Source: Nanobdellota archaeon (GTDB taxonomy: Archaea > Nanobdellota > Nanobdellia > Pacearchaeales > GW2011-AR1). Taken from it: a stretch of DNA of 64,000 bases. A program made the translations under genes and the position numbers. Where the stretch lies: NCBI GenBank assembly GCA_038044205.1, contig JBBTAN010000017.1, positions 104,452 to 168,451 of the forward strand, read 5' to 3'. Shown here in pieces: positions 1 through 64,000 of this stretch (its first letter is position 1; every line of letters begins with the position of its first letter). A model generated the notes under the pieces. That model saw only the letters and a list, made by a program, of their open reading frames with translations. It searched no databases and had not been told where the DNA came from.

Positions 1-95
1 TATTTTAAAAAATATTGACCATTATGTACCAGATTATGCTAAAATCAAAAACAATTCTGGACATCTAAATATCAAATAAAAAAGGAGAATCACCT

Positions 96-371
96 ATGTC
101 CCCTAATGAATTCTATGTCCTCCTCATTATCTATAAATACGGCCAAATAAATATAAATGAAATAAATATCCATATCCTTATCCCTCTACCTAATATTAAA
201 ACTATTCTTTATTCCCTGCAAAACACAAATAAACTAATCAAAAATATAAACTATTCCAATGAAGGAGATGATTCATTTATTATCACCGAATCAGGTAAAA
301 ATAAACTCCTTAATTATTTTATCGAATCTCCAGTCATTATCTCCCATCTCCCTAATTATATTAAACTCTAA
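96..371 (+). CDS. small winged-helix-like protein, paralog of 623..886
   Basis: 91-aa ORF with AGGAGA upstream; shares LLxI(Y/F)K ... (F/Y)xITExGK pattern with 623..886 (MarR-like wHTH by eye). Confidence 0.5.
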   Translation: MSPNEFYVLLIIYKYGQININEINIHILIPLPNIKTILYSLQNTNKLIKNINYSNEGDDSFIITESGKNKLLNYFIESPVIISHLPNYIKL

Positions 372-386
372 TAGGAAAAACTAATT

Positions 387-617
387 ATGTTAACTTTCGA
401 GGAAGCTTTTAAAAGAACTCCAAAAGCTTTATTCGGATATGATAGAAACAAAGCTAAAAATAATGGATGGAATTTTATCTTTATCAAACGAAAAGGAAAT
501 ACTCCTATTGAATTTGCTATATCTCCAGAAGGATTAAAATATCAGTATGATTCCTGTATGACTCATAATAACTCCGATCCCTGGACTTTAATTTCTTTCC
601 CAATAAAAAAGGATTAA
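387..617 (+). CDS. hypothetical protein
   Basis: 76-aa ORF packed between two paralogs, weak SD. Confidence 0.45.
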   Translation: MLTFEEAFKRTPKALFGYDRNKAKNNGWNFIFIKRKGNTPIEFAISPEGLKYQYDSCMTHNNSDPWTLISFPIKKD

Positions 618-622
618 TTCAA

Positions 623-886
623 ATGAATAACAATGAAATAAAAATACTCCTCACTATATTTAAAGCAAGATTCGATGGAGCACATATAAATTATATTAAT
701 TCCCTTATACATATCTCTAATATAAACTTAAATAATATAATCAAAAACCTAATAAATAATAACCTAATCTATCTTATGAAAGATGAACCAGAATCTTATA
801 CTATTACCGAAAAAGGGAAAGATGAAATAATTAATGAATTTATAGTAGATTTCGGCCCAACTTCTAATAATACATTCAAATGGTAA
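623..886 (+). CDS. small winged-helix-like protein, paralog of 96..371
   Basis: 87-aa ORF; same motif pattern as 96..371. Confidence 0.5.
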   Translation: MNNNEIKILLTIFKARFDGAHINYINSLIHISNINLNNIIKNLINNNLIYLMKDEPESYTITEKGKDEIINEFIVDFGPTSNNTFKW

Positions 887-917
887 ATATAAATAATATC
901 AATAAAAAATAAACAAA

Positions 918-960
918 ATAATCCTCTCCATTCAAACTAGAGGATTATCTTATTTATTTT
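918..960 (+). terminator. rho-independent terminator
   Basis: 10-bp stem ATAATCCTCT/AGAGGATTAT followed by T-rich run. Confidence 0.6.
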
Positions 961-1172
961 TTATCGTTCTCTTATATCTAATATATCAAACAAACGTTTC
1001 AAATAATTACTTATATCTCCTTGATATATAAAGATTTACAATGTTTCACTTTTATTCACTTCTTAACACTTCTACCCACTATTTATTTATATATTTTTTA
1101 CATATTTATTACTGTTTCTTTATATTTGATGAGCAAATGCCTTGTTTTATAGGCTTTTATGATACCTGTATC

Positions 1173-1236
1173 AAAAAATAAAGTATAAAATTGAAAGAAA
1201 TTTTTCAAATGTTAAAAAATAAAGTATAAAATTGAA
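1173..1236. repeat. two perfect 23-nt direct repeats (AAAAAATAAAGTATAAAATTGAA)
   Basis: copies at 1173-1195 and 1214-1236 in a 1.75-kb ORF-free region. Confidence 0.85.
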
Positions 1237-1634
1237 GTAAATCAATAAAAAATTTAAATTATTTTTGAAAACTGTATAAAAAATGAAAAAGTATATAAAT
1301 TTTATATTATTTTTGATTATTGATTGAGGGCTATAATTTTTAGTTAGGTGAGGAAAGTATCCAGAAATCAGTTAGAATGTCACCTGGTTGAGTTTTGGTA
1401 TGTAGAAATGGCAATTGGTATCATCTAAATGAGCGGAACATTTCATAGGAATGCGGAAAATATAATAAAAACAGGGAAAGCAATAGATAATCGACTAAAA
1501 AGGATAATTTATTATATTTTATTCATTTTTTATGGGAATGGTTAAATTTAGGATATGATTCGACTAATTGTAGAGGGAGATAAGAAAACATATATTATTC
1601 ATGTTATTTTATATTTTTTAATTTAAAATAATAA

Positions 1635-1735
1635 ATCATCCGTAATCGTGGAGTCTTTCGGAACGATTAGGGATGATCATTGCCGAAATAAGCATTTTGT
1701 TCTATCGTCGAACAAAATGCGTGATTGAGGCAATG
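1635..1735 (+). ncRNA. candidate structured RNA (two-domain hairpin element)
   Basis: 14-bp stem 1635-1649/1663-1677; then 7-bp outer stem 1678-1684/1729-1735 enclosing 11-bp stem 1692-1702/1710-1720. Confidence 0.35.
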
Positions 1736-2639
1736 TAGACTTGCCCATAAACTTATTCTGGGGTAGTTTCTTGGCATTTTGATTTTGATATGGAGAAAAG
1801 AGCCATGAGCATAAAAATAGAGGCTCCTGGTTGATTTATGGAGGTTGTGTCATTTTTTATCTATTTTTATTGGGAAAAAATAAAGGAAAATAAATAGATT
1901 TATTGATTTTTGATATTTTTTATGGATTATTTTGGATTTTGTCATTTTTGTTTCTTTTTTCTGTGTAGTTTGGATATGGGAAAGTGAATGAAAAAATTTC
2001 TTTATATATACGGGGTATATATACTTTTTTAATTTTTGGGTTATTTTGTTATTGGGATGGTGTAAGAAAATGAATAATTTTATATAATTTGGGAATGAAT
2101 TCTAAATTTATATATTTTGATTTGTTTGAAAAAAGTTGGCGTAAGTATTGAAATCAATTCTGGGGACAGAATATGATTTCAATAATACATTTCAATATAT
2201 ATAAGATACTTAACCTGGGATCCTGGATCATGAACTTTGGTCCTTCATGGTGCTTGGGCCTATATTATCGGTCCTTTTAGGTTCTTTTTGGATCATTTAG
2301 GGGGGTGATTCATCTACCTAATGGGCCTATATTTCCTTATAGCTTTGGAATTTGATTTTTGTTTGGTTATTTTCTTATTTTTCAATGGTTTATGGTGGAT
2401 TTTACATTGAATCGTTTATTGGATTTTTGGATTTGGAAAATTTTCTGTTCATTTTTTATTTAGGATTATGCTTGATTTTCTTTGTTTGGTGAAATAATAA
2501 AATATATTTTACCTGAAAGTAGGATAATGAGGTATTGGTGATTGTGTGAAATAATAATATATTTATTTCAATTGATCCTTTTTGGGTGTTTGGAATAGAT
2601 ATTTTATATTTTATTGGAATTGACTAAAGGAGAAGAAAA

Positions 2640-2936
2640 ATGAAAAGGAATTTAGTTTATAGGAGAGTTTATCATTTAGTTGGTGGAATTAAGATGAGTG
2701 GTTTACATGATAAATTGAAGTATTCAGATGATCATAAATTTACTCATGAGATTATGGGGGATTGCAGTAACATTTATGGTATTATTGGTAGTTTGTATGG
2801 GGATGTAAGTTGTTTAAATGGAGATGTTACAGGGATTTGTGGGGATGGTAGTCATTATTTTGGTGATTTAGATAGCTGTGGAATAAGTATAGAAGAAAGA
2901 GAGATGGGAGTAGATATTGGAGAATTAGTAGAATAA
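2640..2936 (+). CDS. hypothetical protein with short GD-x repeats
   Basis: 98-aa ORF, AAGGAGAAG SD; repeated GDxS/GDVT motifs. Confidence 0.6.
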   Translation: MKRNLVYRRVYHLVGGIKMSGLHDKLKYSDDHKFTHEIMGDCSNIYGIIGSLYGDVSCLNGDVTGICGDGSHYFGDLDSCGISIEEREMGVDIGELVE

Positions 2937-3006
2937 AAAATAAATATAATTTAGTTGTTAAGTTACAATTGAATTATATTATTCATTTAGGAAAAGGAGA
3001 AGAGGA

Positions 3007-3327
3007 ATGAGTGCAAGTTGTGAGATTGGAGTTAGTGTTAAGACGAAGTGTAATTCATGTAATGGGACTGGTATTTTTACTGCGAATGGTATTGATGGTA
3101 TTTGTAGGATGTGTAATGGTAGTGGTTGTGTTGTTATTAATTATGAGCCTTTTATTAGTCGAGAGAATAAGGATAATTGTAAATTTGTAAAATTATCTGA
3201 TGGCAGTGTAATTAGTTACAAGAAATTTAAGAATACATTTTATTCTATTGCTGGTAGTGTTTATTTGAAGAATAAGATAGATATTGAGCATCTATCTTCT
3301 GTAGAGAGTGCTTTGAAGTTGAAGTAG
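3007..3327 (+). CDS. DnaJ-type CxxCxGxG zinc-finger protein
   Basis: CNSCNGTG and CRMCNGSG motifs; strong SD. Confidence 0.6.
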   Translation: MSASCEIGVSVKTKCNSCNGTGIFTANGIDGICRMCNGSGCVVINYEPFISRENKDNCKFVKLSDGSVISYKKFKNTFYSIAGSVYLKNKIDIEHLSSVESALKLK

Positions 3328-3357
3328 AACAAAATAAATATAATTTAGTTAAATAAA

Positions 3358-3400
3358 AACAAAAAGGATCAATAATATGGTTCTTTTTGTTTTTTATATT
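3358..3400 (+). terminator. rho-independent terminator
   Basis: 11-bp stem (with GU pairs) 3360-3370/3379-3389 then T-run. Confidence 0.55.
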
Positions 3401-3418
3401 TATGATATTTTATTTTGT

Positions 3419-3461
3419 TGCCCGGAGGTTATTGGGATGGTTTTCTTATTGTAAATGGTTA
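3419..3461 (+). promoter_or_regulatory. TGCCCGGA-class promoter (copy a)
   Basis: TGCCCGGA 3419-3426, TATT at +21..24; no ORF >=60 aa before next copy. Confidence 0.45.
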
Positions 3462-3655
3462 TAGAGTGTGGGTTTATAGAAAAAGGAGAAAATGAAATGA
3501 ATAATATTTCTTTTTCTATTGAAGTAGAAGAAATAAAGGATATTGTTATATTTGGGCATTGATGTTTCATGATAGATTTGGTGGGAGATAAAAAAGATGA
3601 ACAGGGATGAATTTATTAGATATTGGGGGATAGATGGTAAGAAAGGACTATCTCT

Positions 3656-3698
3656 TGCCCGGAAGGGCAGGGAGAGGCTTTATTATAGGTTTATGGGC
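3656..3698 (+). promoter_or_regulatory. TGCCCGGA-class promoter (copy b, weaker downstream box)
   Basis: TGCCCGGA 3656-3663, TATA at +21..24, G at +32; ~270 nt upstream of 3933 gene. Confidence 0.35.
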
Positions 3699-3932
3699 AA
3701 GTCAATTGATCCTTTATGGGCAATGAAATGAATTATTTTCAATAAATGCGTAAATATCCGACTATATTTCCTATGGCTTATAATATAAGTGGTGTAATAG
3801 AATTGGTTTGTAAAGAATTTGGTATTATTGAAAAGAATATAATTATACTTGAGTTACCTAGTTTTGATTTTTATAGGGATTACTGAAAAATAAATAAATT
3901 ATTTTTCTTTTAGTGACGAAAAGGAGAATGAA

Positions 3933-4160
3933 ATGGCAAAGAAAATAATTTTGCGTAAAGATATGATTTTAGCTAAAGGTTTGAGTTATGATAAAGCTAG
4001 AATTCTTTTTGAGAAAGCGAGTAAGACTTCTGCTGCTAAATATATTACATTTTCTATTACAGATAAACCATACGGAAAGACATGGCAACTTTGTGGAAGT
4101 TGTAAAAAGATAACAAAGTTGTTTTGTGAAAAACCAGAAGATTTTATTATTGAGGTATAA
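3933..4160 (+). CDS. hypothetical protein
   Basis: 75-aa ORF, AAGGAG 6 nt upstream. Confidence 0.6.
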   Translation: MAKKIILRKDMILAKGLSYDKARILFEKASKTSAAKYITFSITDKPYGKTWQLCGSCKKITKLFCEKPEDFIIEV

Positions 4161-4233
4161 AATGAATATAATATATATAATTAGTATATTTTATATAGGG
4201 CGATTGATTTATATTTATTTTGAAAAGGAATAA

Positions 4234-4276
4234 TGCCCGGAGATGGTAAAAGAATATAATTTATTCTTTTTTGTGG
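4234..4276 (+). promoter_or_regulatory. TGCCCGGA-class promoter (copy c)
   Basis: octamer 4234-4241, TTTATT ending +24, G at +32 (GTGG), then AGTAAACAAAAAGGAGA leader. Confidence 0.6.
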
Positions 4277-4312
4277 CCGAAATGGAATTTAGTAAACAAA
4301 AAGGAGAATGGA

Positions 4313-4585
4313 ATGAGTAAGCGTAAGACTGATGGTGAGTATTTGGCTATTAGGAAGACAAATAAGATTCCTGTTGGTGGTTGTAATTTTATTACTTGCC
4401 CATTTTGTAAGGAAAATGGTGGTGATATAGCTGATGCTCATTTGGGAACTACTTTTATTGAAATGAATATGTTTTGTATTAAATGTGATAAGGTATGGGT
4501 AGAAACCTATGAGATTTCAGAATTTAGACAGGTTTCTAAAGATTTTGTATTGGAAAATGCAAATGTTAATATAGGTTGTAGATAG
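4313..4585 (+). CDS. CPFC zinc-ribbon family protein (member 1 of 3)
   Basis: start moved to SD-proximal ATG downstream of predicted +1; CPFC...CIKCDKVW motif shared with 6112 and 10960 genes. Confidence 0.6.
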   Translation: MSKRKTDGEYLAIRKTNKIPVGGCNFITCPFCKENGGDIADAHLGTTFIEMNMFCIKCDKVWVETYEISEFRQVSKDFVLENANVNIGCR

Positions 4586-4619
4586 AAAAGAATAGAAAAG
4601 AATAAAAAGGAGTAAGTAT

Positions 4620-5231
4620 ATGACAGAGAAGGAGTTAAAGGATAAACGTAAGAGATATAATGTTTTGGCAAAGAAGGTTAAGGATTTAGAGGCTATTGAG
4701 GATAAGCAATTTGCTGATAATTCTGGTGAATTGGCTACTCAATATGAAAATACTGCAAAGTCATTGAAAGGTAGTGAAGGGGATTTTGTTGCTATGGGTG
4801 GGGCTGAAATTGATATAGTAGATAGTGAGGGACAGATGTTGGGTTTTAGAGTTGGAGATGTTTATCATAATATTCCTGAAAAAGCAACTAAAGCGTTGTG
4901 GATCAATTATCAGCGTAGGTATATGTCCAGTAATATGCAAGGTCCATTTCTTATGAGTAAAAAGATGTGGAATATGTTGAAGAAAGAAATAGATTATAGG
5001 TTTAGTAAGGAGTATAAAAAGATAACTGAATGTATGGAATGTGGTAAGAAGTTGTCTTCTGCTGAAAAGAAGAATAATAAACATATTTGTGTTAGTTGTA
5101 TTTCAAAAAAGTGTAAGGGATGTGGTGTTATATTGGCTAGTCATGAAAAAGATGATGGAGGTAATTATTGTTCTACTTGTGCTAAAGTTGTTCCTTGTAA
5201 AGAATTGACTGAAAAGAATAAGTTGAAGTAA
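4620..5231 (+). CDS. hypothetical protein with C-terminal Cys-rich zinc ribbons
   Basis: 203 aa, strong SD; CMECG...CVSC...CKGCG...CSTC. Confidence 0.65.
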   Translation: MTEKELKDKRKRYNVLAKKVKDLEAIEDKQFADNSGELATQYENTAKSLKGSEGDFVAMGGAEIDIVDSEGQMLGFRVGDVYHNIPEKATKALWINYQRRYMSSNMQGPFLMSKKMWNMLKKEIDYRFSKEYKKITECMECGKKLSSAEKKNNKHICVSCISKKCKGCGVILASHEKDDGGNYCSTCAKVVPCKELTEKNKLK

Positions 5232-5246
5232 AAAGGAAAATGAAAA

Positions 5247-5393
5247 ATGGATAATACTTCTGTTTTGCGAACATTGGCGGAATGTCTTTTTGTAGATATG
5301 CCAAAAGATTATTCTTTTTTAGAAGATGTCGATGAAAGTCTTATTGATAATGAGCATGATGAATATAGTCATGAGGAACTTTACGGCGAATAA
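5247..5393 (+). CDS. small acidic protein (48 aa)
   Basis: below ORF-track cutoff; AAGGAAAA SD, fills gap before tRNA. Confidence 0.45.
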   Translation: MDNTSVLRTLAECLFVDMPKDYSFLEDVDESLIDNEHDEYSHEELYGE

Positions 5394-5405
5394 ATAAAAT
5401 AATAT

Positions 5406-5491
5406 GGCCTAATGACGGAACGGCATACGTGAAGATCTTAAAAGTCTTTGTCCGAAAGGGCGTGTGGGTTCGAGTCCCACTTAGGCCACCA
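5406..5491 (+). tRNA. tRNA-Leu (anticodon TAA), long variable arm, CCA encoded
   Basis: hand fold: acceptor GGCCTAA/TTAGGCC, anticodon stem AAGAT/GTCTT, loop CTTAAAA, T arm GTGGG-TTCGAGT-CCCAC. Confidence 0.8.
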
Positions 5492-5503
5492 AAATAAAAT
5501 AAA

Positions 5504-5537
5504 TAAAGCTCAAGTATTATAACTTGGGCTTTATTTT
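5504..5537 (+). terminator. rho-independent terminator
   Basis: AAAGCTCAAGT...ACTTGGGCTTT hairpin plus T-run; sequence related to 8342 hairpin. Confidence 0.6.
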
Positions 5538-5586
5538 AATTGAGGGGAATAAATATTTTTATTATTGCGAAAAAAGGAGAAAAAGA

Positions 5587-5829
5587 ATGAGGAAGTGTAA
5601 TTGTGCTGTTTGTAAGAAAGAATATAATAAATTTGAGTTGTGGTTGATAGATTTAGGGATGTCGATATTTTGTCAAGATAGGGATATAGATATTGTTTCT
5701 TTTAATAAAGAGATGATGGTATGTTCTAATTGTGTTAGAAGTATGGAGATAATTTATCTTGACGCTATTGCGAAGATAAATAAATTTAGTGAACAATTTA
5801 TTAAAACAGGAGTAAAATCAAATGTTTAA
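5587..5829 (+). CDS. small zinc-ribbon protein
   Basis: start at SD-proximal ATG; CNCAVC ... CSNC. Confidence 0.55.
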   Translation: MRKCNCAVCKKEYNKFELWLIDLGMSIFCQDRDIDIVSFNKEMMVCSNCVRSMEIIYLDAIAKINKFSEQFIKTGVKSNV

Positions 5830-6112
5830 TTGTAGTTTTCCAGTATGGAGTAAGGATAGTGCTATTATGGTTCGTGTAGTGAATATGGGTATAGATTCAT
5901 ATTTAGAAGCTATAACTGAATCAGAGTTTAAGTGGGATACAAAAGATAGAGGATTAAGGTTGTATTGTAAGATAAGTGATAAGGATATTTTTATTGTTTT
6001 GCGTAGATTAAATGAATTGTTTGAGAATGAAGATGACGAAGATGCTTTTTGTTTGGCCGAAGATATTAGGCAGGTAATTGAAGAAGAAAATAAAGAAAAG
6101 GCAGGTGTTTAA
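5822..6112 (+). CDS. hypothetical protein
   Basis: 96 aa, overlaps upstream stop, SD AGGAG. Confidence 0.55.
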   Translation: MFNCSFPVWSKDSAIMVRVVNMGIDSYLEAITESEFKWDTKDRGLRLYCKISDKDIFIVLRRLNELFENEDDEDAFCLAEDIRQVIEEENKEKAGV

Positions 6113-6372
6113 TGGCTAGGACTCTTCTTGAAAGGAAATATTTTAAGTCAAATAGAAAAATTTGTCCTTTTTGTGACAGTAAGAATATAGTTGGTTCCCG
6201 TATGAATATGGGATTATATACTTCTTTCAGACGTGTTGAATGTAAAAATTGTAATGAAGCATGGGAAGAAACTTTCAGGATAAGAGAAAGTGAAGGAAAA
6301 GAAAGTTATATTTGTGTTTCCGTTAGATTTAATTTTTCTAATCCTCCTGTCAATATTTTTCGCAGAAGATAA
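6112..6372 (+). CDS. CPFC zinc-ribbon family protein (member 2 of 3)
   Basis: TAATG coupling; CPFCDS...CKNCNEAWEETF. Confidence 0.6.
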   Translation: MARTLLERKYFKSNRKICPFCDSKNIVGSRMNMGLYTSFRRVECKNCNEAWEETFRIRESEGKESYICVSVRFNFSNPPVNIFRRR

Positions 6373-6468
6373 AATAATATAATATATTTGTGGTTAGTTA
6401 TGTATCAATTTTATTTTTTGGTGTTTGTGTTTTCAAGAGTCAGGAACTAAGTACTTTTTCTATATTTG

Positions 6469-6595
6469 GAGATGAGTATATTTACTTTTCCTGGGTGGAA
6501 GACCACCTGGCTCAAAGGAAAAGTAAATATACTCATCTCATCATTCCTAACAATTTTCTTTTCGGAAGACCTCAAGAGAAATTGTTACGAATGAT
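6469..6595 (+). ncRNA. twin long hairpins with identical GGAAGACC loop motif (candidate RNA element)
   Basis: perfect 23-bp stem 6469-6491/6517-6539; ~19-bp stem 6540-6559/6575-6595; GGAAGACC in both loops. Confidence 0.4.
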
Positions 6596-6719
6596 TTGTA
6601 TTTATTATTTATTTTATATGAGATATGATATTTATTTAATTGTTAAGGCTCCATTTCATTCTGCTCTCGCACCTGGCGGTGCTCTTTAAGGTATAATATA
6701 TCAGAAAAATCTGGTAGCG

Positions 6720-6749
6720 TTGACAACAATTTTTCTAAATTTGTACGAT
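6720..6749 (+). promoter_or_regulatory. possible sigma70-type promoter
   Basis: TTGACA-N18-TACGAT, ~170 nt upstream of 6917 gene. Confidence 0.25.
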
Positions 6750-6916
6750 TTTTTGAAAATATTTTCTAAACCCTTTACCTGTAAGGAGTTAAAAAATAAA
6801 AATATTTTTCTATGAAATGATATTCTGAATGTTGTTTCTTGTTGCAGTTTGTTATTGTTTGTTGTTGTTGCTATCATTTACTATTATTTTCTATTGACAA
6901 GAAGGGAAGAATGAAA

Positions 6917-7135
6917 ATGAGTAACAATTCAACAAGTAATGGCGCAGTTGGATTTTTGGGGATGTTATGTATTCTTTTTATTGGGTTGAAGCTAACTAAT
7001 TATATTGATTGGTCTTGGGTTTGGGTTCTTTCTCCACTTTGGATTCCATTTGGTATTACTGTTGGTGTTATTGCTATTATATTTGTGGGTGCTCTTATTT
7101 TAACTGTGTGTGGATATGATATAAATAAGGAATAA
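6917..7135 (+). CDS. two-TM membrane protein, paralog of 7155..7589 N-terminus
   Basis: MSNNS..NG.(V/I)GF.GMLCILFIGLKLTN.IDWSWVWVLSP.WIP shared. Confidence 0.65.
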   Translation: MSNNSTSNGAVGFLGMLCILFIGLKLTNYIDWSWVWVLSPLWIPFGITVGVIAIIFVGALILTVCGYDINKE

Positions 7136-7154
7136 AAAGAAAGGAACAAGTAGA

Positions 7155-7589
7155 ATGAGTAATAATTCAAGCAATGGTGGTATTGGATTTTGTGGGATGT
7201 TGTGCATATTATTTATTGGGTTGAAGTTGACTAATAATATAGATTGGAGTTGGGTTTGGGTTCTTTCTCCTATTTGGATTCCACTTGGTATTTTTTGGGG
7301 TGGAGTTGGTATTTGTTCATTGATTGATTATATTAAGGAGTATAGGGAGAATAAGAAGACAAAGGATAAGATGGAAGTTATTGATCAATTTTTGGGTTAT
7401 GTTAAGAAACAAAATAAGGATGTTATTATTAATATGACTGGAGTAAAAGTTGATCCTAAGGACGGGCAGAAAATAATTGATATTGGTGGTATTGTAGATA
7501 ATATGGCTAAAGATTTGGATATTGTTATTAATAATATTACTCCAAATGATAAGAAAAAAAGTCAATGCCCGGAGGTGCTTGAAACCTGA
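7155..7589 (+). CDS. two-TM membrane protein with C-terminal soluble extension
   Basis: paralog of 6917 gene; last codons overlap promoter copy d. Confidence 0.6.
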   Translation: MSNNSSNGGIGFCGMLCILFIGLKLTNNIDWSWVWVLSPIWIPLGIFWGGVGICSLIDYIKEYRENKKTKDKMEVIDQFLGYVKKQNKDVIINMTGVKVDPKDGQKIIDIGGIVDNMAKDLDIVINNITPNDKKKSQCPEVLET

Positions 7590-7608
7590 TATTTATTCTT
7601 TTTTGTGG
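7566..7608 (+). promoter_or_regulatory. TGCCCGGA-class promoter (copy d)
   Basis: octamer 7566-7573, TTTATT ending +24, GTGG at +32. Confidence 0.6.
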
Positions 7609-7642
7609 TCAAGGTGAAAGTAAGTAAAAAAGGAGAATGAAA

Positions 7643-7879
7643 ATGGGTAATTACATGGTTTACGAGTTTGTTTATGGTACTTTGACTCCTTGTAAGTTTG
7701 TTGATTCTTACCAAGAGGGTATTGATTTTATCAATGCCAGGATGATTGAGGATGAAATGCCCTGTACTTGTACTGATAATAACCCTGAAAATACTATTTA
7801 TTCAGCTAATGAAAATGACCAGGTGGGTTATTTGCTGAATAAGTTGATTGTTCCTCATAAGCTGGCTATGGTCAGCTAA
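7643..7879 (+). CDS. hypothetical protein
   Basis: second in-frame ATG has proper SD spacing. Confidence 0.55.
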   Translation: MGNYMVYEFVYGTLTPCKFVDSYQEGIDFINARMIEDEMPCTCTDNNPENTIYSANENDQVGYLLNKLIVPHKLAMVS

Positions 7880-7893
7880 AAGGAGAATAAATA

Positions 7894-8088
7894 ATGGAAA
7901 AAACAAAGATTGCTATTACTATTTTTATATTTGTTATTATTTATATTATGGGAATAAATTATAAAAAAAACTATAAGAATTTGCAACAGGCGGCTATAAC
8001 GGCTAAGGTTGCAGAGTTTTATACAAATGATAGTGGAGATGGTCCATTTTTTAGATTTATACCTAACGCCGAAAAGGAGAATAAGTAA
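7894..8088 (+). CDS. small single-TM protein
   Basis: 64 aa, strong SD, hydrophobic N-terminal helix. Confidence 0.55.
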   Translation: MEKTKIAITIFIFVIIYIMGINYKKNYKNLQQAAITAKVAEFYTNDSGDGPFFRFIPNAEKENK

Positions 8089-8090
8089 TA

Positions 8091-8330
8091 ATGTTTACTG
8101 AAAGTGAAAAGAGAGCGCAAGCAAAAGAAAAGATTCTTAAGGCTTTGAATTGGGCAACAGATGATGATTTGGAAAGGGCAGAAATGTCATTTAAGAATTT
8201 TACTCCTGCCCAAATGAAAGAACAACATGGTTCTAGTGGTAAAACACGTCAAGAGATTCTTGATGAATATAGGCGTGAAAGGGAGCAAATGAGATATTGC
8301 CGTCAGTTGGTAATTGATCTTATTAAATAA
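8091..8330 (+). CDS. hypothetical protein
   Basis: 79 aa, strong SD. Confidence 0.55.
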   Translation: MFTESEKRAQAKEKILKALNWATDDDLERAEMSFKNFTPAQMKEQHGSSGKTRQEILDEYRREREQMRYCRQLVIDLIK

Positions 8331-8341
8331 ATAATAAAAAA

Positions 8342-8378
8342 ATAAGCTCAAGTATTAAGTTACTTGGGCTTATTTTTA
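8342..8378 (+). terminator. rho-independent terminator
   Basis: ATAAGCTCAAGTA/TACTTGGGCTTAT hairpin plus T-run. Confidence 0.65.
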
Positions 8379-8445
8379 TAGAGGGTAATAAAATTTTATT
8401 ATATTTAGATGAAAAATATATTTTATCCAACAGGAAGGGCCTACA

Positions 8446-8736
8446 ATGGAAGATGAAATTGATTTTATTATCGACGAAATGGTAGATATTCATTTTTCTT
8501 TTATTGAACCTGAAAGTATTTATGATGAAGATGAATATAATCCAGGTGTCCAGAAGATAAAGAAGCAAAAGAAATTTAATGGCCCAGCACAAAGGAAAGA
8601 AAGGGATAGGGAACGTCTAATAAGGGAAATGAAGAAGCAATTCCCTAATATGAAGCGCAATGAAGTAAAACAATATCGGTATACTGTCAAGGAACCTGTA
8701 ACTCAATGCCCGGAAGGGCAAAACCCTGGTAATTGA
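8446..8736 (+). CDS. hypothetical acidic/basic protein
   Basis: 96 aa; 3' end overlaps promoter copy e (reads QCPE, as in 7155 gene). Confidence 0.5.
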   Translation: MEDEIDFIIDEMVDIHFSFIEPESIYDEDEYNPGVQKIKKQKKFNGPAQRKERDRERLIREMKKQFPNMKRNEVKQYRYTVKEPVTQCPEGQNPGN

Positions 8737-8749
8737 TTATATTTCGTGG
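8707..8749 (+). promoter_or_regulatory. TGCCCGGA-class promoter (copy e)
   Basis: octamer 8707-8714, GATT at +21..24, GTGG at +32. Confidence 0.55.
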
Positions 8750-8785
8750 TCAAAACAGTTCAAGTAAACAAAAAAGGAGAAAGAA

Positions 8786-9295
8786 ATGGAAAACAGTGTT
8801 GTTAGTTTTCGTGAAGGGGAAACAAGAGACTTTTCTGATGGTGATGTTATGGCCCATGCTCCTGATGGTTGGATTTATGTAAATGGAGTTAAGACAAAGA
8901 AATGGTTTCTTAATTCTATTGAAGATTCTTTTGTTTGGCCTCCTGTCCTAAATGATGTCAAGGCTATTGAAGCTAGACGTTGGAAGGTTATCAATAGAAT
9001 TGAAGATAAGAAGATAAAGAAAATATGGTCAGGTCTTTCTAGTTTTAAGAATGTTCCTCAATCTATTTGGGATATGGTCATTCCTCTAAATAGAAAGAAG
9101 CGTATTTTTAATGACGTTTTTCTTCGGGCAATAAATAATAAATATGGCCTAGTTAAGGCAAAAGAAATGGTTGATAGTAATAAGAATATTCTCAAGGTTA
9201 CTATCAATGGCAGAATTTATTGGTTTGCGATTAAGGATTATATGTTTGTTCGTTTTTACTATCCAGAAGATGTTATTGAATCCGAAGTCATCTAA
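8786..9295 (+). CDS. hypothetical protein
   Basis: 169 aa, strong SD. Confidence 0.65.
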   Translation: MENSVVSFREGETRDFSDGDVMAHAPDGWIYVNGVKTKKWFLNSIEDSFVWPPVLNDVKAIEARRWKVINRIEDKKIKKIWSGLSSFKNVPQSIWDMVIPLNRKKRIFNDVFLRAINNKYGLVKAKEMVDSNKNILKVTINGRIYWFAIKDYMFVRFYYPEDVIESEVI

Positions 9296-9300
9296 ACAAA

Positions 9301-9336
9301 AATAAGGGAGTGATTAAGTTCACTCCCTTATTTTAA
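9301..9336 (+). terminator. rho-independent terminator
   Basis: perfect 13-bp stem AATAAGGGAGTGA/TCACTCCCTTATT plus T-run. Confidence 0.7.
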
Positions 9337-9365
9337 TAGAGGAACAATATAAAAGGAGATAAATA

Positions 9366-9512
9366 TTGAAAAAGATAAAGAAAAATAAAACACTCACTGC
9401 TTTAGAAGTGTATAAAAAACAAAGAAAACCTATGGCACCTGGTTCTTTTTCTTTTGTAGATAAAAAGAAAAAGAATAATATTCTTTCTTGTAGAAAATGG
9501 AAGGGAGAATAA
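9366..9512 (+). CDS. small basic protein (48 aa, TTG start)
   Basis: AAGGAGA SD; stop overlaps next ATG (TAATG). Confidence 0.4.
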   Translation: MKKIKKNKTLTALEVYKKQRKPMAPGSFSFVDKKKKNNILSCRKWKGE

Positions 9513-9793
9513 TGAAGTACATTTTGTCTGATGGTAAGAAGTCAGTTACTTGTAATGAAGATAAGATTTATATTTTTGTTGAGGATTGGTATAATAGTTA
9601 TGAGGATGGTAATGAAATACAATCTGCTGCTATAAGGGCTTATAAAGCCGCATATATTACTTTTCCTAATCCAGGCCCAAATTGTATTGAGGACTGGCGT
9701 GTTAAGATTCACAGATGTGAATATATTTATCATGCTGTTTTGATGAGTGGCCCTATTGCTACAAATAAAATATCTCTTACTGTTGAAGAATAA
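9512..9793 (+). CDS. hypothetical protein
   Basis: SD-proximal ATG; 93 aa. Confidence 0.55.
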   Translation: MKYILSDGKKSVTCNEDKIYIFVEDWYNSYEDGNEIQSAAIRAYKAAYITFPNPGPNCIEDWRVKIHRCEYIYHAVLMSGPIATNKISLTVEE

Positions 9794-10000
9794 AGAAAAA
9801 GGAGTAAGTAAATAAATATTATTTATGTCCCTGCTAACCTGCTAGATGATAGATTGAGACTTATTAGGTTGAAGGCTCAACTTGTTGATAGGTTTCATAT
9901 AGCAGTTGCACAAAATGTTCATAAGTCTATAACTGATAAGTTTTTCTCCACTATTGTCAAAATTCATCTAAAACTCTCTGCATAAAAAGGAATAAAACAA

Positions 10001-10276
10001 ATGCCATATTTCTTTAGATTTTTGAGACGAGAAAATGAAACAGAAAATTCTATTGTTTTTACTTGCCATGATGATAAAGGATGTATGGCTATTGCACTTT
10101 GGCTAGAAAGATCAAAAGAAACAGGTGTTGTACTTGTTTCTGATAGTAAAGGAGATTTCTATAATCCTTTTACTTCTGTGATTCCACTATTGATTAGAGA
10201 TACAATAAAAATGATTTATTTGTGGAAAGGTGAAGTTGTTTCTTGTTCTATTTTTCGTAATAGACTAACTGAATAA
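10001..10276 (+). CDS. tandem-paralog family protein (1 of 3)
   Basis: shares C..(L/I)A.WL..SKETG...(V/I).D..G.FYNPF with next two ORFs. Confidence 0.65.
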   Translation: MPYFFRFLRRENETENSIVFTCHDDKGCMAIALWLERSKETGVVLVSDSKGDFYNPFTSVIPLLIRDTIKMIYLWKGEVVSCSIFRNRLTE

Positions 10277-10290
10277 TAAAGGAATAAAAA

Positions 10291-10554
10291 ATGTTCAAGT
10301 TCACAATATATAAAGACCCTTCACAACCTGATGATTGTCTCATTTATACGTGCGGGGGTAGAGAATGTATTTCACTGGCTGGTTTGCTTAAACTGGCTAA
10401 AGAAACTTGTTATTTTACTATCAATGATCCTACTGGGGCGTTTAACCCATTTGATACTGATGGATATTGGAATATGAATAAATATGAAACAGGTATCTAT
10501 TTGATTAAAGGAAGACAGGTAACTGAAAATATATTCCATGACTCAATAAGATAA
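10291..10554 (+). CDS. tandem-paralog family protein (2 of 3)
   Basis: same family, more diverged. Confidence 0.65.
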   Translation: MFKFTIYKDPSQPDDCLIYTCGGRECISLAGLLKLAKETCYFTINDPTGAFNPFDTDGYWNMNKYETGIYLIKGRQVTENIFHDSIR

Positions 10555-10572
10555 CAAAAAAGGAATAAAAAC

Positions 10573-10881
10573 ATGTTTCTTTTCCGCTTCGAGAAGCTAA
10601 ACGATGATACTTTTGTTTGTTCACTTAACTCTCATAAAGATTGTCTCTCACTTGCTTTATGGCTAAAGAAAAGTAAAGAAACAGGCTATGTCTCTGTTTC
10701 TGATTCTTATGGTTGGTTTTATAATCCTTTTTGGGAAACAGTAAGTAATAAAATGCAATGTTTGGCCCATGAATTAGTTGGATTGAATATCGTTAAAGGG
10801 ACTATAAAAGGAGATGATGATTATGAAAGACTAATTGGAAGAGGTACTGTCGATAAAATAGAATTGACTCCCACTTCCTGA
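10573..10881 (+). CDS. tandem-paralog family protein (3 of 3)
   Basis: same family. Confidence 0.65.
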   Translation: MFLFRFEKLNDDTFVCSLNSHKDCLSLALWLKKSKETGYVSVSDSYGWFYNPFWETVSNKMQCLAHELVGLNIVKGTIKGDDDYERLIGRGTVDKIELTPTS

Positions 10882-10924
10882 TGCCCGGAACAAGAAAATC
10901 AACAGAATCTATTTTCAATTGTAA
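10882..10924 (+). promoter_or_regulatory. TGCCCGGA-class promoter (copy f)
   Basis: octamer 10882-10889, TATT +21..24, GTAAC at +32; 13-bp inverted repeat AGAAAATCAACAG/CTGTTGATTTTCT spans it. Confidence 0.55.
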
Positions 10925-10959
10925 CCTGTTGATTTTCTTTTACTTAAAGGAGAAAATAA

Positions 10960-11193
10960 ATGGTAACTGATGCTGAATATGAGGATATGAAGAAAAGAGA
11001 AAAGGAATATCTGGAATCTGGTGGTAATATCTGTCCTTTTTGTAATTCAGAAGATATAACTGCTGGACCTGTCGAGTTTAATAGTATACAAGGTTTTAGA
11101 GATTGTGAATGTAAGACTTGTAAAGAAGCATGGCAGGAACATTATTCACTGTCTGGTATAAGTGAATATGACAAACAAGGTAATCTAAAGTAA
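10960..11193 (+). CDS. CPFC zinc-ribbon family protein (member 3 of 3)
   Basis: CPFCNS...CKTCKEAWQEHY. Confidence 0.65.
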   Translation: MVTDAEYEDMKKREKEYLESGGNICPFCNSEDITAGPVEFNSIQGFRDCECKTCKEAWQEHYSLSGISEYDKQGNLK

Positions 11194-11202
11194 ATAAAAC
11201 AT

Positions 11203-11276
11203 GCGGGTGTAGCTCAGTTGGCTAGAGCAAAAAGCTTTTAACTTTTAGGCCGTGGGTTCGAGTTCCACCACCCGTA
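11203..11276 (+). tRNA. tRNA-Lys (anticodon TTT)
   Basis: hand fold: GCGGGTG/CACCCGT acceptor, GCTC-AGTTGGCTA-GAGC, AAAAG-CTTTTAA-CTTTT, GTGGG-TTCGAGT-TCCAC. Confidence 0.75.
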
Positions 11277-11353
11277 ATAACATTAAAAAATGTTGTTTAT
11301 TTTTATTATTATTTGTTTAATAATAATATAAACAACTAAAAGGAGAAAAGAAA

Positions 11354-11461
11354 ATGAATATTACTCTTTATCTATCTATTTGTTTCCTTTCAATGTCTAT
11401 TGGATTTGCACTTGGCTGTATTTATTCAGTTCGTACTATGAGGAAAGAGATTGAAAAGTAA
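11354..11461 (+). CDS. 35-aa hydrophobic peptide
   Basis: strong SD; SIGFALGC core, paralog of 11562 ORF. Confidence 0.45.
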   Translation: MNITLYLSICFLSMSIGFALGCIYSVRTMRKEIEK

Positions 11462-11561
11462 TAGAATAGATAGAGAAAATGCAAATCGCGTAAGAACTAT
11501 CTAACTGTGTGTAACTAAACGACACAAATAATATAATAAACAACACAAAAGGAGAAATAAA

Positions 11562-11678
11562 ATGGATATTATTTCTATTTTTTCTTGTTCACTTGCTATT
11601 GGATTTCTTTCTGGTTGTATGTTTACAGCATGGAGATTCAATAAGGCGTTTGATGAGGTAATGGGAAAGGAAAAGTAA
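11562..11678 (+). CDS. 38-aa hydrophobic peptide
   Basis: strong SD; AIGFLSGC core. Confidence 0.45.
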   Translation: MDIISIFSCSLAIGFLSGCMFTAWRFNKAFDEVMGKEK

Positions 11679-11722
11679 AATAAACATTTAACACGAAAGG
11701 AGAAAAATATAGAATAACTCAA

Positions 11723-11766
11723 TGCCCGGAGAAACAAAAAATTCAATTCCGTATTATAGTTTGTAA
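11723..11766 (+). promoter_or_regulatory. TGCCCGGA-class promoter (copy g, +1 nt spacing)
   Basis: octamer 11723-11730, TATT +22..25, GTAAG at +33. Confidence 0.55.
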
Positions 11767-11828
11767 GTCGATACGGTTGTATGTTCAATCGTATCAAAAA
11801 GTAAGTAGAAAGAAAAGGAGAAAGTAAC

Positions 11829-12266
11829 ATGGCTGATACTATTACCGTTGATACTCAGTTTACGAGGGAGCAACTTGAGGGAATGGATCTCGCTACCCTT
11901 GAGGCTATCGCTTCTAAGCTTAGGGAAAATAAGATTTCTGAGCTTAAGGCGCAGAATATTGAACTGGCCGCTAAGGTCTCGGCTAATAACGCCGAGCTTG
12001 TTAAGCTCGGTGGTAAGTCCGACTCTAAGGCTACAGGAACTAAGGTTCCTCGCAATACCCGTGAGGCTATTGTTGCCGTTATTGATGGCGTTTATATGAC
12101 TCCACCTGAGATTGTTGAGAAGATTTGCGCTGGTTCCATTTTCAATCCCGAAGGTATGGATAATAAGAATAAGCTCCTTTATGTCCATACTGAACTTAAT
12201 AACGGCGTTAAGGCTGGTACTATTATCAGGGATGGTAAGAAGTATACTCTTGCCGCTAAGGAGTAA
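11829..12266 (+). CDS. Ala-rich coiled-coil plus C-terminal winged-helix-like (linker-histone/HARE-HTH-like) protein, paralog of 15591..16034
   Basis: GC-rich ORF; shared TREAIVAVIDG...TPPEI...YVHTEL.NGVK.GTI.RDG..YTLA. Confidence 0.6.
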   Translation: MADTITVDTQFTREQLEGMDLATLEAIASKLRENKISELKAQNIELAAKVSANNAELVKLGGKSDSKATGTKVPRNTREAIVAVIDGVYMTPPEIVEKICAGSIFNPEGMDNKNKLLYVHTELNNGVKAGTIIRDGKKYTLAAKE

Positions 12267-12277
12267 ATATAATAATA

Positions 12278-12312
12278 AATACATGGGCCTAAAAACCCCA
12301 TGTATTTTTTTT
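12278..12312 (+). terminator. rho-independent terminator
   Basis: AATACATGGG/CCCATGTATT hairpin plus T8. Confidence 0.65.
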
Positions 12313-12334
12313 ACTATATCTATTTTTTATTCGT

Positions 12335-12377
12335 TGCCCGGACATATAAAAAATCCTTTTTCTATTATAAATCGTAA
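12335..12377 (+). promoter_or_regulatory. TGCCCGGA-class promoter (copy h)
   Basis: octamer 12335-12342, TATT +21..24, GTAAAGGC hairpin starts at +32. Confidence 0.6.
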
Positions 12378-12459
12378 AGGCAATGATGGTAAGCCTTTAC
12401 AAATATATGAATATGTCATTCATATATTTCTTTTTTGTTACCATTGAAAGGGTATTACA

Positions 12460-12780
12460 ATGTCTGAAAGTGAGAACAAGGAGCGCGAGGTTGTTGTCAT
12501 TGCTATCAATGTCAATGTCGCTGTAAAGCAAGCCGTCACTATCTACAAGGCTCTCAGTTGGAGCGCTTGGGATATCTACAACAAGGGAAAGGAAGCTAAG
12601 CGCGTTGGTGATGATGAAACCGCCCGAAGGATGAAGGGCGCTTTCTATCGCTGGATTAAGCCCTGTGATGAAATCCGCCAACAGATTACTAATATCTTCG
12701 GCCAGGAGGAAGCTAATAGACTCCTCGGCCCCGATAACCGAAAGGTTAGGGAAGAGCAGCCTGTTAAGGTTGATGCCTAA
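12460..12780 (+). CDS. hypothetical protein (GC-rich cassette)
   Basis: 106 aa; elevated G+C with spurious ORFs in other frames. Confidence 0.55.
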   Translation: MSESENKEREVVVIAINVNVAVKQAVTIYKALSWSAWDIYNKGKEAKRVGDDETARRMKGAFYRWIKPCDEIRQQITNIFGQEEANRLLGPDNRKVREEQPVKVDA

Positions 12781-12794
12781 AAAGGAGAAATAAT

Positions 12795-13103
12795 ATGTCC
12801 TATCAAGGTTATGAACAGGCAATCTGTGAAAATGGTCATTATTTTCATCTTCCTTGTACTTATGGCCTTGAAAAAGATATGGACGAAGCAAGATGTCCAG
12901 TCTGCAAAGCTAAAGTAGTTTGGTTTAATTCAGTTGACGAAACTATTACTCACCAAACTATTGAACATCCTAAACAAGGGAGAGGTTATGTTGTCCTCGA
13001 AGAAAATATTGAGGAAACATTAGATAAACATGTTAGATATCTTATACCAAAAAATAAAGGAATAACTATCCATAGAATAAAGCGTTCAGAATACACCAAA
13101 TAA
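12795..13103 (+). CDS. zinc-ribbon protein
   Basis: CENGH...CPVCKAKV; strong SD. Confidence 0.6.
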   Translation: MSYQGYEQAICENGHYFHLPCTYGLEKDMDEARCPVCKAKVVWFNSVDETITHQTIEHPKQGRGYVVLEENIEETLDKHVRYLIPKNKGITIHRIKRSEYTK

Positions 13104-13121
13104 ACTAAAGGAGCAAAATTA

Positions 13122-13235
13122 ATGGAACTTTTTGTAAGTATTTGTCTTGGATTAGCATTATATCTTGCTGCTAAAGCTTATATAATTGCTAATGTTGAAA
13201 GAACCATATCCAAAGATAAAGAACTCAAACAATAA
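13122..13235 (+). CDS. 37-aa hydrophobic peptide
   Basis: SD AAGGAG; single TM helix. Confidence 0.4.
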   Translation: MELFVSICLGLALYLAAKAYIIANVERTISKDKELKQ

Positions 13236-13241
13236 ACTAAT

Positions 13242-13275
13242 AAGGCCAAGTATTAATTTACTTGGCCTTTTCCCT
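13242..13275 (+). terminator. rho-independent terminator
   Basis: AAGGCCAAGT/ACTTGGCCTT hairpin. Confidence 0.65.
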
Positions 13276-13298
13276 TTTAGTAGACAATAAAAATACCT

Positions 13299-13341
13299 TG
13301 CCCGGAAACCTACCACCTGTCCTTTTTATTCTAATACGTAA
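13299..13341 (+). promoter_or_regulatory. TGCCCGGA-class promoter (copy i)
   Basis: octamer 13299-13306, TTTATT ending +24, GTAAC at +32. Confidence 0.6.
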
Positions 13342-13377
13342 CCAAAATAAAACACCATTAGCTGAAAAGGAGATTAA

Positions 13378-13629
13378 ATGCCATCATGTATTATGGATTG
13401 TGACCTTTGTGAAACCGTTTGTAAGGAGAGTAATATGAATGAAAGCAATAACCCAGTAACAACCGATAACGGCGACACTGGAGTAGGAACACAAACGAAA
13501 AATTCAGATATGTTCTTTATTCTTAAGTTTAAGGAACATGTCGAAGAATACCAAAAAGAAGCAATAGCACATTTTATTGCTTCTCATTTCGGCAATCAAA
13601 TCAAACTGTCAAAAGCCATAGCCGTTTAA
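13378..13629 (+). CDS. hypothetical protein
   Basis: 83 aa, strong SD. Confidence 0.55.
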   Translation: MPSCIMDCDLCETVCKESNMNESNNPVTTDNGDTGVGTQTKNSDMFFILKFKEHVEEYQKEAIAHFIASHFGNQIKLSKAIAV

Positions 13630-13636
13630 TTTTTTT

Positions 13637-13708
13637 ATTCCTGTGGTGAAACGGATATCATGAGGGACTTCTAATCCCTTGTTCCCAGTTCAAATCTGGG
13701 CAGGAATA
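13637..13708 (+). tRNA. tRNA-Arg (anticodon TCT)
   Basis: hand fold: ATTCCTG/CAGGAAT acceptor, AGGGA-CTTCTAA-TCCCT, CCCAG-TTCAAAT-CTGGG. Confidence 0.7.
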
Positions 13709-13730
13709 ATAAATAAAAAAGGAAAATTAA

Positions 13731-13889
13731 ATGCTCATCAAAGTCGTCCTCGAAAAGGATAGAATTATCCTTATACCGGAAAATAGAACATTTAAGGAAG
13801 GTGGAGAACAAATGAAGTTCTATACAAAGGAAGAGTCACTACCTGACCCAGTGAAAAGTTGGCTATTACGATATGTAAATGATAAGTAA
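13731..13889 (+). CDS. small protein (52 aa)
   Basis: below track cutoff; AAGGAAAA SD directly after tRNA. Confidence 0.4.
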   Translation: MLIKVVLEKDRIILIPENRTFKEGGEQMKFYTKEESLPDPVKSWLLRYVNDK

Positions 13890-13936
13890 AAGAATAATCT
13901 TTTCTTTTACTTATAAACAAAAAAAGGAGAAATAAC

Positions 13937-14179
13937 TTGCCTGATATAACTGAAATCGAATTGTCAATAGAACAGCTAGAAGCTGAACTACTCAAACGAA
14001 AACTCGAAAAGGTTCAACGCTTCATTGATGATAACGCATCAATGGAGAAAAGAATCGCCTCACTTACTCAAAATATAGAATTCAACAAAAAGGCCATTGC
14101 TAAGTTTGAACAAAATATAGCTTTCCTAACCAAAGCTATAGCCAAAAACAAAACCATAATCGAAAACGCAACAAAATAA
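13937..14179 (+). CDS. coiled-coil protein (TTG start)
   Basis: strong SD; heptad-like repeats. Confidence 0.55.
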   Translation: MPDITEIELSIEQLEAELLKRKLEKVQRFIDDNASMEKRIASLTQNIEFNKKAIAKFEQNIAFLTKAIAKNKTIIENATK

Positions 14180-14186
14180 TATAATA

Positions 14187-14220
14187 AAAGACCAAGTATT
14201 TTTACTTGGTCTTTTTTAGT
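14187..14220 (+). terminator. rho-independent terminator
   Basis: AAAGACCAAGTA/TACTTGGTCTTT hairpin plus T-run. Confidence 0.65.
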
Positions 14221-14241
14221 AGACAATCATAAAAATCCCAA

Positions 14242-14284
14242 TGCCCGGACTAAATAAAATCACTCAACCTATTATTTATTGTAA
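14242..14284 (+). promoter_or_regulatory. TGCCCGGA-class promoter (copy j)
   Basis: octamer 14242-14249, TATT +21..24, GTAAC at +32. Confidence 0.6.
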
Positions 14285-14326
14285 CTGATTGATAACCAGT
14301 CACTTACAATAAAAAAGGAGAACAAA

Positions 14327-14590
14327 ATGAATTCAGACCAAAAAGACTCTCCACAAGTCAAACAAATGGAACTTGAAGCTAAATTAATTAAATTTTGCTT
14401 CTTAGAAGCTACTAATATCCACGTAGGAACTGAACACTATCACAAAAACGGAAATAACCTTTTTGTGAAGTTGACAGGAGAAAATTCAATCACTATCGCT
14501 GTTATTCACAATGACAATATAACAGCAATAACTCACTGCTGTCAACCTTATTCCATTGAATGGACTAATTTTGACCAACTCTTTCAATAA
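14327..14590 (+). CDS. hypothetical protein
   Basis: 87 aa, strong SD. Confidence 0.55.
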   Translation: MNSDQKDSPQVKQMELEAKLIKFCFLEATNIHVGTEHYHKNGNNLFVKLTGENSITIAVIHNDNITAITHCCQPYSIEWTNFDQLFQ

Positions 14591-14665
14591 ATAATTTATA
14601 TAAATATAATATATAAACTAATAATTTATATATTATATTTTTTATATTATTTATTTTTTATTTGT

Positions 14666-14708
14666 TGCCCGGAAAGACTATTTTTCCCTTTCCTATTATT
14701 TACTGTAA
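14666..14708 (+). promoter_or_regulatory. TGCCCGGA-class promoter (copy k) upstream of tRNA pair
   Basis: octamer 14666-14673, TATT +21..24, GTAAGG at +32; leader hairpin 14704-14749. Confidence 0.6.
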
Positions 14709-14803
14709 GGGCAAAGACTTTTCCAAAGTTAGGAAAGAACTACCTTACAAATGATACGCAAGTGGTTGATAATGGGGCTTGCGTATCTAAAGTAATCAAA
14801 CAT

Positions 14804-14876
14804 ACGGGGTTAGCTCAGTTGGTAGAGCATCGGATTTTTAATCCGAAGTGCGTGGGTTCGATCCCCACATCCCGTA
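14804..14876 (+). tRNA. tRNA, anticodon loop reads TTT (second tRNA-Lys)
   Basis: hand fold: ACGGGGT/ATCCCGT acceptor, GCTC-AGTTGGTA-GAGC, TCGGA-TTTTTAA-TCCGA, GTGGG-TTCGATC-CCCAC. Confidence 0.65.
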
Positions 14877-14889
14877 ATATAATAAACAA

Positions 14890-14963
14890 GCCCCTGTCGT
14901 CTAATTGGCTTGGATATTAGGTTTTCAGCCTAAAGATTGCGAGTTCAAATCTCGCCAGGGGTA
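14890..14963 (+). tRNA. tRNA-Glu (anticodon TTC)
   Basis: hand fold: GCCCCTG/CAGGGGT acceptor, TTAGG-TTTTCAG-CCTAA, GCGAG-TTCAAAT-CTCGC. Confidence 0.65.
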
Positions 14964-15006
14964 AATAAAATAATTGTTGCATTATGCAACATAAGGAGAA
15001 AAGATC

Positions 15007-15186
15007 ATGGATAAGGCCACTTGTTATTACTGGGAATCCGAAAGCGATCATGGGAATGTTTACGCTTCATCCGATGAGGAAGCAATAAACATAACAAAAG
15101 AGAATGCAAACCTTGTCATTATATACAAAGAAAGCAAAACGGACGATGGACTTCCGTTTATTACCGTTTGGAAATGCCAAAACTAA
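15007..15186 (+). CDS. small protein (59 aa)
   Basis: just below track cutoff; AAGGAGAA SD. Confidence 0.5.
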   Translation: MDKATCYYWESESDHGNVYASSDEEAINITKENANLVIIYKESKTDDGLPFITVWKCQN

Positions 15187-15202
15187 ATAAGGAAAAATAA
15201 AC

Positions 15203-15325
15203 ATGGAGACTATTTTTCTCTACTCTGTAATAGGAGCTTATATAGGAGCCGTAATAGGGTTCATTATAGCTCCTATTATCATAGAAATAGATATATTTCT
15301 CCATGACCTGTGGAACATTTTCTAA
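15203..15325 (+). CDS. 40-aa hydrophobic peptide
   Basis: weak SD; TM helix. Confidence 0.35.
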   Translation: METIFLYSVIGAYIGAVIGFIIAPIIIEIDIFLHDLWNIF

Positions 15326-15336
15326 AAGGAGAAATA

Positions 15337-15420
15337 ATGGCCGAACTAATAACATCCATAGTATTAGCCATTATTTCTTCTGTTTGTATTAAAACATGGG
15401 CAAAGAATATCAATAACTGA
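15337..15420 (+). CDS. 27-aa hydrophobic peptide
   Basis: strong SD AAGGAGAA. Confidence 0.35.
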   Translation: MAELITSIVLAIISSVCIKTWAKNINN

Positions 15421-15439
15421 TAATTTGCCCATCAATATA

Positions 15440-15472
15440 AGAATCAACTACTTGAAGTTGATTCTTTTTTTT
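15440..15472 (+). terminator. rho-independent terminator
   Basis: AGAATCAACT/AGTTGATTCT hairpin plus T9. Confidence 0.65.
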
Positions 15473-15496
15473 TATACCATACTAAATATAATTCGT

Positions 15497-15539
15497 TGCC
15501 CGGAGATATGATTATTGATTTTTTTATTCTATTATGTAA
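15497..15539 (+). promoter_or_regulatory. TGCCCGGA-class promoter (copy l)
   Basis: octamer 15497-15504, TTTATT ending +24, GTAAGCGGTTGAATGGTCAA leader identical to copy m. Confidence 0.6.
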
Positions 15540-15590
15540 GCGGTTGAATGGTCAATCGCAAGACAGTATCAGAAATGAAAGGGGTTTGAC

Positions 15591-16034
15591 ATGGCGAATG
15601 ATGTTGTGGTTACGGATGTTGACGTTGCAGCGCTTGACTCCGACCAGGTTATTGAGCTTATGGCTAAGCTCAATGAGAAGTTGACTGCGGCTAAGGCCGA
15701 GTCGATTGCCAAGCTTAGGGCCGCTAATGTTGAATTGGCCGCTAAGATTGCGGCTAACAACGCGGAAATCGCCAAGCTTGGCGGAAAGACGGAAGCGGCT
15801 AAGGGAAGTAAGGTTAGCCGTCATACGCGCGAGGCTATTGTTGCCGTTATTGACGGCAATTCTTTGACCCCACCTGAAATTGCCAAGGTGATTTGTGTTG
15901 GTCCCATTTTTTATCAGGGAGATATGGATAACGATAAGGTTCTCTCTTACGTCCATACCGAATTGGCGAATGGAGTTAAGAAGGGAACTATTCTCAGGGA
16001 TGGCGATACCTATACTCTCGCCGTCAAGGAGTAA
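15591..16034 (+). CDS. Ala-rich coiled-coil plus winged-helix-like protein, paralog of 11829..12266
   Basis: GC-rich; see 11829 gene. Confidence 0.6.
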   Translation: MANDVVVTDVDVAALDSDQVIELMAKLNEKLTAAKAESIAKLRAANVELAAKIAANNAEIAKLGGKTEAAKGSKVSRHTREAIVAVIDGNSLTPPEIAKVICVGPIFYQGDMDNDKVLSYVHTELANGVKKGTILRDGDTYTLAVKE

Positions 16035-16049
16035 GTAAACAAAACAAAA

Positions 16050-16090
16050 AAGAAAGACCAGGTTAATAACCTAGTCTTTCTTTTTATTTA
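16050..16090 (+). terminator. rho-independent terminator
   Basis: AGAAAGACCAGG/CCTAGTCTTTCT hairpin plus T-run. Confidence 0.6.
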
Positions 16091-16106
16091 TATTTATTTT
16101 ATTTGT

Positions 16107-16149
16107 TGCCCGGAGATAATATATGAGATTTTTTTATTGTTATATGTAA
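16107..16149 (+). promoter_or_regulatory. TGCCCGGA-class promoter (copy m)
   Basis: octamer 16107-16114, TTTATT ending +24, GTAAG at +32. Confidence 0.6.
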
Positions 16150-16200
16150 GCGGTTGAATGGTCAACTACTTACATAAGGCAACTATCAAAGGAGAATCAA

Positions 16201-16545
16201 ATGGCCATTGGAAAGTATTCTGCCCGCAATCGGGAAGCCATGCGGGAAGCGACTCTCCCTGTCAAGATGCGGACATGCTGCATTAGCGGCGAACGTCTCC
16301 CTATTGCCCAGCTTTCCAGGGCGGAATTGACAGTCAATGGCTTGTCAATCGACTTCGGCTATATCCAGAAGGGATATATTAGCCGCTTCGCGGAGTTCTG
16401 CGTTCGCGTCAAGGGGTTGTGGAACCGCAAGATTGCGTCCATGACTCCGAATGAAATGATCGCCCATTTCGGACTTCGCCAGTCCGAAGAAGCCGCTCTT
16501 GCGGCTATGGCGTTCAGGACTGGTCTTATAGCTAAGGCCAGCTAA
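16201..16545 (+). CDS. hypothetical protein (GC-rich cassette)
   Basis: 114 aa, strong SD, about half G+C. Confidence 0.55.
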   Translation: MAIGKYSARNREAMREATLPVKMRTCCISGERLPIAQLSRAELTVNGLSIDFGYIQKGYISRFAEFCVRVKGLWNRKIASMTPNEMIAHFGLRQSEEAALAAMAFRTGLIAKAS

Positions 16546-16551
16546 CCCATA

Positions 16552-16590
16552 AAGAAGACCATGCCTAATAAGCATGGTCTTCTTTTATTA
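16552..16590 (+). terminator. rho-independent terminator
   Basis: perfect 13-bp stem AAGAAGACCATGC/GCATGGTCTTCTT. Confidence 0.7.
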
Positions 16591-16608
16591 TACTTACATA
16601 ATATACGA

Positions 16609-16651
16609 TGCCCGGAAGACATAGCCCATGTTATTTTATTATATTATGTAA
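16609..16651 (+). promoter_or_regulatory. TGCCCGGA-class promoter (copy n)
   Basis: octamer 16609-16616, TTTATT ending +24, GTAAGCC hairpin from +31. Confidence 0.6.
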
Positions 16652-16687
16652 GCCAATGGTTAGCTTACAAAAACAAGGGGATAGGAA

Positions 16688-16939
16688 ATGGCAAAGTTGA
16701 TGACGGAAAAGGAAGCCCAGTCTCATGGATTGAGGATCGTTCGTCTTGTGGGCGACAAGCCCTATGCGGGACGCAATCGGACCAAGATAGGTCCGATTGC
16801 CGAGAAGGCCGTGTCGAATCCGAAAGCCCGTATCGAATCAGAGATTCTCGCGGCCTTGCGCGAAGTCTCGGAAGGTTCGGAAGGCGGAAGAGCGGCCCGC
16901 GCGCTTCGCATAACCGAAAGGACGCTCAAGATCAGCTAA
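16688..16939 (+). CDS. small HTH DNA-binding protein (GC-rich cassette)
   Basis: C-terminal AARALRITERTLK resembles Fis/excisionase-type HTH. Confidence 0.5.
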   Translation: MAKLMTEKEAQSHGLRIVRLVGDKPYAGRNRTKIGPIAEKAVSNPKARIESEILAALREVSEGSEGGRAARALRITERTLKIS

Positions 16940-16942
16940 ACA

Positions 16943-16990
16943 AAAGAAATAAATACATGAATTAAGTTTCATGTATTTATTTCTTTTTAT
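16943..16990 (+). terminator. rho-independent terminator
   Basis: 19-bp stem AAAGAAATAAATACATGAA/TTCATGTATTTATTTCTTT plus T-run. Confidence 0.7.
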
Positions 16991-17003
16991 TATTTTTTAT
17001 TGA

Positions 17004-17011
17004 TGCCCGGA
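17004..17011 (+). promoter_or_regulatory. orphan TGCCCGGA box (copy o) lacking the TATT/G downstream elements
   Basis: octamer present; followed by G/C-tract hairpins, no gene. Confidence 0.3.
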
Positions 17012-17117
17012 GATAATATAAAAACAGCCCAAAAACCCACCCCCCACCCCCGTAGTGGGGGCATAAAAAAAATCAAATATCATTTTTTACCCTTTAGGGG
17101 ACCCCCCTTTCTCTTAT

Positions 17118-17162
17118 GGGGGTGTGTTTTAGGAAATGGTATTTTCTCGATATAAGGGATTC
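17118..17162 (+). repeat. ~46-nt degenerate intergenic repeat R1
   Basis: GGGGGTGTGTTTTAGGAAATGGTATTTT..ATATAAGGGATTC. Confidence 0.7.
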
Positions 17163-17263
17163 TATTCAATAAAAAATAAAAAAAATAAAAATAAATATAA
17201 GTATTATATAAGTATATACGGTATAAGGGGTTATATTTATTTTTATTATAATTTTATTTTAGA

Positions 17264-17308
17264 GGTGGTGGTTGTTTGAAAAGTGATTTTATGTAAGTAA
17301 GGGTTCCC
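17264..17308 (+). repeat. degenerate repeat R2
   Basis: GGTGGTGGTTGTTTGAAAAGTGATTTT..AAGTAAGGGTTCCC. Confidence 0.6.
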
Positions 17309-17357
17309 TGTTTGGGAAATAATATTTTATTTTATATTTTATAGGAGAATGGAAATA

Positions 17358-17405
17358 GGGGGTGGCCTGTTTTAAAAAGTGGAAAATATCAAGTTAAGGG
17401 ATTCC
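17358..17405 (+). repeat. degenerate repeat R3
   Basis: GGGGGTGGCCTGTTTTAAAAAGTGGAAAAT..AGTTAAGGGATTCC. Confidence 0.7.
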
Positions 17406-17459
17406 ATGCGGGATAATATATTATTTATTTTATTATATTTTTTGAGGATGATGAAAACA

Positions 17460-17505
17460 GGGTGGGGTATTTTAGAAAATGGAAAATATTTATATAAAGG
17501 ATTCC
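17460..17505 (+). repeat. degenerate repeat R4
   Basis: GGGTGGGGTATTTTAGAAAATGGAAAAT..TATAAAGGATTCC; GATCCGG palindrome 42 nt downstream. Confidence 0.7.
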
Positions 17506-17635
17506 AGGGATTGGAGTTATATATTTTATTTATTATTAGAAGAGAAGATCCGGAGCCGGATCGGGAATCGACTATGGAAGAATGGGGGAAATTGGTGTCA
17601 ATAGTGATATAATTACGATAAAGGATAAATAAAAA

Positions 17636-17899
17636 ATGGAAATAAAATATAATGATTGGCTGGACACTATTGATGAAGAAGGAATATATATCATGGTGGA
17701 AGTGTTTGGTCCTTCCGGTAAGATTACGAGAGATAGTATTGATGGAGCTTTTATTCATTTAAATAAAGATCAGTTATGTTTATCGGCAATGGAAGCTATG
17801 CAAGACATTCCTTTGATGACATCGAAGTCTCCGTCTATTAAATTTGAGGATATGATGGTAACATGTGCAATTCAGCGAGCTTATCATGCTCGCTGTTGA
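17636..17899 (+). CDS. hypothetical protein
   Basis: 87 aa, SD AAAGGA. Confidence 0.5.
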   Translation: MEIKYNDWLDTIDEEGIYIMVEVFGPSGKITRDSIDGAFIHLNKDQLCLSAMEAMQDIPLMTSKSPSIKFEDMMVTCAIQRAYHARC

Positions 17900-18083
17900 G
17901 TTGATTCCTGAAATAAATGAGTTACTTAATTCTGGAGAAAATAGATTACAAGGGACTATTATTTTTGTTCCTAAAGGGAAAAGGATAAAAAATAGTATAA
18001 CTGAAAAAGAAATAGTAAGATGGATATATGGTCCAAAGGATTCAGTGTTTGAAGGTATATCTTTCATTCCATTAAAAAATTAA
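17865..18083 (+). CDS. hypothetical protein (overlaps previous ORF by 35 nt, no SD; possibly one frameshifted gene)
   Basis: 72-aa ORF in a different frame from 17636 ORF. Confidence 0.3.
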   Translation: MQFSELIMLAVELIPEINELLNSGENRLQGTIIFVPKGKRIKNSITEKEIVRWIYGPKDSVFEGISFIPLKN

Positions 18084-18205
18084 AATATATTATTTTTATA
18101 TTACATCAAGTGTATTTCATGCTTTAGATGAAAAGGAAGTCACCTGGATGATTTTTGTTGGTTTACGGGCAAATGGATAGGGTATTATGGGAGGAAGAAA
18201 TAGAT

Positions 18206-18251
18206 GGGGGTGGTATTTTGAAAATGGATTTTTATCAATTAAAGGATTCCC
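18206..18251 (+). repeat. degenerate repeat R5
   Basis: GGGGGTGGTATTTTGAAAATGGATTTTT..ATTAAAGGATTCCC; GATCCGA 36 nt downstream; 88 nt before ATG 18339. Confidence 0.7.
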
Positions 18252-18338
18252 GGTTAGAAAAATAAAAAAATAAATATATTTAAATTGATCCGATGAGTAA
18301 GGGAATAATTTTTATTTAATAAATAAAGGAGAATGTAA

Positions 18339-19070
18339 ATGATTAAAAAATTAAATAAGAAACAGGAAATTTTGCTTTTAAAATATAGGGAGAAATGGTT
18401 AAATATTTCTTTATCTACGGAACCTGCTGATCGTATTAGAGCAGAGAATGGAATTAAGGATGCTTATCGAGTTGTTGGTAAGAATATTCCAAAACGGATT
18501 GAATGGGTAGATTCTCCGAAGGCTATGGCTAAAATTGCCATAAAGGAAGGTAGGAATTTAGCATGTAAACCTTTAGTTGGATTAATTCGTGATACTGTAT
18601 TATATTCAATAATAAATCCTGCGAAAAAGTATATGTCTGATTCTATATTTGCTCATGTATGTGAGATATGGCCAAGTATTGGAGATTCTATATGGTATTA
18701 TATAATGGATTCGGTATGGAGCGATGTTCGTGTTTTTGTTTGTTTTGGACAATATGACCCTTATTGGTGGGCTTCTTATGAATACATGGGAGATGTTCTT
18801 GGTATGAAGAATGAGGTAATTCCGATGCGAGGAATGATGGAGATAGCTCAATCTGCAGGGTGGTGGATGCCATGTGAGGATGTATGTTTTATTTCTGAAC
18901 GTCCTTGTGAGTTACATTTAAATGAAAAAGGTCAACTTCATAGGGATAAAGGAATGGCTATTATATGGCCAGATGGTTGGGGAATACGTTGTATTAATGG
19001 AAAAGCAATATCGCGTGAGAAAGTAGGAAAATTTGGAAATGGTTATAATAAAGTGGCATTGGTAAAATAA
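18339..19070 (+). CDS. hypothetical protein (recalls the DUF6745-type family; unverified)
   Basis: 243 aa; N-terminal W..I.LSTEPADR..AE and C-terminal SERP..LH..G.LH.D.G.AI.WPDGW patterns. Confidence 0.55.
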   Translation: MIKKLNKKQEILLLKYREKWLNISLSTEPADRIRAENGIKDAYRVVGKNIPKRIEWVDSPKAMAKIAIKEGRNLACKPLVGLIRDTVLYSIINPAKKYMSDSIFAHVCEIWPSIGDSIWYYIMDSVWSDVRVFVCFGQYDPYWWASYEYMGDVLGMKNEVIPMRGMMEIAQSAGWWMPCEDVCFISERPCELHLNEKGQLHRDKGMAIIWPDGWGIRCINGKAISREKVGKFGNGYNKVALVK

Positions 19071-19225
19071 TATAAAAAATAAATATATTTTTATTTATAT
19101 TTTTATAAAGGAGAAAGTTGGTGGGTAAAAATAAAGTATGTAATACATCTATACCAGATGATATAGTTAAAGGGGATGAGGATAATCCTCATGCTATAAA
19201 TCATATAGTAAAAAGATAGGATGAA

Positions 19226-19936
19226 GTGTATAAGGGGAAATTATCAATAGAGCCTGGGTATATAAATATAAACATATATAAAAAGGATAATGATATATAT
19301 GAATATTTAATATCACAAGGATGTAAAGGGAAAGAAGAGATAAAAGATATTATGATATGTTGGATGCAGACGAAGAGGTATTTATATCAAGATGTAGTAT
19401 TTTTGAATAATAGTGGAAAGTCATATGGGGTAAAACTTTATGATAGCAACAAAGGTTTACAGAAGAACGAGAGATTATATGTAATAGATAAATATAAATC
19501 AAAGAGTTGTTTGAAGTTATTTTGTCAGAAGATGTATCCAGAAATATATGGAGGTGCAGTTTATTTAGATATAGAAGAAAAAGGGATAATAAATAGTTCA
19601 AATATATTAGATGGATTTGATATGATATTGTATGATACAGGGAGTCAGGATAATCATAAATTGATGTTGTATAGTTCATGTATTAGTGGATTACGGAAGA
19701 ATTATAATGGATTTACAGGGGAAAATGTACTAAAAGTAGTTTTTGAGAATAGTGAGCAAATAACAGAAGAGAAGTCTGGTGATTATGGAGATAGTGTAAA
19801 AAAGATGTTTGAAATTTGTAAGAGGAAGGGAATAAAATTAAATTTATATAATAGTTCAGGTGCGGTTACGGTAAAAGATATAAAAGAAGATAAGGATGGG
19901 AATAAAAATATTATTGTTGATAAAGTTGAGAAATAA
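19226..19936 (+). CDS. hypothetical protein; in frame with an SD-led 32-codon ORF (19121..19216) across a single TAG
   Basis: GTG start has poor SD; upstream GTG 19121 has AAAGGAGAAAG SD; TAG at 19217-19219 in frame. Confidence 0.5.
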   Translation: MYKGKLSIEPGYININIYKKDNDIYEYLISQGCKGKEEIKDIMICWMQTKRYLYQDVVFLNNSGKSYGVKLYDSNKGLQKNERLYVIDKYKSKSCLKLFCQKMYPEIYGGAVYLDIEEKGIINSSNILDGFDMILYDTGSQDNHKLMLYSSCISGLRKNYNGFTGENVLKVVFENSEQITEEKSGDYGDSVKKMFEICKRKGIKLNLYNSSGAVTVKDIKEDKDGNKNIIVDKVEK

Positions 19937-19951
19937 AAAAGGAGAATGAAA

Positions 19952-20365
19952 ATGAACATTGGATTGTGTATTGGATTTGATATATTTGTTGGTTATTCTG
20001 TAAAATATAATGATTTATTAAAGAAATATAAAGTTAGGACAAAGGATGATATTGTTATCAAGATAAATGGTGAGACCTTTGACGAAACTGAAGACGAAGA
20101 TTTTTTGGGTGAAGTAGCTGATATTGTTGGAGCTAGATCTTTTTATTTGAACTGGGTTAATAAACAAAGAGTTTATTTTGGACCGAAAGTAAAAGAAATT
20201 GGTAATGATACAGAATATGGGGGTATTTTTGTTGGTAATGATTTAGATTTTAATTCTGTATTGAGTAGTAAAGATGAAATAATTAAAATTGGTAAAGGTC
20301 TTAAGAAACTAAAAATTCCTTTTATTGGTCCAAGAATTTTTTTGGATTCATGGGACAGTAGATAA
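19952..20365 (+). CDS. hypothetical protein
   Basis: second in-frame ATG has correct SD spacing. Confidence 0.6.
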   Translation: MNIGLCIGFDIFVGYSVKYNDLLKKYKVRTKDDIVIKINGETFDETEDEDFLGEVADIVGARSFYLNWVNKQRVYFGPKVKEIGNDTEYGGIFVGNDLDFNSVLSSKDEIIKIGKGLKKLKIPFIGPRIFLDSWDSR

Positions 20366-20439
20366 AAAAAAATGTCAACGGTATATGGTATAATTTTCAT
20401 TGAATCTGTCCATTTGGCAGGTTCCAAAATAAATAAAAT

Positions 20440-20566
20440 AAATTATATTCCAATTGAATATAGTTTACAAAAAAGGATCAAATTAAATCCCATTTGGATG
20501 GTCCGAACAAGAATAAACCCAATTGGTTTATTACAAATAGGCAAATTATATTCCGATTGAATATAG
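20440..20566. repeat. two 24-nt direct repeats containing near-palindrome TATTCC(A/G)ATTGAATA
   Basis: 20440-20463 and 20543-20566, one mismatch. Confidence 0.75.
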
Positions 20567-20828
20567 CCGAAACAAAAAAACAATATAACAATTTGTAATT
20601 GTAAACAAAAATATAAACATAACAAAAAAACATAATTGTGAATAAATAGAAGTTAATAATTGGTGCCAGCTAATAGTTACAATATATTGGCCTCGGCTTA
20701 AACTCAATTATTTTTTATTTATTTTATTGGAAACATGGAAACAAAAAGAAATATTTTATTTATTATGAGGTTAGGCGTAAAAAATAAAAAAATAAATATA
20801 TTATATTATATTATATTGTTTTATATAT

Positions 20829-20871
20829 GGGGTATGTTTTAAAAACGGTATTTTTCGACATAAAGGATTCC
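20829..20871 (+). repeat. degenerate repeat R6
   Basis: GGGGTATGTTTTAAAAACGGTATTTTT..ACATAAAGGATTCC; GATCCGGA 35 nt downstream. Confidence 0.7.
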
Positions 20872-21007
20872 GTAAAATAAAAAAAATTATTTATTATTTA
20901 TTAAAGATCCGGAATCATCTAAAACGGGAAAGAAAAGATATTGTAGATTAGATTTTATACAGGATTTCGATTATAAACTATATAATATAAGTATATAATA
21001 TAAGTAT

Positions 21008-21343
21008 ATGAGTAAAGATATAAATAAATCGAGATTTTTTTATCTACATGAAGAATGTAATAAATATAAAATAATAGCTCTTGAGTTGTTGCATAAAGAA
21101 TATATAAATTATGTAAGTATTTGTGTTGAACAGATGTTATCTAATCGTGTATTGACTATGCCAAGAAAAGAGAAACAGACATTTTTTATACGTGCGGAGA
21201 AGTTGACTTCGCAAATAGAGAAGAATGCTAGACAACATGCTATAGAGATAGTTTCATCGTGGGCTAAATCTGTTTATGTAAGAAAACTAAAAAGATATAT
21301 AATGGATTTATATAAAAAATATATACCCTTTTCTTGGTATTAG
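21008..21343 (+). CDS. hypothetical protein, no SD (doubtful)
   Basis: 111-aa ORF preceded by ATATAAGTAT repeats rather than an SD. Confidence 0.3.
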   Translation: MSKDINKSRFFYLHEECNKYKIIALELLHKEYINYVSICVEQMLSNRVLTMPRKEKQTFFIRAEKLTSQIEKNARQHAIEIVSSWAKSVYVRKLKRYIMDLYKKYIPFSWY

Positions 21344-21425
21344 GAAAATGGTGTGATTAGTCGCAGTATTTGATTCATTGTCTTTTTATATAACAATATA
21401 ATTTATATTTGAAGAGGATCAATAG

Positions 21426-22046
21426 GTGTATATTCAAATTACAAATCGTTGTAATATGAAATGTGCTCACTGTTGCTTTTCTTGTACAAGTAAAGGCAAG
21501 GATATGAGTATTAATATTTTTAAACAAGCTTTACAGTTAGAGGAAGGGTTTTTAGATATTGGAGGAGGGGAACCAACTATTCATCCGAAATTTTGGGAAA
21601 TTATAGGGTTATCTTTAAATTATTTTAATTCAAATTCTTTATGGTTAGCTACAAACGGTAAAAAGACAGAGACAGCTTTGCGTCTTGCTGAATTAGCTCA
21701 TAACGGAATTATGTCTGTGGATTTGTCTTGTGATGAATGGCATGAAAAAATAGATGAGCGTGTTATATCAGCTTTTAAGAAGCGATATAAGTATAAAGAT
21801 TTGAGAGGTATTAGAAAGATAAAATTAATAAAATCAGGACGTTGTTCATGGGGAGAGGAAGATATATGTGTTTGCCCTAGTTTATTTATAAATCCTTATG
21901 GTCGAGTTTATTTATGCGCTTGTAAAGATGCTGAATTTATTGGTAATGTTACAGATAAAAATATAAAGAAGAAGGTAGAGAAATATCGTGAATTGGGTTT
22001 AATTGGTAAGTGTTCATGTTCTAAATGTACAATGAGAAGTAAATGA
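21426..22046 (+). CDS. small radical SAM protein with C-terminal Cys-rich (SPASM/twitch-like) segment
   Basis: CNMKCAHC = CX3CX2C near N-terminus, GGGEPT; GTG start with GAGGA SD. Confidence 0.7.
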   Translation: MYIQITNRCNMKCAHCCFSCTSKGKDMSINIFKQALQLEEGFLDIGGGEPTIHPKFWEIIGLSLNYFNSNSLWLATNGKKTETALRLAELAHNGIMSVDLSCDEWHEKIDERVISAFKKRYKYKDLRGIRKIKLIKSGRCSWGEEDICVCPSLFINPYGRVYLCACKDAEFIGNVTDKNIKKKVEKYRELGLIGKCSCSKCTMRSK

Positions 22047-22150
22047 TAAAAATTATATATTCTAACTGATCCTTCTGTCAATGGAGTTATATTTATTATT
22101 TTAGGCCAACATGGATGATTTGTATATGGTTTATGGGGCAATAAAATATA

Positions 22151-24424
22151 TTAAAAAGAATGAAGTAATTCATTAGTAGGGAATAATTTATTTTGTTTAG
22201 GGATATATGTTTTATTTACTTTAATATTATTTTTATTTAGTGCGTTTAGAAGATTATTTAATTCTGGACCTGGATTTGCCCACATAGTATTAACTCCATT
22301 TAATACACGTCCAGAAATTACACCTGGTACATTGTTTGTTAATATCTCAAAATCTAAATCAATATTTTTATCATTATGGAATTGTTTAGCTACATTATCA
22401 TAAAGGTCATTTATATTAATATTTTTGTAATATTTTTCTATAAGATTTTCATGGGATTTTTTAGGATGATCAAATAATAATTTACCTGATTTAATAAAAT
22501 AAATATAAGTAGCACCTGTTATTTTTTGTTGATATTCTGTTGCTCTATATAAATCATCAGGAGTAGGAGCAAAATCTTTTAATTTTTCTTCTAATTCTCT
22601 TATTTCATTTTCTATATTTTTTTTATTTCCGAAAGTAGGAGAAGTGATATGTCTTTGTCGTTTGAGATCAGCTAATCTATTTTCATCTTCTTGATGTTGT
22701 AGATATTCTTTAGTGAGAGGATCAATTTCATTAGATGCTGATTTAATAAAATTAGAATACCAACCATTAGAAGCATATTTTTTTATAAGATTTTCTACTA
22801 ATTTGATAATTTCTGGGTTATTTGTCTGTATTGCGTAATTTAAAGAATCATCATCAGGTTTAGCACCAAGAGAAAGAATTTTATCTATAATTTTTATATT
22901 TCTTGTTAACATTGCAGAGGATAAAGACCTCTCATTAGGTTTAGCACCAAGATTAATAATTTTATCTATAACTTCCATATTTCTTGTTAACATTGCAGTG
23001 TTTAAAGCCCCATCATATAATTTATTACCGACGAGATCAAAAATTTTATCAATAATTTCTATATTTTCTGTTCCTATTGCATGATATAAAGCATGGTCAT
23101 CAGGTTTAGCACCAAGATTGATAAATTTTTTAATAAGTTCTATGTTTTTATATTGTAGTACGATATCTAATGAATGGCTGTTAGGTTTAATTCCAAGATT
23201 GAGTAATTCGTTAACAATATTCATATTTCTCATGTATAATGCAGAATTTAAAGCTCCCTCATTGGGTTTAACACCAAGAGAAAGAATTTTATCTATTATT
23301 TTTGTATTTCTTGTTTGTATTGCAATACTTAAAGAATTGTCACTAGGTTTAGCACCAAGAGAAAAAATTTTATCTATTATTTCTTGATTTTCTGTTTGTA
23401 TTGCAGCATCTAAAGAATTTTTGTTAATTTTAGCCCCCATATTAAGAATCTTATCTATAATTTCTTGATTTTTTGTTCCTATTGCGTAATTTAAAGAATC
23501 ATTATCAGGTTTAGCGCCAAGAGAAAGAATTTTATCTATAATTTCTTGATTATTTGAATTTAATGCATAATTTAAAGACTTATCGTTATGTTTATATCCA
23601 AGAGAAAGAATTTTATTCATAATTTTTGTATTTTTTGTTTGCATTGCATAATTTATCAAGTTATATACTTTACCAATTATTTTTAGTTCATTATCATTTA
23701 GTTTATCTATTGATATATGCTTATTATCTGTACCTGCTATCTGATTTGTATTTTCATGTATCAATATATATGGTTTATTATTTTTAAAAAGAATAAATAA
23801 ATTATTTTTTTTATATTCATCGAAATATTCTTTGAATCTAGCACACCAACTAGTTCCTTTCATATCAATATGGCATGGATGTTGGTCTTTTTTTTCTAGA
23901 TGTTTATCAGTACTGTCGCTTTCCCATTCTATCAACTGATATAATTTATATTCTCCTAATTGTTCTACTAGTTTTTTAGTTCCAGTATTCTTCTCATTTT
24001 TTATATTATTTATTACTTGATTTACATTTTTATTATTTTTTATTATATCATCTGCTAAAATATCAATATCGTCTTTGGTATAACCTGGTAAATTAGCATT
24101 AACTAATTGATTGGTTATATCATTTTTTAATTTTTCATATTTTTGTTCAGGAGATAATAAATTATTGAGATAGTTATTGAAATTAATTTTTAAGTTATCG
24201 ACAATATGTTGATTATCTCCTTTTGGGATAGTGAATGAGTTTATGAATTTATTAATGATAGTAGATAGATTTTGATTTGGGAACTGGATTTCTTTTTCTA
24301 TGAAGAAAGATTTGATTTGGTCATACTGATTTTGATTCATAGTAGGGAATTTAGGTTTTATTATTTTGTTAAATAGGAATTTATCCCAAGTATCCTGAAT
24401 ATTAGCTAAAATATACCAACCCAT
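22151..24424 (-). CDS. ankyrin-like 27-residue tandem-repeat protein with MGWY N-terminus
   Basis: 757 aa; ~11 repeats of (S/A)Lxx(A)(I/L)xxxNxEIIDKILSLGAKPxxx. Confidence 0.75.
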   Translation of the reverse strand: MGWYILANIQDTWDKFLFNKIIKPKFPTMNQNQYDQIKSFFIEKEIQFPNQNLSTIINKFINSFTIPKGDNQHIVDNLKINFNNYLNNLLSPEQKYEKLKNDITNQLVNANLPGYTKDDIDILADDIIKNNKNVNQVINNIKNEKNTGTKKLVEQLGEYKLYQLIEWESDSTDKHLEKKDQHPCHIDMKGTSWCARFKEYFDEYKKNNLFILFKNNKPYILIHENTNQIAGTDNKHISIDKLNDNELKIIGKVYNLINYAMQTKNTKIMNKILSLGYKHNDKSLNYALNSNNQEIIDKILSLGAKPDNDSLNYAIGTKNQEIIDKILNMGAKINKNSLDAAIQTENQEIIDKIFSLGAKPSDNSLSIAIQTRNTKIIDKILSLGVKPNEGALNSALYMRNMNIVNELLNLGIKPNSHSLDIVLQYKNIELIKKFINLGAKPDDHALYHAIGTENIEIIDKIFDLVGNKLYDGALNTAMLTRNMEVIDKIINLGAKPNERSLSSAMLTRNIKIIDKILSLGAKPDDDSLNYAIQTNNPEIIKLVENLIKKYASNGWYSNFIKSASNEIDPLTKEYLQHQEDENRLADLKRQRHITSPTFGNKKNIENEIRELEEKLKDFAPTPDDLYRATEYQQKITGATYIYFIKSGKLLFDHPKKSHENLIEKYYKNININDLYDNVAKQFHNDKNIDLDFEILTNNVPGVISGRVLNGVNTMWANPGPELNNLLNALNKNNIKVNKTYIPKQNKLFPTNELLHSF
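22760..23650 (-). repeat. coding tandem repeats (81-nt period) inside 22151..24424
   Basis: visible DNA-level repetition (AAGAGAAAGAATTTTATCTATAAT...). Confidence 0.7.
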
Positions 24425-24550
24425 AATAATAATCCTTTTATTTTACATAATAATATATTCTATATTTTATATTATATTTCCTTTTTTGGATTGATCAGAA
24501 TTTTTTGGATGGAGAAGGTATAATGGTATAGAGTATTTTTGGAGAGAAAA

Positions 24551-24874
24551 ATGAGAATATATGTAGATATAGATGGTACGTTGACGAACATTGTCGAAGG
24601 GAAACCTGTAAATGCTCCTCCACGTCAGGATGTAATAGATAAAGTCAAGGCGTTGATAGAGTTAGGGCATGTTGTTGTTTTATGGTCAGGGAAAGGGGCA
24701 AGACACGCGAAGAAAGTAGCTAAATTATATAATATAAAGGCAGTAGCATGTTTGAGGAAACCTCATCTTATTATTATAGATGATGAAGTTGAACAGATGA
24801 AGAGGCGTTTACCTAAAGCAGTAATCAGTCCTGAAGATTTTTTGGCTATGGATTTTAATAATAAGAAAATATAA
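24551..24874 (+). CDS. small HAD-superfamily phosphatase-like protein
   Basis: MRIYVDIDGTLT = HAD motif I DxDGT; SD-proximal ATG. Confidence 0.6.
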   Translation: MRIYVDIDGTLTNIVEGKPVNAPPRQDVIDKVKALIELGHVVVLWSGKGARHAKKVAKLYNIKAVACLRKPHLIIIDDEVEQMKRRLPKAVISPEDFLAMDFNNKKI

Positions 24875-24900
24875 AATAAATTTATTTTAAAGGAGAAAAA

Positions 24901-25167
24901 ATGGACAATGATGTAAATGTTTTAAATGAAATTGAGAAAAATCTTTTAAGTGCAGAATATAAACCTGCTATTAATATTAGATACGCAATAGGCGATAAAT
25001 TACAAATTTTTGATCAGCCTAATATTTGGATTAATATTATTGATTCTAGTTCTGTTGGATGTATGACGTTGAATAAAGAAAAAGATAAGATTATTACAAG
25101 TTTATATTTGGCAAGCCCTTATATTTTAATAGAATGGGACGTTGGTAAAATTGAAAATATAAAATAA
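24901..25167 (+). CDS. hypothetical protein
   Basis: 88 aa, strong SD. Confidence 0.55.
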   Translation: MDNDVNVLNEIEKNLLSAEYKPAINIRYAIGDKLQIFDQPNIWINIIDSSSVGCMTLNKEKDKIITSLYLASPYILIEWDVGKIENIK

Positions 25168-25191
25168 ATTTATTATTAAAAGGAGAAAGAA

Positions 25192-25647
25192 ATGAAAATC
25201 AGGAATGGATTTGTTAGTAACAGTTCGAGTAGTTCATTTGTTATTATGACGAGTTTAGAGAATCATAAGAAGGCATTGGGGCAGATGGATGAATATAGTA
25301 GGAAGGTTATGGAGAAATTGGTAGAGAAGAGTAAGTTATTTGGCAGGGATATTGTCAGTGTAAGTGATATGCATTTAAATGATGGTGAAAGCTGGAATTT
25401 CAGGGATTTTGATTATAGTTTAGATGGTGAGTATGAAGAACCAGAGGGGGGTGATTATGATGATTGTGACGAAGAAGATGATGACGACAATGATGAAGAA
25501 TCGTCTAAAAAAGAAAAGAAAAATGGCAAGAAGCAAGTTCCTGTAAATGAATATGGAGATCAGACTAGTATATCTGAAATTATTGATGAATGGGAGAAAT
25601 TAATAAATAAAAATCCTGATGAAGTATTTAGTAATAATATTGGGTAG
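25192..25647 (+). CDS. hypothetical highly acidic protein
   Basis: 151 aa; D/E tract; stop lies at the edge of the IS element. Confidence 0.6.
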   Translation: MKIRNGFVSNSSSSSFVIMTSLENHKKALGQMDEYSRKVMEKLVEKSKLFGRDIVSVSDMHLNDGESWNFRDFDYSLDGEYEEPEGGDYDDCDEEDDDDNDEESSKKEKKNGKKQVPVNEYGDQTSISEIIDEWEKLINKNPDEVFSNNIG

Positions 25648-25860
25648 TGAACTACCCCATGCTAAAGCATCGGGGCTTCCTCATTCAACGACAGTAACTT
25701 ACTGTCAAGTCCTCAATTCCTTTTAAAGAATTAAAGACTTGACTTGCAGAGGTTACTGTCTCCTGAAGCGTTAATTCCCTGAGTCCATCAGGTATTTTAC
25801 TCATTCCCTCTCTCTTTATATTAATCGCAGCATTTATATCTCTATCTATTTCTAATTTAC
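25640..25860 (-). ncRNA. predicted omega (right-end) RNA of TnpB
   Basis: by analogy: overlaps tnpB 3' end and the hairpin-rich element end (GGGTAG/CTACCC, CCCCATGC/GCATCGGGG, GACAGTAA/TTACTGTC). Confidence 0.3.
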
Positions 25861-26959
25861 AATTATCACAAATATAAATTCTCTCATCTAACTCTACTTT
25901 CTTCTTTTTACCACATTTACTACATGTTTTAGTTGAAGGGAAGAATTGAGAAACAGGAACAGGAGTCAGTATTCTATCTTTTAGAATACTAATAAGTCCT
26001 CCTAATCCTGTCTTATTTATCTTCTTCCCGTGTCCGTTCTTTTGCCAACTAGCTATTGAATCCTCCTGATAACAAACATATTTATAGTTCTTTCTCAATA
26101 CACTCACTATCTTATTCTTTATATCCCTCTTTTTATTATTTAATTTATTATATTCTTTTTGTAACAATAATCTCTTTTTGAACATGTTCCTTGAATTCTT
26201 ATTCTTTGTATTATTTTTCTTATTTCTATTTATTCTCCTTGATATTTTTCTTATTCTCTTATTTACAGGAACTTCATATTTTATCTTTATACCATTATCT
26301 AATGTTACTTGTGTTTCACAACCTAAATCAATACCAACTGTTTTATCTTTTATACTTTCATATAATAATTTTTGTTCTTCTTTATATTCTTCATCTTTCT
26401 CCATATAACAAGTAACATGAAGAAAGAAATCATTATTTCTTTTTATTAGGTGAGCATTAGCTAATTCATAATTATCAGGTATTTGATTAGTTCCACTTAA
26501 TTTAATTTTCTTCTTTATTCCCTGCAACCTCAAATAATTATTTTCTATTTCATATGTTACATGTGCCTGTTTCAAAGGAATAGAAGAAAAATTAGAAGTA
26601 AATCCTATCCAACCAACTTTGAATCCTTTTTCTTTTAATGTGTGTAATGTTTTTATATTAGAAAATATTCTATTATGTATAGCTTGTTTCATTTGACTTG
26701 ATAATACAGATAATTCTCTTTCTTCTATCCCATTTGGAGTTACAACAGGAACAGATTTAATTTTAGTATCAACTGTAGATAAATCATCAAGTGATAAACA
26801 ATAATTAAAGAAATATTTAGCTTCTTTGAAAAGGGTATATAATAAAGATTTGGTTGATTTAGACAGGTGAGATTTGTCAATTTTTAGTTCGACAATCTTT
26901 CTCACCTGTGTCTTGCGTTTAACTTTGGTCTCTAACTTTGTTTTTAATCTTTTATGCAT
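25685..26959 (-). CDS. tnpB: TnpB (IS605 OrfB-type RNA-guided nuclease)
   Basis: 424 aa; GIDLG RuvC-I, CSKCG...CDNC zinc finger, DRDINAAINI RuvC-III. Confidence 0.85.
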   Translation of the reverse strand: MHKRLKTKLETKVKRKTQVRKIVELKIDKSHLSKSTKSLLYTLFKEAKYFFNYCLSLDDLSTVDTKIKSVPVVTPNGIEERELSVLSSQMKQAIHNRIFSNIKTLHTLKEKGFKVGWIGFTSNFSSIPLKQAHVTYEIENNYLRLQGIKKKIKLSGTNQIPDNYELANAHLIKRNNDFFLHVTCYMEKDEEYKEEQKLLYESIKDKTVGIDLGCETQVTLDNGIKIKYEVPVNKRIRKISRRINRNKKNNTKNKNSRNMFKKRLLLQKEYNKLNNKKRDIKNKIVSVLRKNYKYVCYQEDSIASWQKNGHGKKINKTGLGGLISILKDRILTPVPVSQFFPSTKTCSKCGKKKKVELDERIYICDNCKLEIDRDINAAINIKREGMSKIPDGLRELTLQETVTSASQVFNSLKGIEDLTVSYCR

Positions 26960-27219
26960 ATAAATATATTATATATGTAATCTTTGTTTTCCTGCAAAGA
27001 AAAGATTTTTATTGAAATATTTTTTCAGGTAACAGGTATAATGGATATAAGCGCCATTCATCCCTATGCTGAAGCTACAGGGCTTTCCGGCGCTATAATT
27101 CTGTAAGGATGATGCGTATGAAATAATATCAGAAAAAATATTTGATGCCATAGGAAGAACATATCCTTCATTAAAAAATGAATGTAAAAGACAAATGAAC
27201 GAAAGGAAAAAGAAATAAA

Positions 27220-27408
27220 ATGAAAGTAATTTTGTCAATTGGTTCAGATGAAGATGATAGGAAAATATGGTATGTAGGTTGGAGAGGTGAAGATTCAGAA
27301 GTTGAATTTGCATTGGATAAATTAAATAAGCAAACAGATTGTTCTGATTATTTTGTAGTAGTGGAAGAAGTTAATGGTAATTTGGGAAATGTCGGAGAGA
27401 TATATTGA
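27220..27408 (+). CDS. hypothetical protein
   Basis: 62 aa, moderate SD. Confidence 0.4.
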   Translation: MKVILSIGSDEDDRKIWYVGWRGEDSEVEFALDKLNKQTDCSDYFVVVEEVNGNLGNVGEIY

Positions 27409-27453
27409 AAAAGGAAATAATAAAATATATTATATTTTTATTGGAGTGAATAA

Positions 27454-27717
27454 ATGGAAGCACATTTAATAAGAGATGATTGTTTAACTATTAGGTCAGA
27501 GCATTCAGAATTAGTTGATAAATCTAAATTGATTTACATGGACCCTCCTTATGGGCCAAAAGCAGAAGATATTTATTATGGAGTAGGAGATAGTTTAGAA
27601 GAATATTTAGATTGGTTGATGGAAAGAATAAGAATTATTAAAAATATAAATAATAATTTTAATTTAGATATTTTAGAAGATAAATTTGGCTATGTTGATA
27701 ATTTTGGAGAAAAATAA
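27454..27717 (+). pseudogene. truncated N-terminal fragment of a DPPY-type (N6A/N4C) DNA methyltransferase
   Basis: 87 aa with IYMDPPY and EEYLDWL..RI, but no AdoMet FxGxG region follows. Confidence 0.5.
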
Positions 27718-27718
27718 T

Positions 27719-28075
27719 ATGGAATGTAAACATAATGATTTTTTATTTCAAGTTATGTTTAGTGTTGTAAAAGAAATAAATAAATTAAAATACGATGAAG
27801 TTGTTATTGTAAAAAATTGTATTGGTTTCAATAAGAGAAGTTTCATTTTAAATATTGATAATTTTAATATTTACTGTACAGAACTCAAAAATATAAAGTA
27901 TAATAATATTATTAAAGTTTGCTATTCATCAAGTAAAGATCATGTAGTATTTAATAGTTATATTTCTGATACAAATGATATATGTAATAGAGTATCAAGT
28001 TATATATGCTATACGATAGGTAAATATTTAAAAAATAAAAAGGAATCGACCAATGAAAGCAAAAGAATTAGTTGA
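27719..28075 (+). CDS. single-copy member of a ~110-aa domain family (see 28407..29543)
   Basis: SD-proximal ATG; NCIGFNKRSFILNIDNFNIYCTE resembles repeats of the next-but-one gene. Confidence 0.55.
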   Translation: MECKHNDFLFQVMFSVVKEINKLKYDEVVIVKNCIGFNKRSFILNIDNFNIYCTELKNIKYNNIIKVCYSSSKDHVVFNSYISDTNDICNRVSSYICYTIGKYLKNKKESTNESKRIS

Positions 28076-28394
28076 AATTTTAAATGATCATCCAAAAATT
28101 AAAAGATTTAGAGATGTTTTGATTAAATATCCTGATGTTGAATTATTTTCTATTTTTTATTTTGATGAGTCTGATAAATATATATCTCCTTTTGAAGAGA
28201 TTGGTATGACCTGTAGTTTATCTAAAGTTCCATGTTTAACTAAAGTGGCAAAGGTGGTATCAAATGATAATGAAGAGCATTATCATTATGAAGAAATAAA
28301 AACTATAAACAGACGTAAGAAATATAATAAAAATTATTTTAATGGTAGCGTAATTAATAAAGAAATTGAAGTTTTAATTGTATATGAAGCATAA
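28053..28394 (+). CDS. hypothetical protein
   Basis: 113 aa, SD AAAGGAA. Confidence 0.5.
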   Translation: MKAKELVEILNDHPKIKRFRDVLIKYPDVELFSIFYFDESDKYISPFEEIGMTCSLSKVPCLTKVAKVVSNDNEEHYHYEEIKTINRRKKYNKNYFNGSVINKEIEVLIVYEA

Positions 28395-28406
28395 AAGGAG
28401 AATGAA

Positions 28407-29543
28407 ATGATTATTAAAGATGATTGTTTTTCTAAAATTAAATCAATTATTAAAGACAAATTATGTATTTTAAAATCTGATAAAATTATTTATTTTGAAA
28501 ATTGTATTCATAATAACACTAAAGGTATTTCATTAAATATTGATAATAATTTTTTTATTTATTTTACAGACAATCAAAGTGTTTCTACTGGTATTGTTGT
28601 TTATATTGTTTATAATGGTGAAGAAGAATTATTACAATCATTTCCGGGTTTGTCGCAAGAAACATGTAGTAATGTTGCAAATTATGTTGTAATGATTGTT
28701 AAAAATCATTTAATAGAAAAATTTGTTAAGAAAAATAAAGATTATTTTATTTTACTTATGGAGAATATTAAAAAATATACAAAGAAAAATAAATTAGACG
28801 ATATTGTTATTTTCGATATGCTTGATTCTAATAATTTGAAAATACTCATTGATGATTTATCTATTCTTTGTAAAAGAATAGATAAAAGTAATTTAAATGG
28901 TTTTACTGGATTTGAGTTAACGGATTCATATGGAAAAGATTCTCCTATGTATATTGGCGGGATTTCTGAATGGTATTGTTGTGTGGTAGCAAATTATGTG
29001 ATTAGTAAAATAAATAAGTATTTAGATAAAAAATCTAAGGAAAATAAAAAAGAAAATAAAGATTATTTTATTTTACTTATGGAAAATATTAAAAAAGAAT
29101 TAAAGAAGATTGATATAAATGAAAAAATTATTTATACTTTACCAGAGGTTTTTTGTGCAGAAAAAATATTTACAATAAATATAAGAGATTTTTATATTTA
29201 TTGTACGGAAAAACAAGATGGTAGCATAAAATTTCAGTGTGTAAATAACAACTTACAATATGGAGAATTTGGAAAATATTTAGTAATAAATAATAAATCT
29301 GATTTTATGTTAGATGAAGCGTCAAAGTATTGTATAGAAATGATTAATAAATATTTTTATACTATGAGAATGAAAGGGATTGAATTAAACAAAAATCCAC
29401 AGTCTATTGATATTAAAAATTATTTATTTGATGGGGTGAAAATATTTGAATGTAGTAGTTGTGGTGTTTTAGCTGTTGTTGGTAGGGAAAAAGAAAATAG
29501 TAATAATATGTATTGTTTAAAATGTTCACAAGAGAAAAAATAA
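28407..29543 (+). CDS. protein with three copies of the ~110-aa domain plus C-terminal zinc ribbon
   Basis: KDYFILLMENIKK repeated; ...I(D/R)(N/D)F(F)IY(F/C)T(D/E)...; CSSCG...CLKC. Confidence 0.65.
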   Translation: MIIKDDCFSKIKSIIKDKLCILKSDKIIYFENCIHNNTKGISLNIDNNFFIYFTDNQSVSTGIVVYIVYNGEEELLQSFPGLSQETCSNVANYVVMIVKNHLIEKFVKKNKDYFILLMENIKKYTKKNKLDDIVIFDMLDSNNLKILIDDLSILCKRIDKSNLNGFTGFELTDSYGKDSPMYIGGISEWYCCVVANYVISKINKYLDKKSKENKKENKDYFILLMENIKKELKKIDINEKIIYTLPEVFCAEKIFTINIRDFYIYCTEKQDGSIKFQCVNNNLQYGEFGKYLVINNKSDFMLDEASKYCIEMINKYFYTMRMKGIELNKNPQSIDIKNYLFDGVKIFECSSCGVLAVVGREKENSNNMYCLKCSQEKK

Positions 29544-29544
29544 A

Positions 29545-29748
29545 ATGTTCAATGTTATAGAAAATTTTACTGATTTTTTCAAATGGATATTTATAATTTC
29601 ATTTGAAAGAAATATAAATATTATTTCTCGCATTAGAAGATTGATAGCTTTGCCATTATATTTAATTATTTTTATATTAGTTATTCCTATTTTTATTTTA
29701 GGTATTTTAGCTGATATTGTTAGTGATTTAGACCATACTACGGAGTAA
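29545..29748 (+). CDS. small membrane protein, paralog of 29752..29970
   Basis: RIRRLIALPLYLIIF... shared. Confidence 0.5.
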   Translation: MFNVIENFTDFFKWIFIISFERNINIISRIRRLIALPLYLIIFILVIPIFILGILADIVSDLDHTTE

Positions 29749-29751
29749 AAA

Positions 29752-29970
29752 ATGATTAAATATATGTATAAACATTTTAAAGATATGATAAAAGAAATAT
29801 TAAAAGCTCCTTTCGAGAGTGGAACTTCTGTTATAGGTAGAATAAGAAGAATAGTAGCATTGCCATTTTTTCTAATAAGTACATTGTTTGTTTTCCTTAT
29901 TTTTATTTTTTGTGGAATAGGATATACAATAAGCGGTTTAGATGAATTGAGTAAAAAGGAAAATAAATGA
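29752..29970 (+). CDS. small membrane protein, paralog of 29545..29748
   Basis: RIRRIVALPFFLIST... Confidence 0.5.
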   Translation: MIKYMYKHFKDMIKEILKAPFESGTSVIGRIRRIVALPFFLISTLFVFLIFIFCGIGYTISGLDELSKKENK

Positions 29971-30236
29971 AAAAATATTTTGTTACAGTAAATTGCAGAG
30001 AAGAAATTAGTGGTAATATTAATTACACTACACGACATACTCCTTTTTCTTTTATTATAGAAGAAGATGACTATAAAGGATATTGCGAAGCTATTTTAGG
30101 AAATGATACTGTTAGAACTTCTGGTACAATTACCAATTTAATAAAAGAAGTTTGTAGTCAATCAGGTGTGATTATGACTTCTTATGTTATGTTTGATTTG
30201 CCGCCAGGTTTTGAACATTTTAGAGATGGAAGTTAA
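29967..30236 (+). CDS. hypothetical protein
   Basis: 89 aa, ATGA overlap with previous gene. Confidence 0.5.
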   Translation: MKKYFVTVNCREEISGNINYTTRHTPFSFIIEEDDYKGYCEAILGNDTVRTSGTITNLIKEVCSQSGVIMTSYVMFDLPPGFEHFRDGS

Positions 30237-30251
30237 AAAAGGAAAAGAAAA

Positions 30252-31808
30252 ATGAATAGAGAAGATTGTTTAGTTTGGCAAGTGAGTGATAGGAGTAAGG
30301 ATTACTGTGATACGCTTTCCTGTGATAGTTGTCCGCATAAGTTAGGTAAAATGAATAATCAATGTTCAATTTGTGGAATTATTGATGTAGATCATAATAG
30401 TAAATGTATTAAATGTGGCAATATGTTTTGTAATTCTCATTTTATTTTCAGCAGAAATTTATGTTTTAATTGTATAGAAAAAGAAATAAGAAAATGTTAT
30501 TATTGTAAGGAAGAAGGTTCTTTTAGATGTGAGATATGTGGGTTGTTGTGTTGTAAATTTCATTTTAATCATGGGTATTGTTGTAATTGTTCTAAAGAGG
30601 CTTTAGTTAAATATAATATGGAGCATTACAGTAAAGACGCAAGTCAAAAATCTTTTACTAATAATGTTATGGAATTAAAAAATAAAAAAGAAAAGAAAGA
30701 ATTTCAGGAACATTTGAATAAGGCAATGGATACTGTTTTAAGTTGGCAAAAATGTAAGAAAGATCTTTTAGAGATTGAAGATGTATGTCATAGATGTGGT
30801 ATAATTTTTGCAGATCATAAATTAGATAAATGTTCTGAATGTGGTCATATGTATTGTAGTAATCATTATGATTCTATTTCTAATTTATGTTGTGATTGCG
30901 ATAAAGAAGATAGAACATGTTATATTTGTGGTGATGTAAAGGGATTATTAAATGAAAGACAAAATAAATGTAGTAAATGTGGAAAATTTGTTTGTAATAA
31001 TCATTATAGTGGACTTTTAGATTTATGTAAGAATTGTGCGGACGGAACAGATTATAAAGTAGATTGTGGTAACGGTAAAGTTATGAATGTTACTTGTCAT
31101 TGGCCACGTGAAGAAAAGACAAAGAAAGCTAAAGAATTTATTAATAAGAAAAGGGAATCGTCCAATACAAATAAATGTTATTGTTGCGACGAAGAAGCTT
31201 TTTACGGCTGTGTAAATTGTGGGGAAGTATGTTGTGATGAACATCATCATAGCGGTTTGTGTGATGATTGTCGTAAAGATAAAATAAATAAATGTTATTT
31301 TTGTAATGAAGAAGCTTTTCATAAATGTTCAGAATGTAAGGAACTTTGTTGCGATTTTCATTATAGAAAGGAACTGTGTCCTCATTGTTATGAATATATT
31401 CATGGGTATATTTCGAAAAAATGTAATTATTGCGATAAAGATTTATCATTGATAAATGAATATTATTGTATGGAATGTGAAGGATATTTTTGTGAAAAAC
31501 ATTTTAATAAAGAAAAGAAATTATGTTATATTTGTTATTCTTTATATTTAAAGAATAGTAAAGATATTAAAAATAAATTTTTAAATTTCCAGGAAGAGAT
31601 GAAGAAAGAACGACGAATTGAATTAAGAGATAAAGTTTTGAAGTTCCAAAAGGAAATGGATGAAGCAAGATTGAAGACAGCTATTAGGGACTGTGAAGAT
31701 CCATTTATAGAAAATAAAGAAAATATAATAGAAATAATTAAAGGTGTAGATGGATTATATAGAGATAGTGTTGGAAATATTTATTATTTTACTTGCAATT
31801 TGGAGTAA
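30252..31808 (+). CDS. protein with seven tandem 8-ligand (AN1/B-box-like) zinc fingers plus coiled coil
   Basis: 7x C-x2-C-x6-12-C-x2-C-x3-4-C-x2-H-x3-7-C-x2-C. Confidence 0.7.
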   Translation: MNREDCLVWQVSDRSKDYCDTLSCDSCPHKLGKMNNQCSICGIIDVDHNSKCIKCGNMFCNSHFIFSRNLCFNCIEKEIRKCYYCKEEGSFRCEICGLLCCKFHFNHGYCCNCSKEALVKYNMEHYSKDASQKSFTNNVMELKNKKEKKEFQEHLNKAMDTVLSWQKCKKDLLEIEDVCHRCGIIFADHKLDKCSECGHMYCSNHYDSISNLCCDCDKEDRTCYICGDVKGLLNERQNKCSKCGKFVCNNHYSGLLDLCKNCADGTDYKVDCGNGKVMNVTCHWPREEKTKKAKEFINKKRESSNTNKCYCCDEEAFYGCVNCGEVCCDEHHHSGLCDDCRKDKINKCYFCNEEAFHKCSECKELCCDFHYRKELCPHCYEYIHGYISKKCNYCDKDLSLINEYYCMECEGYFCEKHFNKEKKLCYICYSLYLKNSKDIKNKFLNFQEEMKKERRIELRDKVLKFQKEMDEARLKTAIRDCEDPFIENKENIIEIIKGVDGLYRDSVGNIYYFTCNLE

Positions 31809-31814
31809 TTTTAA

Positions 31815-32045
31815 ATGGCAAATTTACAGGAATTTAATGATTATTTAGTAGAAAATAATCTAACATCAAAAGTTACTGGTCTTGGTGTTGGAAAAGGTGA
31901 TGATAATAAACCTTGTATTTATATTTTTGTTAGTTCTAAATTGTTAGAAAAGAAAAATAATTTTCCAAATAAGTGGAAATGTTATTCTGTTTTTGTTAAC
32001 TATATGGGAAAAATTAAACCATTAAATAATTTAAAAGATAAATAA
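31815..32045 (+). CDS. hypothetical protein
   Basis: 76 aa. Confidence 0.5.
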   Translation: MANLQEFNDYLVENNLTSKVTGLGVGKGDDNKPCIYIFVSSKLLEKKNNFPNKWKCYSVFVNYMGKIKPLNNLKDK

Positions 32046-32071
32046 AAATATATTTATTATTTATTTATAAT

Positions 32072-32100
32072 AAGGAGACAGAAGTGTCTCCTTATTTTTT
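32072..32100 (+). terminator. rho-independent terminator
   Basis: AAGGAGACA/TGTCTCCTT hairpin plus T7. Confidence 0.65.
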
Positions 32101-32122
32101 AGCATCTGCTTCCATTTTTTAA

Positions 32123-32299
32123 TCAAGTGTAGTAATCAGGAATTTCTGCTAGATGATCAAAAGCTATCTGTCTAGCTAAATCTTTATTTTTTTGTATGTT
32201 CCATCTCGATTTCAATACCATTTTCTAATTCTTTTTTATTTATTTTACTCTCATCGTAATTTAATTCTTCTCCCTTGCCAGATTTTTATACCATCCCAT
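32123..32299 (-). pseudogene. MGWYK-led small gene with EMEHT...DHL.E.P.YY motif, interrupted by two compensating frameshifts at A-runs
   Basis: SD + ATG 32299 gives MGWYKNLAREKN*; middle (EELNYDESKINKKELENGIEIEMEHTKK) in another frame; tail (NKDLARQIAFDHLAEIPDYYT*) back in first frame. Confidence 0.5.
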
Positions 32300-32384
32300 T
32301 AGATTTCTCCTTTATACAAATATATTATTTTATTTTTGTAAAAAATCCTTGTGAAAGATATATAATGAAACTAGGAGATATTGT

Positions 32385-33227
32385 ATGATTATTTGTGGAG
32401 ATAGTTTGACTGTTTTAAAAACTCTAAATACAGAGTTTGTAAATTGTTGTATTACTTCACCACCCTATTACAACCAAAGAGATTACGGTATAGATGGACA
32501 GATAGGTCTAGAACCTGATCCTTATTTATATATTGATAAGTTAGTAGGAGTATTTTCTGAAGTCAAAAGAATATTAAAAGATGATGGGACTCTGTGGTTG
32601 AATATATCAGATACTTATGCGGCAAATAGATCATATCAGGTTCCAAGTACCAAAGGAGGGGTCAAACATGGGCCAGGACAGGCTGCAGGTGGAAGAGGTA
32701 GTAAAGTACCATGCGGGCTAAAGCCAAAAGATTTAATAGGAATTCCTTGGCGCTTGGCTTTTGCTTTACAGGCTGATGGTTGGTATTTGAGGCAGGATTG
32801 TATTTGGGAAAAACCTAATGTTTTTCCTCAATCTGTAAAAGATAGATGCACAACATCTCATGAATATATGTTTTTATTATCTAAATCAGAAAAATATTAT
32901 TTTGATTGTAAAGCTATAGAGGAAAATGGAGCAAAAGGTAAAAGAAATAAGAGATCAGTTTGGTCCATTCCTACGCAACCATCTAAAATAAATCATTGCG
33001 CTATGTTCCCATCTAAATTAATAGAACCTTGTGTTTTGGCTAGTTGTCCTATTGATGGAGTTGTCCTTGATCCTTTTGCTGGATCGGGAACAACTGGTCA
33101 AGTAGCTATAGAAAACAAAAGAAAATATATTTTAATTGAGTTGAATCCTGAATATATTAAATATATAGAAGAGAGATTAAATATAAGTAAACCTGAAGTA
33201 AAAGATAACATAGAGGGGATTAGATAA
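32385..33227 (+). CDS. DNA methyltransferase (beta-class N4-cytosine/N6-adenine, SPPY type)
   Basis: CCITSPPYY motif IV near N-terminus, DPFAGSGTTG motif I near C-terminus. Confidence 0.8.
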   Translation: MIICGDSLTVLKTLNTEFVNCCITSPPYYNQRDYGIDGQIGLEPDPYLYIDKLVGVFSEVKRILKDDGTLWLNISDTYAANRSYQVPSTKGGVKHGPGQAAGGRGSKVPCGLKPKDLIGIPWRLAFALQADGWYLRQDCIWEKPNVFPQSVKDRCTTSHEYMFLLSKSEKYYFDCKAIEENGAKGKRNKRSVWSIPTQPSKINHCAMFPSKLIEPCVLASCPIDGVVLDPFAGSGTTGQVAIENKRKYILIELNPEYIKYIEERLNISKPEVKDNIEGIR

Positions 33228-33242
33228 TTATAGGAGATTTTT

Positions 33243-35099
33243 ATGGCGGATTTTTATAGTGATGAATTGTGCAAATCAAGAGTTAATTGTTTTAGCTGCA
33301 GGACTAATAAAAACTGGCGCAGATGGCTTTTGAGTCAAAAGAAAGTAGATGTTGAGGATTTCGAATGTATTCCATTAAAACTTGCTATGGATGCTAAATT
33401 AGAAGAAATGCCAGAACCAACGCAAAAGAAAGAAAATAATATAAAAAGGATGGAGGACGTAAGGAAGAATCTTCCTGCTTTGATTCAGGTATTAAAGCAG
33501 ACTCTTCCTTCGGAGTATGAGGGAGTAGTAGAGGATATAGAATTTATTACAAATCCTCATGGTGGTTCTGCTAAAGTTTGCGAATATATGAAAGTAACAA
33601 ATAAAAAAGTAAAAAGGGATGATTGCAAGTGTAAAACATTTCTAGTTGATTGCAAGCATCCAGATCCTGAAGTTCATAAAATAGTAGATGGAGTAGCTAT
33701 TACTATGACATGTAGAATTGATAAATGTAAATGGTTTACTCCTAAACCAGATGATGTAGTTGATGTAAAAGATTTCATTAAACCTGTCAATGTTGTTGCT
33801 CCAACTGTTTTCTCTCCTCCTCCTTTTGATACTTCTAAACCTGATATTGTTCCTACTGTTATTACTTCTTCTGTTCCTCCTGTTGTTATGTTGACAGAAA
33901 AGGAAGTAAAGAGTCCTAAAAATACAGATAAAATGGATTATGCTCGTATAAGGCATGGCAGAGAAAAAGATGTTGGTTTTTTAACTGGTAAATATATACA
34001 AACACCTCCTCTTTTATTTTCTCGTGATTGTCATAATATCTGGTTAGGAGATATGTATAGGGGAGGTTCAGCATTTTTAATTTTAAGTGGTCCTTCTTTT
34101 GCAAATGTAAATAAAGAATTATTACTTGGAAATAGTAAAAGACCAAGGATGTTGACGTTAGGAGTCAATAATAGTGTTAAAACATATCGTCCTGATATGT
34201 GGACTTGTGTGGATAGGCCAGATAGTTTTATTAAATCAATATGGGTAGATCCAGGAATAATGAAATTTACTCCTATATGTCATTCTGAAAAATTTATTTT
34301 TGATAGTGATAAATGGGAAATGACAAATATTAAAGTTGGAGATTGTCCTAATGTTTGGTATTATAGAAGAAATGAATATTTTAGACCAGAGAATTTTTTG
34401 TATGAAGATACAATAAATTGGGGTAATCATAGTAAGGCAGAAGAAGATGGTGGTGGTAGAAGTATAATGCTTGCTTCTATTCGTATATTATTTTATTTAG
34501 GAATAAGAAATATATTTTTATTAGGTTGTGATTTCAAAATGGATAGTAATTATACGTATCATTTTGAACAGAATCGTGCTGGAGGTAGTGTAAATGGAAA
34601 TACAAGCACTTATGAAAAGTTAAAAGATAGATTTAATAAAATATTGCCTATATTTAAACAGAATGGTTTAAATATATATAATTGTAATCCAGATTCAGGA
34701 TTGAAAGTATTTCCTTTTATTTCTGTAGAAGAAGCAGTTAAAATAGCGACAGTAGATTTCCCTGAAGATTTATCTAAAGAGAGAACGGAAGGTCTTTATG
34801 ATCGCGAGGCAAAAGAAAAAGAGAAAAAGAAAAAAGAAAGTGTAAGTCCTGTTGATGGAAAGGTTTACACTGAAGAAGAAAAAACAAATATAAAAAATAA
34901 ATTAGATGAAGCAAGAGGTAAGTTGAGGGTTAGTAAAGAATCAGTTGCTTCATATAAATTGACAGAGATGAAAGAAATTGATAAAGTAGAATGGAATAAA
35001 AAATTAGAGGAATTAGAAGCTGATGTATTGAAATATCGTGCTGAATTTAGGACCATAGAGGCCGAGAAAAATAAGATCTGGGGCATCGTTAAAAAATAG
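33243..35099 (+). CDS. large protein with DUF115/MptE-like (Maf-type glycosyltransferase-like) core and C-terminal coiled coil
   Basis: GGSAFLILSGPSF...PDMWTCVD...GGRSIMLASIRILFYLGIRNIFLLGCDF patterns; call from memory of family motifs. Confidence 0.45.
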   Translation: MADFYSDELCKSRVNCFSCRTNKNWRRWLLSQKKVDVEDFECIPLKLAMDAKLEEMPEPTQKKENNIKRMEDVRKNLPALIQVLKQTLPSEYEGVVEDIEFITNPHGGSAKVCEYMKVTNKKVKRDDCKCKTFLVDCKHPDPEVHKIVDGVAITMTCRIDKCKWFTPKPDDVVDVKDFIKPVNVVAPTVFSPPPFDTSKPDIVPTVITSSVPPVVMLTEKEVKSPKNTDKMDYARIRHGREKDVGFLTGKYIQTPPLLFSRDCHNIWLGDMYRGGSAFLILSGPSFANVNKELLLGNSKRPRMLTLGVNNSVKTYRPDMWTCVDRPDSFIKSIWVDPGIMKFTPICHSEKFIFDSDKWEMTNIKVGDCPNVWYYRRNEYFRPENFLYEDTINWGNHSKAEEDGGGRSIMLASIRILFYLGIRNIFLLGCDFKMDSNYTYHFEQNRAGGSVNGNTSTYEKLKDRFNKILPIFKQNGLNIYNCNPDSGLKVFPFISVEEAVKIATVDFPEDLSKERTEGLYDREAKEKEKKKKESVSPVDGKVYTEEEKTNIKNKLDEARGKLRVSKESVASYKLTEMKEIDKVEWNKKLEELEADVLKYRAEFRTIEAEKNKIWGIVKK

Positions 35100-35108
35100 G
35101 AGTTGTTT

Positions 35109-35816
35109 TTGTTCTCAATTAATTTAGAATTAAATGTAACATTAAAATGTAATTGCAAGTGTTTATATTGTAATAGATGTTGTAATTTATTTGATTACGA
35201 AGATTCAGATATGATTCCTGAACAAATAATTAAATTAGGTGAGCAATTAAAATCAAAAGAGATTTATATAAAGAAAATAAAAATAGTTGGCGGTGAGCCT
35301 TTATTAAATCCTAATATTATAGATATAGTTGAAGAATTAGATAAATTAAAAACAGAAGGTTTAATTGGATATATAAAGATAAATACAAATACTACAATTC
35401 CTGTTCCTGATGGACTTAGGAAATATAATATGAGATGGTTAGGTAGTAGTAAAAAGAAAAAGAAACATATTCCATTTCCTTATTCTCTTTTAGATTGTGG
35501 ATTAGAGCCAGAAAAATGTAATATTCCAAATGGTTGTGGTTTATCTTTGGATAAATGGGGATTTCTTCCTTGTTCTCCAGCCATACCATTAGTTCGCATA
35601 TTAAACAAACCAGAATTATATTCTAAAACAGTTCCATCTAATATTTATTTTATTAAAGAGTTATGTTCTCATTGTTCTCATGCTATGCCAGCAAATTGGA
35701 AAAAAGATAATATGTCTTTTGGATTGAAAGATAATAATATTTGTCCAACGAAGACTATGGTAGAAGGCATAAAAAAATATAATTCTGAATTTGATAAAAA
35801 ATTGGAGATATATTAA
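35109..35816 (+). CDS. small radical SAM protein (paralogous in architecture to 21426..22046)
   Basis: CNCKCLYC = CX3CX2C, VGGEPLL; TTG start 6 nt after AGGAG. Confidence 0.7.
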   Translation: MFSINLELNVTLKCNCKCLYCNRCCNLFDYEDSDMIPEQIIKLGEQLKSKEIYIKKIKIVGGEPLLNPNIIDIVEELDKLKTEGLIGYIKINTNTTIPVPDGLRKYNMRWLGSSKKKKKHIPFPYSLLDCGLEPEKCNIPNGCGLSLDKWGFLPCSPAIPLVRILNKPELYSKTVPSNIYFIKELCSHCSHAMPANWKKDNMSFGLKDNNICPTKTMVEGIKKYNSEFDKKLEIY

Positions 35817-36563
35817 ATGTCAGATATTGAAATTCATACTATGCTTTACGGATTTCAGAAGAGATTTTGGTGGCAATTATCAAGTTTAATTGAGCAGGAG
35901 AACGGTCCAAAGTTGTCTTATGTAATTAGTTTACATAATAAAGATCCTTGGTTTAGTTGGAATGAAAAAATAATAAATACATTTAGTAGATATATTTCTA
36001 TTAATTCTATTATTTGGGATGATGACATGTTTGGTATTAGGGGTCAGGTGAGAAATAAGAGTATGTTATCATGTAAATCTTCTTGGATAGTATTTAATGA
36101 TGCTGACATGATTTATCCTAAAGATTTTTTTAATAAATTTTGGGTAGGATTAGGTAGAATACCAGATGAGCATAGGGTAATAGGAACTGGAAGGAAGACA
36201 GTGTTGAAGGTAGAAGATGCCGATAAATTGATAGAATCAGAGAAATATGATTTGCCTATAAATAATTCTTTTAATAAATGTTCTAATCTTATTCTTAGAA
36301 ATATTACTGGCGCTTATGGAGTTGGATTTTTTCAATGCGTCAATGTAGAAAATTATAGAAAATATCAAGCAGAGAATGGTAGAGATGGGTCTTATGTTGG
36401 AGAATATAAAAGAGATTGGAGTATTTTGAGTGATAAGCCCCATACAAGAACAAATAGTGATAGGTGTTTTCGCATTAGGGCTGGAGGTGCAATTGCAATA
36501 CCTGATATTTTTGCTATTCATCTACAGCATTTTAGAGGACCAGCTAACGGGGTGCAACGATGA
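35817..36563 (+). CDS. putative GT-A fold glycosyltransferase
   Basis: IVFNDADMIYP (DxD); TAAATG coupling. Confidence 0.4.
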   Translation: MSDIEIHTMLYGFQKRFWWQLSSLIEQENGPKLSYVISLHNKDPWFSWNEKIINTFSRYISINSIIWDDDMFGIRGQVRNKSMLSCKSSWIVFNDADMIYPKDFFNKFWVGLGRIPDEHRVIGTGRKTVLKVEDADKLIESEKYDLPINNSFNKCSNLILRNITGAYGVGFFQCVNVENYRKYQAENGRDGSYVGEYKRDWSILSDKPHTRTNSDRCFRIRAGGAIAIPDIFAIHLQHFRGPANGVQR

Positions 36564-37180
36564 AATTATTAAAAGGGTGCCACAATTTATTAAATGAAGT
36601 AGTAAAAAATGATTTCTATAAAGTCAGAGTTTTCCGTCGTAGGGTTCCAGAGACTTTTGTTGATATTGGCGCTAATGTTGGCATGTTTTCCATAATGGTT
36701 AGATTTTTATTTCCTAATTCAAGAATTATTGCTATTGAACCTGACCCTAATAATTATGCTGCATTGGTGGATAATTGTTCTGGTCTTGAGATTGAGACGG
36801 TAAATGTAGCTATTGCCGATGGAAAGCCAGTGCAGATGATAGGAAGTCGTTCTACGTGTAAAAGAGTTGAATCGTCAGATATTGGGATTCCAAGTATAAT
36901 ATTTTCAGATTTAGTTAAGATGGTTAAATCTCCATTAAGTAAAACATATTTAAAATTTGATTGTGAAGGTGGAGAAAAATATTTTTTATCAGATCCAGTT
37001 AATGTATCTAAATTATGGGAATTTCAAGCTGTTGGTGCTGAATTGCATCCAGCATGGCTAACTCAAATACAATGGGATAGTTGGTCGGCTCTTTTGAAAC
37101 AGGAAGCTAGTAAATTTGGGTCAATTGATATAAAACTCGTTAAGAAAAATGCTGTTCTAATATATTTTCGGAGAAAATAA
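36560..37180 (+). CDS. FkbM-family methyltransferase
   Basis: FVDIGANVGMFS ... IIAIEPDPNNY; ATGA overlap. Confidence 0.6.
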   Translation: MKLLKGCHNLLNEVVKNDFYKVRVFRRRVPETFVDIGANVGMFSIMVRFLFPNSRIIAIEPDPNNYAALVDNCSGLEIETVNVAIADGKPVQMIGSRSTCKRVESSDIGIPSIIFSDLVKMVKSPLSKTYLKFDCEGGEKYFLSDPVNVSKLWEFQAVGAELHPAWLTQIQWDSWSALLKQEASKFGSIDIKLVKKNAVLIYFRRK

Positions 37181-37668
37181 TGAGTTGTTCAAAACATTTA
37201 AATAAATTTCCAAATGATATATTTATTGAAACTGGATCTTTAGTTGGAAAAGGTATAAAAAATGCTTTAAAGTATGGATTTAAAGAAATTCATTCTATAG
37301 AAATTTTAAAAACTAATTATGATATATGTGTTAAATTATTTAAAGATGATAAGAGAGTGAATTTATATTTAGGAGATAGTGCGGAAACTCTTCCTTATGT
37401 ATTAAAAAATATAAAAAATAAAGTAACTTTTTTACTTGATGCTCATGGTCCATGTTTTAAATGTCCTATATTAAAAGAATTAAAAATTATATTAGATCAT
37501 TCTAATTTAATAGGGGTGAAACATACAATAATAATAGATGATGCTAAATATTTTAATGGTAAGCGAGAAGATTTTGGATTTTTAAATATTGCCGATGTAA
37601 AAGAAATAGTTAATAAATATCCTTTATATATTTTTAATAATAATAAAAAATATATAACAATTCTATAA
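37180..37668 (+). CDS. putative class I SAM-dependent methyltransferase-like protein
   Basis: IETGS.VGKG...SIE...LGDS pattern; TAATG overlap. Confidence 0.35.
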   Translation: MSCSKHLNKFPNDIFIETGSLVGKGIKNALKYGFKEIHSIEILKTNYDICVKLFKDDKRVNLYLGDSAETLPYVLKNIKNKVTFLLDAHGPCFKCPILKELKIILDHSNLIGVKHTIIIDDAKYFNGKREDFGFLNIADVKEIVNKYPLYIFNNNKKYITIL

Positions 37669-37685
37669 TATATTGGAGTGATGAA

Positions 37686-39275
37686 ATGAGATCAAGAGGA
37701 GTATTATATTACAACATTGGTAGGAAATGCCTATCTCGTCTTGGAGTTTCAATTTTCAGTTTAAGAAAACATTACAGTGGACCTGTGACAGTTATATGGA
37801 GCGGGAAAGAAAGTGGAAATGAATGTAAAAAATTATTGAATTCTCCATTAGATATTAATTTAGTTGAAATGAAATCAGATGTATCTGAAGGTTTCCATAA
37901 AGCTTTTATGGATAAGACGTTAGTTCATACTGTCACTCCATACGATACAAGTATTTTTCTTGATACTGATACTTTAGTTGTTGGTAAAATTGATGAGTTG
38001 TTTGATTACGCTGAAGAATATGAATTTATATGTACTCAATTCTCGGATTGGGTAACTACTGGAAGAGCTATGGCCGGAAGAATACAGCAATTCAATGGAT
38101 TAGATCCACTTGCAGTAAAAGAAGCATTAAAACCAGGTCCAGGTCTAAATGTTGGTGTTTATTCCTTTATTAAAGAATCTAAGTTTATGGCTGATTGGAA
38201 TAAATTAACAATGCCAGGAAGAAATTTCAATCTTCCTGAAGAATCAGCATGTATGGTTTATAGGCATAGATATCCCCATAAAGTTGTTGACCAAAAATTC
38301 AATTGTTCTTGTAGATATAGTAATACTCATAATCCAGATATAAGAATTATACATTATCATGGAGATAAACATTGCCGAAATACAAATAATAAATTTATTT
38401 ATTCTGCTGATTTATGGATGAATCATTATGAAGAGATAATGAGCAATAAAATACCAGGTTTAGTTCAATTGGTTCAGGATAATAGTAATTATGATAAATT
38501 TTTAAAAAGATTAAAGAAACCAATTATAGAAGTTCCTAAAATAGAAATTCCTAAAGTTCCTGATTTTAAAACACCTGATATTACATTGGTTACTGCCGTT
38601 ACAGAAGAATATCTCCCTATATTAAAACTAACATATAAAACATGGGATCTGAAAAGTTGTTTAAAGAATGCTCCTATTCTTATTTTTTCTCATGGATTAT
38701 CCAGTAAACATGATTTCGATTTTCTAAAACCAAGAAATTATAGAATAGTTGATTGGGATATGCCTAAATATGATAGCCAAAGAGAATTAATGTTATCTTC
38801 TTTTGTATTAGGATCTGCTAAATATGTAGAGACTCCTTATTGGATGAAATTAGATTCAGATAGTTTTTTCCATAATGATAATCCATTATTTGAAAAAGAA
38901 GATTTCGATTATGATTTAGTAGCTCCTTCGTGGGGTGTATCAAGAACTGAATTTATTATTGCAATGGATAAATGGGCTGAAGTTCATTGTTTTTCTGGAG
39001 AACCATTTTTCAAAGATGGGATTCCTGATGTTGTAAAATATAAACATAATAGATTTATTTCTTATTTATGTTTGCACAGGTCAGAATTTGTCCGTACAAG
39101 TGCTGCAATGTCCCCAGGACGGCTTCCGATACCTAGTCATGACTCATACCTATGGTATCTTTTATATCGCTTTGGCGGTAAGTATAAAACAAAAAGAAGT
39201 CATAAGTTTAGTGTTGTGCAGAAGAGAGGTTTAAAAAACGTAAGAGAAACGATGATAAAATTAAAATTATTATAA
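37686..39275 (+). CDS. two-domain nucleotide-sugar glycosyltransferase (GT8-like N-domain)
   Basis: IFLDTDTLVVGKIDELF (DxD) and second MKLDSDSFF. Confidence 0.5.
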   Translation: MRSRGVLYYNIGRKCLSRLGVSIFSLRKHYSGPVTVIWSGKESGNECKKLLNSPLDINLVEMKSDVSEGFHKAFMDKTLVHTVTPYDTSIFLDTDTLVVGKIDELFDYAEEYEFICTQFSDWVTTGRAMAGRIQQFNGLDPLAVKEALKPGPGLNVGVYSFIKESKFMADWNKLTMPGRNFNLPEESACMVYRHRYPHKVVDQKFNCSCRYSNTHNPDIRIIHYHGDKHCRNTNNKFIYSADLWMNHYEEIMSNKIPGLVQLVQDNSNYDKFLKRLKKPIIEVPKIEIPKVPDFKTPDITLVTAVTEEYLPILKLTYKTWDLKSCLKNAPILIFSHGLSSKHDFDFLKPRNYRIVDWDMPKYDSQRELMLSSFVLGSAKYVETPYWMKLDSDSFFHNDNPLFEKEDFDYDLVAPSWGVSRTEFIIAMDKWAEVHCFSGEPFFKDGIPDVVKYKHNRFISYLCLHRSEFVRTSAAMSPGRLPIPSHDSYLWYLLYRFGGKYKTKRSHKFSVVQKRGLKNVRETMIKLKLL

Positions 39276-39278
39276 AAA

Positions 39279-39307
39279 GAAAAGGCGCAAATAATTTGCG
39301 CCTTTTC
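39279..39307. terminator. bidirectional terminator between convergent genes
   Basis: 13-bp stem GAAAAGGCGCAAA/TTTGCGCCTTTTC. Confidence 0.65.
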
Positions 39308-39336
39308 TAGGAGGAGGGATCGGGCGAGGTGAAATA

Positions 39337-39798
39337 TTAAAAATTTTCTAACATGGCTTTTACATAAGCATCTGGGTAAAGTTGTTTCCAATAAGAACCT
39401 AAGAAAGTTTTTTGTGCAGGAGTAAGTTTAGAAATTTTCTGGAAATTTTGAGGTTGTGTGCTTGCATGGCAAGAAGCAGAAGAAGGTTTTGAATCTTCTT
39501 CTTTCTTCTTGGGCTGAATCTTTTTACCACATTTAGGGCATGTAGTTTTCCCATTTTTTTCGCACTGACATTTTTCTCCGCAAGGACAACTAATTGCAAT
39601 TTTAATTGTTTTATCTGTTTTTGCTGTAACAGTTTCAGGCTTGATTTCTGTTGCATTTGTAGTTGTTTCAGTTGGTTTAACTTCTGTAGTTGGTGCAGGA
39701 GTATCTTCTATTTTTGGTGCTTCTGCAACTTTATTAATAGATTTTAATACTTCATCTACTGATTTTACTTTACCTAAATGAATCCTATTCGCAAACAT
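39337..39798 (-). CDS. hypothetical protein with Cys cluster
   Basis: 153 aa, AAGGAG SD; CPCGEKCQCEKNGKTTCPKCG. Confidence 0.6.
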   Translation of the reverse strand: MFANRIHLGKVKSVDEVLKSINKVAEAPKIEDTPAPTTEVKPTETTTNATEIKPETVTAKTDKTIKIAISCPCGEKCQCEKNGKTTCPKCGKKIQPKKKEEDSKPSSASCHASTQPQNFQKISKLTPAQKTFLGSYWKQLYPDAYVKAMLENF

Positions 39799-39896
39799 TT
39801 CTAAACTCCTTAATCCTTTTAATAAAACAAAAAATAAATTAACTATTTATATATTACAAATTTATTTTGTTTTTCCTTTATTTATTTTTCTTTTAT

Positions 39897-41057
39897 TTAT
39901 GGAATTGGATTTCCAATAACGAATGCTGGATTGTTTAATGCGGCTGCTATTCGATCAATAGCACCTTTAGTAGTTGTTGGTGCTGTATCAACCCATTTAG
40001 TTGGATCGGAATCATATGTGGTATTAGCTGGTCCAGTTGGTCCTGTAGTTCCTTGTGGTCCTGTAGGACCAGTAAATCCTATTTCACCTGATATTATTGT
40101 TGTTTGTATATAAGAGGAATTTGTTATTCCTGCCATATATACTGTTACATTAAAAGAAGCAGTCCCAGAAACACGAGTTGCTGAAACTTTAAATACAATT
40201 CTATCAGTAGTTAAAAGTGCATACCCAGTATCGTCAGTATATGACCATATGATTTCAGTTATATTAGTAGTTCCAGTATGATTCGGAGAATAGCCGCTTC
40301 TTAATAATGTTTCACTTCCGACTGAATCTCTTTTATATAAATCTACTTTTATTTTAGAAACACCACCATTAGTAGAATTAGCGATATGAAAATGCCTAAA
40401 TGCAGTTCCTGCTGGTAAATCAAGAACATTTGCTCCAGTTGTGGGATAGGTAATATAGGAAGCAACTGCAACATCAGAAGTTCCACTAACTGTTACCGTG
40501 AAAGTTGATTCACCTCCGGGAGATGGAGATTGAAGTGATTGATAATATCCTCCAACATCAGCAGCAACATTAGTAAGATAATATATTTTTCCAGCATCAC
40601 CACCTTGTGGCCCAGTTGGGCCAGTGGTTCCTTGTGCTCCTGTACTACCTACAGAACCAGTTAACCCTGTAATCCCTTGTGGTCCAGTAGGTCCTGTACT
40701 ACCAGTAATTCCGATAGGACCAGTTGATCCAATCGGGCCTGTAGTTCCTATTCCCTGTGGTCCAGTTGCTCCTGTATTTCCTACCACTGAAGGACCAGTT
40801 GGCCCTGTTGGTCCACTTGGTCCTGTAGCACCAGAAATTACTGTACCTTGAAATTCTTTTTCAGTTACATTGCTGGCCAGATCAGAGTAAAAAGAATTGA
40901 TTTGTACTTTATTTTGTGATACAGCAATCATAAGACTAGTAGAGTTAGCAAATTTATCATCTACTTTCATAGTTACATTAGGATTCAATACAAGAAATAA
41001 TCCTTTTAGGTTATCTGATACATCTAATATAGTATTTGTCAAATTTGTAACTATCAT
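39897..41057 (-). CDS. collagen-like (G-X-Y) fibre protein
   Basis: long GxTGPxGPTGP tracts; N-terminal MIVxN...(L/V)D(V/I)SD domain shared with 49192 and 54391 genes. Confidence 0.8.
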
Positions 41058-41156
41058 TTATTATTACCTTCCAATAAAAATATATTATCTCAAACGTATT
41101 GGTTCTTTATCTTTTTTGTAACTATTTTATATATTATATATTACTTATAGGAAATA

Positions 41157-41190
41157 AAAAATCCTCTATAAATATACTATAGAGGATTTT
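41157..41190 (-). terminator. terminator for 41223..41732
   Basis: AAAATCCTCTATA/TATAGAGGATTTT hairpin. Confidence 0.55.
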
Positions 41191-41222
41191 ATTGAAATTA
41201 AATATATTTTTCTTTTTGTTTT

Positions 41223-41732
41223 TTAGAAGAAAAGTCCAAAAGAAAAATGATTGCGGTGATTATAGTAGGAGTAGCGCATATAGACAGGTTCAGGTTGTAG
41301 ATAAACAGGTTGAATAACTACAGGGGCTGGTTGTACAATAAGTGAAGTGGGAGTAAGAACTGTTGGGACAGGAGTGGTTGCAGGAACAGGTGTGACGGTA
41401 GGTGCTGGAGTTGTAGGAGCAACCGCAGCGGCAGGAGTAGGTTGAACAACAATTGGATCAGGCTGTATAGTATAAACAATAACAGGAGTAGGAATAACCT
41501 CTACAACTGTCGCGGGTTCGTAATAATAAACTCCACCGATGATGTATGGCCTATAACGATAGGTTTGTCTATAACTATACTGATAAGCTGGTCTATAAGC
41601 AGGAGCAAACATTGGTCCGTGACGCATAGGAGCGAAACCTTGATGACCACCAGACGGCCTAAAACTTTGATGTCCAGCAAATAAAGAAGTAGACACAAGT
41701 AAACAAACAACAATTGCAAGTACTTGGCGCAT
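41223..41732 (-). CDS. secreted Pro/Tyr/Val-rich protein
   Basis: signal-peptide-like MRQVLAIVVCLLVSTSLFA; strong SD; higher G+C than flanks. Confidence 0.6.
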   Translation of the reverse strand: MRQVLAIVVCLLVSTSLFAGHQSFRPSGGHQGFAPMRHGPMFAPAYRPAYQYSYRQTYRYRPYIIGGVYYYEPATVVEVIPTPVIVYTIQPDPIVVQPTPAAAVAPTTPAPTVTPVPATTPVPTVLTPTSLIVQPAPVVIQPVYLQPEPVYMRYSYYNHRNHFSFGLFF

Positions 41733-41901
41733 TCTTTTTTCTCCTTATAAAAAAGTTTTCTACTATAATTGTAGACGAAAAATAAAAATTAAATATCTAT
41801 AATTATTTTTTGTTTTTTTTGCAGGAAAAAATTATATGATGGACAATAAGATAACATGTTGTTATTTATTTTTTCTTTTTTAACGAAAGGAATATTTTCA
41901 A

Positions 41902-43065
41902 ATGGGCGTAGGAATCGAATCAAATCCAATTTCCACAGCAGAGGAAGTGTCTTCCAATGCTGAGGAACCTCCCGGTAGTAGAAGATATTTTAATCATGTT
42001 AATAAAATAGACTGGGACGACTGGACGTGGCAGTTTAAGAACAGAATACGCACTTCTAATGAATTAGAAAAATATTTAGAATTGAGTATAGAAGAAAAAG
42101 AAGCATTCAATAAAGGTTGCAACCTTCCTTTTTCTATTACTCCCTATTATTTAAGCCTAATACCAAGGAATGATTTTAATAATCCTATTAGAAGGTGTAT
42201 GGTTCCAACAGTTTATGAATTTATTAAATCTTATGGAGAAGAGGAGGATCCTCTTCATGAAGAAAAACAAAGTCCAGTAGAAGGTTTAGTCCATAGGTAT
42301 CCTGATAGAGTTTTACTTATGGCATCTGATATTTGTTCTTGTAATTGTCGTTACTGTACACGGTCTCGTGTAGTTGGAACAAGTAAAATAAAAGAAAATG
42401 AGTCTAGGTTAAACAAAGCTTTTGAGTATATAAAATCTCATAAAGAAATAAGAGATGTTATTATTTCTGGTGGTGATCCTCTTTTATTAAAAGATAGTAA
42501 ATTAGAATGGATATTAAGTAATATAAGAAACATACAACATGTTGAAATTATTAGGATTGGAACGAAAGTTCCTGCTGTTTTGCCGCAGAGAATAAATAAA
42601 AATTTATTAAAGGTGTTAAAGAAGTATCATCCTTTATTTATGAGTATTCATTTTACTCATCCAGATGAATGTACTAAAGAAGTAAAAGAAGCATGTTGCA
42701 AGTTAGCTGATACAGGTATTCCGTTAGGTTCGCAGACAGTTTTATTAAAAGGAATTAATGATAATTTAGAATCAATAAAAGATTTGGTTCATAAGTTATT
42801 GATGATGAGGGTAAAACCTTATTATTTATATGCTTGCGATCCTATATTTGGTTCACACCATTTTAGGGCAGATATAAATAAAGGAATAGAAATCATTAGA
42901 GGATTGAGAGGATTTACAAGTGGTTATGCTATTCCTAACTTTGTTATTGATGCCCCAGGTGGAGGTGGAAAAATTCCTATTATGCCTGATTACGTAAAAG
43001 AAATAAATAAAAAATATATAGAAATGGAAAATTATCTAGGAAATCTATACAAATATTATATTTAA
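41902..43065 (+). CDS. KamA-family radical SAM aminomutase (lysine 2,3-aminomutase / EpmB-like)
   Basis: HRYPDRVLL, CSCNCRYCTRS, SGGDPLL, PYYLYACD, DAPGGGGKIP. Confidence 0.85.
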   Translation: MGVGIESNPISTAEEVSSNAEEPPGSRRYFNHVNKIDWDDWTWQFKNRIRTSNELEKYLELSIEEKEAFNKGCNLPFSITPYYLSLIPRNDFNNPIRRCMVPTVYEFIKSYGEEEDPLHEEKQSPVEGLVHRYPDRVLLMASDICSCNCRYCTRSRVVGTSKIKENESRLNKAFEYIKSHKEIRDVIISGGDPLLLKDSKLEWILSNIRNIQHVEIIRIGTKVPAVLPQRINKNLLKVLKKYHPLFMSIHFTHPDECTKEVKEACCKLADTGIPLGSQTVLLKGINDNLESIKDLVHKLLMMRVKPYYLYACDPIFGSHHFRADINKGIEIIRGLRGFTSGYAIPNFVIDAPGGGGKIPIMPDYVKEINKKYIEMENYLGNLYKYYI

Positions 43066-43667
43066 TTTTTTATTTTATTTAATATTTCAATTATATAATT
43101 AGCTGGCATATGGATTCCGACAATAGGTTTTTGTACAGTGACAAAACTATTTATTCCTATTACTTTATTATTACATAGCAGCGCGCCTCCCGACATCCCA
43201 TGTTCTAATTTGCAGTCTGTTTTTATATAAGAAGAATAATTATCAGTAACAGATAAAAATATTCCAATAGTTTTGCACGGCATAACAACATAACCTGACT
43301 TATAGCCAAAGCCTACAGCTAAACACTGTAGGTTTGGTCTTATGTTATCTTCTAATGGTAATCCGTATTTTAATTGATCGGAAAATATAATAATAAAATC
43401 ATGGGTTTTTGACTTAATTGTATATTTAGGTATTATTCTAATACTACCTTGCCAAATAAAAATATCTTTTGCTGTATTTTCCATTAGATGTTTAGCTGAT
43501 AAAATAAATACTTTATCTTTATATGAAGCTATTACTCCAGTTCCATTGTATAGAACAGTTTTATTGTTTACTACATTTTCTACTTGGACATTTACAATAA
43601 AATCTTTTATATCTCCAGCAAAAGAAAAATCAGATAATAATAAAATAATAAATATTATTTTTTTCAT
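43062..43667 (-). CDS. secreted trypsin-like serine protease
   Basis: N-terminal signal peptide; SAKHL (His), HDFIII (Asp), GMSGGAL (Ser). Confidence 0.65.
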   Translation of the reverse strand: MKKIIFIILLLSDFSFAGDIKDFIVNVQVENVVNNKTVLYNGTGVIASYKDKVFILSAKHLMENTAKDIFIWQGSIRIIPKYTIKSKTHDFIIIFSDQLKYGLPLEDNIRPNLQCLAVGFGYKSGYVVMPCKTIGIFLSVTDNYSSYIKTDCKLEHGMSGGALLCNNKVIGINSFVTVQKPIVGIHMPANYIIEILNKIKN

Positions 43668-43668
43668 T

Positions 43669-44112
43669 TTATATTCCTTCAGTTATTTGAGCCATAGCTT
43701 CTTTTAAATTTCCATCTTTATCAAAAGATGCATCAAATATAATTATCTTACCATTATCTTCTTTTGTTAATACTATATTTCCATCTGCCAATTGAATACT
43801 TATATTATTTAATTTTTGTGATAATTCATATAAAAATTCGAAAGTGAAATTAGTATTTGGTGATAAATCAGAATCAAAAGCAACACTTAGAAAACATGCT
43901 ATACCTTTAGAATTAGTTATTCTCAATGTTTTATTTTTATAATTTTTAAAAAAATCAATAATAGGTTTATATATATGAGTTTCTTTACCTAATAAAGAAT
44001 TTTCTGGTATTTTTTCTTTTATTGAGGTATCATTGAACCAATTGTCAAGTTTTTCCTGACTACTGAAAAAATAATTCAATTCTCCATCTGTTAAATGATA
44101 TTCTTGCTCCAT
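43669..44112 (-). CDS. hypothetical protein
   Basis: SD-proximal ATG; 1-nt gap to protease gene. Confidence 0.55.
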   Translation of the reverse strand: MEQEYHLTDGELNYFFSSQEKLDNWFNDTSIKEKIPENSLLGKETHIYKPIIDFFKNYKNKTLRITNSKGIACFLSVAFDSDLSPNTNFTFEFLYELSQKLNNISIQLADGNIVLTKEDNGKIIIFDASFDKDGNLKEAMAQITEGI

Positions 44113-44230
44113 AAAATAATCCTTTAATATCAACCATTTATATATTATTTACTTATTCTTTTTATTCCTTTAGAAGGATAAAAAACAGATAAGAAGAATA
44201 TGATAATAACATTCCGCATGGAGGTTTTCT

Positions 44231-44998
44231 ATGGGAATCAACAAAGAGGTATATAAAAATAGGTTTGGAATGGAGTTTGAATGTTCTACCCCTTTTGATG
44301 AATTAAAAGGACTTGTTCATGATGCTTGTATTAAATATTATGGTGAGAATTCTGTTTTAATTAAAAAAACATCTTATTCTTCCAATAAAAACTATAATAA
44401 ATGGCATTTAAAAATAGATGGAACTACAGAATCTGAGTTATGTACTCCCATATCATCATTTAATGATATAGGTAAAATTAAAAAAGTAATAAAAGAATTA
44501 GGCCAAAATATAAAAATAACAAACAATGATTCTACGCACCTCCATTTAGAAATAGGAGATATTGATCCCAGATTATTGGTAATTGGTTGGCTTATTATAG
44601 AAAAAGGAATTATTCGATGTTTTCCAAAACATAGAAGAAAGAATAATTTTTGTGAGAAGTTAGGCGATGGTAAAAAACACAATATCGGTCTTTTATTTGA
44701 AAAAGCATATGGGATAGCAGAAAATCATCATTCTATTTTATCTTTGTATCATTACGACCAAAGAAAAACAATAGAATTTAGAGTATGTGAAGGAACTAAT
44801 AATTCGGAAACAATTGAAAATTGGATTAAATTTTGTTATTTATTTTTGAATTATTGTAAGAATATGGATGTAATAGAAGTTCTTAAAAAAGATATTGGTA
44901 ATAAAAATATATTTTTTGCTATAGAGGAGTTGAAACTAACAGGAAAAATAAAGAAATGGTTAGAAGGGAGATACGAACTATTCAACAAAGAAGATTGA
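44231..44998 (+). CDS. putative glutamine-synthetase-like amidoligase (Amidoligase_2-type)
   Basis: FGMEFE, WHLKIDGT..SELCTP, STHLHLEIG, IEFRVCEGT patterns recalled from the family. Confidence 0.45.
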   Translation: MGINKEVYKNRFGMEFECSTPFDELKGLVHDACIKYYGENSVLIKKTSYSSNKNYNKWHLKIDGTTESELCTPISSFNDIGKIKKVIKELGQNIKITNNDSTHLHLEIGDIDPRLLVIGWLIIEKGIIRCFPKHRRKNNFCEKLGDGKKHNIGLLFEKAYGIAENHHSILSLYHYDQRKTIEFRVCEGTNNSETIENWIKFCYLFLNYCKNMDVIEVLKKDIGNKNIFFAIEELKLTGKIKKWLEGRYELFNKED

Positions 44999-45025
44999 TT
45001 TTTTCTATTTTTTCAGGAGAAAAAA

Positions 45026-45406
45026 TTGAGTCTAAAAATTAAAGTTTATGATGAGGTAAATGAATCAACTAACATCTACGAGGAGAACATTGATGATGAA
45101 GAACTGGAAATGGAAAAAGAAATATATGAAGGAAATGATTTTGATCATTATATAAGAGATGTAAAATTAAAAGTAAATTATCTTCCAAACTATAAAGAGG
45201 ACGATTCCCATTATATTTCTTTATTTTATATTAATTTAACTAAAAATGGCAGATGCCCGAACTGGTTGAAAGGTGTAGATGAAAATAATGTTTGGGTTGA
45301 AGTGAAAAGGACAGGTGTTGAAAATAAGATTATAGATAAGGAAAAGAAAAATATAATTATTAATATTTTATCATGGATTGGAGAAAAATTAAGTGCAAAG
45401 AAATAA
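45026..45406 (+). CDS. hypothetical acidic protein (TTG start)
   Basis: 126 aa, GGAGA SD. Confidence 0.5.
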   Translation: MSLKIKVYDEVNESTNIYEENIDDEELEMEKEIYEGNDFDHYIRDVKLKVNYLPNYKEDDSHYISLFYINLTKNGRCPNWLKGVDENNVWVEVKRTGVENKIIDKEKKNIIINILSWIGEKLSAKK

Positions 45407-45674
45407 AATAAATATTAAATTTAATATTTCTTCTGGAGGTTGTGCTGGATGTACTGGCTGTGGTTATATCTGGGATACTCCTTTTTCTTGTTTAGGATGT
45501 GGTCCACCTTTATATCCAACAAGTGTAGGATGCGCTGGATGTGGCGTAGCTGGTTGTTTTGCGTGTGCTGGATGTAATGATTGTGGAACAGATTTACCTC
45601 CTACGGCTGGTCAATCAGGATGCAATACTTGTAGAGCATGTGCTGGTTGTAATATTTGTTCAGTACCTCCATAG
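45393..45674 (+). CDS. Cys/Gly-rich peptide with chained CxxC (CAGC) motifs (GTG start)
   Basis: 93 aa, ~22 Cys; GCAGCTGCG, GCAGCGVAGCFACAGCNDCG, CNTCRACAGCNIC. Confidence 0.5.
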   Translation: MQRNKINIKFNISSGGCAGCTGCGYIWDTPFSCLGCGPPLYPTSVGCAGCGVAGCFACAGCNDCGTDLPPTAGQSGCNTCRACAGCNICSVPP

Positions 45675-45717
45675 AAGAAAAATTAAATAAATAATTGAAT
45701 ACAATATAGGAGATTGT

Positions 45718-45957
45718 ATGTTTGAGGAACATAATTTAGAAAAGAAAAAACATGGTAATAGAATTAATTTTTTAATTAAAAAGAAAAAGAAAGCAAAAGA
45801 GATATATAAGGATTGGCCGAAGTTTTATAAAGCAGCCAATAATTTAAAAATTTGCTCTTGTTCGATGTGTGGTAATTTTAGAAAAAATAGAAAAGGAAAA
45901 GATAAATTTACTATCCAGGAAATTAAACAGATAGAAAAAGAAAAAATAGAGGATTAA
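45718..45957 (+). CDS. small basic protein with CSCSMCG motif
   Basis: 79 aa, strong SD. Confidence 0.55.
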   Translation: MFEEHNLEKKKHGNRINFLIKKKKKAKEIYKDWPKFYKAANNLKICSCSMCGNFRKNRKGKDKFTIQEIKQIEKEKIED

Positions 45958-45968
45958 GGAATTTTATT

Positions 45969-46682
45969 ATGGGTTGGTATAAGATGGCAAATTTTATAGG
46001 TCAGGGAAATATTGTAGCATCAAACAATAAATATTATATTATAGATATAATGAAATATAATATTATTTATGTAGTAGATAGAGAATTGTTAGATAGTAAT
46101 AATTTAATTGAAGATAAGAACATTAAACCAATAATGGTAGATGATAAAAAGAATATATATAAATTAATTAAAAAGATAGATGAGAAATATGGAGAGCATG
46201 GAGAGTGGAAAGTTTTTGAGGATGTTTCTATAGAAAAAGAAACAGATAAAATAAGAGATGAATTCAAACATAAAATCAATTTGCCAAGGATAGCATCTGT
46301 GTATAAGAAATCATGTAGGTCTTCCAGTATGCAGTTTCAGTGTGCTTATTGTAGAAAATTAGAGGATAAAGATACATGCGATCCAAATGATAAAAATAGT
46401 AAAGGTATTTTATTATCAAGAAAAGATTGGGAAACAAAACATGGTTCATTGGAATTTTTAATAAAAAATAAAGATACAGGTGAATATGTTAAAATTCATG
46501 GTGATAGCCCAGTAAATAAAGAATATATTCCTATTGATGAATCAGGATTATTTATAGATAAAAAATTATATACTACGTATTTAGTTAGATATGGTAAGAA
46601 TGGTGATATTTTAGTTACTCATGGAATTTGTCTTCCTTGTAAAGAAAAAGCGTGGAATGAATATAAAGGAATTGTGAAATAA
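45969..46682 (+). CDS. hypothetical protein with MGWYK N-terminus
   Basis: 237 aa. Confidence 0.6.
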   Translation: MGWYKMANFIGQGNIVASNNKYYIIDIMKYNIIYVVDRELLDSNNLIEDKNIKPIMVDDKKNIYKLIKKIDEKYGEHGEWKVFEDVSIEKETDKIRDEFKHKINLPRIASVYKKSCRSSSMQFQCAYCRKLEDKDTCDPNDKNSKGILLSRKDWETKHGSLEFLIKNKDTGEYVKIHGDSPVNKEYIPIDESGLFIDKKLYTTYLVRYGKNGDILVTHGICLPCKEKAWNEYKGIVK

Positions 46683-46716
46683 AAATATAATATAAATTTA
46701 TATTTATTTGGAGAAT

Positions 46717-47331
46717 ATGATGAAGAATATCAGTAAATGGGAGAAAAGTCAACTAAAGAAAACAGAGAAGCAGTTAAAAGATATTAATTTATCTGCTATA
46801 TCTGGTAATAGTATTTGCACTTCTGGTAGAATCATGCCTAAAATGATTAAGAAGGCAGAGGTAAAGTATGAGACTCCAGCTAAACAATTAGCTGGTAATA
46901 TTCAAGAATATTTATACCATACTGATTTACAAAAAAGACAGGTGAGATTAGTTGAAGGAAGAAAAGAGAAGATAGGGGCAGAGGATATTCCTGTTATTAG
47001 AGAATTAAGTATTTATTTACAAAAGGTTATAAATGGTAATATAAAACCAGAAATTTCTGATGTTGTATTATATTCTGGAAAACAATTTGATATAGCTAAT
47101 GGTTGGTTGTTTAATCAATCTCATGGAACATTTTCTCCTGATAAGAAAGGTGGAAATACTACTATTATTTTCGATCCTAATAAATTAAAAGATATATATA
47201 ATAATATAGTAGCACCTCCTGCTAAAAAAGAAGTAGCTCCTGTTGCTACACAATCGCCAGCACAAGCCCCTGCAAATCTACCTTCACAACAACCTATGCC
47301 TAAAGCAGCATCTAATAAGAAAATTAAATAA
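46717..47331 (+). CDS. hypothetical protein
   Basis: ATG after GGAGA; Pro/Ala-rich tail. Confidence 0.55.
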   Translation: MMKNISKWEKSQLKKTEKQLKDINLSAISGNSICTSGRIMPKMIKKAEVKYETPAKQLAGNIQEYLYHTDLQKRQVRLVEGRKEKIGAEDIPVIRELSIYLQKVINGNIKPEISDVVLYSGKQFDIANGWLFNQSHGTFSPDKKGGNTTIIFDPNKLKDIYNNIVAPPAKKEVAPVATQSPAQAPANLPSQQPMPKAASNKKIK

Positions 47332-47354
47332 TTTATTTTTTTAGGAGAATTATT

Positions 47355-47759
47355 ATGATTAAAAGAAGTAATTGGGAAATTGAAAAGATTGAGTTGATGA
47401 AGGAAGCGCAAGCTGCTGCTATTGCTAAAGGATTAGGGAAAGGAGTTGGAACGGCGGTTGATGTTGCTAAAGGAGTTTGGAATGCTGGTAAAGGGGCGGT
47501 GAATACAGTTAAAGGATTAGGTCAAGCATTTATGCAGGGATATAGGGGGCAACCGAATCAACAGCAAGTTGCCGCTGTCATTCCAGTAGTGACTAATGTA
47601 ATAAATCAATTAAAACCATTTTCTATGAATCCTGACATTTCTAATATCATTAATAATTTAGTTGCGATTCAAAATAAAATGAATCAACCAGTACAACAGC
47701 AGCAACCTCAATCTGTAGGAAACGCTCCTGTAGCACCAGCAGTTGCGCCTGTACAGTAA
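47355..47759 (+). CDS. hypothetical Gly/Ala/Gln-rich protein
   Basis: 134 aa, strong SD. Confidence 0.55.
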   Translation: MIKRSNWEIEKIELMKEAQAAAIAKGLGKGVGTAVDVAKGVWNAGKGAVNTVKGLGQAFMQGYRGQPNQQQVAAVIPVVTNVINQLKPFSMNPDISNIINNLVAIQNKMNQPVQQQQPQSVGNAPVAPAVAPVQ

Positions 47760-47773
47760 AAAGGAGAAAATAT

Positions 47774-48166
47774 ATGATTTGGTATAAAAAATCAAAAAAA
47801 GAAATAGTATATAAATTACAAAAGGAATCTTTTATACTATCAGCACAAGGCACTCAACCTGTTGTTCCGGCTGCTCCTGTTGTTCCTCCTAATAAATCTA
47901 TTACTCCTGCTGCTATGCCAAATAACCAGGCTGCTATTATTGCTGCCGAAAAATTAGCTGCAGAAGCACGAGAAAAAAAGGAAGTTGCGGCTGAACAACA
48001 AGCAGCTAAAGAACGAGCAGCGGCAGCAAAAATGGCAGCACTACGTCAATCAACTGTTGAAAAATTGGCGTTGCAAAAATCAGAGCAAGCAGCATTACAA
48101 GCAGCACAACTCAAGGCTAACAAGGAACAAGAAATTGCAAATAGAGAAATGAAAAATACTATATAG
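47774..48166 (+). CDS. Ala/Gln-rich coiled-coil protein with MIWYKK N-terminus
   Basis: 130 aa, strong SD. Confidence 0.55.
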   Translation: MIWYKKSKKEIVYKLQKESFILSAQGTQPVVPAAPVVPPNKSITPAAMPNNQAAIIAAEKLAAEAREKKEVAAEQQAAKERAAAAKMAALRQSTVEKLALQKSEQAALQAAQLKANKEQEIANREMKNTI

Positions 48167-48320
48167 GTCAAATTGACAAATCTCCAATATAAAATAAATA
48201 TAATAAAACAATATAACTTATTACATATCAAGCATTTACAATTTTATTTCAAATCTGGCACGATTTTTTCTAAAAATTAATACTGAATAATTTTACTAAA
48301 TATTTTATTTTCCATAAATG

Positions 48321-48353
48321 AGGCAACATAATTCATGTTGCCTTTATTTTTTT
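48321..48353 (+). terminator. rho-independent terminator
   Basis: AGGCAACA/TGTTGCCT hairpin plus T-run. Confidence 0.6.
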
Positions 48354-48435
48354 ATCCAAGGATTTCATTGTAAATAAAAAGAATATATAACAGGTTCATT
48401 TTATCTTTTGTTTGTTGAAAAAGGAGGAAAAAGAA

Positions 48436-48867
48436 ATGAGTAAATATGCAAATGGAATCGCTGTAATTATGTTTGTTTTTATTTTATCTGGATGTAATAT
48501 GGACAGGTCGATGAATGTTCAAAAGTCAGTAATTAGAGGCACTGGTGATGTCTCTGCTACTTTAGTTTTAGAGAAGACTCAATTAGTAGATGTTGAACAA
48601 AGAAAAATACAAATGGATAAAGCTGCAACAATAGTAATTGAGACATTGGAGAAAGATGCTATCTATCCTATGACAATTGATGAGTTGAGAGCGAAATTAA
48701 GAGCCAAATTGCCTATTGAGTTCTGGTCTTACATAGATGAAATTTTAGCTTATGTTGAAAGAATTAAACCAAGTGAATATATGAGCCAGACTGTTATAGA
48801 TAGATTATTAGCTTATGCCAAGGGATTTAAAATTGGCACCAACGAATACAACATTAAATATAGGTAA
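48436..48867 (+). CDS. lipoprotein
   Basis: SD-proximal ATG; lipobox FILSGC. Confidence 0.6.
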   Translation: MSKYANGIAVIMFVFILSGCNMDRSMNVQKSVIRGTGDVSATLVLEKTQLVDVEQRKIQMDKAATIVIETLEKDAIYPMTIDELRAKLRAKLPIEFWSYIDEILAYVERIKPSEYMSQTVIDRLLAYAKGFKIGTNEYNIKYR

Positions 48868-48871
48868 AAAT

Positions 48872-49177
48872 ATGAATAAAATAAGTCAATGGGCAAGGAT
48901 AAATTTAGAGAAATTATCTCAAATTACAGATGATAATGTAGAAAATCAGCAGAATGTGCGTATGCAGCAACTATTAAATGATTTTTTGAAAAATAAAAAA
49001 TTTAGCATTTATGATATTAATTTAATTAAATCATTAGCAAATGAATTTATTAAATTGATAAAATTAAATGTAAATGATAATTATTTATTTTTTAAGATTC
49101 CGAATCATTCTTATAGTTACGAAGATATGGAAGATGCTATAATTTCTAAAATGAAAGAAATTGTAAATCCGATTTAA
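48872..49177 (+). CDS. hypothetical protein
   Basis: internal ATG directly after previous stop. Confidence 0.5.
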   Translation: MNKISQWARINLEKLSQITDDNVENQQNVRMQQLLNDFLKNKKFSIYDINLIKSLANEFIKLIKLNVNDNYLFFKIPNHSYSYEDMEDAIISKMKEIVNPI

Positions 49178-49191
49178 TAGAGATAATATAA

Positions 49192-49854
49192 ATGATAGTA
49201 GTGAATGTAAATAATGAAGCTGTTGATATATCTGATTCAACAGTAGGGTTAAATTTAGCTCCAATTCAGCCTGGAGAAAGAGTAACTGTATCTAATGAAT
49301 ATGAATCATCTACTAATTTTTTAGATGCTTATGATAAAGGATATATTAAATTAGTTGGTACAGAATATCCAGTTGGTCTTTTTTTGACTAAAAGAAGATT
49401 TGATGTTTCTGGAAGTTCTACTGGTCCTGTTGGCCCTACAGGACCAAGTGGGCCATCTGGGGCCACTGGACCGCAGGGGACTACAGATACGAGCTTCCAG
49501 GTGGTTGTAGACGGTAATAAAAGAACAATAACAACTGGTGAGAAGAATGTATTCTGGATTACTTTCAATGGGACTATAAGTGAAGTAATATTATTAGGAA
49601 AACCTACTTCTGGGGTATCTGGTTCAATTCAAATTGATATATGGAAAAGTAATTATTTGAATTATCCTCCTACTGTTACTGATTCTATTACATCATCAAC
49701 TCCTCCTTCAATTGTTTCTGGGATAAAATCAAAAAATTCTACTTTGACAGGTTGGAATAAATCACTATATATTGGAGATATTGTTAAATTTAATATTGAT
49801 TCAGTAGATAATATAACTAATGTTACTGTTATTGTTAGATATTTAAAAATATAA
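49192..49854 (+). CDS. short collagen-like fibre protein sharing the MIVxN N-domain
   Basis: GPVGPTGPSGPSGATGPQG tract. Confidence 0.7.
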   Translation: MIVVNVNNEAVDISDSTVGLNLAPIQPGERVTVSNEYESSTNFLDAYDKGYIKLVGTEYPVGLFLTKRRFDVSGSSTGPVGPTGPSGPSGATGPQGTTDTSFQVVVDGNKRTITTGEKNVFWITFNGTISEVILLGKPTSGVSGSIQIDIWKSNYLNYPPTVTDSITSSTPPSIVSGIKSKNSTLTGWNKSLYIGDIVKFNIDSVDNITNVTVIVRYLKI

Positions 49855-49874
49855 AATGAATAGGAGATAATTAC

Positions 49875-50459
49875 ATGTTAGAGGTTGCTATTAGTTTAAG
49901 AAGAGATTTGGAAGGTGAAGGTGAAATAGGTAAATTGGAAAAACAAGAAAAGAAATGTGGAGATATATTAGTTGCTAAAATTGCACCGGCTAATTGGGGT
50001 GAAGAAGAAAAAAGATTATTTCTTATTACTTATTTAGATGATCCTGAATTAGAATTAAAAGTAAAAGAAAATGGTGGACTTATTTCTTATCCTTATGCTG
50101 TTGATGGGGCTTCATTAGAGTTACCTGGCACTATAAATGGAGATTTATTAAAAGATGATCCAAAGGATGAACCATCTACACATGTAATGATAAATAGATC
50201 TAAGTATAGGGTTAAAGTTGGGCAAGAAATAAATAAAGAAAAACAACCTAATATGTTTATTAGTTCTAATGGATTAGATTGTAAAAATATTACTGAAGAA
50301 ATATCAGAACCAACCACTAAATTAAATAATATTTCTTATTGTCCAATTTGTAATGAAAAACAAGAAAGTAGAGATGGTTTTTGTCCTAAATGTAACAATT
50401 CATCTGCACAATATTTAGAATTATCTGATTTATTTTTTGATGATTCTGCTAGGATATAA
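49875..50459 (+). CDS. hypothetical protein with C-terminal zinc ribbon
   Basis: CPICNEK...CPKCNN; last 7 codons lie in the 24-nt repeat. Confidence 0.6.
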   Translation: MLEVAISLRRDLEGEGEIGKLEKQEKKCGDILVAKIAPANWGEEEKRLFLITYLDDPELELKVKENGGLISYPYAVDGASLELPGTINGDLLKDDPKDEPSTHVMINRSKYRVKVGQEINKEKQPNMFISSNGLDCKNITEEISEPTTKLNNISYCPICNEKQESRDGFCPKCNNSSAQYLELSDLFFDDSARI

Positions 50460-50484
50460 TTTGATGATTCTGCTAGGATATAAT
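50437..50484 (+). repeat. perfect tandem duplication of 24 nt (TTGATGATTCTGCTAGGATATAAT)
   Basis: 50437-50460 = 50461-50484; third copy at 55350. Confidence 0.9.
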
Positions 50485-50486
50485 CT

Positions 50487-53400
50487 TTGGCAACGGTTAA
50501 AATTGTAAATCCAGATGGTAGTGGAGATTATACTACATTAGCCCTCTGGGAAGACTGGGCTGATGGTCAGGGCACGACTGATCAATGGGCAGAATGTGAG
50601 ATAGACTCAGTTGACAATACAAGTCTTGGTCGCGTTGCTGTGGCTGGGTGGTCCGCCACATCAGTAGGGGCCTACCCGCGCATATATACTTCGCTCGCGC
50701 ATAGACACAACGGTCAGAGTGGCAGTGCTGGTGCGTGGATATTAGGATCCGCCAGCACGACATGTATAGCCATAACTGTAAATTATGTCAGGGTCGAGGG
50801 AATCAGATGCGTCATCACTGGCCTGTCCGGCAAGGGCGTCACCGTTGCCAATATGGGTTCATGCTTTATTGATAGCGTACTCGTTGACTACACAGGAACC
50901 ACTCCAACCTCAAGCACTTTTGCGGTATTTTGCGACTCTAACACCACGTCCAATTACACTGTGCAAAACTGTCTGTATTACGGAAGCGGGATATCTCAGG
51001 GGCAAGCGATCTTTATTCGCGCGCTGAGTGGGTCGAACGTCACCGCCAGCATCTATAACAACTCTGGAGTTGGTTGGGAATACGGGTTCTACTTTAACGA
51101 GGTAGCCGGTGGAACGCTGGCAGTCACGTCCACCAATAACATTGCGACGGCGGCTACCACACAGTGCTACATAACTGCTGGAGACCTCGTAATCACGCAG
51201 ACCTACTGTATCTCCAGCGACACGTCAGCCGACAATTGGTTTGGAGCAGGTAATCAAATTAGTGTAGCTGGAAATACTATATTTACAAATGCTACTACTA
51301 ATTTTAATTTAGTATCTGGCTGTGTCGCTGTTGACGCTGGTGCAACGATTGCTTCTTTTGATTGGGATGCCGTACATTTAGACGCAGATAATTGGCGTCC
51401 ACAAGGCGCTTCGTGGGATATAGGTGCGCTTGAGTTACAGGATAATAATTCAAGTAGTTCTAGTTCATCATCTTCATCAGAATCCCCGTCTTCTCAAAGT
51501 TCTCAATCTTCTCAAAGTTCTAGTTCATCATCTTCATCGTTTAAAGATCAAAGTTCGTCAAGTAGTTCTTCGAGTGAATCTGATGAACCATCATCAAGCA
51601 GTTCGTCTTCTGAAAGTGAATCAAGTATAAGTTCTCAATCATCGTCTTCTACATCATTAGGTGAATCTAGTTCATCCTCATTTAGTTCTAGTAGTTCTTT
51701 AGGATTTAGTTCATCAAGTTCCAGTTCGTCAGAATTAATAAATTCGAGTAGTTCATTGTCTAGTTCCAGTTCTTTATCTAGTTCTTTATCTGAAAGTTCG
51801 AGTAGTTCATTATCTAGTTCAAGTTTATCATCTGAATCTTCATCTAGTTCAACATCTTTAGGAGAATCTTCATCTAGTTCCTCTTCGTCAGAGTTAGTTA
51901 AATCTTCGAGTTCAGAGTCTAGCTCTTCTAGTTTATCTAGCTCATCATCTGAATCTAGTTCATCATCAGAATCAAGTAGTAGTGAAAGTTCAAATTCTTC
52001 TTCATCTGAATTGATAAATTCGAGCAGTTCACTTTCAAGTTCAAGTTCTTTGTCTAGTTCATCATCTGAAAGTTCAAGTAGTTCTTTGTCAAGTTCAAGT
52101 TCTTCATCAGAATTAATAAATTCATCTAGTTCTTTATCTAGTTTATCAAGTTTAAGCTCTAGTTCGTCATCCGAATCAAGTTCTTCTAGCGAATCTAGTT
52201 CAAGTTCATTAGGATTTAGTTCTTCTTCATCGGAATCATCAAGTAGTTCTTCATCTATCTCTTCCTTGTCTAGTGAATCTAGTTCTAGTTCAACTTCGTT
52301 AGGTGAGTCTTCATCTAGCTCAAGTTCAGAATCTTCTCCTAGTTCATCATCAACCTCGCTTGGGGAGTCTTCATCAAGTTCGTCCAGTTCTACATCATTA
52401 GGTGAGTCATCATCTAGTTCAACCTCTCTTGGTGAATCTTCATCTAGTTTTTCATCATTATCATCATCTAGTTCTTTATCATCTGAAATAGCAAAATCTT
52501 CAAGTTCGGAATCAAGTTCAAGTTCATCATTATCAAGTGAATTAATAAAATCAAGTAGTTCTTTGTCAAGTTTAAGTTCTTTATCAAGTTCATCTTCAGA
52601 AAGTTCTTTAAGTTCGGAATCGAGTTCAAGTTCATCATTATCAAGTGAATTAATAAATTCAAGTAGTTCATTATCTAGTTCATCAAGTGAATCTAGTTCT
52701 AGCTCAACATCGTTAGGTGAGTCAAGTTCATCTTCTACATCATTAGGGGAATCGAGTTCTAGTTCTTCTTCATCAGAATTGATAAACTCTAGTAGTTCTT
52801 TATCAAGTAGTAGCTCATCAAGTGAATCATCGTCCAGTTCAACTTCATTAGGAGAGTCTAGTTCATCTTCTTCCAGTGAATCTTCATCTAGTTCTTCTTC
52901 ATTGGGGTCTAGTTCTAGTTCAGGTTCTAGTTTATCATCTGAAAGTTCAAGTAGTTCTTTGTCAAGTTCAAGTTCATCATCTGAATTAGTAAATTCTTCT
53001 AGTTCTTTATCTAGTTCTTCTAGTGAGTCTTCATCTAGTTCTACTTCGTTAGGGGAGACTTCATCTAGTTCCAGTTCAGAATCTTCTTCTAGTTCATCCT
53101 CAACCTCGCTTGGTGAATCATCGTCAAGTTCGTCTTCATCAACATCATTAGGAGAATCGTCATCAAGCTCATCTAGTGAATCTTCTTCTAGTTCAAATTC
53201 ATCGGAATTAATAAATTCATCAAGTTCAGAATCTAGTTCTAGTTCTTCATTAAGTTCTTTATCCAGTTCAAGTTCTAGTTCTAAATTAATAAATTCGAGT
53301 AGTTCTTTTTCAAGTGAATCTAGTTCTTCTTCATTAGGATTTAGTTCAAGTTCGTCATCTAGTTCGTTGTCAGAATCTAGTTTATCCAGTGAATCATCTT

Positions 53401-54326
53401 CGAGTTCTACATCGTTAGGAGAATCTTCATCAAGTTCTTCTTCTTTATCTTCTGAAAGTTCAAGTAGTTCTTTATCCAGTTCTAGTTCATCTGAATTAGT
53501 AAATTCAAGTAGTTCTTTATCTAGTTCTAGTTCTTTATCTAGTTTATCATCCGAAAGTTCTTTATCTAGTTCGAGTTCTTCCAGTGAGTCAAGTTCTAGT
53601 TCAACATCTTTAGGAGAGTCTTCATCTAGTTCAGAATCTTCTTCCAGTTCATCCTCAACCTCGCTTGGAGAGTCTTCGTCAAGTTCCAGTTCTTCTTCGT
53701 CAACATCATTAGGTGAATCTTCATCCAGTTCATTATCTTCTGAATTAATAAATTCATCTAGCTCGGAATCAAGTGATAGTTCAGAATCCAGTTCATCATC
53801 TGAAAGTTCAAGTAGTTCGCTGTCCAGTTCTTCTTCATCATCAGAATTAATAAATTCATCTAGTTCAGAATCAAGTTCTTCTAGTTCAACATCGTTAGGT
53901 GAATCAAGTTCAAGCTCATCTAGCGAGTCATCTTCTAGTTCTACTTCGTTAGGTGAATCTTCATCTAGTTCTACATCATTAGAAGAATCAAGTTCTAGTT
54001 CTGAATCTTCATCTAGCTCAACCTCATTAGGGGAATCTAGTTCTAGTTCTTCGTCATCTGAATTGATTAATTCAAGTAGTTCTTTATCTAGTTCTAGTTC
54101 TTCCTCAAGTTCAATATCTGGAAGTTCTGGAAGTCCCTCCTCAAGTTCTAGTTCCTCGTCAGAATTAATAAATTCATCAAGTTCTTTATCTAGTTTATCA
54201 AGTTTAAGTTCTTTATCATCTGAATCTAGTTCATCATCAAGCTCTAGTTCACTATCCGGATATGAATCGAGTTCTTCTAGTTCATCTTCATTTTTTGAAT
54301 ATATATTTATGGTAGTTAATTGTTAA
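50487..54326 (+). CDS. giant beta-helix (pectate-lyase-fold-like) head plus ~960-aa serine-rich repeat protein (TTG start)
   Basis: N-terminal ~315 aa paralogous to 55376 gene, ends ...DADNWRPQGASWDIGALE; then STSLGESSSSS / SELINSSSSLSS repeats. Confidence 0.75.
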   Translation: MATVKIVNPDGSGDYTTLALWEDWADGQGTTDQWAECEIDSVDNTSLGRVAVAGWSATSVGAYPRIYTSLAHRHNGQSGSAGAWILGSASTTCIAITVNYVRVEGIRCVITGLSGKGVTVANMGSCFIDSVLVDYTGTTPTSSTFAVFCDSNTTSNYTVQNCLYYGSGISQGQAIFIRALSGSNVTASIYNNSGVGWEYGFYFNEVAGGTLAVTSTNNIATAATTQCYITAGDLVITQTYCISSDTSADNWFGAGNQISVAGNTIFTNATTNFNLVSGCVAVDAGATIASFDWDAVHLDADNWRPQGASWDIGALELQDNNSSSSSSSSSSESPSSQSSQSSQSSSSSSSSFKDQSSSSSSSSESDEPSSSSSSSESESSISSQSSSSTSLGESSSSSFSSSSSLGFSSSSSSSSELINSSSSLSSSSSLSSSLSESSSSSLSSSSLSSESSSSSTSLGESSSSSSSSELVKSSSSESSSSSLSSSSSESSSSSESSSSESSNSSSSELINSSSSLSSSSSLSSSSSESSSSSLSSSSSSSELINSSSSLSSLSSLSSSSSSESSSSSESSSSSLGFSSSSSESSSSSSSISSLSSESSSSSTSLGESSSSSSSESSPSSSSTSLGESSSSSSSSTSLGESSSSSTSLGESSSSFSSLSSSSSLSSEIAKSSSSESSSSSSLSSELIKSSSSLSSLSSLSSSSSESSLSSESSSSSSLSSELINSSSSLSSSSSESSSSSTSLGESSSSSTSLGESSSSSSSSELINSSSSLSSSSSSSESSSSSTSLGESSSSSSSESSSSSSSLGSSSSSGSSLSSESSSSSLSSSSSSSELVNSSSSLSSSSSESSSSSTSLGETSSSSSSESSSSSSSTSLGESSSSSSSSTSLGESSSSSSSESSSSSNSSELINSSSSESSSSSSLSSLSSSSSSSKLINSSSSFSSESSSSSLGFSSSSSSSSLSESSLSSESSSSSTSLGESSSSSSSLSSESSSSSLSSSSSSELVNSSSSLSSSSSLSSLSSESSLSSSSSSSESSSSSTSLGESSSSSESSSSSSSTSLGESSSSSSSSSSTSLGESSSSSLSSELINSSSSESSDSSESSSSSESSSSSLSSSSSSSELINSSSSESSSSSSTSLGESSSSSSSESSSSSTSLGESSSSSTSLEESSSSSESSSSSTSLGESSSSSSSSELINSSSSLSSSSSSSSSISGSSGSPSSSSSSSSELINSSSSLSSLSSLSSLSSESSSSSSSSSLSGYESSSSSSSSFFEYIFMVVNC
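51438..54290 (+). repeat. coding serine-rich low-complexity repeat region
   Basis: degenerate TC(A/T)/AGT-rich repeats; antisense frames give E/L/D-rich artefact ORFs. Confidence 0.85.
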
Positions 54327-54390
54327 AAAAGGATTTTACTAAATTAAAAAATAATATAAATATAATAATTTATACGCTAGGAGAATTTAG

Positions 54391-55341
54391 GTGATAGTAA
54401 TTAATATGTATAAAGAAGCTGTAGATATATCAGATTCAACAGTAGGACTTAGTTTACCTCCAATTCAGCCAGGAGAAAAGGTAACTGTTCCTGATGTTTT
54501 TGAAGCATCTTCTAGTTTTATTAGTGCCTATAATAATAAATATATAAAAATAATAGGTATTCCACATCCGATTGGTCTTTTTCTTACTAGTCAGAGATTT
54601 GATGTTGAGAGTTCCGCAGTAGTAAATAACGCTAAATATGTATTAAAAGCGGGAGTGTCAGGTGGTCAAACTGCTTATGGAGGAACAGGAGCAGGAGATA
54701 CTCTTTCTTTATCTGGTTCAAATGTTGATTCGGGTGGAGTTATTTTAGATAAAGCTACTGTAAGTGAATTAGTTGGAACTGGAGACCGACCTGTTATTGT
54801 TGATTCAACTGGTAAATTAAAAACATCAGGTATAACAAGAACTATCGTATTAAGTGGTGCGGGTGGTTGGCCATCCACAACTAATGGATGTTCAGTAAAT
54901 ACAAAAGTTAATTTTCCTAGTAATGGAGTTGATGCTTATACTCTTGATTTCAGTTCAGCTATTGTTGAATATGCCCAATGGACATTAGCTATGCCCGCTA
55001 CTTGGGATGGAGGAACTGTATCCGCTAAATTTTATTGGGTTGCTAATGATACTACTACAAATTCTGTTGTTTGGGGTTTACAAGGTAGATCTTATTCAAA
55101 TGGAGAATTGATAGATCAAACATGGGGGACGGCGAAAGAAATAATAGATGCTAATGATTCTATAGCTTATCAGTTGAGAATATCAGATGTTACAGACGTT
55201 ATTACTTTAGCGGGGACTCCTGCTGGTGGAGAACTAGTCCAATTTAGAGCATACCGTAACGCAATAGATATCGCAGATACTCTTGCTGTAGATGCCAGAT
55301 TGATTCTGATAATGTTAACTTATACTGATGTTGGACCATAA
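54391..55341 (+). CDS. fibre/receptor-binding-like protein sharing the MIVxN N-domain (GTG start)
   Basis: N-terminal 60 aa ~70% identical by eye to 49192 gene. Confidence 0.7.
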   Translation: MIVINMYKEAVDISDSTVGLSLPPIQPGEKVTVPDVFEASSSFISAYNNKYIKIIGIPHPIGLFLTSQRFDVESSAVVNNAKYVLKAGVSGGQTAYGGTGAGDTLSLSGSNVDSGGVILDKATVSELVGTGDRPVIVDSTGKLKTSGITRTIVLSGAGGWPSTTNGCSVNTKVNFPSNGVDAYTLDFSSAIVEYAQWTLAMPATWDGGTVSAKFYWVANDTTTNSVVWGLQGRSYSNGELIDQTWGTAKEIIDANDSIAYQLRISDVTDVITLAGTPAGGELVQFRAYRNAIDIADTLAVDARLILIMLTYTDVGP

Positions 55342-55349
55342 TTTATTTT

Positions 55350-55373
55350 TTGATGATTCTGCTAGGACATAAT
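55350..55373 (+). repeat. third copy of the 24-nt leader repeat (1 mismatch)
   Basis: TTGATGATTCTGCTAGGACATAAT followed by identical CTTTGGCAACG. Confidence 0.85.
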
Positions 55374-55375
55374 CT

Positions 55376-58063
55376 TTGGCAACGACAAAAACTATAAAAT
55401 CAGCAGATGGTGATTATACTACGTTAGCCCTTTGGGAGGATTGGGCTGATGGGCAGGCAACTGCCGACCAGTGGGCCGAATGTTATTCAGGCTTCAATAT
55501 GGGAGTGGTAGTTTTTGCGGGGTGGACTACGACTCCTACTTCAGGCGCATATCCAAAGATATACACTCCCATTGCTCAACGCCACAATGGGAAAGATGAC
55601 TCTTCAGGTGACGGAGCATATCTAACTGTTGGTGCCACTGACATTGGCATTGACATTCAGATTCCCTATGTTCGGGTCGAAGGCATCCGCGTCAACATGC
55701 GGAATAGCGCCGCTTGTGTGGGCATCTACCCTCGTTCAGGCGGCAATAACGTCATCCTCGATAGTAACTTGATTTCTTGCAAGGTCGCCAATTCTACTGC
55801 GGCGATATTTCCAACCCCTAATGCTACCTGTGACACGATTATACGAAACAACCTCATCTATGGTGGAGGGACTTGCGATTACGGCATCTACGTTTATGTA
55901 ACTTCAAATATCACCGCTACCGTGTATCTGCAGAACAACACTATTCAAAGTTGTGAAGCTAGAGGAATTGTTGTAACTACAAACAACAACGTTGGGGAGG
56001 TTATCAACTGCACTTCCACTAACAATATCTCTACCTCTGCTGCGCTTCAGGATTACTATGCGGAAGGGGTCTCCGCAACCCTTACCAATACTTATTGTCT
56101 TTCGAGCGACGCTACCGCTGGTACTGACGGGGTTGATGGAAACCTTACAGGCAGGGCCGCGTCCGATCAGTTCGTCAATACCACAAATGATTTTACGTTG
56201 AAGAGCACGGCTGACGCTCTTAATGCTGGTACTACCATAGCCGCTTTTGACTGGGACGCTCTACATCTTGACGCGGACAACTGGCGTCCTCAGGGTGCGG
56301 CTTGGGATATGGGAGCGATTGAGTCTGCGGTTGTAGAATCCAGTTCATCCTCAAGTTCGTCTTTGTCATCTTCTTCCAGTTCGCCCAGTTCGTCTTCGTC
56401 ATCTTCTTCTTTTAAAGATCAAAGTTCATCCAGTTCCAGTTCCTCTGAATTAATAAATTCAAGTAGTTCAGAATCAAGTGAAAGTTCAGAATCTTCGTCA
56501 AGTTCAACATCGTTAGGTGAGTCATCATCCAGTTCTTCATCTCTGTCGTCATCTAGTTCTAGTTCATCTGAAATAGTGAAATCTTCAAGTTCTGAATCTA
56601 GTTCTAGTTCTTCATTGTCATCTGAATTAATAAATTCATCTTCTTCTTTATCTAGTTCTAGTTCTAGTTCTAGTTCTAGTTCTAGTTCTAGTTCGGAGTT
56701 GATAAATTCAAGTAGTTCACTATCAAGTTCTTCTAGTGAGTCGTCATCAAGTTCTTCTTCTTTAGGTGAGTCATCTTCTAGCTCTACGTCATTGGGAGAG
56801 TCTAGTTCGTCTTCATTGTCTAGTTCATCTAGCAATAATTGTTTTACTATTGAAACTATGAAGGCATTATGGCATTTTGATACTAGCGATACTGGTGTGA
56901 CTCCAGATATAAGTGGAAACGGTTATGATCTTACTTTAAATGGAGATGCGTCTATAATAAGTGGTGGAAAATTTAATAGTTGTCTTATTTTAGATGGAGA
57001 TGGTGATTATGCTGTTTCAGATGTAGATATTACTGATTTTGATTTTAGTTCAGGGAGTTTTACTGCCGCTTGTTGGGTGAAAACTACAGCTACTCCAGCT
57101 ACTACAATGATTATTATGTCTTATCACAATGGGGGGGCATATTCTCTTTCTAATATAGCATGGTGGGTTGGTATTCCATCAGGGCAAAAGCTCCAACTTG
57201 TTGCTACGTTTAATGGTTCCACTTGGGGTGTTCTCTTATCCACGGCTGGCAGTACTGGTATTTGTGATGGGAATTGGCATCATGTCGCTTTGGTTAGAAA
57301 TGGAAATGCTTGGAATTTATACCTTGACGGGACATCAGTATTAAGTACTACGGCAAGTGGGTCATTGTATGAACCTGCTAATAGAATGATGAATTTTGGA
57401 AGGGGAATGAACGATAGTGGGCAATGGAGTTATTATAATGGAAGGATTGATGAAGCTATAATAGCAAAATATGCTGTTTGGACAGGTAATTTTTCAAGGC
57501 CGGAATCTCCTTATTGCGATCCTGTTACATTATCTTCTAGTTCAAGTAGTCAATCATCTAGTTCTTCATCTTCATCTATTTCTAGTGAATTAATAAATTC
57601 ATCTTCTTCTTTATCTAGTTCTAGTTCTAGTGAGTCATCATCCAGTTCAACCTCTCTTGGTGAATCTTCATCTGGTTCTAGTTCATCATCATCATCTGAA
57701 TTAATAAATTCAAGTAGTTCTTTGTCAAGTTTAAGTTCTTTATCTAGTTTATCATCAGAAAGTTCTTTAAGTTCTGAATCTAGTTCTAGTTCTTCATTAT
57801 CATCCGAATTGATTAATTCAAGTAGCTCTTTATCTAGTTCCTCTAGTTCATCATCTGAATCAGATGAACCTTCTTCAAGTTCATTTTCTAGTTCTTCTTC
57901 ATTGTCATCTTTATCTTCTCCTAGTTCTTTATCTTCTAGTTCGTTATCGTCTAATTCTTCTTCCAGTTCTCTGTCGTCAAATTCTTCTTCTAGTTCATCC
58001 TCATCGGAATTAGCGCATATTCCAAGAAATCCATTTTTCTCAAGTCCTTTAATGATTGTATAA
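55376..58063 (+). CDS. beta-helix head + Ser-rich repeats + LamG/concanavalin-like domain + Ser-rich repeats (TTG start)
   Basis: paralog of 50487 head; LamG-like segment ~56828-57535 (NWHHVALVRNGNAWNLYLDG...GRIDEAII). Confidence 0.75.
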   Translation: MATTKTIKSADGDYTTLALWEDWADGQATADQWAECYSGFNMGVVVFAGWTTTPTSGAYPKIYTPIAQRHNGKDDSSGDGAYLTVGATDIGIDIQIPYVRVEGIRVNMRNSAACVGIYPRSGGNNVILDSNLISCKVANSTAAIFPTPNATCDTIIRNNLIYGGGTCDYGIYVYVTSNITATVYLQNNTIQSCEARGIVVTTNNNVGEVINCTSTNNISTSAALQDYYAEGVSATLTNTYCLSSDATAGTDGVDGNLTGRAASDQFVNTTNDFTLKSTADALNAGTTIAAFDWDALHLDADNWRPQGAAWDMGAIESAVVESSSSSSSSLSSSSSSPSSSSSSSSFKDQSSSSSSSSELINSSSSESSESSESSSSSTSLGESSSSSSSLSSSSSSSSEIVKSSSSESSSSSSLSSELINSSSSLSSSSSSSSSSSSSSSELINSSSSLSSSSSESSSSSSSLGESSSSSTSLGESSSSSLSSSSSNNCFTIETMKALWHFDTSDTGVTPDISGNGYDLTLNGDASIISGGKFNSCLILDGDGDYAVSDVDITDFDFSSGSFTAACWVKTTATPATTMIIMSYHNGGAYSLSNIAWWVGIPSGQKLQLVATFNGSTWGVLLSTAGSTGICDGNWHHVALVRNGNAWNLYLDGTSVLSTTASGSLYEPANRMMNFGRGMNDSGQWSYYNGRIDEAIIAKYAVWTGNFSRPESPYCDPVTLSSSSSSQSSSSSSSSISSELINSSSSLSSSSSSESSSSSTSLGESSSGSSSSSSSELINSSSSLSSLSSLSSLSSESSLSSESSSSSSLSSELINSSSSLSSSSSSSSESDEPSSSSFSSSSSLSSLSSPSSLSSSSLSSNSSSSSLSSNSSSSSSSSELAHIPRNPFFSSPLMIV

Positions 58064-58117
58064 TTTCTAACAAAAAACAAAAGAAATATAATATAATCTC
58101 CATATAAGGAGATCTCA

Positions 58118-59254
58118 ATGGAATTCCCTAAAAAATTTAGATTTCATTTATTATCTCTTGCTCATATTCCAACCACAAAAGAATATTCTGCTTGTGCTTA
58201 TTCTCAAAAAATAATAAAATTATCAACTATGTTAATGAAATTAGGTCATGATGTTTATTTTTATGGTAATGAAGATTCAGAATTACCATGCACTGAATTA
58301 GTTCCTGTTCTAACTAAAAAAGAAAGAGATGATTGTTATGGTCCTTATGATTGGAAAAAAGAATTTTTTAAGTTTAGTAATACAGATTCAGTTTGGACAA
58401 CATTTAATAATAGATCAATAGTTGAAATAAATAAAAGAAAAGAAAAATTTGATTTTCTTTTATGTACAATGGGGCATTGGCATAGGCCAGTAGCAGATGC
58501 TGTTAAAGATATTACTGTAGTAGAACCTGGTATAGGATATAGTGGAGTTTTTAGTAGTTTTAGAGTATTTGAGAGCTATGCTTGGATGCACTATATTTAT
58601 GGTCAATTAAAACAAGAAACAGGTAATTTTTATGATTGTGTAATTCCTAATTTTTATGATCCTATGGATTTTCCTTATAGTGAGAAAAAAGAAGATTATT
58701 TTGTTTATATGGGTAGGTTAATATATAATAAAGGAGTAGATATTGCAGTTCAGACAACTAAAAAGATAGGGGCTAAACTTATAGTTGCTGGTCAGGGATC
58801 TTTAACTGATGGTGGATTGAATATAAAAGATAGTCATGTTGAGCATGTTGGTTGTTTAGGGATGAAAGAAAAAGGTGAGTTATTAAGTAAAGCTAAAGGG
58901 CTGTTTGTTCCAACTTATTATATAGAACCTTTTGGTGGAGTATCAATTGAAAGTTTTTTTGCTGGAACTCCTGTAATATCAACAGATTGGGGGTGTTTTT
59001 CAGAAAATAATATTCATGGTAAAACTGGATATAGATGTAGAACATTAGGTGAATTTATTTGGGCAGCAAAAAATATAGAAAATATAAAATCATACGATTG
59101 TAGACACTGGGCTGTAAATAATTTTTCTATGGATAGAATAGCGCAACAATATCAACATTATTTCGAAAATATAAGAGATCTTGATATAAATTTAGGTGCT
59201 GGATTTTACTCTGATAGAGTAGGAAATATGAATCATCTAACCAAATATTTTTAA
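58118..59254 (+). CDS. GT4-family (group 1) glycosyltransferase
   Basis: EPFGGVSIESFFAGTPVISTDWG motif; 378 aa. Confidence 0.7.
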   Translation: MEFPKKFRFHLLSLAHIPTTKEYSACAYSQKIIKLSTMLMKLGHDVYFYGNEDSELPCTELVPVLTKKERDDCYGPYDWKKEFFKFSNTDSVWTTFNNRSIVEINKRKEKFDFLLCTMGHWHRPVADAVKDITVVEPGIGYSGVFSSFRVFESYAWMHYIYGQLKQETGNFYDCVIPNFYDPMDFPYSEKKEDYFVYMGRLIYNKGVDIAVQTTKKIGAKLIVAGQGSLTDGGLNIKDSHVEHVGCLGMKEKGELLSKAKGLFVPTYYIEPFGGVSIESFFAGTPVISTDWGCFSENNIHGKTGYRCRTLGEFIWAAKNIENIKSYDCRHWAVNNFSMDRIAQQYQHYFENIRDLDINLGAGFYSDRVGNMNHLTKYF

Positions 59255-59776
59255 TATATCAGTTAATTTAATTCCAAGAGCGACTAATGCTATTAAAAAA
59301 GAACCGAGCAGAGCATACCAATAATATTTATTACCTGTCTTTTTAACGAAAGCACAAGCTTCTTTGAGTTCTTCATCCTTACCTGGGCATACTTTAATAA
59401 TAATTGTCTCAACTATTGGTTCAAGTATTGGTCTTAACCTTTCAGAAGTAAGAAAGTCTTTTAATTCTTTTATTACCAAATCAGTATAATTTCCTTTTTC
59501 TTCTATTTTTTCTGATATGTTCGATAACATTTCTTTCATATTAGATAATTTTTCTTTTATTTCACCTAATTGTTCCGAACTATCATCTCTAATTTCCTCT
59601 ACTTTGTCTACTTCTCTTTTTATATCTTCTATTTTATTTCTAAGAGTCTCAAGTAAAGCACAAACATCTTTGTGATTACCTTGGATGCCACTTATTCTGT
59701 CTAATGCTTGGGCAGTAGCAACAGACAGTTCTTGTATTGTAGTTACTAATTTTTCAAGTAGAGTATTATCTGCCAT
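59237..59776 (-). CDS. coiled-coil protein with C-terminal TM anchor
   Basis: 179 aa, AAAGGAAA SD. Confidence 0.55.
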   Translation of the reverse strand: MADNTLLEKLVTTIQELSVATAQALDRISGIQGNHKDVCALLETLRNKIEDIKREVDKVEEIRDDSSEQLGEIKEKLSNMKEMLSNISEKIEEKGNYTDLVIKELKDFLTSERLRPILEPIVETIIIKVCPGKDEELKEACAFVKKTGNKYYWYALLGSFLIALVALGIKLTDILKIFG

Positions 59777-59799
59777 AAAAATATTTCCTTTCTATATAA

Positions 59800-60303
59800 T
59801 TAAATATTTACTATTTCTTTTTCTTTGATTATAGCACTATTTTTAGAATATGTCATTGATTTTTTAAGTATAGCCCGACATGAATCTAATATATCTCCTA
59901 AATTATTATCTGATATATTTTTATAGTCTAGAGAATGATAAGCATTATATAAAGATATGGCTTTATTTATTTTAGCTTCTAATTCTAATAACTCAAAAGG
60001 TTTTTTAATGACATCTAAAGCGCCTTTATTTAAAAATTTTACTTTTTCTTCTGTTTTTATTGTTTCGGCTGATATGACTATAACTATTGAACCGTTTGCG
60101 TTTCCTGATTGTAAGAATTGTCTTCCATCTTTACCTTCATTAAAATTAAGATCAAGTAATATTACTTGTGGACAGAACTCCATCATCATTGTCTCTGCTT
60201 CTTCTATGGATAGTGCTATCTTTAGTTTGTATTTATCTTTGAGAAAATTATCAAGCATTGTTCCAAGCATTTGGTCGTCATCTACTAACAACACTTTATC
60301 CAT
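59800..60303 (-). CDS. stand-alone response-regulator receiver (CheY-like) domain protein
   Basis: LLVDDD, ILLDLNF, IKKPF positions; SD-proximal ATG. Confidence 0.65.
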   Translation of the reverse strand: MDKVLLVDDDQMLGTMLDNFLKDKYKLKIALSIEEAETMMMEFCPQVILLDLNFNEGKDGRQFLQSGNANGSIVIVISAETIKTEEKVKFLNKGALDVIKKPFELLELEAKINKAISLYNAYHSLDYKNISDNNLGDILDSCRAILKKSMTYSKNSAIIKEKEIVNI

Positions 60304-60468
60304 AATTAGTTCCCCTTTTTCACGCAAATACTACACCGTAACTCATGTAATATTTTTCCATATATCTGTCATTATTTGATTCTGAAAATATTTTCTAATT
60401 TCCTGCAAAGAAATAATATAATATATTTGATTTCTTTTTATTTTTATTTTTTGATAAAGAGGAGAAAA

Positions 60469-61509
60469 ATGAATAAATGTATTGAAGTTATTAATGTTTT
60501 AGCTCCAACTAGGATTTGTGACTGCGGCGGTTGGACAGATACTTGGTTTGCGGGTCATGGGAAAGTATTCAATATAGCAGTTTATCCTTGTGCGGAAGTT
60601 CAATTGAAAATATTCAATGAACTTTTTGAGAATGGTAAAAGAGTTGTAATACATGCTGAAAATTATGGAGATAGATACGCATTAGATCTTAATGGAGATG
60701 GTTTTGATAGGCATCCTTTATTAGAAGCAGCAATAAAATATATGGGCATTCCTGAAAACATAGCTATAGAAGCTAATATATATAGCGAGATGCCTGTAGG
60801 TTGCTCCGTAGGCACGTCTGCAGCCGTCACAGTGGCTATGATAGCTGCACTTGATGCTATTACGCCAGGTAGGATGAGTGCCCATGAAATAGCCCTTGCT
60901 GCACAAAAAATAGAAACAGAGATGTTGGGTCAACAATGCGGCATACAGGACCAGATTTGTAGTGCTTATGGTGGTATTTGTTACATGGATATGTACCAAT
61001 ACCCCCATGCTTCAGTTAGTAAATTAAATATACCACAGGACTTTAGATGTGAATTAGAAAGAAGACTTGCTCTTATTTATTTAGGTAAAAGCCATTCTTC
61101 TTCTGCTATCCATAAAGAAGTAATAGAATTATTAGAAAAGGGTAATGATGCTCAACAGAGACTTGAGCCTCTTAGAAAGTCTGCTGAACATGCTAAAAAT
61201 GCTGTAACTAATTGTGATTTTCAAGGTTTAGCTATGGCTATGAATCTAAATACACAGGCGCAAGAATCATTACATGGTAAATTAGTAAGCGATAAAGCTT
61301 GGAAAGTAATAAATATAGTTAAAAATTATGGAATTTGTGGTATTAAAGTAAATGGAGCAGGTGGAGATGGGGGTTCATTAACTATTCTTTGTGATGAATC
61401 ATCCCATAAAAAAAGAGAAATGTTAAAAGAAATAGAAAAACAAGTAACTGGGTGTATTTCGATTCCTATTTATATCAATGACAATGGTGTGAGAGTTTGG
61501 AAAAGTTAG
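60469..61509 (+). CDS. GHMP-family sugar kinase (HddA/fucokinase-like)
   Basis: CDCGGWTD N-terminal motif, PVGCSVGTSAAVTVAMIAAL motif II; SD-proximal ATG. Confidence 0.7.
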   Translation: MNKCIEVINVLAPTRICDCGGWTDTWFAGHGKVFNIAVYPCAEVQLKIFNELFENGKRVVIHAENYGDRYALDLNGDGFDRHPLLEAAIKYMGIPENIAIEANIYSEMPVGCSVGTSAAVTVAMIAALDAITPGRMSAHEIALAAQKIETEMLGQQCGIQDQICSAYGGICYMDMYQYPHASVSKLNIPQDFRCELERRLALIYLGKSHSSSAIHKEVIELLEKGNDAQQRLEPLRKSAEHAKNAVTNCDFQGLAMAMNLNTQAQESLHGKLVSDKAWKVINIVKNYGICGIKVNGAGGDGGSLTILCDESSHKKREMLKEIEKQVTGCISIPIYINDNGVRVWKS

Positions 61510-61557
61510 AAGGAATATATTTATTTATTTTTGAATAGAAAATAAAGGAATAAGTAT

Positions 61558-61755
61558 ATGTGGTATAAAAGATTTCAAGGCACTATAGAAATGTCCATTC
61601 CAGAGGAAGAGACAGGTCAATATATAGATGAGAATTTAATTCCTCGTCAATCTGATGCTGATAATACAGAAAGTGAAAATGCTGACCAGTATGGTTTAGA
61701 AAGAGAATTAAATAAGTTAAGAGGTGTCAAAAGACAATTAAAAAGGAAAATTTAA
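61558..61755 (+). CDS. small protein with MWYKRF N-terminus
   Basis: 65 aa. Confidence 0.5.
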   Translation: MWYKRFQGTIEMSIPEEETGQYIDENLIPRQSDADNTESENADQYGLERELNKLRGVKRQLKRKI

Positions 61756-62064
61756 ATGCCTGAAGAAAAAAAAGAACCAGAACCTGTTACTGCAAAGGAA
61801 CCTGAAAAAGCATCATGGAATCATATATCTATGGTCAATGATGGAAAGTTGATGAAAGCATTTATAGATGGTAAAGAAGTTTTTTGCACAAATCAAGAGA
61901 AGATTGCAGAAGTTAGTAAAGAAATAAAAGAAGAAGTTAAAGTAGAGGAAAAGGCTAAACCTAATTATGCTGGAACTAATTATGTTCCTCTTTCTGGCTC
62001 TGGTAGAGTATCAACTAAATTTCTAACTGGATTTTTAGGAAAGAAAAATGAAAACAAACGATAG
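61756..62064 (+). CDS. hypothetical protein
   Basis: 102 aa, adjacent to previous stop. Confidence 0.5.
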   Translation: MPEEKKEPEPVTAKEPEKASWNHISMVNDGKLMKAFIDGKEVFCTNQEKIAEVSKEIKEEVKVEEKAKPNYAGTNYVPLSGSGRVSTKFLTGFLGKKNENKR

Positions 62065-62392
62065 ATTCATTAAAATATTTTCTTCTTTAGCTGATAATCT
62101 AATTAAAGAATCAATGGATTCTAATAAAAAGTGTAACAGAGATTTTGTTTTCCCTCCAATTGGTAAAGATAAAAGAGGGCATTATCCTTTAGGTCCAAGT
62201 CCTTTATGCGGAAAGAAAGCCAGAGAAAGAGCAAGTAAATGTAAGACTATAACTGACTGGATGAAAACAAGAGGATTGACCTGTGAAAAATTAAAAAAAT
62301 TAGTCAATCAAAAAGCGATGAGTTCAGGTAAGAAAAAGAATATTTTTGCACCTCAAAAACAAGTTCCAAATATTCCACCAAAACCAGTATAA
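62048..62392 (+). CDS. hypothetical basic protein
   Basis: 114 aa. Confidence 0.5.
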   Translation: MKTNDRFIKIFSSLADNLIKESMDSNKKCNRDFVFPPIGKDKRGHYPLGPSPLCGKKARERASKCKTITDWMKTRGLTCEKLKKLVNQKAMSSGKKKNIFAPQKQVPNIPPKPV

Positions 62393-62393
62393 T

Positions 62394-62675
62394 TTATTCG
62401 TCTTCTATTTTCCTATAGCCTAGTTTCCATAGGAATTTACCAATGTCTTCTGCGGAATTAGTTACTGTTTCTTCTTCCAAATTCCAAAATAAAGCATGAA
62501 GTGCTTCGTGAATAAATACTTCTAATTTTCTTTTAGGATTTAATTTTTCTTTTATTACTATTGTTTTCTTTTTTGTGGAGGGATCGTCACAAGAACCATC
62601 TGAACTATCTGTCCTATTTGATAATTTTATTTCATATAACTTTTTGTTGAATTTATGAAAAAATAATTTTTTCAT
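62394..62675 (-). CDS. small HExxH protein (minimal metallopeptidase-like)
   Basis: FIHEALHALF; strong SD. Confidence 0.5.
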   Translation of the reverse strand: MKKLFFHKFNKKLYEIKLSNRTDSSDGSCDDPSTKKKTIVIKEKLNPKRKLEVFIHEALHALFWNLEEETVTNSAEDIGKFLWKLGYRKIEDE

Positions 62676-62741
62676 TTATTTCTCCTTAATATATAATTAT
62701 TAATAAAATATATTTATTCCTCTTTTTGTAAGGAACGAGAA

Positions 62742-63239
62742 ATGAACATTATATATAATAATCTTTGTAAATTGACTATTGATTTGCAGTTACATCGAGA
62801 CCAAGGTAAAAAGATAGGATTGGTAAATGGAACTTTTAATATAATTAAACCAGATCATATTGATTTATTTTTATATACCAAGAGTTTGTGTGATATATTG
62901 ATAGTTGGAGTGAATAATGAATCTTTTCTAAAAAGAAATAATAAGAAAACAATTTACAGTTCGTCAGATAGAGCATGTATAATAAATAACATAAAGTCTG
63001 TTGATTATGTTTTAGTTGGTCCTAGTTCTGGTTGTAATGAGTGGAACAATGAAATATTAGAATTATGTCCTGATATATTAGTTAAAGGAATAAATTATAC
63101 TATTGATGATGTAGAAGGAGGAGAAAAAGAAGCCTGTGAGAGAGTTGGATGTAAATTATATATTATGAATAAAAATAATAGTTCTTCTGTTTATTTTAAT
63201 GATATAAAACATGTTGTTCCTAAAGTGAACTGGAGATAA
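62742..63239 (+). CDS. cytidylyl/adenylyltransferase-fold protein (RfaE domain II-like) with degenerate HxGH
   Basis: GLVNGTFNIIKPDHIDLF aligns to NGCFD.LH.GH; ILIVGVNNESF. Confidence 0.5.
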   Translation: MNIIYNNLCKLTIDLQLHRDQGKKIGLVNGTFNIIKPDHIDLFLYTKSLCDILIVGVNNESFLKRNNKKTIYSSSDRACIINNIKSVDYVLVGPSSGCNEWNNEILELCPDILVKGINYTIDDVEGGEKEACERVGCKLYIMNKNNSSSVYFNDIKHVVPKVNWR

Positions 63240-63241
63240 TT

Positions 63242-63640
63242 ATGCCTAATTATTTATATTTATGTAATTCCTGTGAAAAAGAATTTAATATTTTTCATTC
63301 TTTTAAGGAGAAGTGTGAGAAATGTCCTGAATGCAATAGTAAAAAGATAGAGAGATTGATTACTGCTTGTGCTATATCTATAAAGGGTCATGAGAATCCT
63401 GACAAGGACAGAGGATATACGGGAAAACATCGAGAATTGGTAAATAAGTTAAAAAATAAGTCTTATAGAGATGGTAGAAGGAATGAAATGAAAGAAAACG
63501 CCAAGTTGAATGATGCTATTAAAAACTTTGCGAAGATGCAAGAAATTGGTAAGACTATGACAAAAGAAGAAAAAGAGAAGATAAAAAAGGAGTATGGTAT
63601 TGATAAGAATAATATTAAAGTTAAAGGGAGAAATATATGA
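63242..63640 (+). CDS. FmdB-family zinc-ribbon protein
   Basis: MPNYLYLCNSCEKEF...CPECNSKKIERLI. Confidence 0.65.
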   Translation: MPNYLYLCNSCEKEFNIFHSFKEKCEKCPECNSKKIERLITACAISIKGHENPDKDRGYTGKHRELVNKLKNKSYRDGRRNEMKENAKLNDAIKNFAKMQEIGKTMTKEEKEKIKKEYGIDKNNIKVKGRNI

Positions 63641-63993
63641 TAATTAAAGGCCCGACTACTTTGACTGCTGCTGAAATTGGTCAAAGAGAAGCAAAAATGG
63701 TTTATGGTATAAGGGTGGAGGATGGTGAAAAGTGGTATTGCGTTGATAGTTATGTTCATCCATTAGGTTATGCTGATATTCATATTACTCCATATAAAGT
63801 AACAATAAGATTAAGGATAAATGCTACTGGTCCGAAGAGGCATTTAATTAAGTGGAAGACAGATAAAAAGAGTACATTAGAAGAAATAAGAAAAGATGTT
63901 CTTGAGACTGTCGTTCCTAAATTATTACATATATTTAATAGATATATGGGGGACAGTAAAATTCCTTTATTAGGATCCACAGATTTAGCTTGA
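63637..63993 (+). CDS. hypothetical protein
   Basis: 118 aa, ATGA overlap. Confidence 0.5.
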   Translation: MIIKGPTTLTAAEIGQREAKMVYGIRVEDGEKWYCVDSYVHPLGYADIHITPYKVTIRLRINATGPKRHLIKWKTDKKSTLEEIRKDVLETVVPKLLHIFNRYMGDSKIPLLGSTDLA

Positions 63994-64000
63994 GGAATAA

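What the first reader, a model, noticed from the sequence alone, without database searches (positions are those of the whole stretch)
41902..45957. KamA-family aminomutase + secreted protease + GS-like amidoligase + Cys-rich peptide: candidate beta-amino-acid ligation / peptide-modification system
Within 4 kb lie a clear lysine-2,3-aminomutase-family radical SAM enzyme and a signal-peptide-bearing trypsin-like protease with a tightly linked 147-aa partner. The same stretch holds a protein with the motif pattern of the glutamine-synthetase-like amidoligase family, an acidic 126-aa protein, a 93-aa peptide with ~22 Cys and a basic CxCxxC protein. In bacteria KamA-type EpmB makes beta-lysine, which a dedicated ligase attaches to EF-P. 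Here an unrelated amidoligase could attach an aminomutase product to a peptide or protein, possibly the adjacent Cys-rich or acidic ORFs. I know of no described system with this gene combination, but the linkage may be coincidental.
Basis: inference. Interest (0 to 1): 0.7.

Follow-up and report, generated by a model that had tools for sequence, protein, structure and literature searches.

The report
Unlinked aminomutase and amidoligase, huge phage
A 500-kb groundwater phage carries a real lysine 2,3-aminomutase gene close to a real glutamine-synthetase-like amidoligase gene, but the two never occur together in any related phage or bacterium, so they are most likely separate accessory genes and not a new beta-lysine ligation system.

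Summary
The family calls hold:
- a KamA/lysine-2,3-aminomutase radical SAM enzyme with every lysine-, PLP- and cluster-binding residue intact;
- an exported HtrA/trypsin-like serine protease with a translationally coupled orphan 147-aa partner;
- a minimal GS-fold amidoligase (Pfam PF12224; Foldseek hits to YbdK, GS and PafA);
- small acidic, Cys-rich (16 Cys, not ~22) and basic ORFs.

The window is part of a 499,814-bp huge-phage contig from Hainich groundwater.

None of 79 distinct phage or viral-contig KamA loci and none of 80 bacterial KamA loci has an Amidoligase_2 gene. None of 61 amidoligase loci has a KamA, protease or any of the small ORFs. KamA and the amidoligase are on the same strand but are separated by an oppositely oriented two-gene unit. 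The Cys-rich ORF's only homologue is a paralogue elsewhere in the same genome, between two giant structural-type genes.

One point favours the idea. The closest bacterial KamAs sit in KamA–Ddl-like ATP-grasp–GNAT operons, so this clade is normally ligase-coupled.

Most likely this is a chance juxtaposition of stand-alone accessory genes (~0.7). A coupling unique to this phage remains possible (~0.12).

The parts
41902..43065 (+). KamA-family radical SAM / PLP lysine 2,3-aminomutase, 387 aa. It is effectively stand-alone, flanked on both sides by minus-strand genes.
   Evidence: Pfam LAM_C and Radical_SAM. NCBIfam TIGR00238 338.5 bits (above 199.2); lys_2_3_AblA 458.4 bits (below 525.4); EpmB 247.6 bits (below 369.3). 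PDB 2A5H E=3.7e-128, with C145/C149/C152, R154, D313, D350 and K357 aligned to C125/C129/C132, R134, D293, D330 and K337.
43062..43667 (-). Exported HtrA/DegS-like trypsin-fold serine protease, 201 aa, without a PDZ domain. Its 3' end overlaps the KamA 3' end by 4 nt (convergent genes).
   Evidence: Pfam Trypsin 5.3e-06. PDB DegS/DegP hits at about 1e-4 with His, Asp and Ser aligned. Triad H60/D90/S159. The signal peptide is called by inspection. No close relative in IMG/VR.
43669..44112 (-). Orphan acidic 147-aa protein (154 aa from the TTG at 44133), directly upstream of the protease in the same minus-strand unit.
   Evidence: No Pfam, PHROG or NCBIfam hit. The only match among 5.8 billion proteins is itself. 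No IMG/VR relative. The AF2 single-sequence model has pLDDT 55 and is unusable.
44231..44998 (+). Minimal GS-fold carboxylate-amine ligase (Amidoligase_2), 255 aa. It is the first gene of a long plus-strand run.
   Evidence: PF12224 6.4e-11. phrog_2443 'amidoligase enzyme' 2.5e-13. AF2 pLDDT 80.5, pTM 0.84. Foldseek top hits are YbdK, glutamine synthetase, PafA, Dop and glutamate-cysteine ligase, probability 0.96-1.0. Invariant FGxExE, HxH, R and ExR motifs across homologues.
45026..45406 (+). Orphan acidic 126-aa protein (pI 4.9).
   Evidence: No family hit. No homologue in any of the 61 amidoligase loci.
45393..45674 (+). Cys/Gly-rich 93-aa protein with 16 Cys in CxxC(xxC) runs and a GTG start. 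It is one of two paralogues in this phage genome.
   Evidence: Only open frame; GC3 0.10; codon usage like other genes. SD GGAG 9 nt upstream of the start. The only homologue among 1.84 billion representatives is P0007, 87 aa, E=1e-08, encoded on the same 499,814-bp contig between 3,550-aa and 4,418-aa genes. The N-terminal MQRxKIxIKxNISSGG is conserved.
45718..45957 (+). Basic 79-aa protein (pI 9.8) with a CSCSMC motif.
   Evidence: ORF list. Only a weak phrog_4499 hit at E=0.005. Composition.

Best explanation
The stretch is a mosaic accessory region of a ~500-kb groundwater phage. It holds several independent genes, not one system.

(1) KamA is a stand-alone lysine 2,3-aminomutase that converts L-lysine to beta-lysine in the infected cell. 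The family and residues are shown; the activity is inferred. It belongs to a recurrent set of solitary KamA genes in huge phages. These genes fall among a bacterial KamA clade that normally heads a KamA, Ddl-like ATP-grasp (x2), GNAT operon. My inference is that the phage copy acts as an auxiliary metabolic gene. It would boost the first step of a host beta-lysine pathway, so host enzymes and not phage enzymes would use the product.

(2) The minus-strand pair encodes an orphan cytoplasmic protein and an exported HtrA-like protease that acts in the envelope.

(3) The amidoligase belongs to a clade of short (~255-275 aa) solo phage Amidoligase_2 enzymes. By fold analogy with GS, GCL, YbdK and PafA, it probably activates a carboxylate (probably a glutamate-type one) with ATP and joins it to an amine on an unknown target. 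It needs no KamA in any other genome.

(4) The Cys-rich protein belongs to a genome-specific two-member family. Its other copy lies between two giant fn3/Kelch genes, which points to a virion- or fibre-associated or metal-binding role.
For: - Source and nature of the element: (499,814-bp contig), tRNAs, collagen-like fibre genes.
- Phage KamA loci: 14 loci share no other window gene and have no Amidoligase_2 by HMM.
- IMG/VR KamA loci: 75 loci (1.25 Mb) have no Amidoligase_2, one Ddl-like protein and no PurD-like ATP-grasp. No neighbour family is present in more than 13 of them.
- Bacterial KamA loci: none of 80 has an Amidoligase_2.
- Amidoligase loci: 61 loci (524 kb of flanks; 23 with at least 3 kb on both sides) have no KamA, protease or small-ORF homologue. 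Their neighbours differ from locus to locus.
- Genome-level result: the complete KamA-bearing phages LR756500, LR756501 and LR756503 are not among the amidoligase tblastn hits, and the amidoligase-bearing LR756511 lacks KamA.
- Gene order and strands.
- Ligase-coupled bacterial clade.
- Paralogue context of the Cys-rich ORF.
Against: - The two genes lie only 1.2 kb apart, and a carboxylate-amine ligase is exactly the partner class that the bacterial KamA clade has (60 of 80 loci).
- Only ±10 kb was examined around most relatives, and many metagenomic contigs are short.
- The rest of the 500-kb genome could not be read.
- No host is known, so the idea that a host pathway uses the beta-lysine is untested.
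- No biochemical data exist for any of these proteins.
Confidence: 0.7

Rival explanations
1. Coupling unique to this phage. KamA makes beta-lysine, and the GS-like amidoligase, as a non-homologous replacement for the Ddl-like ATP-grasp ligases of the bacterial operon, ligates it to a small molecule, a glycan or a protein. This is essentially the first reader's idea.
For: - The genes are 1.2 kb apart.
- The closest bacterial KamAs are followed on the same strand by one or two Ddl-like ATP-grasp ligases in 60 of 80 loci and by a GNAT in 40 of 80.
- The KamAs of Pseudomonas putida and Vibrio jumbo phages sit in a conserved block with a 694-aa PurD-like ATP-grasp protein.
- GS-fold ligases accept amine nucleophiles, as shown by the fold match to GS, GCL and PafA.
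- A glycan-modification island and collagen-like fibre genes lie just upstream and could supply targets.
Against: - There is no co-occurrence in about 220 loci surveyed from both sides.
- Phage KamAs are almost always solitary: 1 of 75 viral loci has any Ddl-like ligase.
- The amidoligase clade works without KamA everywhere else.
- The two genes are separated by an opposite-strand unit, whereas all bacterial and jumbo-phage KamA-ligase pairs are contiguous and co-directional.
- No candidate substrate ORF is conserved.
Confidence: 0.12
2. KamA serves EF-P modification. The phage would supply (R)-beta-lysine to the host EpmA so that host EF-P is beta-lysylated and phage proteins are translated efficiently.
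For: KamA-family EpmB does this in bacteria (established knowledge; E. coli epmB-efp-epmA shown). Huge phages are known for translation-related genes, and this window has 5 tRNAs. Solitary phage KamA genes imply that a host enzyme uses the product.
Against: - The protein scores far better against LAM/AblA (458 bits) than against the EpmB equivalog (247.6 bits, cut-off 369.3).
- It falls among bacterial KamAs of the Ddl-like/GNAT operon type, well apart from the E. coli EpmB used as outgroup.
- No EF-P or EpmA-like gene appears among strong Pfam hits in the window.
- The listed tblastn hits for EpmA (30 of 34 records shown) and EF-P (all 17) include none of the KamA-bearing complete phage genomes.
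Confidence: 0.07
3. RiPP-like cassette. The 93-aa ORF would be a precursor peptide with a conserved leader ending in Gly-Gly and a Cys-rich core. The neighbouring amidoligase and radical SAM enzyme would modify it, and the protease would cleave it.
For: The two paralogues share a near-identical 16-residue N-terminus ending in SSGG, followed by a more variable Cys/Gly-rich region. A protease, a ligase and a radical SAM enzyme lie within 3.5 kb.
Against: - The paralogue sits between two giant structural-type genes with no modifying enzyme, protease or transporter within ±10 kb.
- KamA has the complete free-lysine and PLP binding site of an amino-acid mutase, not a peptide-modifying rSAM/SPASM architecture.
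- The protease is an exported HtrA-like enzyme, not a C39 or leader peptidase.
- No homologues of the peptide exist next to any other amidoligase.
Confidence: 0.04

Closest known systems
Clostridium subterminale lysine 2,3-aminomutase (KamA, PDB 2A5H) / archaeal-bacterial AblA
   Same: It aligns over 355 residues at E=3.7e-128. The CxxxCxxC cluster motif, Arg134, Asp293, Asp330 and the PLP lysine Lys337 are all conserved. The best NCBIfam model is lys_2_3_AblA.
   Different: It falls below the AblA equivalog cut-off (458 against 525 bits). The zinc-site Cys268 is Asn, and the C-terminal ~50 residues with the Cys375/377/380 cluster are missing. The gene is phage-encoded and solitary: there is no AblB acetyltransferase and no lysine-fermentation genes.
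Bacterial KamA, Ddl-like ATP-grasp (x2), RimI-like GNAT operon (Desulfobacterota, Planctomycetota, Bacteroidota and others; I found no description of it in the searchable literature)
   Same: These KamAs are the closest cellular relatives, at up to 61% identity, and intermix with phage KamAs in a star-like NJ tree. They provide the precedent that this KamA clade feeds carboxylate-amine ligases.
   Different: The phage window and 74 of 75 viral KamA loci lack the Ddl-like ligases, and no clear GNAT turned up in any of them. The nearby ligase in the window has an unrelated fold and lies in a different transcription unit.
EpmB (YjeK) - EpmA (PoxA/GenX) - EF-P beta-lysylation
   Same: It shares the same enzyme superfamily and the same chemistry (lysine to beta-lysine), with the product handed to a dedicated ligase.
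   Different: The EpmB equivalog score is not reached. No efp or epmA is nearby, and neither turns up among the listed hits for KamA-bearing phage genomes. The ligase fold differs: class II aaRS-like in EpmA, GS-like here.
Phage Amidoligase_2 cassettes of LUZ24-like Pseudomonas phages and others (Amidoligase_2 + GAT-II amidotransferase + COOH-NH2_lig + ATP-grasp; predicted by Iyer et al. 2009, as recalled; gene table in PMC3890496)
   Same: The Pfam family is the same (PF12224), and the PHROG label 'amidoligase enzyme' matches. The family is widespread in cultured phages, with 150 records.
   Different: The window protein is a shorter solo form (255 aa against ~385 aa). None of the canonical partners (GAT-II, AIG2/GGCT, COOH-NH2_lig, ATP-grasp) is detected in the window. 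Its clade (32-43% identity) has variable neighbours.
GS-fold carboxylate-amine ligases: YbdK, glutamine synthetase, glutamate-cysteine ligase, PafA/Dop
   Same: These are the top Foldseek matches to the predicted structure, with probability 0.96-1.0. ATP-dependent acyl-phosphate chemistry is inferred from the fold.
   Different: Sequence identity is only 8-14% and TM-scores are 0.40-0.46. The protein is a much smaller core without the N-terminal or oligomerisation elements. The substrate is unknown, and no Pup-like partner ending in Gly-Gly-Glu/Gln lies nearby.
HtrA-family periplasmic proteases (DegS, DegP, DegQ)
   Same: The protease domain aligns with the catalytic His, Asp and Ser conserved, and the protein has an N-terminal export signal.
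   Different: It has no PDZ domain and is only 201 aa. It is phage-encoded and paired with an orphan 147-aa protein.

Membership tests
KamA family / lysine 2,3-aminomutase | Radical SAM CxxxCxxC [4Fe-4S] motif | tested here: met
   C145, C149 and C152 align to C125, C129 and C132 of 2A5H. The motif is conserved in all 12 other phage homologues aligned with it.
KamA family / lysine 2,3-aminomutase | PLP-binding lysine (Lys337 of C. subterminale LAM) | tested here: met
   K357 in GGGGK aligns to K337.
KamA family / lysine 2,3-aminomutase | Lysine-specific substrate contacts: Arg134 (carboxylate) and Asp293/Asp330 (epsilon-ammonium). From recalled knowledge, these are Lys/Asn in glutamate 2,3-aminomutase. 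| tested here: met
   R154, D313 and D350 are conserved.
KamA family / lysine 2,3-aminomutase | Curated model thresholds | tested here: inconclusive
   The subfamily model TIGR00238 is passed (338.5 above 199.2). The equivalog lys_2_3_AblA is not reached (458.4 below 525.4).
KamA family / lysine 2,3-aminomutase | Zn site (Cys268 plus C-terminal Cys375/377/380) and the C-terminal tetramerisation region of clostridial LAM | tested here: not met
   Cys268 aligns to Asn, and the protein ends near LAM residue ~366.
KamA family / lysine 2,3-aminomutase | Catalytic conversion of L-lysine to beta-lysine | not testable with these tools
   This needs anaerobic reconstitution and LC-MS.
EpmB / EF-P beta-lysylation pathway | EpmB equivalog score; epmA and efp present as partners | tested here: not met
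   TIGR03821 scores 247.6, below 369.3. No EF-P or LysRS-like Pfam hit appears among strong hits in the window. Neither shows up among the listed tblastn hits for KamA-bearing complete phages.
Amidoligase_2 (PF12224), GS-like amidoligases | Pfam gathering threshold | tested here: met
   43.0 bits against a cut-off of 22, E=6.4e-11.
Amidoligase_2 (PF12224), GS-like amidoligases | Glutamine-synthetase-like fold | tested here: met
   AF2 model with pLDDT 80.5. Foldseek finds YbdK, GS, PafA, Dop and GCL at probability 0.96-1.0.
Amidoligase_2 (PF12224), GS-like amidoligases | Conserved acidic, His and Arg active-site motifs | tested here: met
   E15, E17, E69, H103, H105, R135, R178, E182, R184 and E187 are invariant in alignments of homologues at 24-40% identity. 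Their catalytic role is inferred from the family, not tested.
Amidoligase_2 (PF12224), GS-like amidoligases | Canonical gene partners (GAT-II-like peptidase/amidotransferase, AIG2/GGCT, COOH-NH2_lig, ATP-grasp) | tested here: not met
   None was found among the Pfam hits shown for window ORFs (the bulk sweep lists only 25 of 33 families). They are present in LUZ24-like phages.
   No co-occurrence in 14 and 75 phage or viral KamA loci (79 distinct), in 80 bacterial KamA loci or in 61 amidoligase loci.
   KamA (+) and the amidoligase (+) are separated by two minus-strand genes. KamA converges on the protease with a 4-nt overlap.
   This needs biochemistry and mass spectrometry.
HtrA / S1 trypsin-fold serine proteases | His-Asp-Ser triad in a trypsin fold; PDZ domain(s) for HtrA proper | tested here: inconclusive
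   The triad H60/D90/S159 is aligned and Pfam Trypsin is above its cut-off. There is no PDZ domain, and all HtrA equivalog scores are far below their cut-offs.
RiPP precursor with double-glycine leader | Conserved leader, adjacent maturase(s), leader peptidase or transporter, with the association conserved | tested here: not met
   A leader-like N-terminus is conserved between the two paralogues. The paralogue has no maturase, peptidase or transporter neighbours, and no C39 or SPASM family was found among the Pfam hits shown.

The most novel reading that the evidence does not exclude
In this one phage lineage, a captured bacterial-type KamA has been paired with a solo GS-fold amidoligase that stands in for the Ddl-like ATP-grasp ligases of the ancestral bacterial operon. 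The pair would form a phage-encoded beta-lysyl ligation pathway that decorates a phage or host target, such as a collagen-like fibre, a glycan from the adjacent glycosylation island, or a small neighbouring protein. This would be a convergent, previously undescribed beta-aminoacylation system.
Probability: 0.12. Interest if true: 0.65.

Novelty: new member of a known kind. Interest (0 to 1): 0.25.

Why it matters
As a system it most likely does not exist, so the finding should not be carried forward as a new beta-lysine ligation pathway.

Three things of modest value remain:
- Lysine 2,3-aminomutase is a recurrent solitary gene of huge phages (75 IMG/VR contigs, several of 250-640 kb). It appears to be drawn from a bacterial clade that heads an apparently undescribed KamA, 2x Ddl-like ATP-grasp, GNAT operon. 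This points to an unrecognised beta-lysine-derived metabolite that phages may manipulate.
- A clade of minimal solo Amidoligase_2 enzymes is phage-specific. It is absent from 185,579 species-representative genomes under the search patterns used.
- A genome-specific Cys-rich small-protein family has a conserved N-terminus.

Each of these can be tested cheaply in vitro.

Tried and rejected
- DNA thymidine-hypermodification isomerase idea for KamA: dropped. The protein keeps the full free-lysine binding site, the Pfam and PHROG hits shown for the window include no family I would link to hydroxymethyl-dU modification, and the hypermodification paper never mentions an aminomutase.
- Shared neighbours between the window and relatives: none in BLASTP of all window ORFs (50 aa or longer) against every fetched locus.
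- The divergent ~150-aa + ~200-aa pair upstream of several amidoligases looked like a conserved arrangement by size. The proteins are unrelated: it is an HNH pair in L025/L026 and orphans elsewhere.
- Close relatives of the protease and the 147-aa ORF in IMG/VR: none. The 147-aa protein is an orphan among 5.8 billion proteins, and its AF2 model was too poor for a fold search.
- Rfam and promoter/terminator scans of 39-48.5 kb: nothing informative.
- Literature searches for phage KamA, for KamA with ATP-grasp, and in the huge-phage paper: no description found. Iyer et al. 2009 was not retrievable, so what I say about it is from memory.
- Possible shared upstream motif (ATATGAT...ATAACAT) before KamA and the amidoligase: not pursued. 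It is AT-rich and not distinguishable from chance.
- The first genome-contig scan with alignment A1 failed for lack of conserved columns. The scan with A4 found no cellular relative of the amidoligase clade.

Full report
**What the window is.**
- The window has about 30% G+C, carries five tRNA genes and encodes collagen-like tail-fibre proteins.
- An exact-protein look-up places it on a 499,814-bp contig from Hainich groundwater well H43, 0.1 µm fraction (ENA ERZ1292626).
- The best GenBank matches to its KamA are the 462-kb and 735-kb 'uncultured phage' genomes LR756500 and LR756501.
- It is therefore part of a huge phage genome.

**Check of the observation.**
- *KamA (41902-43065, +).* It matches Pfam LAM_C and Radical_SAM. 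It passes the NCBIfam KamA-family model: TIGR00238 scores 338.5 bits against a cut-off of 199.2. Its best equivalog is lysine 2,3-aminomutase AblA at 458 bits, below the 525 cut-off. EpmB scores only 247.6 against 369.3.
- *KamA residues.* Against C. subterminale LAM (PDB 2A5H, E=3.7e-128), the three cluster cysteines, Arg134, Asp293, Asp330 and the PLP lysine are all conserved. The zinc-site Cys268 and the C-terminal Cys cluster are missing. The same seven residues are conserved in all 12 other phage homologues aligned with it. I read it as a genuine lysine-type 2,3-aminomutase.
- *Protease (43062-43667, -).* It passes Pfam Trypsin. It aligns to DegS/DegP with the triad H60/D90/S159. It has an obvious N-terminal export signal (by inspection) and no PDZ domain.
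- *147-aa ORF.* It ends one base before the protease start.
- *Amidoligase (44231-44998, +).* It matches PF12224 Amidoligase_2 (E=6.4e-11) and phrog_2443 'amidoligase enzyme'. An AlphaFold2 model (pLDDT 80.5, pTM 0.84) finds YbdK, glutamine synthetase, PafA, Dop and glutamate-cysteine ligase as its top PDB matches, with probability 0.96-1.0.
- *Small ORFs.* They fit the description, with one correction: the 93-aa ORF has 16 cysteines, not about 22. It is likely a real gene. It is the only open frame, its GC3 of 0.10 matches neighbouring genes, and a Shine-Dalgarno GGAG lies 9 nt before its GTG start.

**Test of the proposed system from the KamA side.**
- I fetched 14 phage KamA loci at 35-57% identity with ±10 kb of flank. 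None shares any other window gene by BLASTP. None has an Amidoligase_2 by an HMM built from 26 family members.
- A wider scan gave 75 IMG/VR loci (1.25 Mb), several on contigs of 250-640 kb. They contain no Amidoligase_2, a single Ddl-like ligase and no PurD-like ATP-grasp.
- No neighbour family occurs in more than 13 of these 75 loci. The commonest neighbours include GIY-YIG homing-endonuclease-like genes. Phage KamA is thus a solitary, mobile-looking gene.
- None of the 80 closest bacterial KamA loci has an Amidoligase_2.

**Test of the proposed system from the amidoligase side.**
- I examined 61 loci at 24-43% identity. They give 524 kb of flanking DNA, and 23 have at least 3 kb on both sides.
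- None contains a KamA, the protease, or the 147-, 126-, 93- or 79-aa ORFs.
- Their neighbours vary. A more distant subfamily has its own conserved context of a RecA gene, an HNH-type protein and small unknown proteins.
- Among complete genomes, the KamA-bearing phages are not amidoligase hits, and the amidoligase-bearing LR756511 is not a KamA hit.
- The clade was not found in 185,579 species-representative genomes.

**Anatomy also argues against a unit.**
- KamA lies between minus-strand genes and converges on the protease gene with a 4-nt overlap. The amidoligase starts a separate plus-strand run.
- The protease is exported, whereas KamA and the amidoligase need cytoplasmic SAM, reductant and ATP.
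- Exhaustive HMMER found only one homologue of the Cys-rich ORF. It is a paralogue on the same contig about 300 kb away, wedged between a 3,550-aa and a 4,418-aa fn3/Kelch gene. No ligase, radical SAM enzyme or protease lies within ±10 kb of it.
- The two copies share a near-identical 16-residue N-terminus, MQRxKIxIKxNISSGG.

- The closest cellular KamAs reach 61% identity and come from Desulfobacterota, Planctomycetota, Bacteroidota and others.
- In 60 of 80 of these loci, one or two D-Ala-D-Ala-ligase-like ATP-grasp genes lie on the same strand next to KamA, mostly just downstream. They score 146 bits on NF002378 against a cut-off of 243, so they are paralogues and not true Ddl. In 40 of 80 loci a RimI-like GNAT is present as well.
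- Phage and bacterial KamAs intermix in a star-like NJ tree without bootstraps.
- In Pseudomonas putida and Vibrio ~200-kb phages, KamA ends a conserved block that contains a 694-aa PurD-like ATP-grasp protein.
- The clade is therefore normally coupled to carboxylate-amine ligases, and a ligase of another fold 1.2 kb away is suggestive.
- Against that: phages almost always took KamA alone (74 of 75 viral loci), all genuine KamA-ligase pairs are contiguous and co-directional, and this amidoligase clade never needs KamA elsewhere.

**Most likely mechanism.**
- KamA acts on its own to raise beta-lysine in the infected cell. Host enzymes most plausibly consume the product, which is the logic of an auxiliary metabolic gene. 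This is inferred, not shown.
- An EF-P route is less likely. The EpmB score is low, and no efp or epmA appears in the window or among the listed hits for KamA-bearing phage genomes.
- By fold analogy, the amidoligase performs ATP-dependent ligation of a carboxylate to an amine on an unknown target. It lacks the GAT-II, GGCT, COOH-NH2_lig and ATP-grasp partners seen in LUZ24-like phages.
- The protease pair and the small ORFs are unrelated accessory or structural-region genes.

**Verdict.**
- The genes are real, and the family assignments are correct.
- The system is not supported and is probably a chance juxtaposition (about 0.7).
- A coupling unique to this phage is not excluded (about 0.12).
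- Each gene is a new member of a known family.
- Interest is low to moderate, mainly because of the side observations on solitary phage KamA genes and the bacterial KamA-Ddl-like-GNAT operon.

Noticed in passing
L086-L165 (e.g. L101 7746-11606; L165 7800-11515): The bacterial KamAs closest to the phage gene head a widely distributed four-gene operon: KamA, two Ddl-like ATP-grasp ligases, and a RimI-like GNAT. It is present in 60 of 80 loci across Desulfobacterota, Planctomycetota, Bacteroidota, Spirochaetota and Proteobacteria. I found no description of it in the searchable literature. It suggests a beta-lysine-containing dipeptide or acetylated metabolite.
   Followed up: partly
L006-L015, L166-L230 (IMG/VR): Lysine 2,3-aminomutase is a recurrent solitary gene on viral contigs. 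There are 75 such loci at 39-60% identity, and several contigs are 250-640 kb. It has no conserved neighbour and often has GIY-YIG homing-endonuclease-like genes beside it.
   Followed up: partly
L001 669-9176 (Pseudomonas phage vB_PpuM-Peetri); L002 1001-9071 (Vibrio phage vB_VcorM_GR7B): In ~200-kb Pseudomonas putida and Vibrio phages, the KamA homologue ends a conserved block. The block holds a 694-aa protein with a PurD-like ATP-grasp domain and a ~380-aa unknown protein. In the Vibrio phage two QueC-like genes lie next to it. This is a better candidate for a phage beta-lysine ligation (or base-modification) pathway than the window.
   Followed up: partly
window 45393-45674 and L079 10001-10264 (same contig, ~300 kb away): A two-member, genome-specific family of Cys/Gly-rich small proteins (93 and 87 aa). 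They have a conserved N-terminus MQRxKIxIKxNISSGG and CxxC(xxC) runs. The second copy sits between genes of 3,550 and 4,418 aa with fn3/Kelch hits.
   Followed up: partly
window 33243-39275 (+), 58118-59254 (+): A glycan-modification island. It holds a Maf/MptE-like (sialyltransferase-like) 618-aa protein, a second radical SAM enzyme (35103-35816), an FkbM-type methyltransferase and a 529-aa putative glycosyltransferase. Elsewhere in the window there are GHMP kinase, cytidylyltransferase, HAD phosphatase and GT1 glycosyltransferase hits. The island lies next to collagen-like fibre genes, so the phage may glycosylate its fibres.
   Followed up: no
window 50487-54326 (+): A 1,279-aa protein. After roughly 320 N-terminal residues of ordinary composition it becomes a very long poly-serine/Ser-rich region (codon-position GC 0.22/0.70/0.21).
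   Followed up: no
window 30252-31808 (+): A 518-aa protein with 64 cysteines in repeated Cys- and His-rich motifs that look like zinc-ribbon or B-box repeats. No PHROG hit.
   Followed up: no
window 25685-26959 (-): An IS605-type OrfB/TnpB (Cas12f-like TNB domain) transposase-like gene inside the phage genome. Homologues sit directly downstream of the amidoligase in two unrelated metagenomic contigs (L036, L032).
   Followed up: no
window 41223-41732 (-): A 169-aa protein with a signal-peptide-like N-terminus and a Pro/Thr/Val/Tyr-rich low-complexity body, between the collagen-like fibre gene and KamA. It causes the local GC rise to ~0.5.
   Followed up: no
L005, L025, L026, L054-L057, L061, L066, L071, L074, L076: A more distant Amidoligase_2 subfamily (~310-370 aa) in huge phages has its own conserved neighbourhood. 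This comprises a ~160-aa divergent gene, three small downstream genes and a nearby RecA gene, plus an HNH-type protein in L025/L026. None has a Pfam hit except RecA.
   Followed up: partly

What the first reader, a model, noticed from the sequence alone, without database searches (positions are those of the whole stretch)
50487..58063. Two giant serine-rich repeat proteins with beta-helix heads: mucin-like fibres with a self-encoded glycosylation toolkit?
The 1279-aa and 895-aa paralogs start with a ~315-aa domain whose repeats and terminal ...DADNWRPQGA.WD(I/M)GA.E signature fit a right-handed parallel beta-helix, the fold of tailspike depolymerases. They continue with hundreds of residues of STSLGESSSSS / SELINSSSSLSS-type repeats, more than 60% Ser by eye. 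Serine-rich repeat adhesins of Gram-positive bacteria are heavily O-glycosylated by dedicated transferases. Here the window supplies a Maf-like protein, GT-A, GT8-like and GT4 transferases, methyltransferases, a sugar kinase and a nucleotidyltransferase. A head-first (N-terminal enzyme, C-terminal stalk) serine-rich fibre with its own glycosylation genes would be a new kind of virion or cell-surface appendage.
Basis: partly seen in the sequence, partly recalled or inferred. Interest (0 to 1): 0.75.

Follow-up and report, generated by a model that had tools for sequence, protein, structure and literature searches.

The report
Phage fibre proteins on giant polyserine tethers
Two neighbouring genes of a very large groundwater phage encode a beta-helix module followed by up to 950 residues that are about 70% serine, an extreme form of a serine-linker design found in related uncultured phages and probably serving as a long flexible, possibly sugar-coated, tether for binding modules.

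Summary
ORF A (50487-54326, 1279 aa) and ORF B (55376-58063, 895 aa) share a ~318-aa N-terminal domain (43% identity). Both continue with tracts that are ~70% Ser. B also carries a LamG lectin-like domain between two Ser tracts. Independent assemblies reproduce all of B and half of A's tract exactly.

The "head" is predicted to be a right-handed beta-helix ending in a choice-of-anchor-Q motif. Nothing supports a depolymerase. The module belongs to a large uncharacterised family that occurs alone, in tandem arrays of 3-18 copies, or fused to varied C-terminal parts.

In at least 13 contig families a small conserved gene (p194) lies directly upstream of the head gene, and tail-fibre-type genes are neighbours. 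Polyserine is this family's usual inter-module linker (20-150 aa). It is hyper-expanded here (949 aa) and in two relatives (919 and 433 aa).

A large glycan-gene island surrounds the locus, but its link to the Ser tracts is circumstantial.

My best reading: these are modular phage appendage proteins whose binding modules sit on very long, probably O-glycosylated, polyserine tethers. I rate this a new variant of a known kind, of moderate interest.

The parts
49192..49854 (+). p220: fibre-like protein with a GPxG collagen-like stretch and a C-terminal domain of phrog_35197/phrog_10330 ('virion structural protein'). Its N-terminal 77 aa are paralogous to p316.
   Evidence: 58% identity over aa 1-77 with 54391-54630. 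Orthologues lie upstream of the head genes in L008 and L033.
49875..50459 (+). p194: small conserved partner gene with a Zn-ribbon insert. Its last 8 codons (FDDSARI*) contain the ribosome-binding site of ORF A.
   Evidence: A homologue lies directly upstream of head genes in 13 contig families. Its fold has no PDB match.
50436..50483 (+). Perfect 24-bp tandem duplication (TTTGATGATTCTGCTAGGATATAA x2). It comprises the 3' end of p194 plus the leader and Shine-Dalgarno motif of ORF A.
   Evidence: 3 matches in the window, 0 expected.
50487..51440 (+). ORF A head (aa 1-318): right-handed beta-helix module with a choice-of-anchor-Q-like C-terminal cap.
   Evidence: AF2 pLDDT 71.6, pTM 0.78. Foldseek returns beta-helix proteins only. 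NCBIfam NF041518 E=9.3e-6 on aa 270-318. The family profile finds 8670 representatives.
51441..54290 (+). ORF A polyserine tract (aa 319-1268, ~71% Ser). Ser runs of 4-8 are punctuated by SELINSSSS and STSLGESSSSS-type units. Contour length is ~340 nm.
   Evidence: Window 52725 onward is identical in an independent assembly. The same units are conserved in L033 at only ~65% DNA identity.
54291..54326 (+). ORF A C-terminal hydrophobic peptide FFEYIFMVVNC plus the stop codon. It is a candidate docking strand.
   Evidence: Similar peptides end L033 (AYENVYFVITF) and L008 (FFFYIYE). Stand-alone heads end with a K/R-rich stretch followed by a hydrophobic one.
54391..55341 (+). p316: tail-fibre-type protein. 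The N-terminal 77 aa are shared with p220. The C-terminal half is a widespread fibre distal domain.
   Evidence: 199 homologues of the C-terminal half. Their N-terminal parts carry Collagen, Mtd_N, PTR (phage tail repeat), DUF2793 or DUF5907. A homologue sits next to the head genes in L010.
55349..55372 (+). Relic copy of the p194 3' end and leader upstream of ORF B (1 mismatch). It marks B as a segmental duplicate of the p194-end plus head unit.
55376..56329 (+). ORF B head (aa 1-318): beta-helix module paralogous to that of A.
   Evidence: 43% identity to A. Pfam Beta_helix below threshold, E=0.002.
56330..56833 (+). ORF B polyserine tract 1 (aa 319-486).
   Evidence: Identical in independent assemblies.
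56834..57532 (+). ORF B globular insert (aa 487-719) with a Laminin_G_3 / concanavalin-A-like lectin domain.
   Evidence: Pfam PF13385 E=8.5e-18. PHROG matches to LamG regions of virion structural, baseplate and tail-fibre families.
57533..58063 (+). ORF B polyserine tract 2 (aa 720-877), C-terminal peptide ELAHIPRNPFFSSPLMIV and stop codon.
58118..59254 (+). GT4 glycosyltransferase directly downstream of B.
   Evidence: Pfam Glycos_transf_1 E=6.7e-15 and phrog_3408 E=1.6e-107. 47% identical to the GT of cyanophage ACG-2014f, which lies between a collagen-repeat gene and a tail-fibre gene.
36560..39275 (+). FkbM-family methyltransferase (36560-37180), a 162-aa ORF, and a GT8-like 529-aa protein (37686-39275). 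This block is syntenic with L008, the relative that has a 919-aa polySer tail.
   Evidence: (glycogenin DxD region, E=0.0011).
60376..63239 (+). GHMP sugar kinase (HddA-like) and a cytidylyltransferase-like protein, giving a likely sugar-activation step. The glycan island continues past the window end.
   Evidence: L020 shows two GT2 genes, three methyltransferases, a GT47, DegT, and FdtA+GT7C downstream.

Best explanation
A and B are paralogous modular appendage (fibre or adhesin-like) proteins of a very large tailed phage. The source contig is 499,814 bp, from Hainich groundwater.

Anatomy. Each protein starts with one independently folding right-handed beta-helix module. This module belongs to a widespread, uncharacterised family (MATVKTIKPxGxGDYTTLxxWEDWADGQ ... 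FDWDAxHxDxDxWRPQGxAWDMGALE). The family's normal inter-module linker is polyserine. In A that linker has expanded to ~950 residues and lies between the beta-helix and a short conserved hydrophobic C-terminal peptide. In B two ~160-residue Ser tracts flank a LamG lectin-like domain.

Proposed mechanism. The Ser tracts act as very long, flexible, hydrophilic tethers. A's contour length is about 340 nm. The tethers let the binding modules (the beta-helix, and LamG in B) sweep a large volume around the particle and make first, reversible contact with polysaccharide on a host or matrix surface. The surrounding phage-encoded glycan genes probably O-glycosylate the tracts, which would stiffen them and protect them from proteases. 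The genes form a conserved cassette with a p194-family gene (translationally coupled to A) and with tail-fibre-type genes (p220, p316).

Shown: the ORFs, their composition, their reproducibility across assemblies, the fold class, the family distribution, the cassette synteny and the neighbouring glycan genes.

Inferred: virion location, the tether function, glycosylation, and which end is fixed. I slightly favour the C-terminal peptide as the fixed end of A.
For: 1. Real, conserved coding sequence. Independent assemblies are identical. Ser codon usage equals that of the rest of the window. The relative L033 keeps the same peptide units (SELINSSSS, STSLGESSSSS) and the same type of C-terminal peptide at only ~65% DNA identity.

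2. Beta-helix fold and the choice-of-anchor-Q motif.

3. Modular logic. The same head is found alone; in arrays of 3-5 copies per phage protein joined by short S- or S/C-rich linkers (L008, L010, L023, L034); and fused to LamG, RHS/YD, T-rich or Zn-binding C-terminal parts. Polyserine abuts heads in about 9 of 17 distinct loci, with lengths from 45 to 949 aa. L014 has the same head-polySer-LamG-polySer layout as B.

4. Phage and fibre context:
- p194 is directly upstream of heads in 13 contig families.
- The C-terminal domain of p316 is shared with proteins carrying Collagen, Mtd_N or PTR.
- p220 matches virion-structural PHROGs.
- Relatives sit next to a tape-measure gene or next to terminase, portal and protease genes.
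- 11 IMG/VR loci carry the family, against a single hit in 185,579 GTDB genomes.
- A Shine-Dalgarno motif precedes 24 of 30 ORFs in the window.

5. Glycan island. GT4 is adjacent, and its cyanophage orthologue lies among fibre genes. The window also holds a GT8-like protein, FkbM, a GHMP kinase and a cytidylyltransferase-like protein. Beyond the window are two GT2, a GT47, three methyltransferases, DegT and FdtA. FkbM and the GT8-like gene are also next to the 919-aa polySer gene of L008.

6. C-terminal peptide. Hydrophobic residues are enriched at the C-termini of 38 stand-alone heads (score 3.03 versus 2.39 +/- 0.17).
Against: - No terminase, capsid, portal or tail hallmark lies in the window, so a virion location is inferred from relatives only.
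- The heads have no recognisable N-terminal particle-binding domain.
- Orientation is not fixed across the family: in P0002 and P0037 the head is C-terminal.
- The glycosylation link is circumstantial. L033 has a 433-aa tract but no glycosyltransferase within +/-10 kb. The GT4 orthologue in cyanophages lies near collagen-like fibres that have no polyserine. The island could instead serve collagen-like proteins, host-surface glycans or DNA modification.
- The Foldseek matches are weak, giving fold class only.
- The C-terminal-strand signal is modest and the peptides are not alignable across the whole family.
- The p194 fold gave no functional clue.
Confidence: 0.5

Rival explanations
1. The N-terminal beta-helix is a tailspike-type depolymerase held at the tip of a mucin-like, heavily O-glycosylated serine stalk. 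This would be a new head-first enzymatic fibre.
For: Beta-helix fold with tailspikes, PL6 lyases and pectate lyases as nearest folds. LamG in B could act like a carbohydrate-binding module beside a catalytic module, as in CAZymes with polyserine linkers (PMC2386152). Glycan genes are nearby. The conserved C-terminal peptide would fit a C-terminal anchor.
Against: No sequence match to any PL/GH/CE family or solved structure. Foldseek E >=0.007 and TM <=0.42. The module occurs in tandem arrays of 3-18 copies per protein, which is unusual for catalytic domains. The conserved residues are mostly an Asn ladder and Gly, as expected for beta-helix scaffolds. No catalytic residues could be assigned.
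Confidence: 0.15
2. The Ser tracts are unmodified. They are either neutral run-away expansions of an ordinary flexible linker, produced by replication slippage, or bare "entropic bristles" that keep particles from sticking to each other or to aquifer minerals. The neighbouring glycan genes serve other targets.
For: Relatives manage with 20-150-aa linkers. The tracts are internally repetitive, and units are shared between A and B at up to 88% identity. L033 carries a 433-aa tract with no glycosyltransferase within 10 kb. Polyserine linkers in bacterial CAZymes are described simply as domain separators.
Against: Three lineages independently keep tracts of 430-950 aa, with open frames and degenerate DNA. 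The punctuating motifs and the C-terminal peptide are conserved at 65% DNA identity. Codon usage has equilibrated with the genome, so the tracts are not recent slippage products. Both loci with ~900-aa tracts also carry the FkbM and GT8-like genes.
Confidence: 0.2
3. A and B are not particle components. They are made during infection and released at lysis, or act inside or on the host as soluble polysaccharide-binding or matrix-modifying proteins.
For: No hallmark virion gene lies nearby. The surrounding genes are metabolic: radical SAM enzymes, an amidoligase, glycosyltransferases and a kinase. Distant family members are giant surface proteins of CPR bacteria and Margulisbacteria.
Against: There is no signal peptide or lipobox. 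The cassette partners p220 and p316 are fibre-type proteins. Relatives lie in structural modules. The LamG region matches virion-structural PHROGs.
Confidence: 0.12
4. Artefact: a mis-assembled low-complexity region or an untranslated ORF.
For: Contig coverage is only 8x. Short contigs from other runs end inside the tracts. Public gene calls miss B entirely and call antisense E/L/D-rich ORFs instead.
Against: Independent assemblies are 100% identical over 5.4 kb, including all of B. The repeats are degenerate and therefore assemblable. The ORFs of 3.8 and 2.7 kb are open in one frame only. The architecture recurs in unrelated samples.
Confidence: 0.03

Closest known systems
Serine-rich repeat (SRR) glycoprotein adhesins of Gram-positive bacteria (GspB, Fap1, SraP, PsrP)
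   Same: Very long Ser-rich tracts flank a ligand-binding region: B has SRR - LamG - SRR. A GT4-family glycosyltransferase is adjacent. SRR proteins are glycosylated in the cytoplasm before export, which would also be the only option in a phage-infected cell (PMC7948813).
   Different: A and B have no extended signal peptide, no LPxTG and no (S-X)n dipeptide repeat; they have runs of S4-S8 instead. The window shows no GtfA/GtfB match and no SecA2/SecY2/Asp genes. They carry an N-terminal beta-helix module that SRR adhesins lack. They are phage-encoded.
Polyserine linkers (PSL) of modular carbohydrate-active enzymes (Saccharophagus degradans, Cellvibrio japonicus, Teredinibacter turnerae)
   Same: Runs of Ser separate independently folding modules, including carbohydrate-binding ones (PMC2386152). 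In relatives of this locus the Ser tracts are likewise 20-150-aa inter-module linkers.
   Different: The tract here is 949 aa, and in A it is terminal rather than between two domains. The proteins are not secreted (no signal peptide or lipobox). No catalytic module is identified.
Phage tailspikes and tail fibres with right-handed parallel beta-helix domains (e.g. CBA120 TSP2, Sf6, HK620)
   Same: Same fold class. The neighbours are fibre-type genes.
   Different: No N-terminal particle-binding domain and no match to a depolymerase family. The module is small (~318 aa), appears to fold on its own and is used in tandem arrays. It ends in a choice-of-anchor-Q motif.
Glycosylated fibrils of Mimivirus and other Megavirinae, built with virus-encoded glycan pathways
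   Same: A very large virus genome carries its own cluster for sugar activation, modification and transfer next to genes for surface fibres. These include collagen-like proteins and aminosugar enzymes such as DegT-type aminotransferases (PMC10117803 and PMC8456856, listed).
   Different: The host domain and virion type differ (tailed phage with bacterial-type translation signals). The fibril proteins are unrelated. Glycosylation here is not demonstrated.
Glycosylated virions of actinobacteriophages (Freeman et al. 2023, cited as ref. 34 in PMC13313380; details from my own knowledge, paper not held)
   Same: Phage-encoded glycosyltransferases and a methyltransferase are associated with glycosylation of virion proteins.
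   Different: To my knowledge the modified proteins there are capsid and tail-tube subunits, not dedicated polyserine fibre proteins. The glycosyltransferases are not shown to be related to those here.
Choice-of-anchor-Q / "right-handed parallel beta-helix repeat-containing" giant surface proteins of CPR and other uncultured bacteria
   Same: The head profile matches them strongly, with up to 17-18 tandem copies (P0012 to P0014; P0013 is a Parcubacteria MAG protein). They share the C-terminal DIGAxE cap.
   Different: The bacterial giants have no polyserine (maximum Ser window 0.14-0.23) and a different basic C-terminal motif. The close phage subfamily is almost absent from GTDB genomes.

Membership tests
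Gram-positive SRR glycoprotein adhesins | Extended N-terminal signal peptide for accessory-Sec export | tested here: not met
   The N-termini (MATVKIVNPDGSGDYTTL... and MATTKTIKSADGDYTTL...) have no hydrophobic h-region and are part of the beta-helix module. Feature definition from PMC7948813.
Gram-positive SRR glycoprotein adhesins | SRR1 - binding region - SRR2 layout | tested here: inconclusive
   B has Ser tract - LamG - Ser tract, but after a 318-aa head. A has a single tract and no binding region.
Gram-positive SRR glycoprotein adhesins | Alternating (Ser-X)n dipeptide repeats | tested here: not met
   No (S-X)n run of n>=5 in A or B. Ser occurs in runs of mostly 4-8. That SRR tracts are (Ser-X)n dipeptide repeats is from my own knowledge, not from the passages read.
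Gram-positive SRR glycoprotein adhesins | C-terminal LPxTG cell-wall anchor | tested here: not met
   No LPxTG-like motif. The proteins end in FFEYIFMVVNC and ...NPFFSSPLMIV.
Gram-positive SRR glycoprotein adhesins | Linked GtfA/GtfB and SecA2/SecY2/Asp genes | tested here: not met
   The adjacent GT4 matches BshA, Agl16 and generic GT4 models far below their cut-offs, and no GtfA model. No Sec or Asp domains appear among the Pfam hits for the ORFs scanned, nor in the pre-computed Pfam hits listed for genes just past the window end.
Gram-positive SRR glycoprotein adhesins | Dense O-glycosylation of the Ser tracts | not testable with these tools
   Needs mass spectrometry or lectin blotting.
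Tailspike-type beta-helix depolymerases | Right-handed parallel beta-helix fold | tested here: met
   The AF2 core (aa 80-270) has pLDDT 80-94 with three-strand rungs. All top Foldseek hits are beta-helix proteins, though with weak E-values. Pfam Beta_helix E=0.002, below the cut-off.
Tailspike-type beta-helix depolymerases | Membership of a known lyase or hydrolase family, or assignable catalytic residues | tested here: not met
   No Pfam, NCBIfam or PDB sequence match to any PL/GH/CE family. Best Foldseek E is 0.026 against PDB and 0.007 against BFVD.
Tailspike-type beta-helix depolymerases | N-terminal particle-binding domain ahead of the beta-helix | tested here: not met
   The conserved module starts at residue 1. 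Internal copies in tandem arrays keep the same N-terminal motif.
Tailspike-type beta-helix depolymerases | Homotrimeric assembly | not testable with these tools
   No multimer prediction was available. Tandem arrays suggest monomeric modules, but that is inference only.
Choice-of-anchor Q domain (NCBIfam NF041518) | Score at or above the curated cut-off | tested here: met
   25.8 bits against a cut-off of 25, E=9.3e-6, on head aa 270-318. This is marginal.
Laminin_G_3 / concanavalin-A-like lectin domain | Pfam PF13385 above the gathering score | tested here: met
   65.4 bits against 27.6, E=8.5e-18, on B aa ~549-692.
Polyserine linkers of modular CAZymes | A Ser run separating two folded modules | tested here: met
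   In B: head | LamG. In relatives: head | head (L010, L033, L034) and head | LamG (L014). A's tract instead links the head to an 11-aa peptide.
Polyserine linkers of modular CAZymes | Secreted enzyme with an identifiable catalytic module and linkers of tens of residues | tested here: not met
   No signal peptide and no catalytic family. The tracts are 158-168 aa in B (aa 319-486 and 720-877) and 949 aa in A.
Phage head/p194 fibre cassette (uncharacterised, defined here) | A p194-family gene directly upstream of a head-family gene | tested here: met
   In the window p194 ends 27 nt before A, and a relic of its 3' end precedes B. The same adjacency is seen in 12 other contig families.
Virus-encoded glycosylated surface fibrils (Mimivirus-like) | A virus-encoded glycan biosynthesis and transfer cluster linked to fibre genes | tested here: met
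   GT4, GT8-like, FkbM, GHMP kinase and a cytidylyltransferase-like protein in the window. Two GT2, a GT47, three methyltransferases, DegT and FdtA/GT7C lie just beyond it.
Virus-encoded glycosylated surface fibrils (Mimivirus-like) | The fibres are on the particle and carry the glycans | not testable with these tools
   Needs particle proteomics, glycoproteomics and EM.

The most novel reading that the evidence does not exclude
A ~500-kb phage coats its particle, or arms its tail, with mucin-like "hairs". These would be beta-helix or LamG binding modules on O-glycosylated polyserine tethers up to ~0.3 micrometres long. The tethers would be built by a phage-encoded glycosylation factory and fixed to the particle through a short C-terminal hydrophobic strand and/or the p194 partner. 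This would be a bacterial-virus counterpart of Mimivirus fibrils and of bacterial SRR adhesins, and the first dedicated glycoprotein fibre system in a phage.
Probability: 0.2. Interest if true: 0.8.

Novelty: new variant of a known kind. Interest (0 to 1): 0.55.

Why it matters
1. Appendage length. If the tracts are virion tethers, they extend the known range of phage appendages. A 950-residue disordered, possibly glycosylated, spacer would give a capture radius comparable to or larger than the particle itself. That would help a large, slowly diffusing phage in dilute groundwater.

2. A new cassette. The work defines an uncharacterised, widespread phage cassette (p194 gene, beta-helix head modules, polyserine linkers, variable binding domains). 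The head profile finds 8670 cluster representatives. Current gene callers often miss these genes or call them antisense: B is not on record as a gene anywhere. This affects the annotation of huge-phage genomes and predictions of host range.

3. A test case for phage glycan genes. The locus offers a concrete substrate candidate for the large glycan islands of huge phages, which are usually filed as auxiliary metabolic genes or removed as "cellular" contamination filters. The Hainich virome study excluded contigs of 100 kb or more that carried glycosyltransferase, nucleotidyltransferase or carbohydrate-kinase genes (PMC12960796).

Tried and rejected
- Cultured-phage comparison. tblastn of head A, P0008 and P0002, and megablast of window 40-64 kb, against 50,697 phage records found nothing. 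Only the GT4 found cyanophage orthologues.
- PHROG and Pfam scans found no terminase, portal, capsid or tail hallmark among 41 window ORFs scanned, nor any PHROG match for the eight L006 queries (seven neighbouring genes plus the C-terminal domain of the head gene).
- Sequence search of the head profile against the PDB gave nothing (best E ~1).
- The p194 partner gave a confident AF2 model (pLDDT 78) but no structural neighbour apart from its Zn-ribbon insert. Its role remains unknown.
- "Maf-like" 618-aa protein (33243-35099). Only a sub-threshold MptE-like hit (E=0.008), a PHROG "sialyltransferase" hit (1.2e-7) and no PDB match. I do not count it as an established Maf.
- Giant eukaryotic virus or CPR chromosome origin. 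I considered this because of the low GC, collagen, ankyrin/DUF3447 and the 0.1-micrometre filter fraction. I rejected it because of the Shine-Dalgarno motifs, TTG/GTG starts supported by homologues, the IS605-type transposase, tailed-phage relatives and near absence from GTDB genomes.
- Recent exchange of the Ser tail between co-occurring phages. Rejected: the tails of L033 and the window are only ~65% identical, like the flanking genes.
- Literature. No paper in the library links polyserine or serine-rich tracts with phage fibres or huge phages. The Hainich virome paper does not discuss this contig.
- The first attempt to scan viral contigs with the 12-sequence alignment failed for lack of a conserved stretch. 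A 5-sequence alignment worked.

Full report
**1. What is there**

Window 50487-54326 (+) is a 1279-aa ORF (A) and 55376-58063 (+) is an 895-aa ORF (B). Both start at TTG, 8 nt after an AGGA motif. Both are preceded by the same 24-nt leader, TTTGATGATTCTGCTAGGAYATAA. The start codon aligns with the initiator Met of homologues that begin MATVKTIKP.

The first ~318 residues of A and B are 43% identical. They end in FDWDAxHLDADNWRPQGAxWDxGAxE.

From residue ~319, A is ~71% serine for 950 residues (50-aa windows 0.64-0.78). It then ends with the 11-residue peptide FFEYIFMVVNC.

B has a Ser tract at aa 322-486 and a globular region at aa 487-719. The globular region contains a Laminin_G_3 / concanavalin-A-like domain (Pfam E=8.5e-18, above the gathering score). 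A second Ser tract follows at aa 720-877, and then the peptide ELAHIPRNPFFSSPLMIV.

**2. Is it real?**

The DNA repeats are degenerate: TRF reports 62-88% matches, and the best A-versus-B stretch is 88% over 173 bp. Serine is encoded by TCT, TCA and AGT in the same proportions as in 19 other ORFs of the window. The tracts are therefore old, and they are kept as serine at the protein level. They are not a recent slippage product.

The window comes from a 499,814-bp contig of the Hainich groundwater metagenome (ENA ERZ1292626, 0.1-micrometre fraction, 8x coverage). The identical 1279-aa product is on three contigs.

A 5,364-bp contig from a different sample (ERZ1292640, 0.2-micrometre fraction) is 100% identical and gap-free over window 52725-58088. 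That span covers the last 1.6 kb of A's tract and all of B. Two Logan assemblies of single runs are identical over 54073-56608 and 54073-55770. Short contigs do end inside the tracts, as expected for repeats. Only 51.4-52.7 kb rests on the large contigs alone.

Public gene calls contain A but not B. Two antisense E/L/D-rich ORFs were called in B's place.

**3. The head**

An AlphaFold2 model built on 12 sequences has mean pLDDT 71.6 and pTM 0.78. The core (aa 80-270) scores 80-94 and shows the repeating three-strand rungs of a right-handed beta-helix.

Every leading Foldseek match is a right-handed beta-helix protein, both in the PDB and in BFVD. Examples are CBA120 TSP2, PL6 alginate lyase, pectate lyases, and phage tailspikes and tail fibres. 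No match reaches E<=0.001, and TM-scores are <=0.42.

Pfam Beta_helix is sub-threshold (E=0.002). The last 50 residues meet the NCBIfam choice-of-anchor-Q model at its cut-off. A profile search against all PDB sequences finds nothing.

No result supports an enzymatic (depolymerase) function.

**4. The family**

A profile search of 1.84 billion cluster representatives finds 8670 proteins at E<=1e-3 and 395 at E<=1e-30. The module occurs in three forms:
- As a stand-alone ~330-360-aa protein.
- In tandem arrays, with up to 17-18 copies in proteins of 5,000-7,700 aa. One of these is annotated in a Parcubacteria MAG as a "right-handed parallel beta-helix repeat-containing protein".
- Fused to varied C-terminal parts: a Zn-binding domain (P0005, P0006, P0008), RHS/YD repeats (P0057), Thr-rich repeats (P0073), DRDIPFDA repeats (P0029), or polySer plus other domains (P0011).

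A module that is reused in tandem and shuffled with binding domains behaves like a structural or binding unit rather than a catalytic one.

The close subfamily is viral. IMG/VR holds 11 loci. Some relatives lie next to a tape-measure gene. Others lie next to terminase, portal and protease/capsid genes. There is only one hit, on a 2.4-kb contig, in 185,579 GTDB species genomes.

The window has bacterial-type translation signals, with a Shine-Dalgarno motif before 24 of 30 ORFs. It contains no phage hallmark gene. Its phage nature and the virion location of A and B are therefore inferences.

**5. A conserved cassette**

The gene just upstream of A (49875-50459, "p194") has homologues directly upstream of head genes in 12 other contig families. 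Its conserved C-terminus (..LSDLIFDDSxR) is encoded by the 24-nt leader that also carries A's ribosome-binding site. This suggests translational coupling. A relic of this 3' end precedes B, which marks B as a segmental duplicate. p194 gave a confident model but no structural neighbour.

The other two cassette genes are fibre-type:
- p220 (49192-49854) has a collagen-like stretch and a domain of PHROG families that include "virion structural protein".
- p316 (54391-55341) shares its first 77 residues with p220. Its C-terminal half is found in 199 or more proteins, among which Collagen, Mtd_N, PTR (phage tail repeat), DUF2793 or DUF5907 domains occur.

A 235-kb marine phage contig (L010) has the same set of genes. 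It carries a p316-type fibre gene, a stand-alone head, two p194-like genes, and a 1362-aa protein made of four heads joined by short Ser/Cys-rich linkers.

**6. Polyserine is this family's linker**

Ser tracts abut head modules in about 9 of 17 distinct loci:
- L010: 45 aa.
- L014: 64 and 88 aa. This protein has the same head - polySer - LamG - polySer layout as B.
- L034: 111 aa and at least 72 aa.
- L023 (P0011): 153 and 76 aa.
- L033/L036: 58 and 433 aa.
- L008: 919 aa, after three tandem heads.
- Window ORF A: 949 aa.

L033/L036 is a second phage from the same aquifer. Its tail uses the same units (SELINSSSS, STSLGESSSSS) and ends in a similar peptide (AYENVYFVITF versus FFEYIFMVVNC). The DNA of its tail is only ~65% identical to the window, no more similar than the flanking genes. 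This is protein-level conservation, not recent exchange.

Stand-alone heads end 10-30 residues after the DMGALE motif, with a K/R-rich stretch followed by a hydrophobic one. Hydrophobic residues make up 0.45-0.58 of positions 2-5 from the C-terminus, against 0.30 overall. The windowed score is 3.03, against 2.39 +/- 0.17 for random segments.

I therefore read A's tract as a hyper-expanded linker between the beta-helix and a C-terminal docking strand. This is a lead, not a demonstration.

**7. The glycan genes**

The following are confirmed in the window:
- A GT4 directly after B (Pfam E=6.7e-15; phrog_3408 E=1.6e-107).
- An FkbM-family methyltransferase.
- A 529-aa protein with a weak GT8/glycogenin DxD match.
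- A GHMP kinase closest to the heptose-7-phosphate kinase HddA.
- A cytidylyltransferase-like protein.

The "Maf-like" 618-aa protein is only weakly supported. The gene at 32385 is a DNA methylase.

Just beyond the window the island continues. It holds two GT2 genes, three methyltransferases, a GT47, a DegT aminotransferase and an FdtA/GT7C protein.

Two observations link the island to fibres:
- The GT4 orthologue of cyanophage ACG-2014f (47% identity) lies between a collagen-repeat gene and a tail-fibre gene.
- The FkbM and GT8-like genes are also found next to the 919-aa polySer gene of L008.

Two observations weaken the link:
- L033 has a 433-aa tract but no glycosyltransferase within 10 kb.
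- The cyanophage fibres near the GT4 orthologue have no polyserine.

Glycosylation of the tracts is plausible but untested.

**8. Most likely mechanism**

A and B are modular appendage proteins. Binding modules (the beta-helix, and LamG in B) are held on very long, flexible, hydrophilic polyserine tethers. A's contour length is ~340 nm at 0.36 nm per residue. The tethers enlarge the volume in which a big, slowly diffusing particle can make first contact with surface polysaccharide. The neighbouring glycan genes probably decorate the tethers, which would stiffen them and protect them from proteases.

Which end is fixed remains unresolved. However, the head is C-terminal in some relatives (P0002, P0037).

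Rivals, in order of weight:
- Unmodified linkers or entropic bristles.
- A true depolymerase head.
- Non-virion soluble proteins.
- An artefact.

**9. Comparison with known systems**

The proteins work like SRR adhesins in one respect: Ser-rich tracts flank a binding region, with a GT4 nearby. They fail every sequence-testable defining feature of that family: signal peptide, dipeptide repeats, LPxTG and GtfAB/aSec genes.

They resemble CAZyme polyserine linkers in logic, but not in length, secretion or catalysis.

They share only the fold class with tailspikes.

The closest functional analogy for the whole locus is the virus-encoded glycosylation of Mimivirus fibrils (papers listed) and of actinobacteriophage virions.

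I found no paper describing polyserine fibre proteins in phages.

**10. Verdict**

This is a new variant of a known kind: a phage fibre or adhesin module with an extreme polyserine tether, inside an uncharacterised but widespread cassette. Interest is moderate (0.55). It would be high if particle-bound, glycosylated hairs were demonstrated.

Noticed in passing
window 56419-56835 (-) and 57550-58080 (-): The public record calls two antisense E/L/D-rich ORFs (138 and 176 aa) instead of ORF B. B is not on record as a gene anywhere. The same antisense mis-calls occur over the polySer genes of L008. Gene callers systematically miss these genes.
   Followed up: yes
window 50436-50483 and 55349-55372: A 24-bp element occurs three times (0 expected by chance). 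It encodes the conserved C-terminus of p194 and carries the Shine-Dalgarno motif of the head gene. It is tandemly duplicated before A and survives as a relic before B.
   Followed up: yes
window 49192-49422 and 54391-54630: p220 and p316 share a 77-aa N-terminal domain (58% identity) but have different C-terminal domains. This is the usual pattern for fibres that dock on a common site and differ at the distal end.
   Followed up: partly
L033/L036 11960-12040 (second Hainich H43 phage, ~60-kb contigs): An in-frame TAA interrupts the second head (FDWDAVN*TRPQG) just before the 433-aa polySer tail, in two independent assemblies. It could be a pseudogene, read-through, or separate expression of the tail from the ATG in WDMGALE.
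   Followed up: no
L008 ~9030-9075: A frameshift lies inside the first of three tandem heads of the 919-aa-polySer gene. Sequencing error or real, it truncates the called protein P0007 at 195 aa.
   Followed up: no
L023/L024 3038-3734 (relative carrying P0011): This related phage encodes a peptide chain release factor (PCRF/RF-1 domains) split over two ORFs. Such genes are typical of large phages that manipulate stop-codon decoding.
   Followed up: no
L025 2440-6615: Downstream of a p194-like gene lies a 1391-aa protein with no head. It has RCC1-type repeats and BspA-like leucine-rich repeats joined by Ser/Thr-rich linkers. The p194 gene therefore partners other modular adhesin-like genes as well.
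   Followed up: partly
L003 5026-6696; L010 9533-10738 (-): Marine jumbo-phage relatives have further proteins with Ser/Cys-rich tracts (SSSSCSSSSC...). One links an N-terminal region to a domain I took by eye, untested, to be a papain-like peptidase.
   Followed up: no
window 64000 onward (L020 10400-20399): The glycan island continues for at least 10 kb past the window. It holds two GT2 genes, three methyltransferases (one FkbM), an exostosin-type GT47, a 611-aa DegT aminotransferase and an FdtA/GT7C protein.
   Followed up: partly
window 1-18000: This region has only small + strand ORFs (<=203 aa) with no family matches, very strong GC skew (up to 0.55) and five tRNA genes (Leu-taa, Lys-ttt twice, Arg-tct, Glu-ttc). 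It looks like a phage early region. No tRNA-Ser lies in the window despite 970 Ser codons in A and B.
   Followed up: no
window 22151-24424 (-), 25685-26959 (-): A 757-aa ankyrin/DUF3447 repeat protein, and an IS605/TnpB-type transposase (phrog_506 E=3.7e-47). L033 also carries a TnpB-like gene near its head cassette.
   Followed up: no
window 41902-44998: A cluster comprising a lysine-2,3-aminomutase-like radical SAM enzyme, a trypsin-like protease (- strand) and an amidoligase. More radical SAM genes lie at 21426 and 35103. This may be a peptide or amino-acid modification system, unrelated or related to the fibre proteins.
   Followed up: no
window 59237-60327 (-): A coiled-coil protein that by eye has a hydrophobic C-terminal segment (not tested), and a stand-alone response-regulator receiver domain. 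Both are on the opposite strand, wedged between the GT4 and the sugar kinase.
   Followed up: no
window 39897-41057 (-): A 386-aa collagen-triple-helix protein matching several phage tail-fibre PHROGs (E down to 3.9e-22). It is another fibre gene, 9 kb upstream of the cassette.
   Followed up: no
window 50001-52000 and 54001-58000: GC is 0.38-0.40 over the head and Ser-tract genes, against 0.28-0.31 in the flanks. The heads use GC-richer Ser codons than the rest of the window. This could hint at acquisition from a higher-GC relative; L008 is 43% GC.
   Followed up: no
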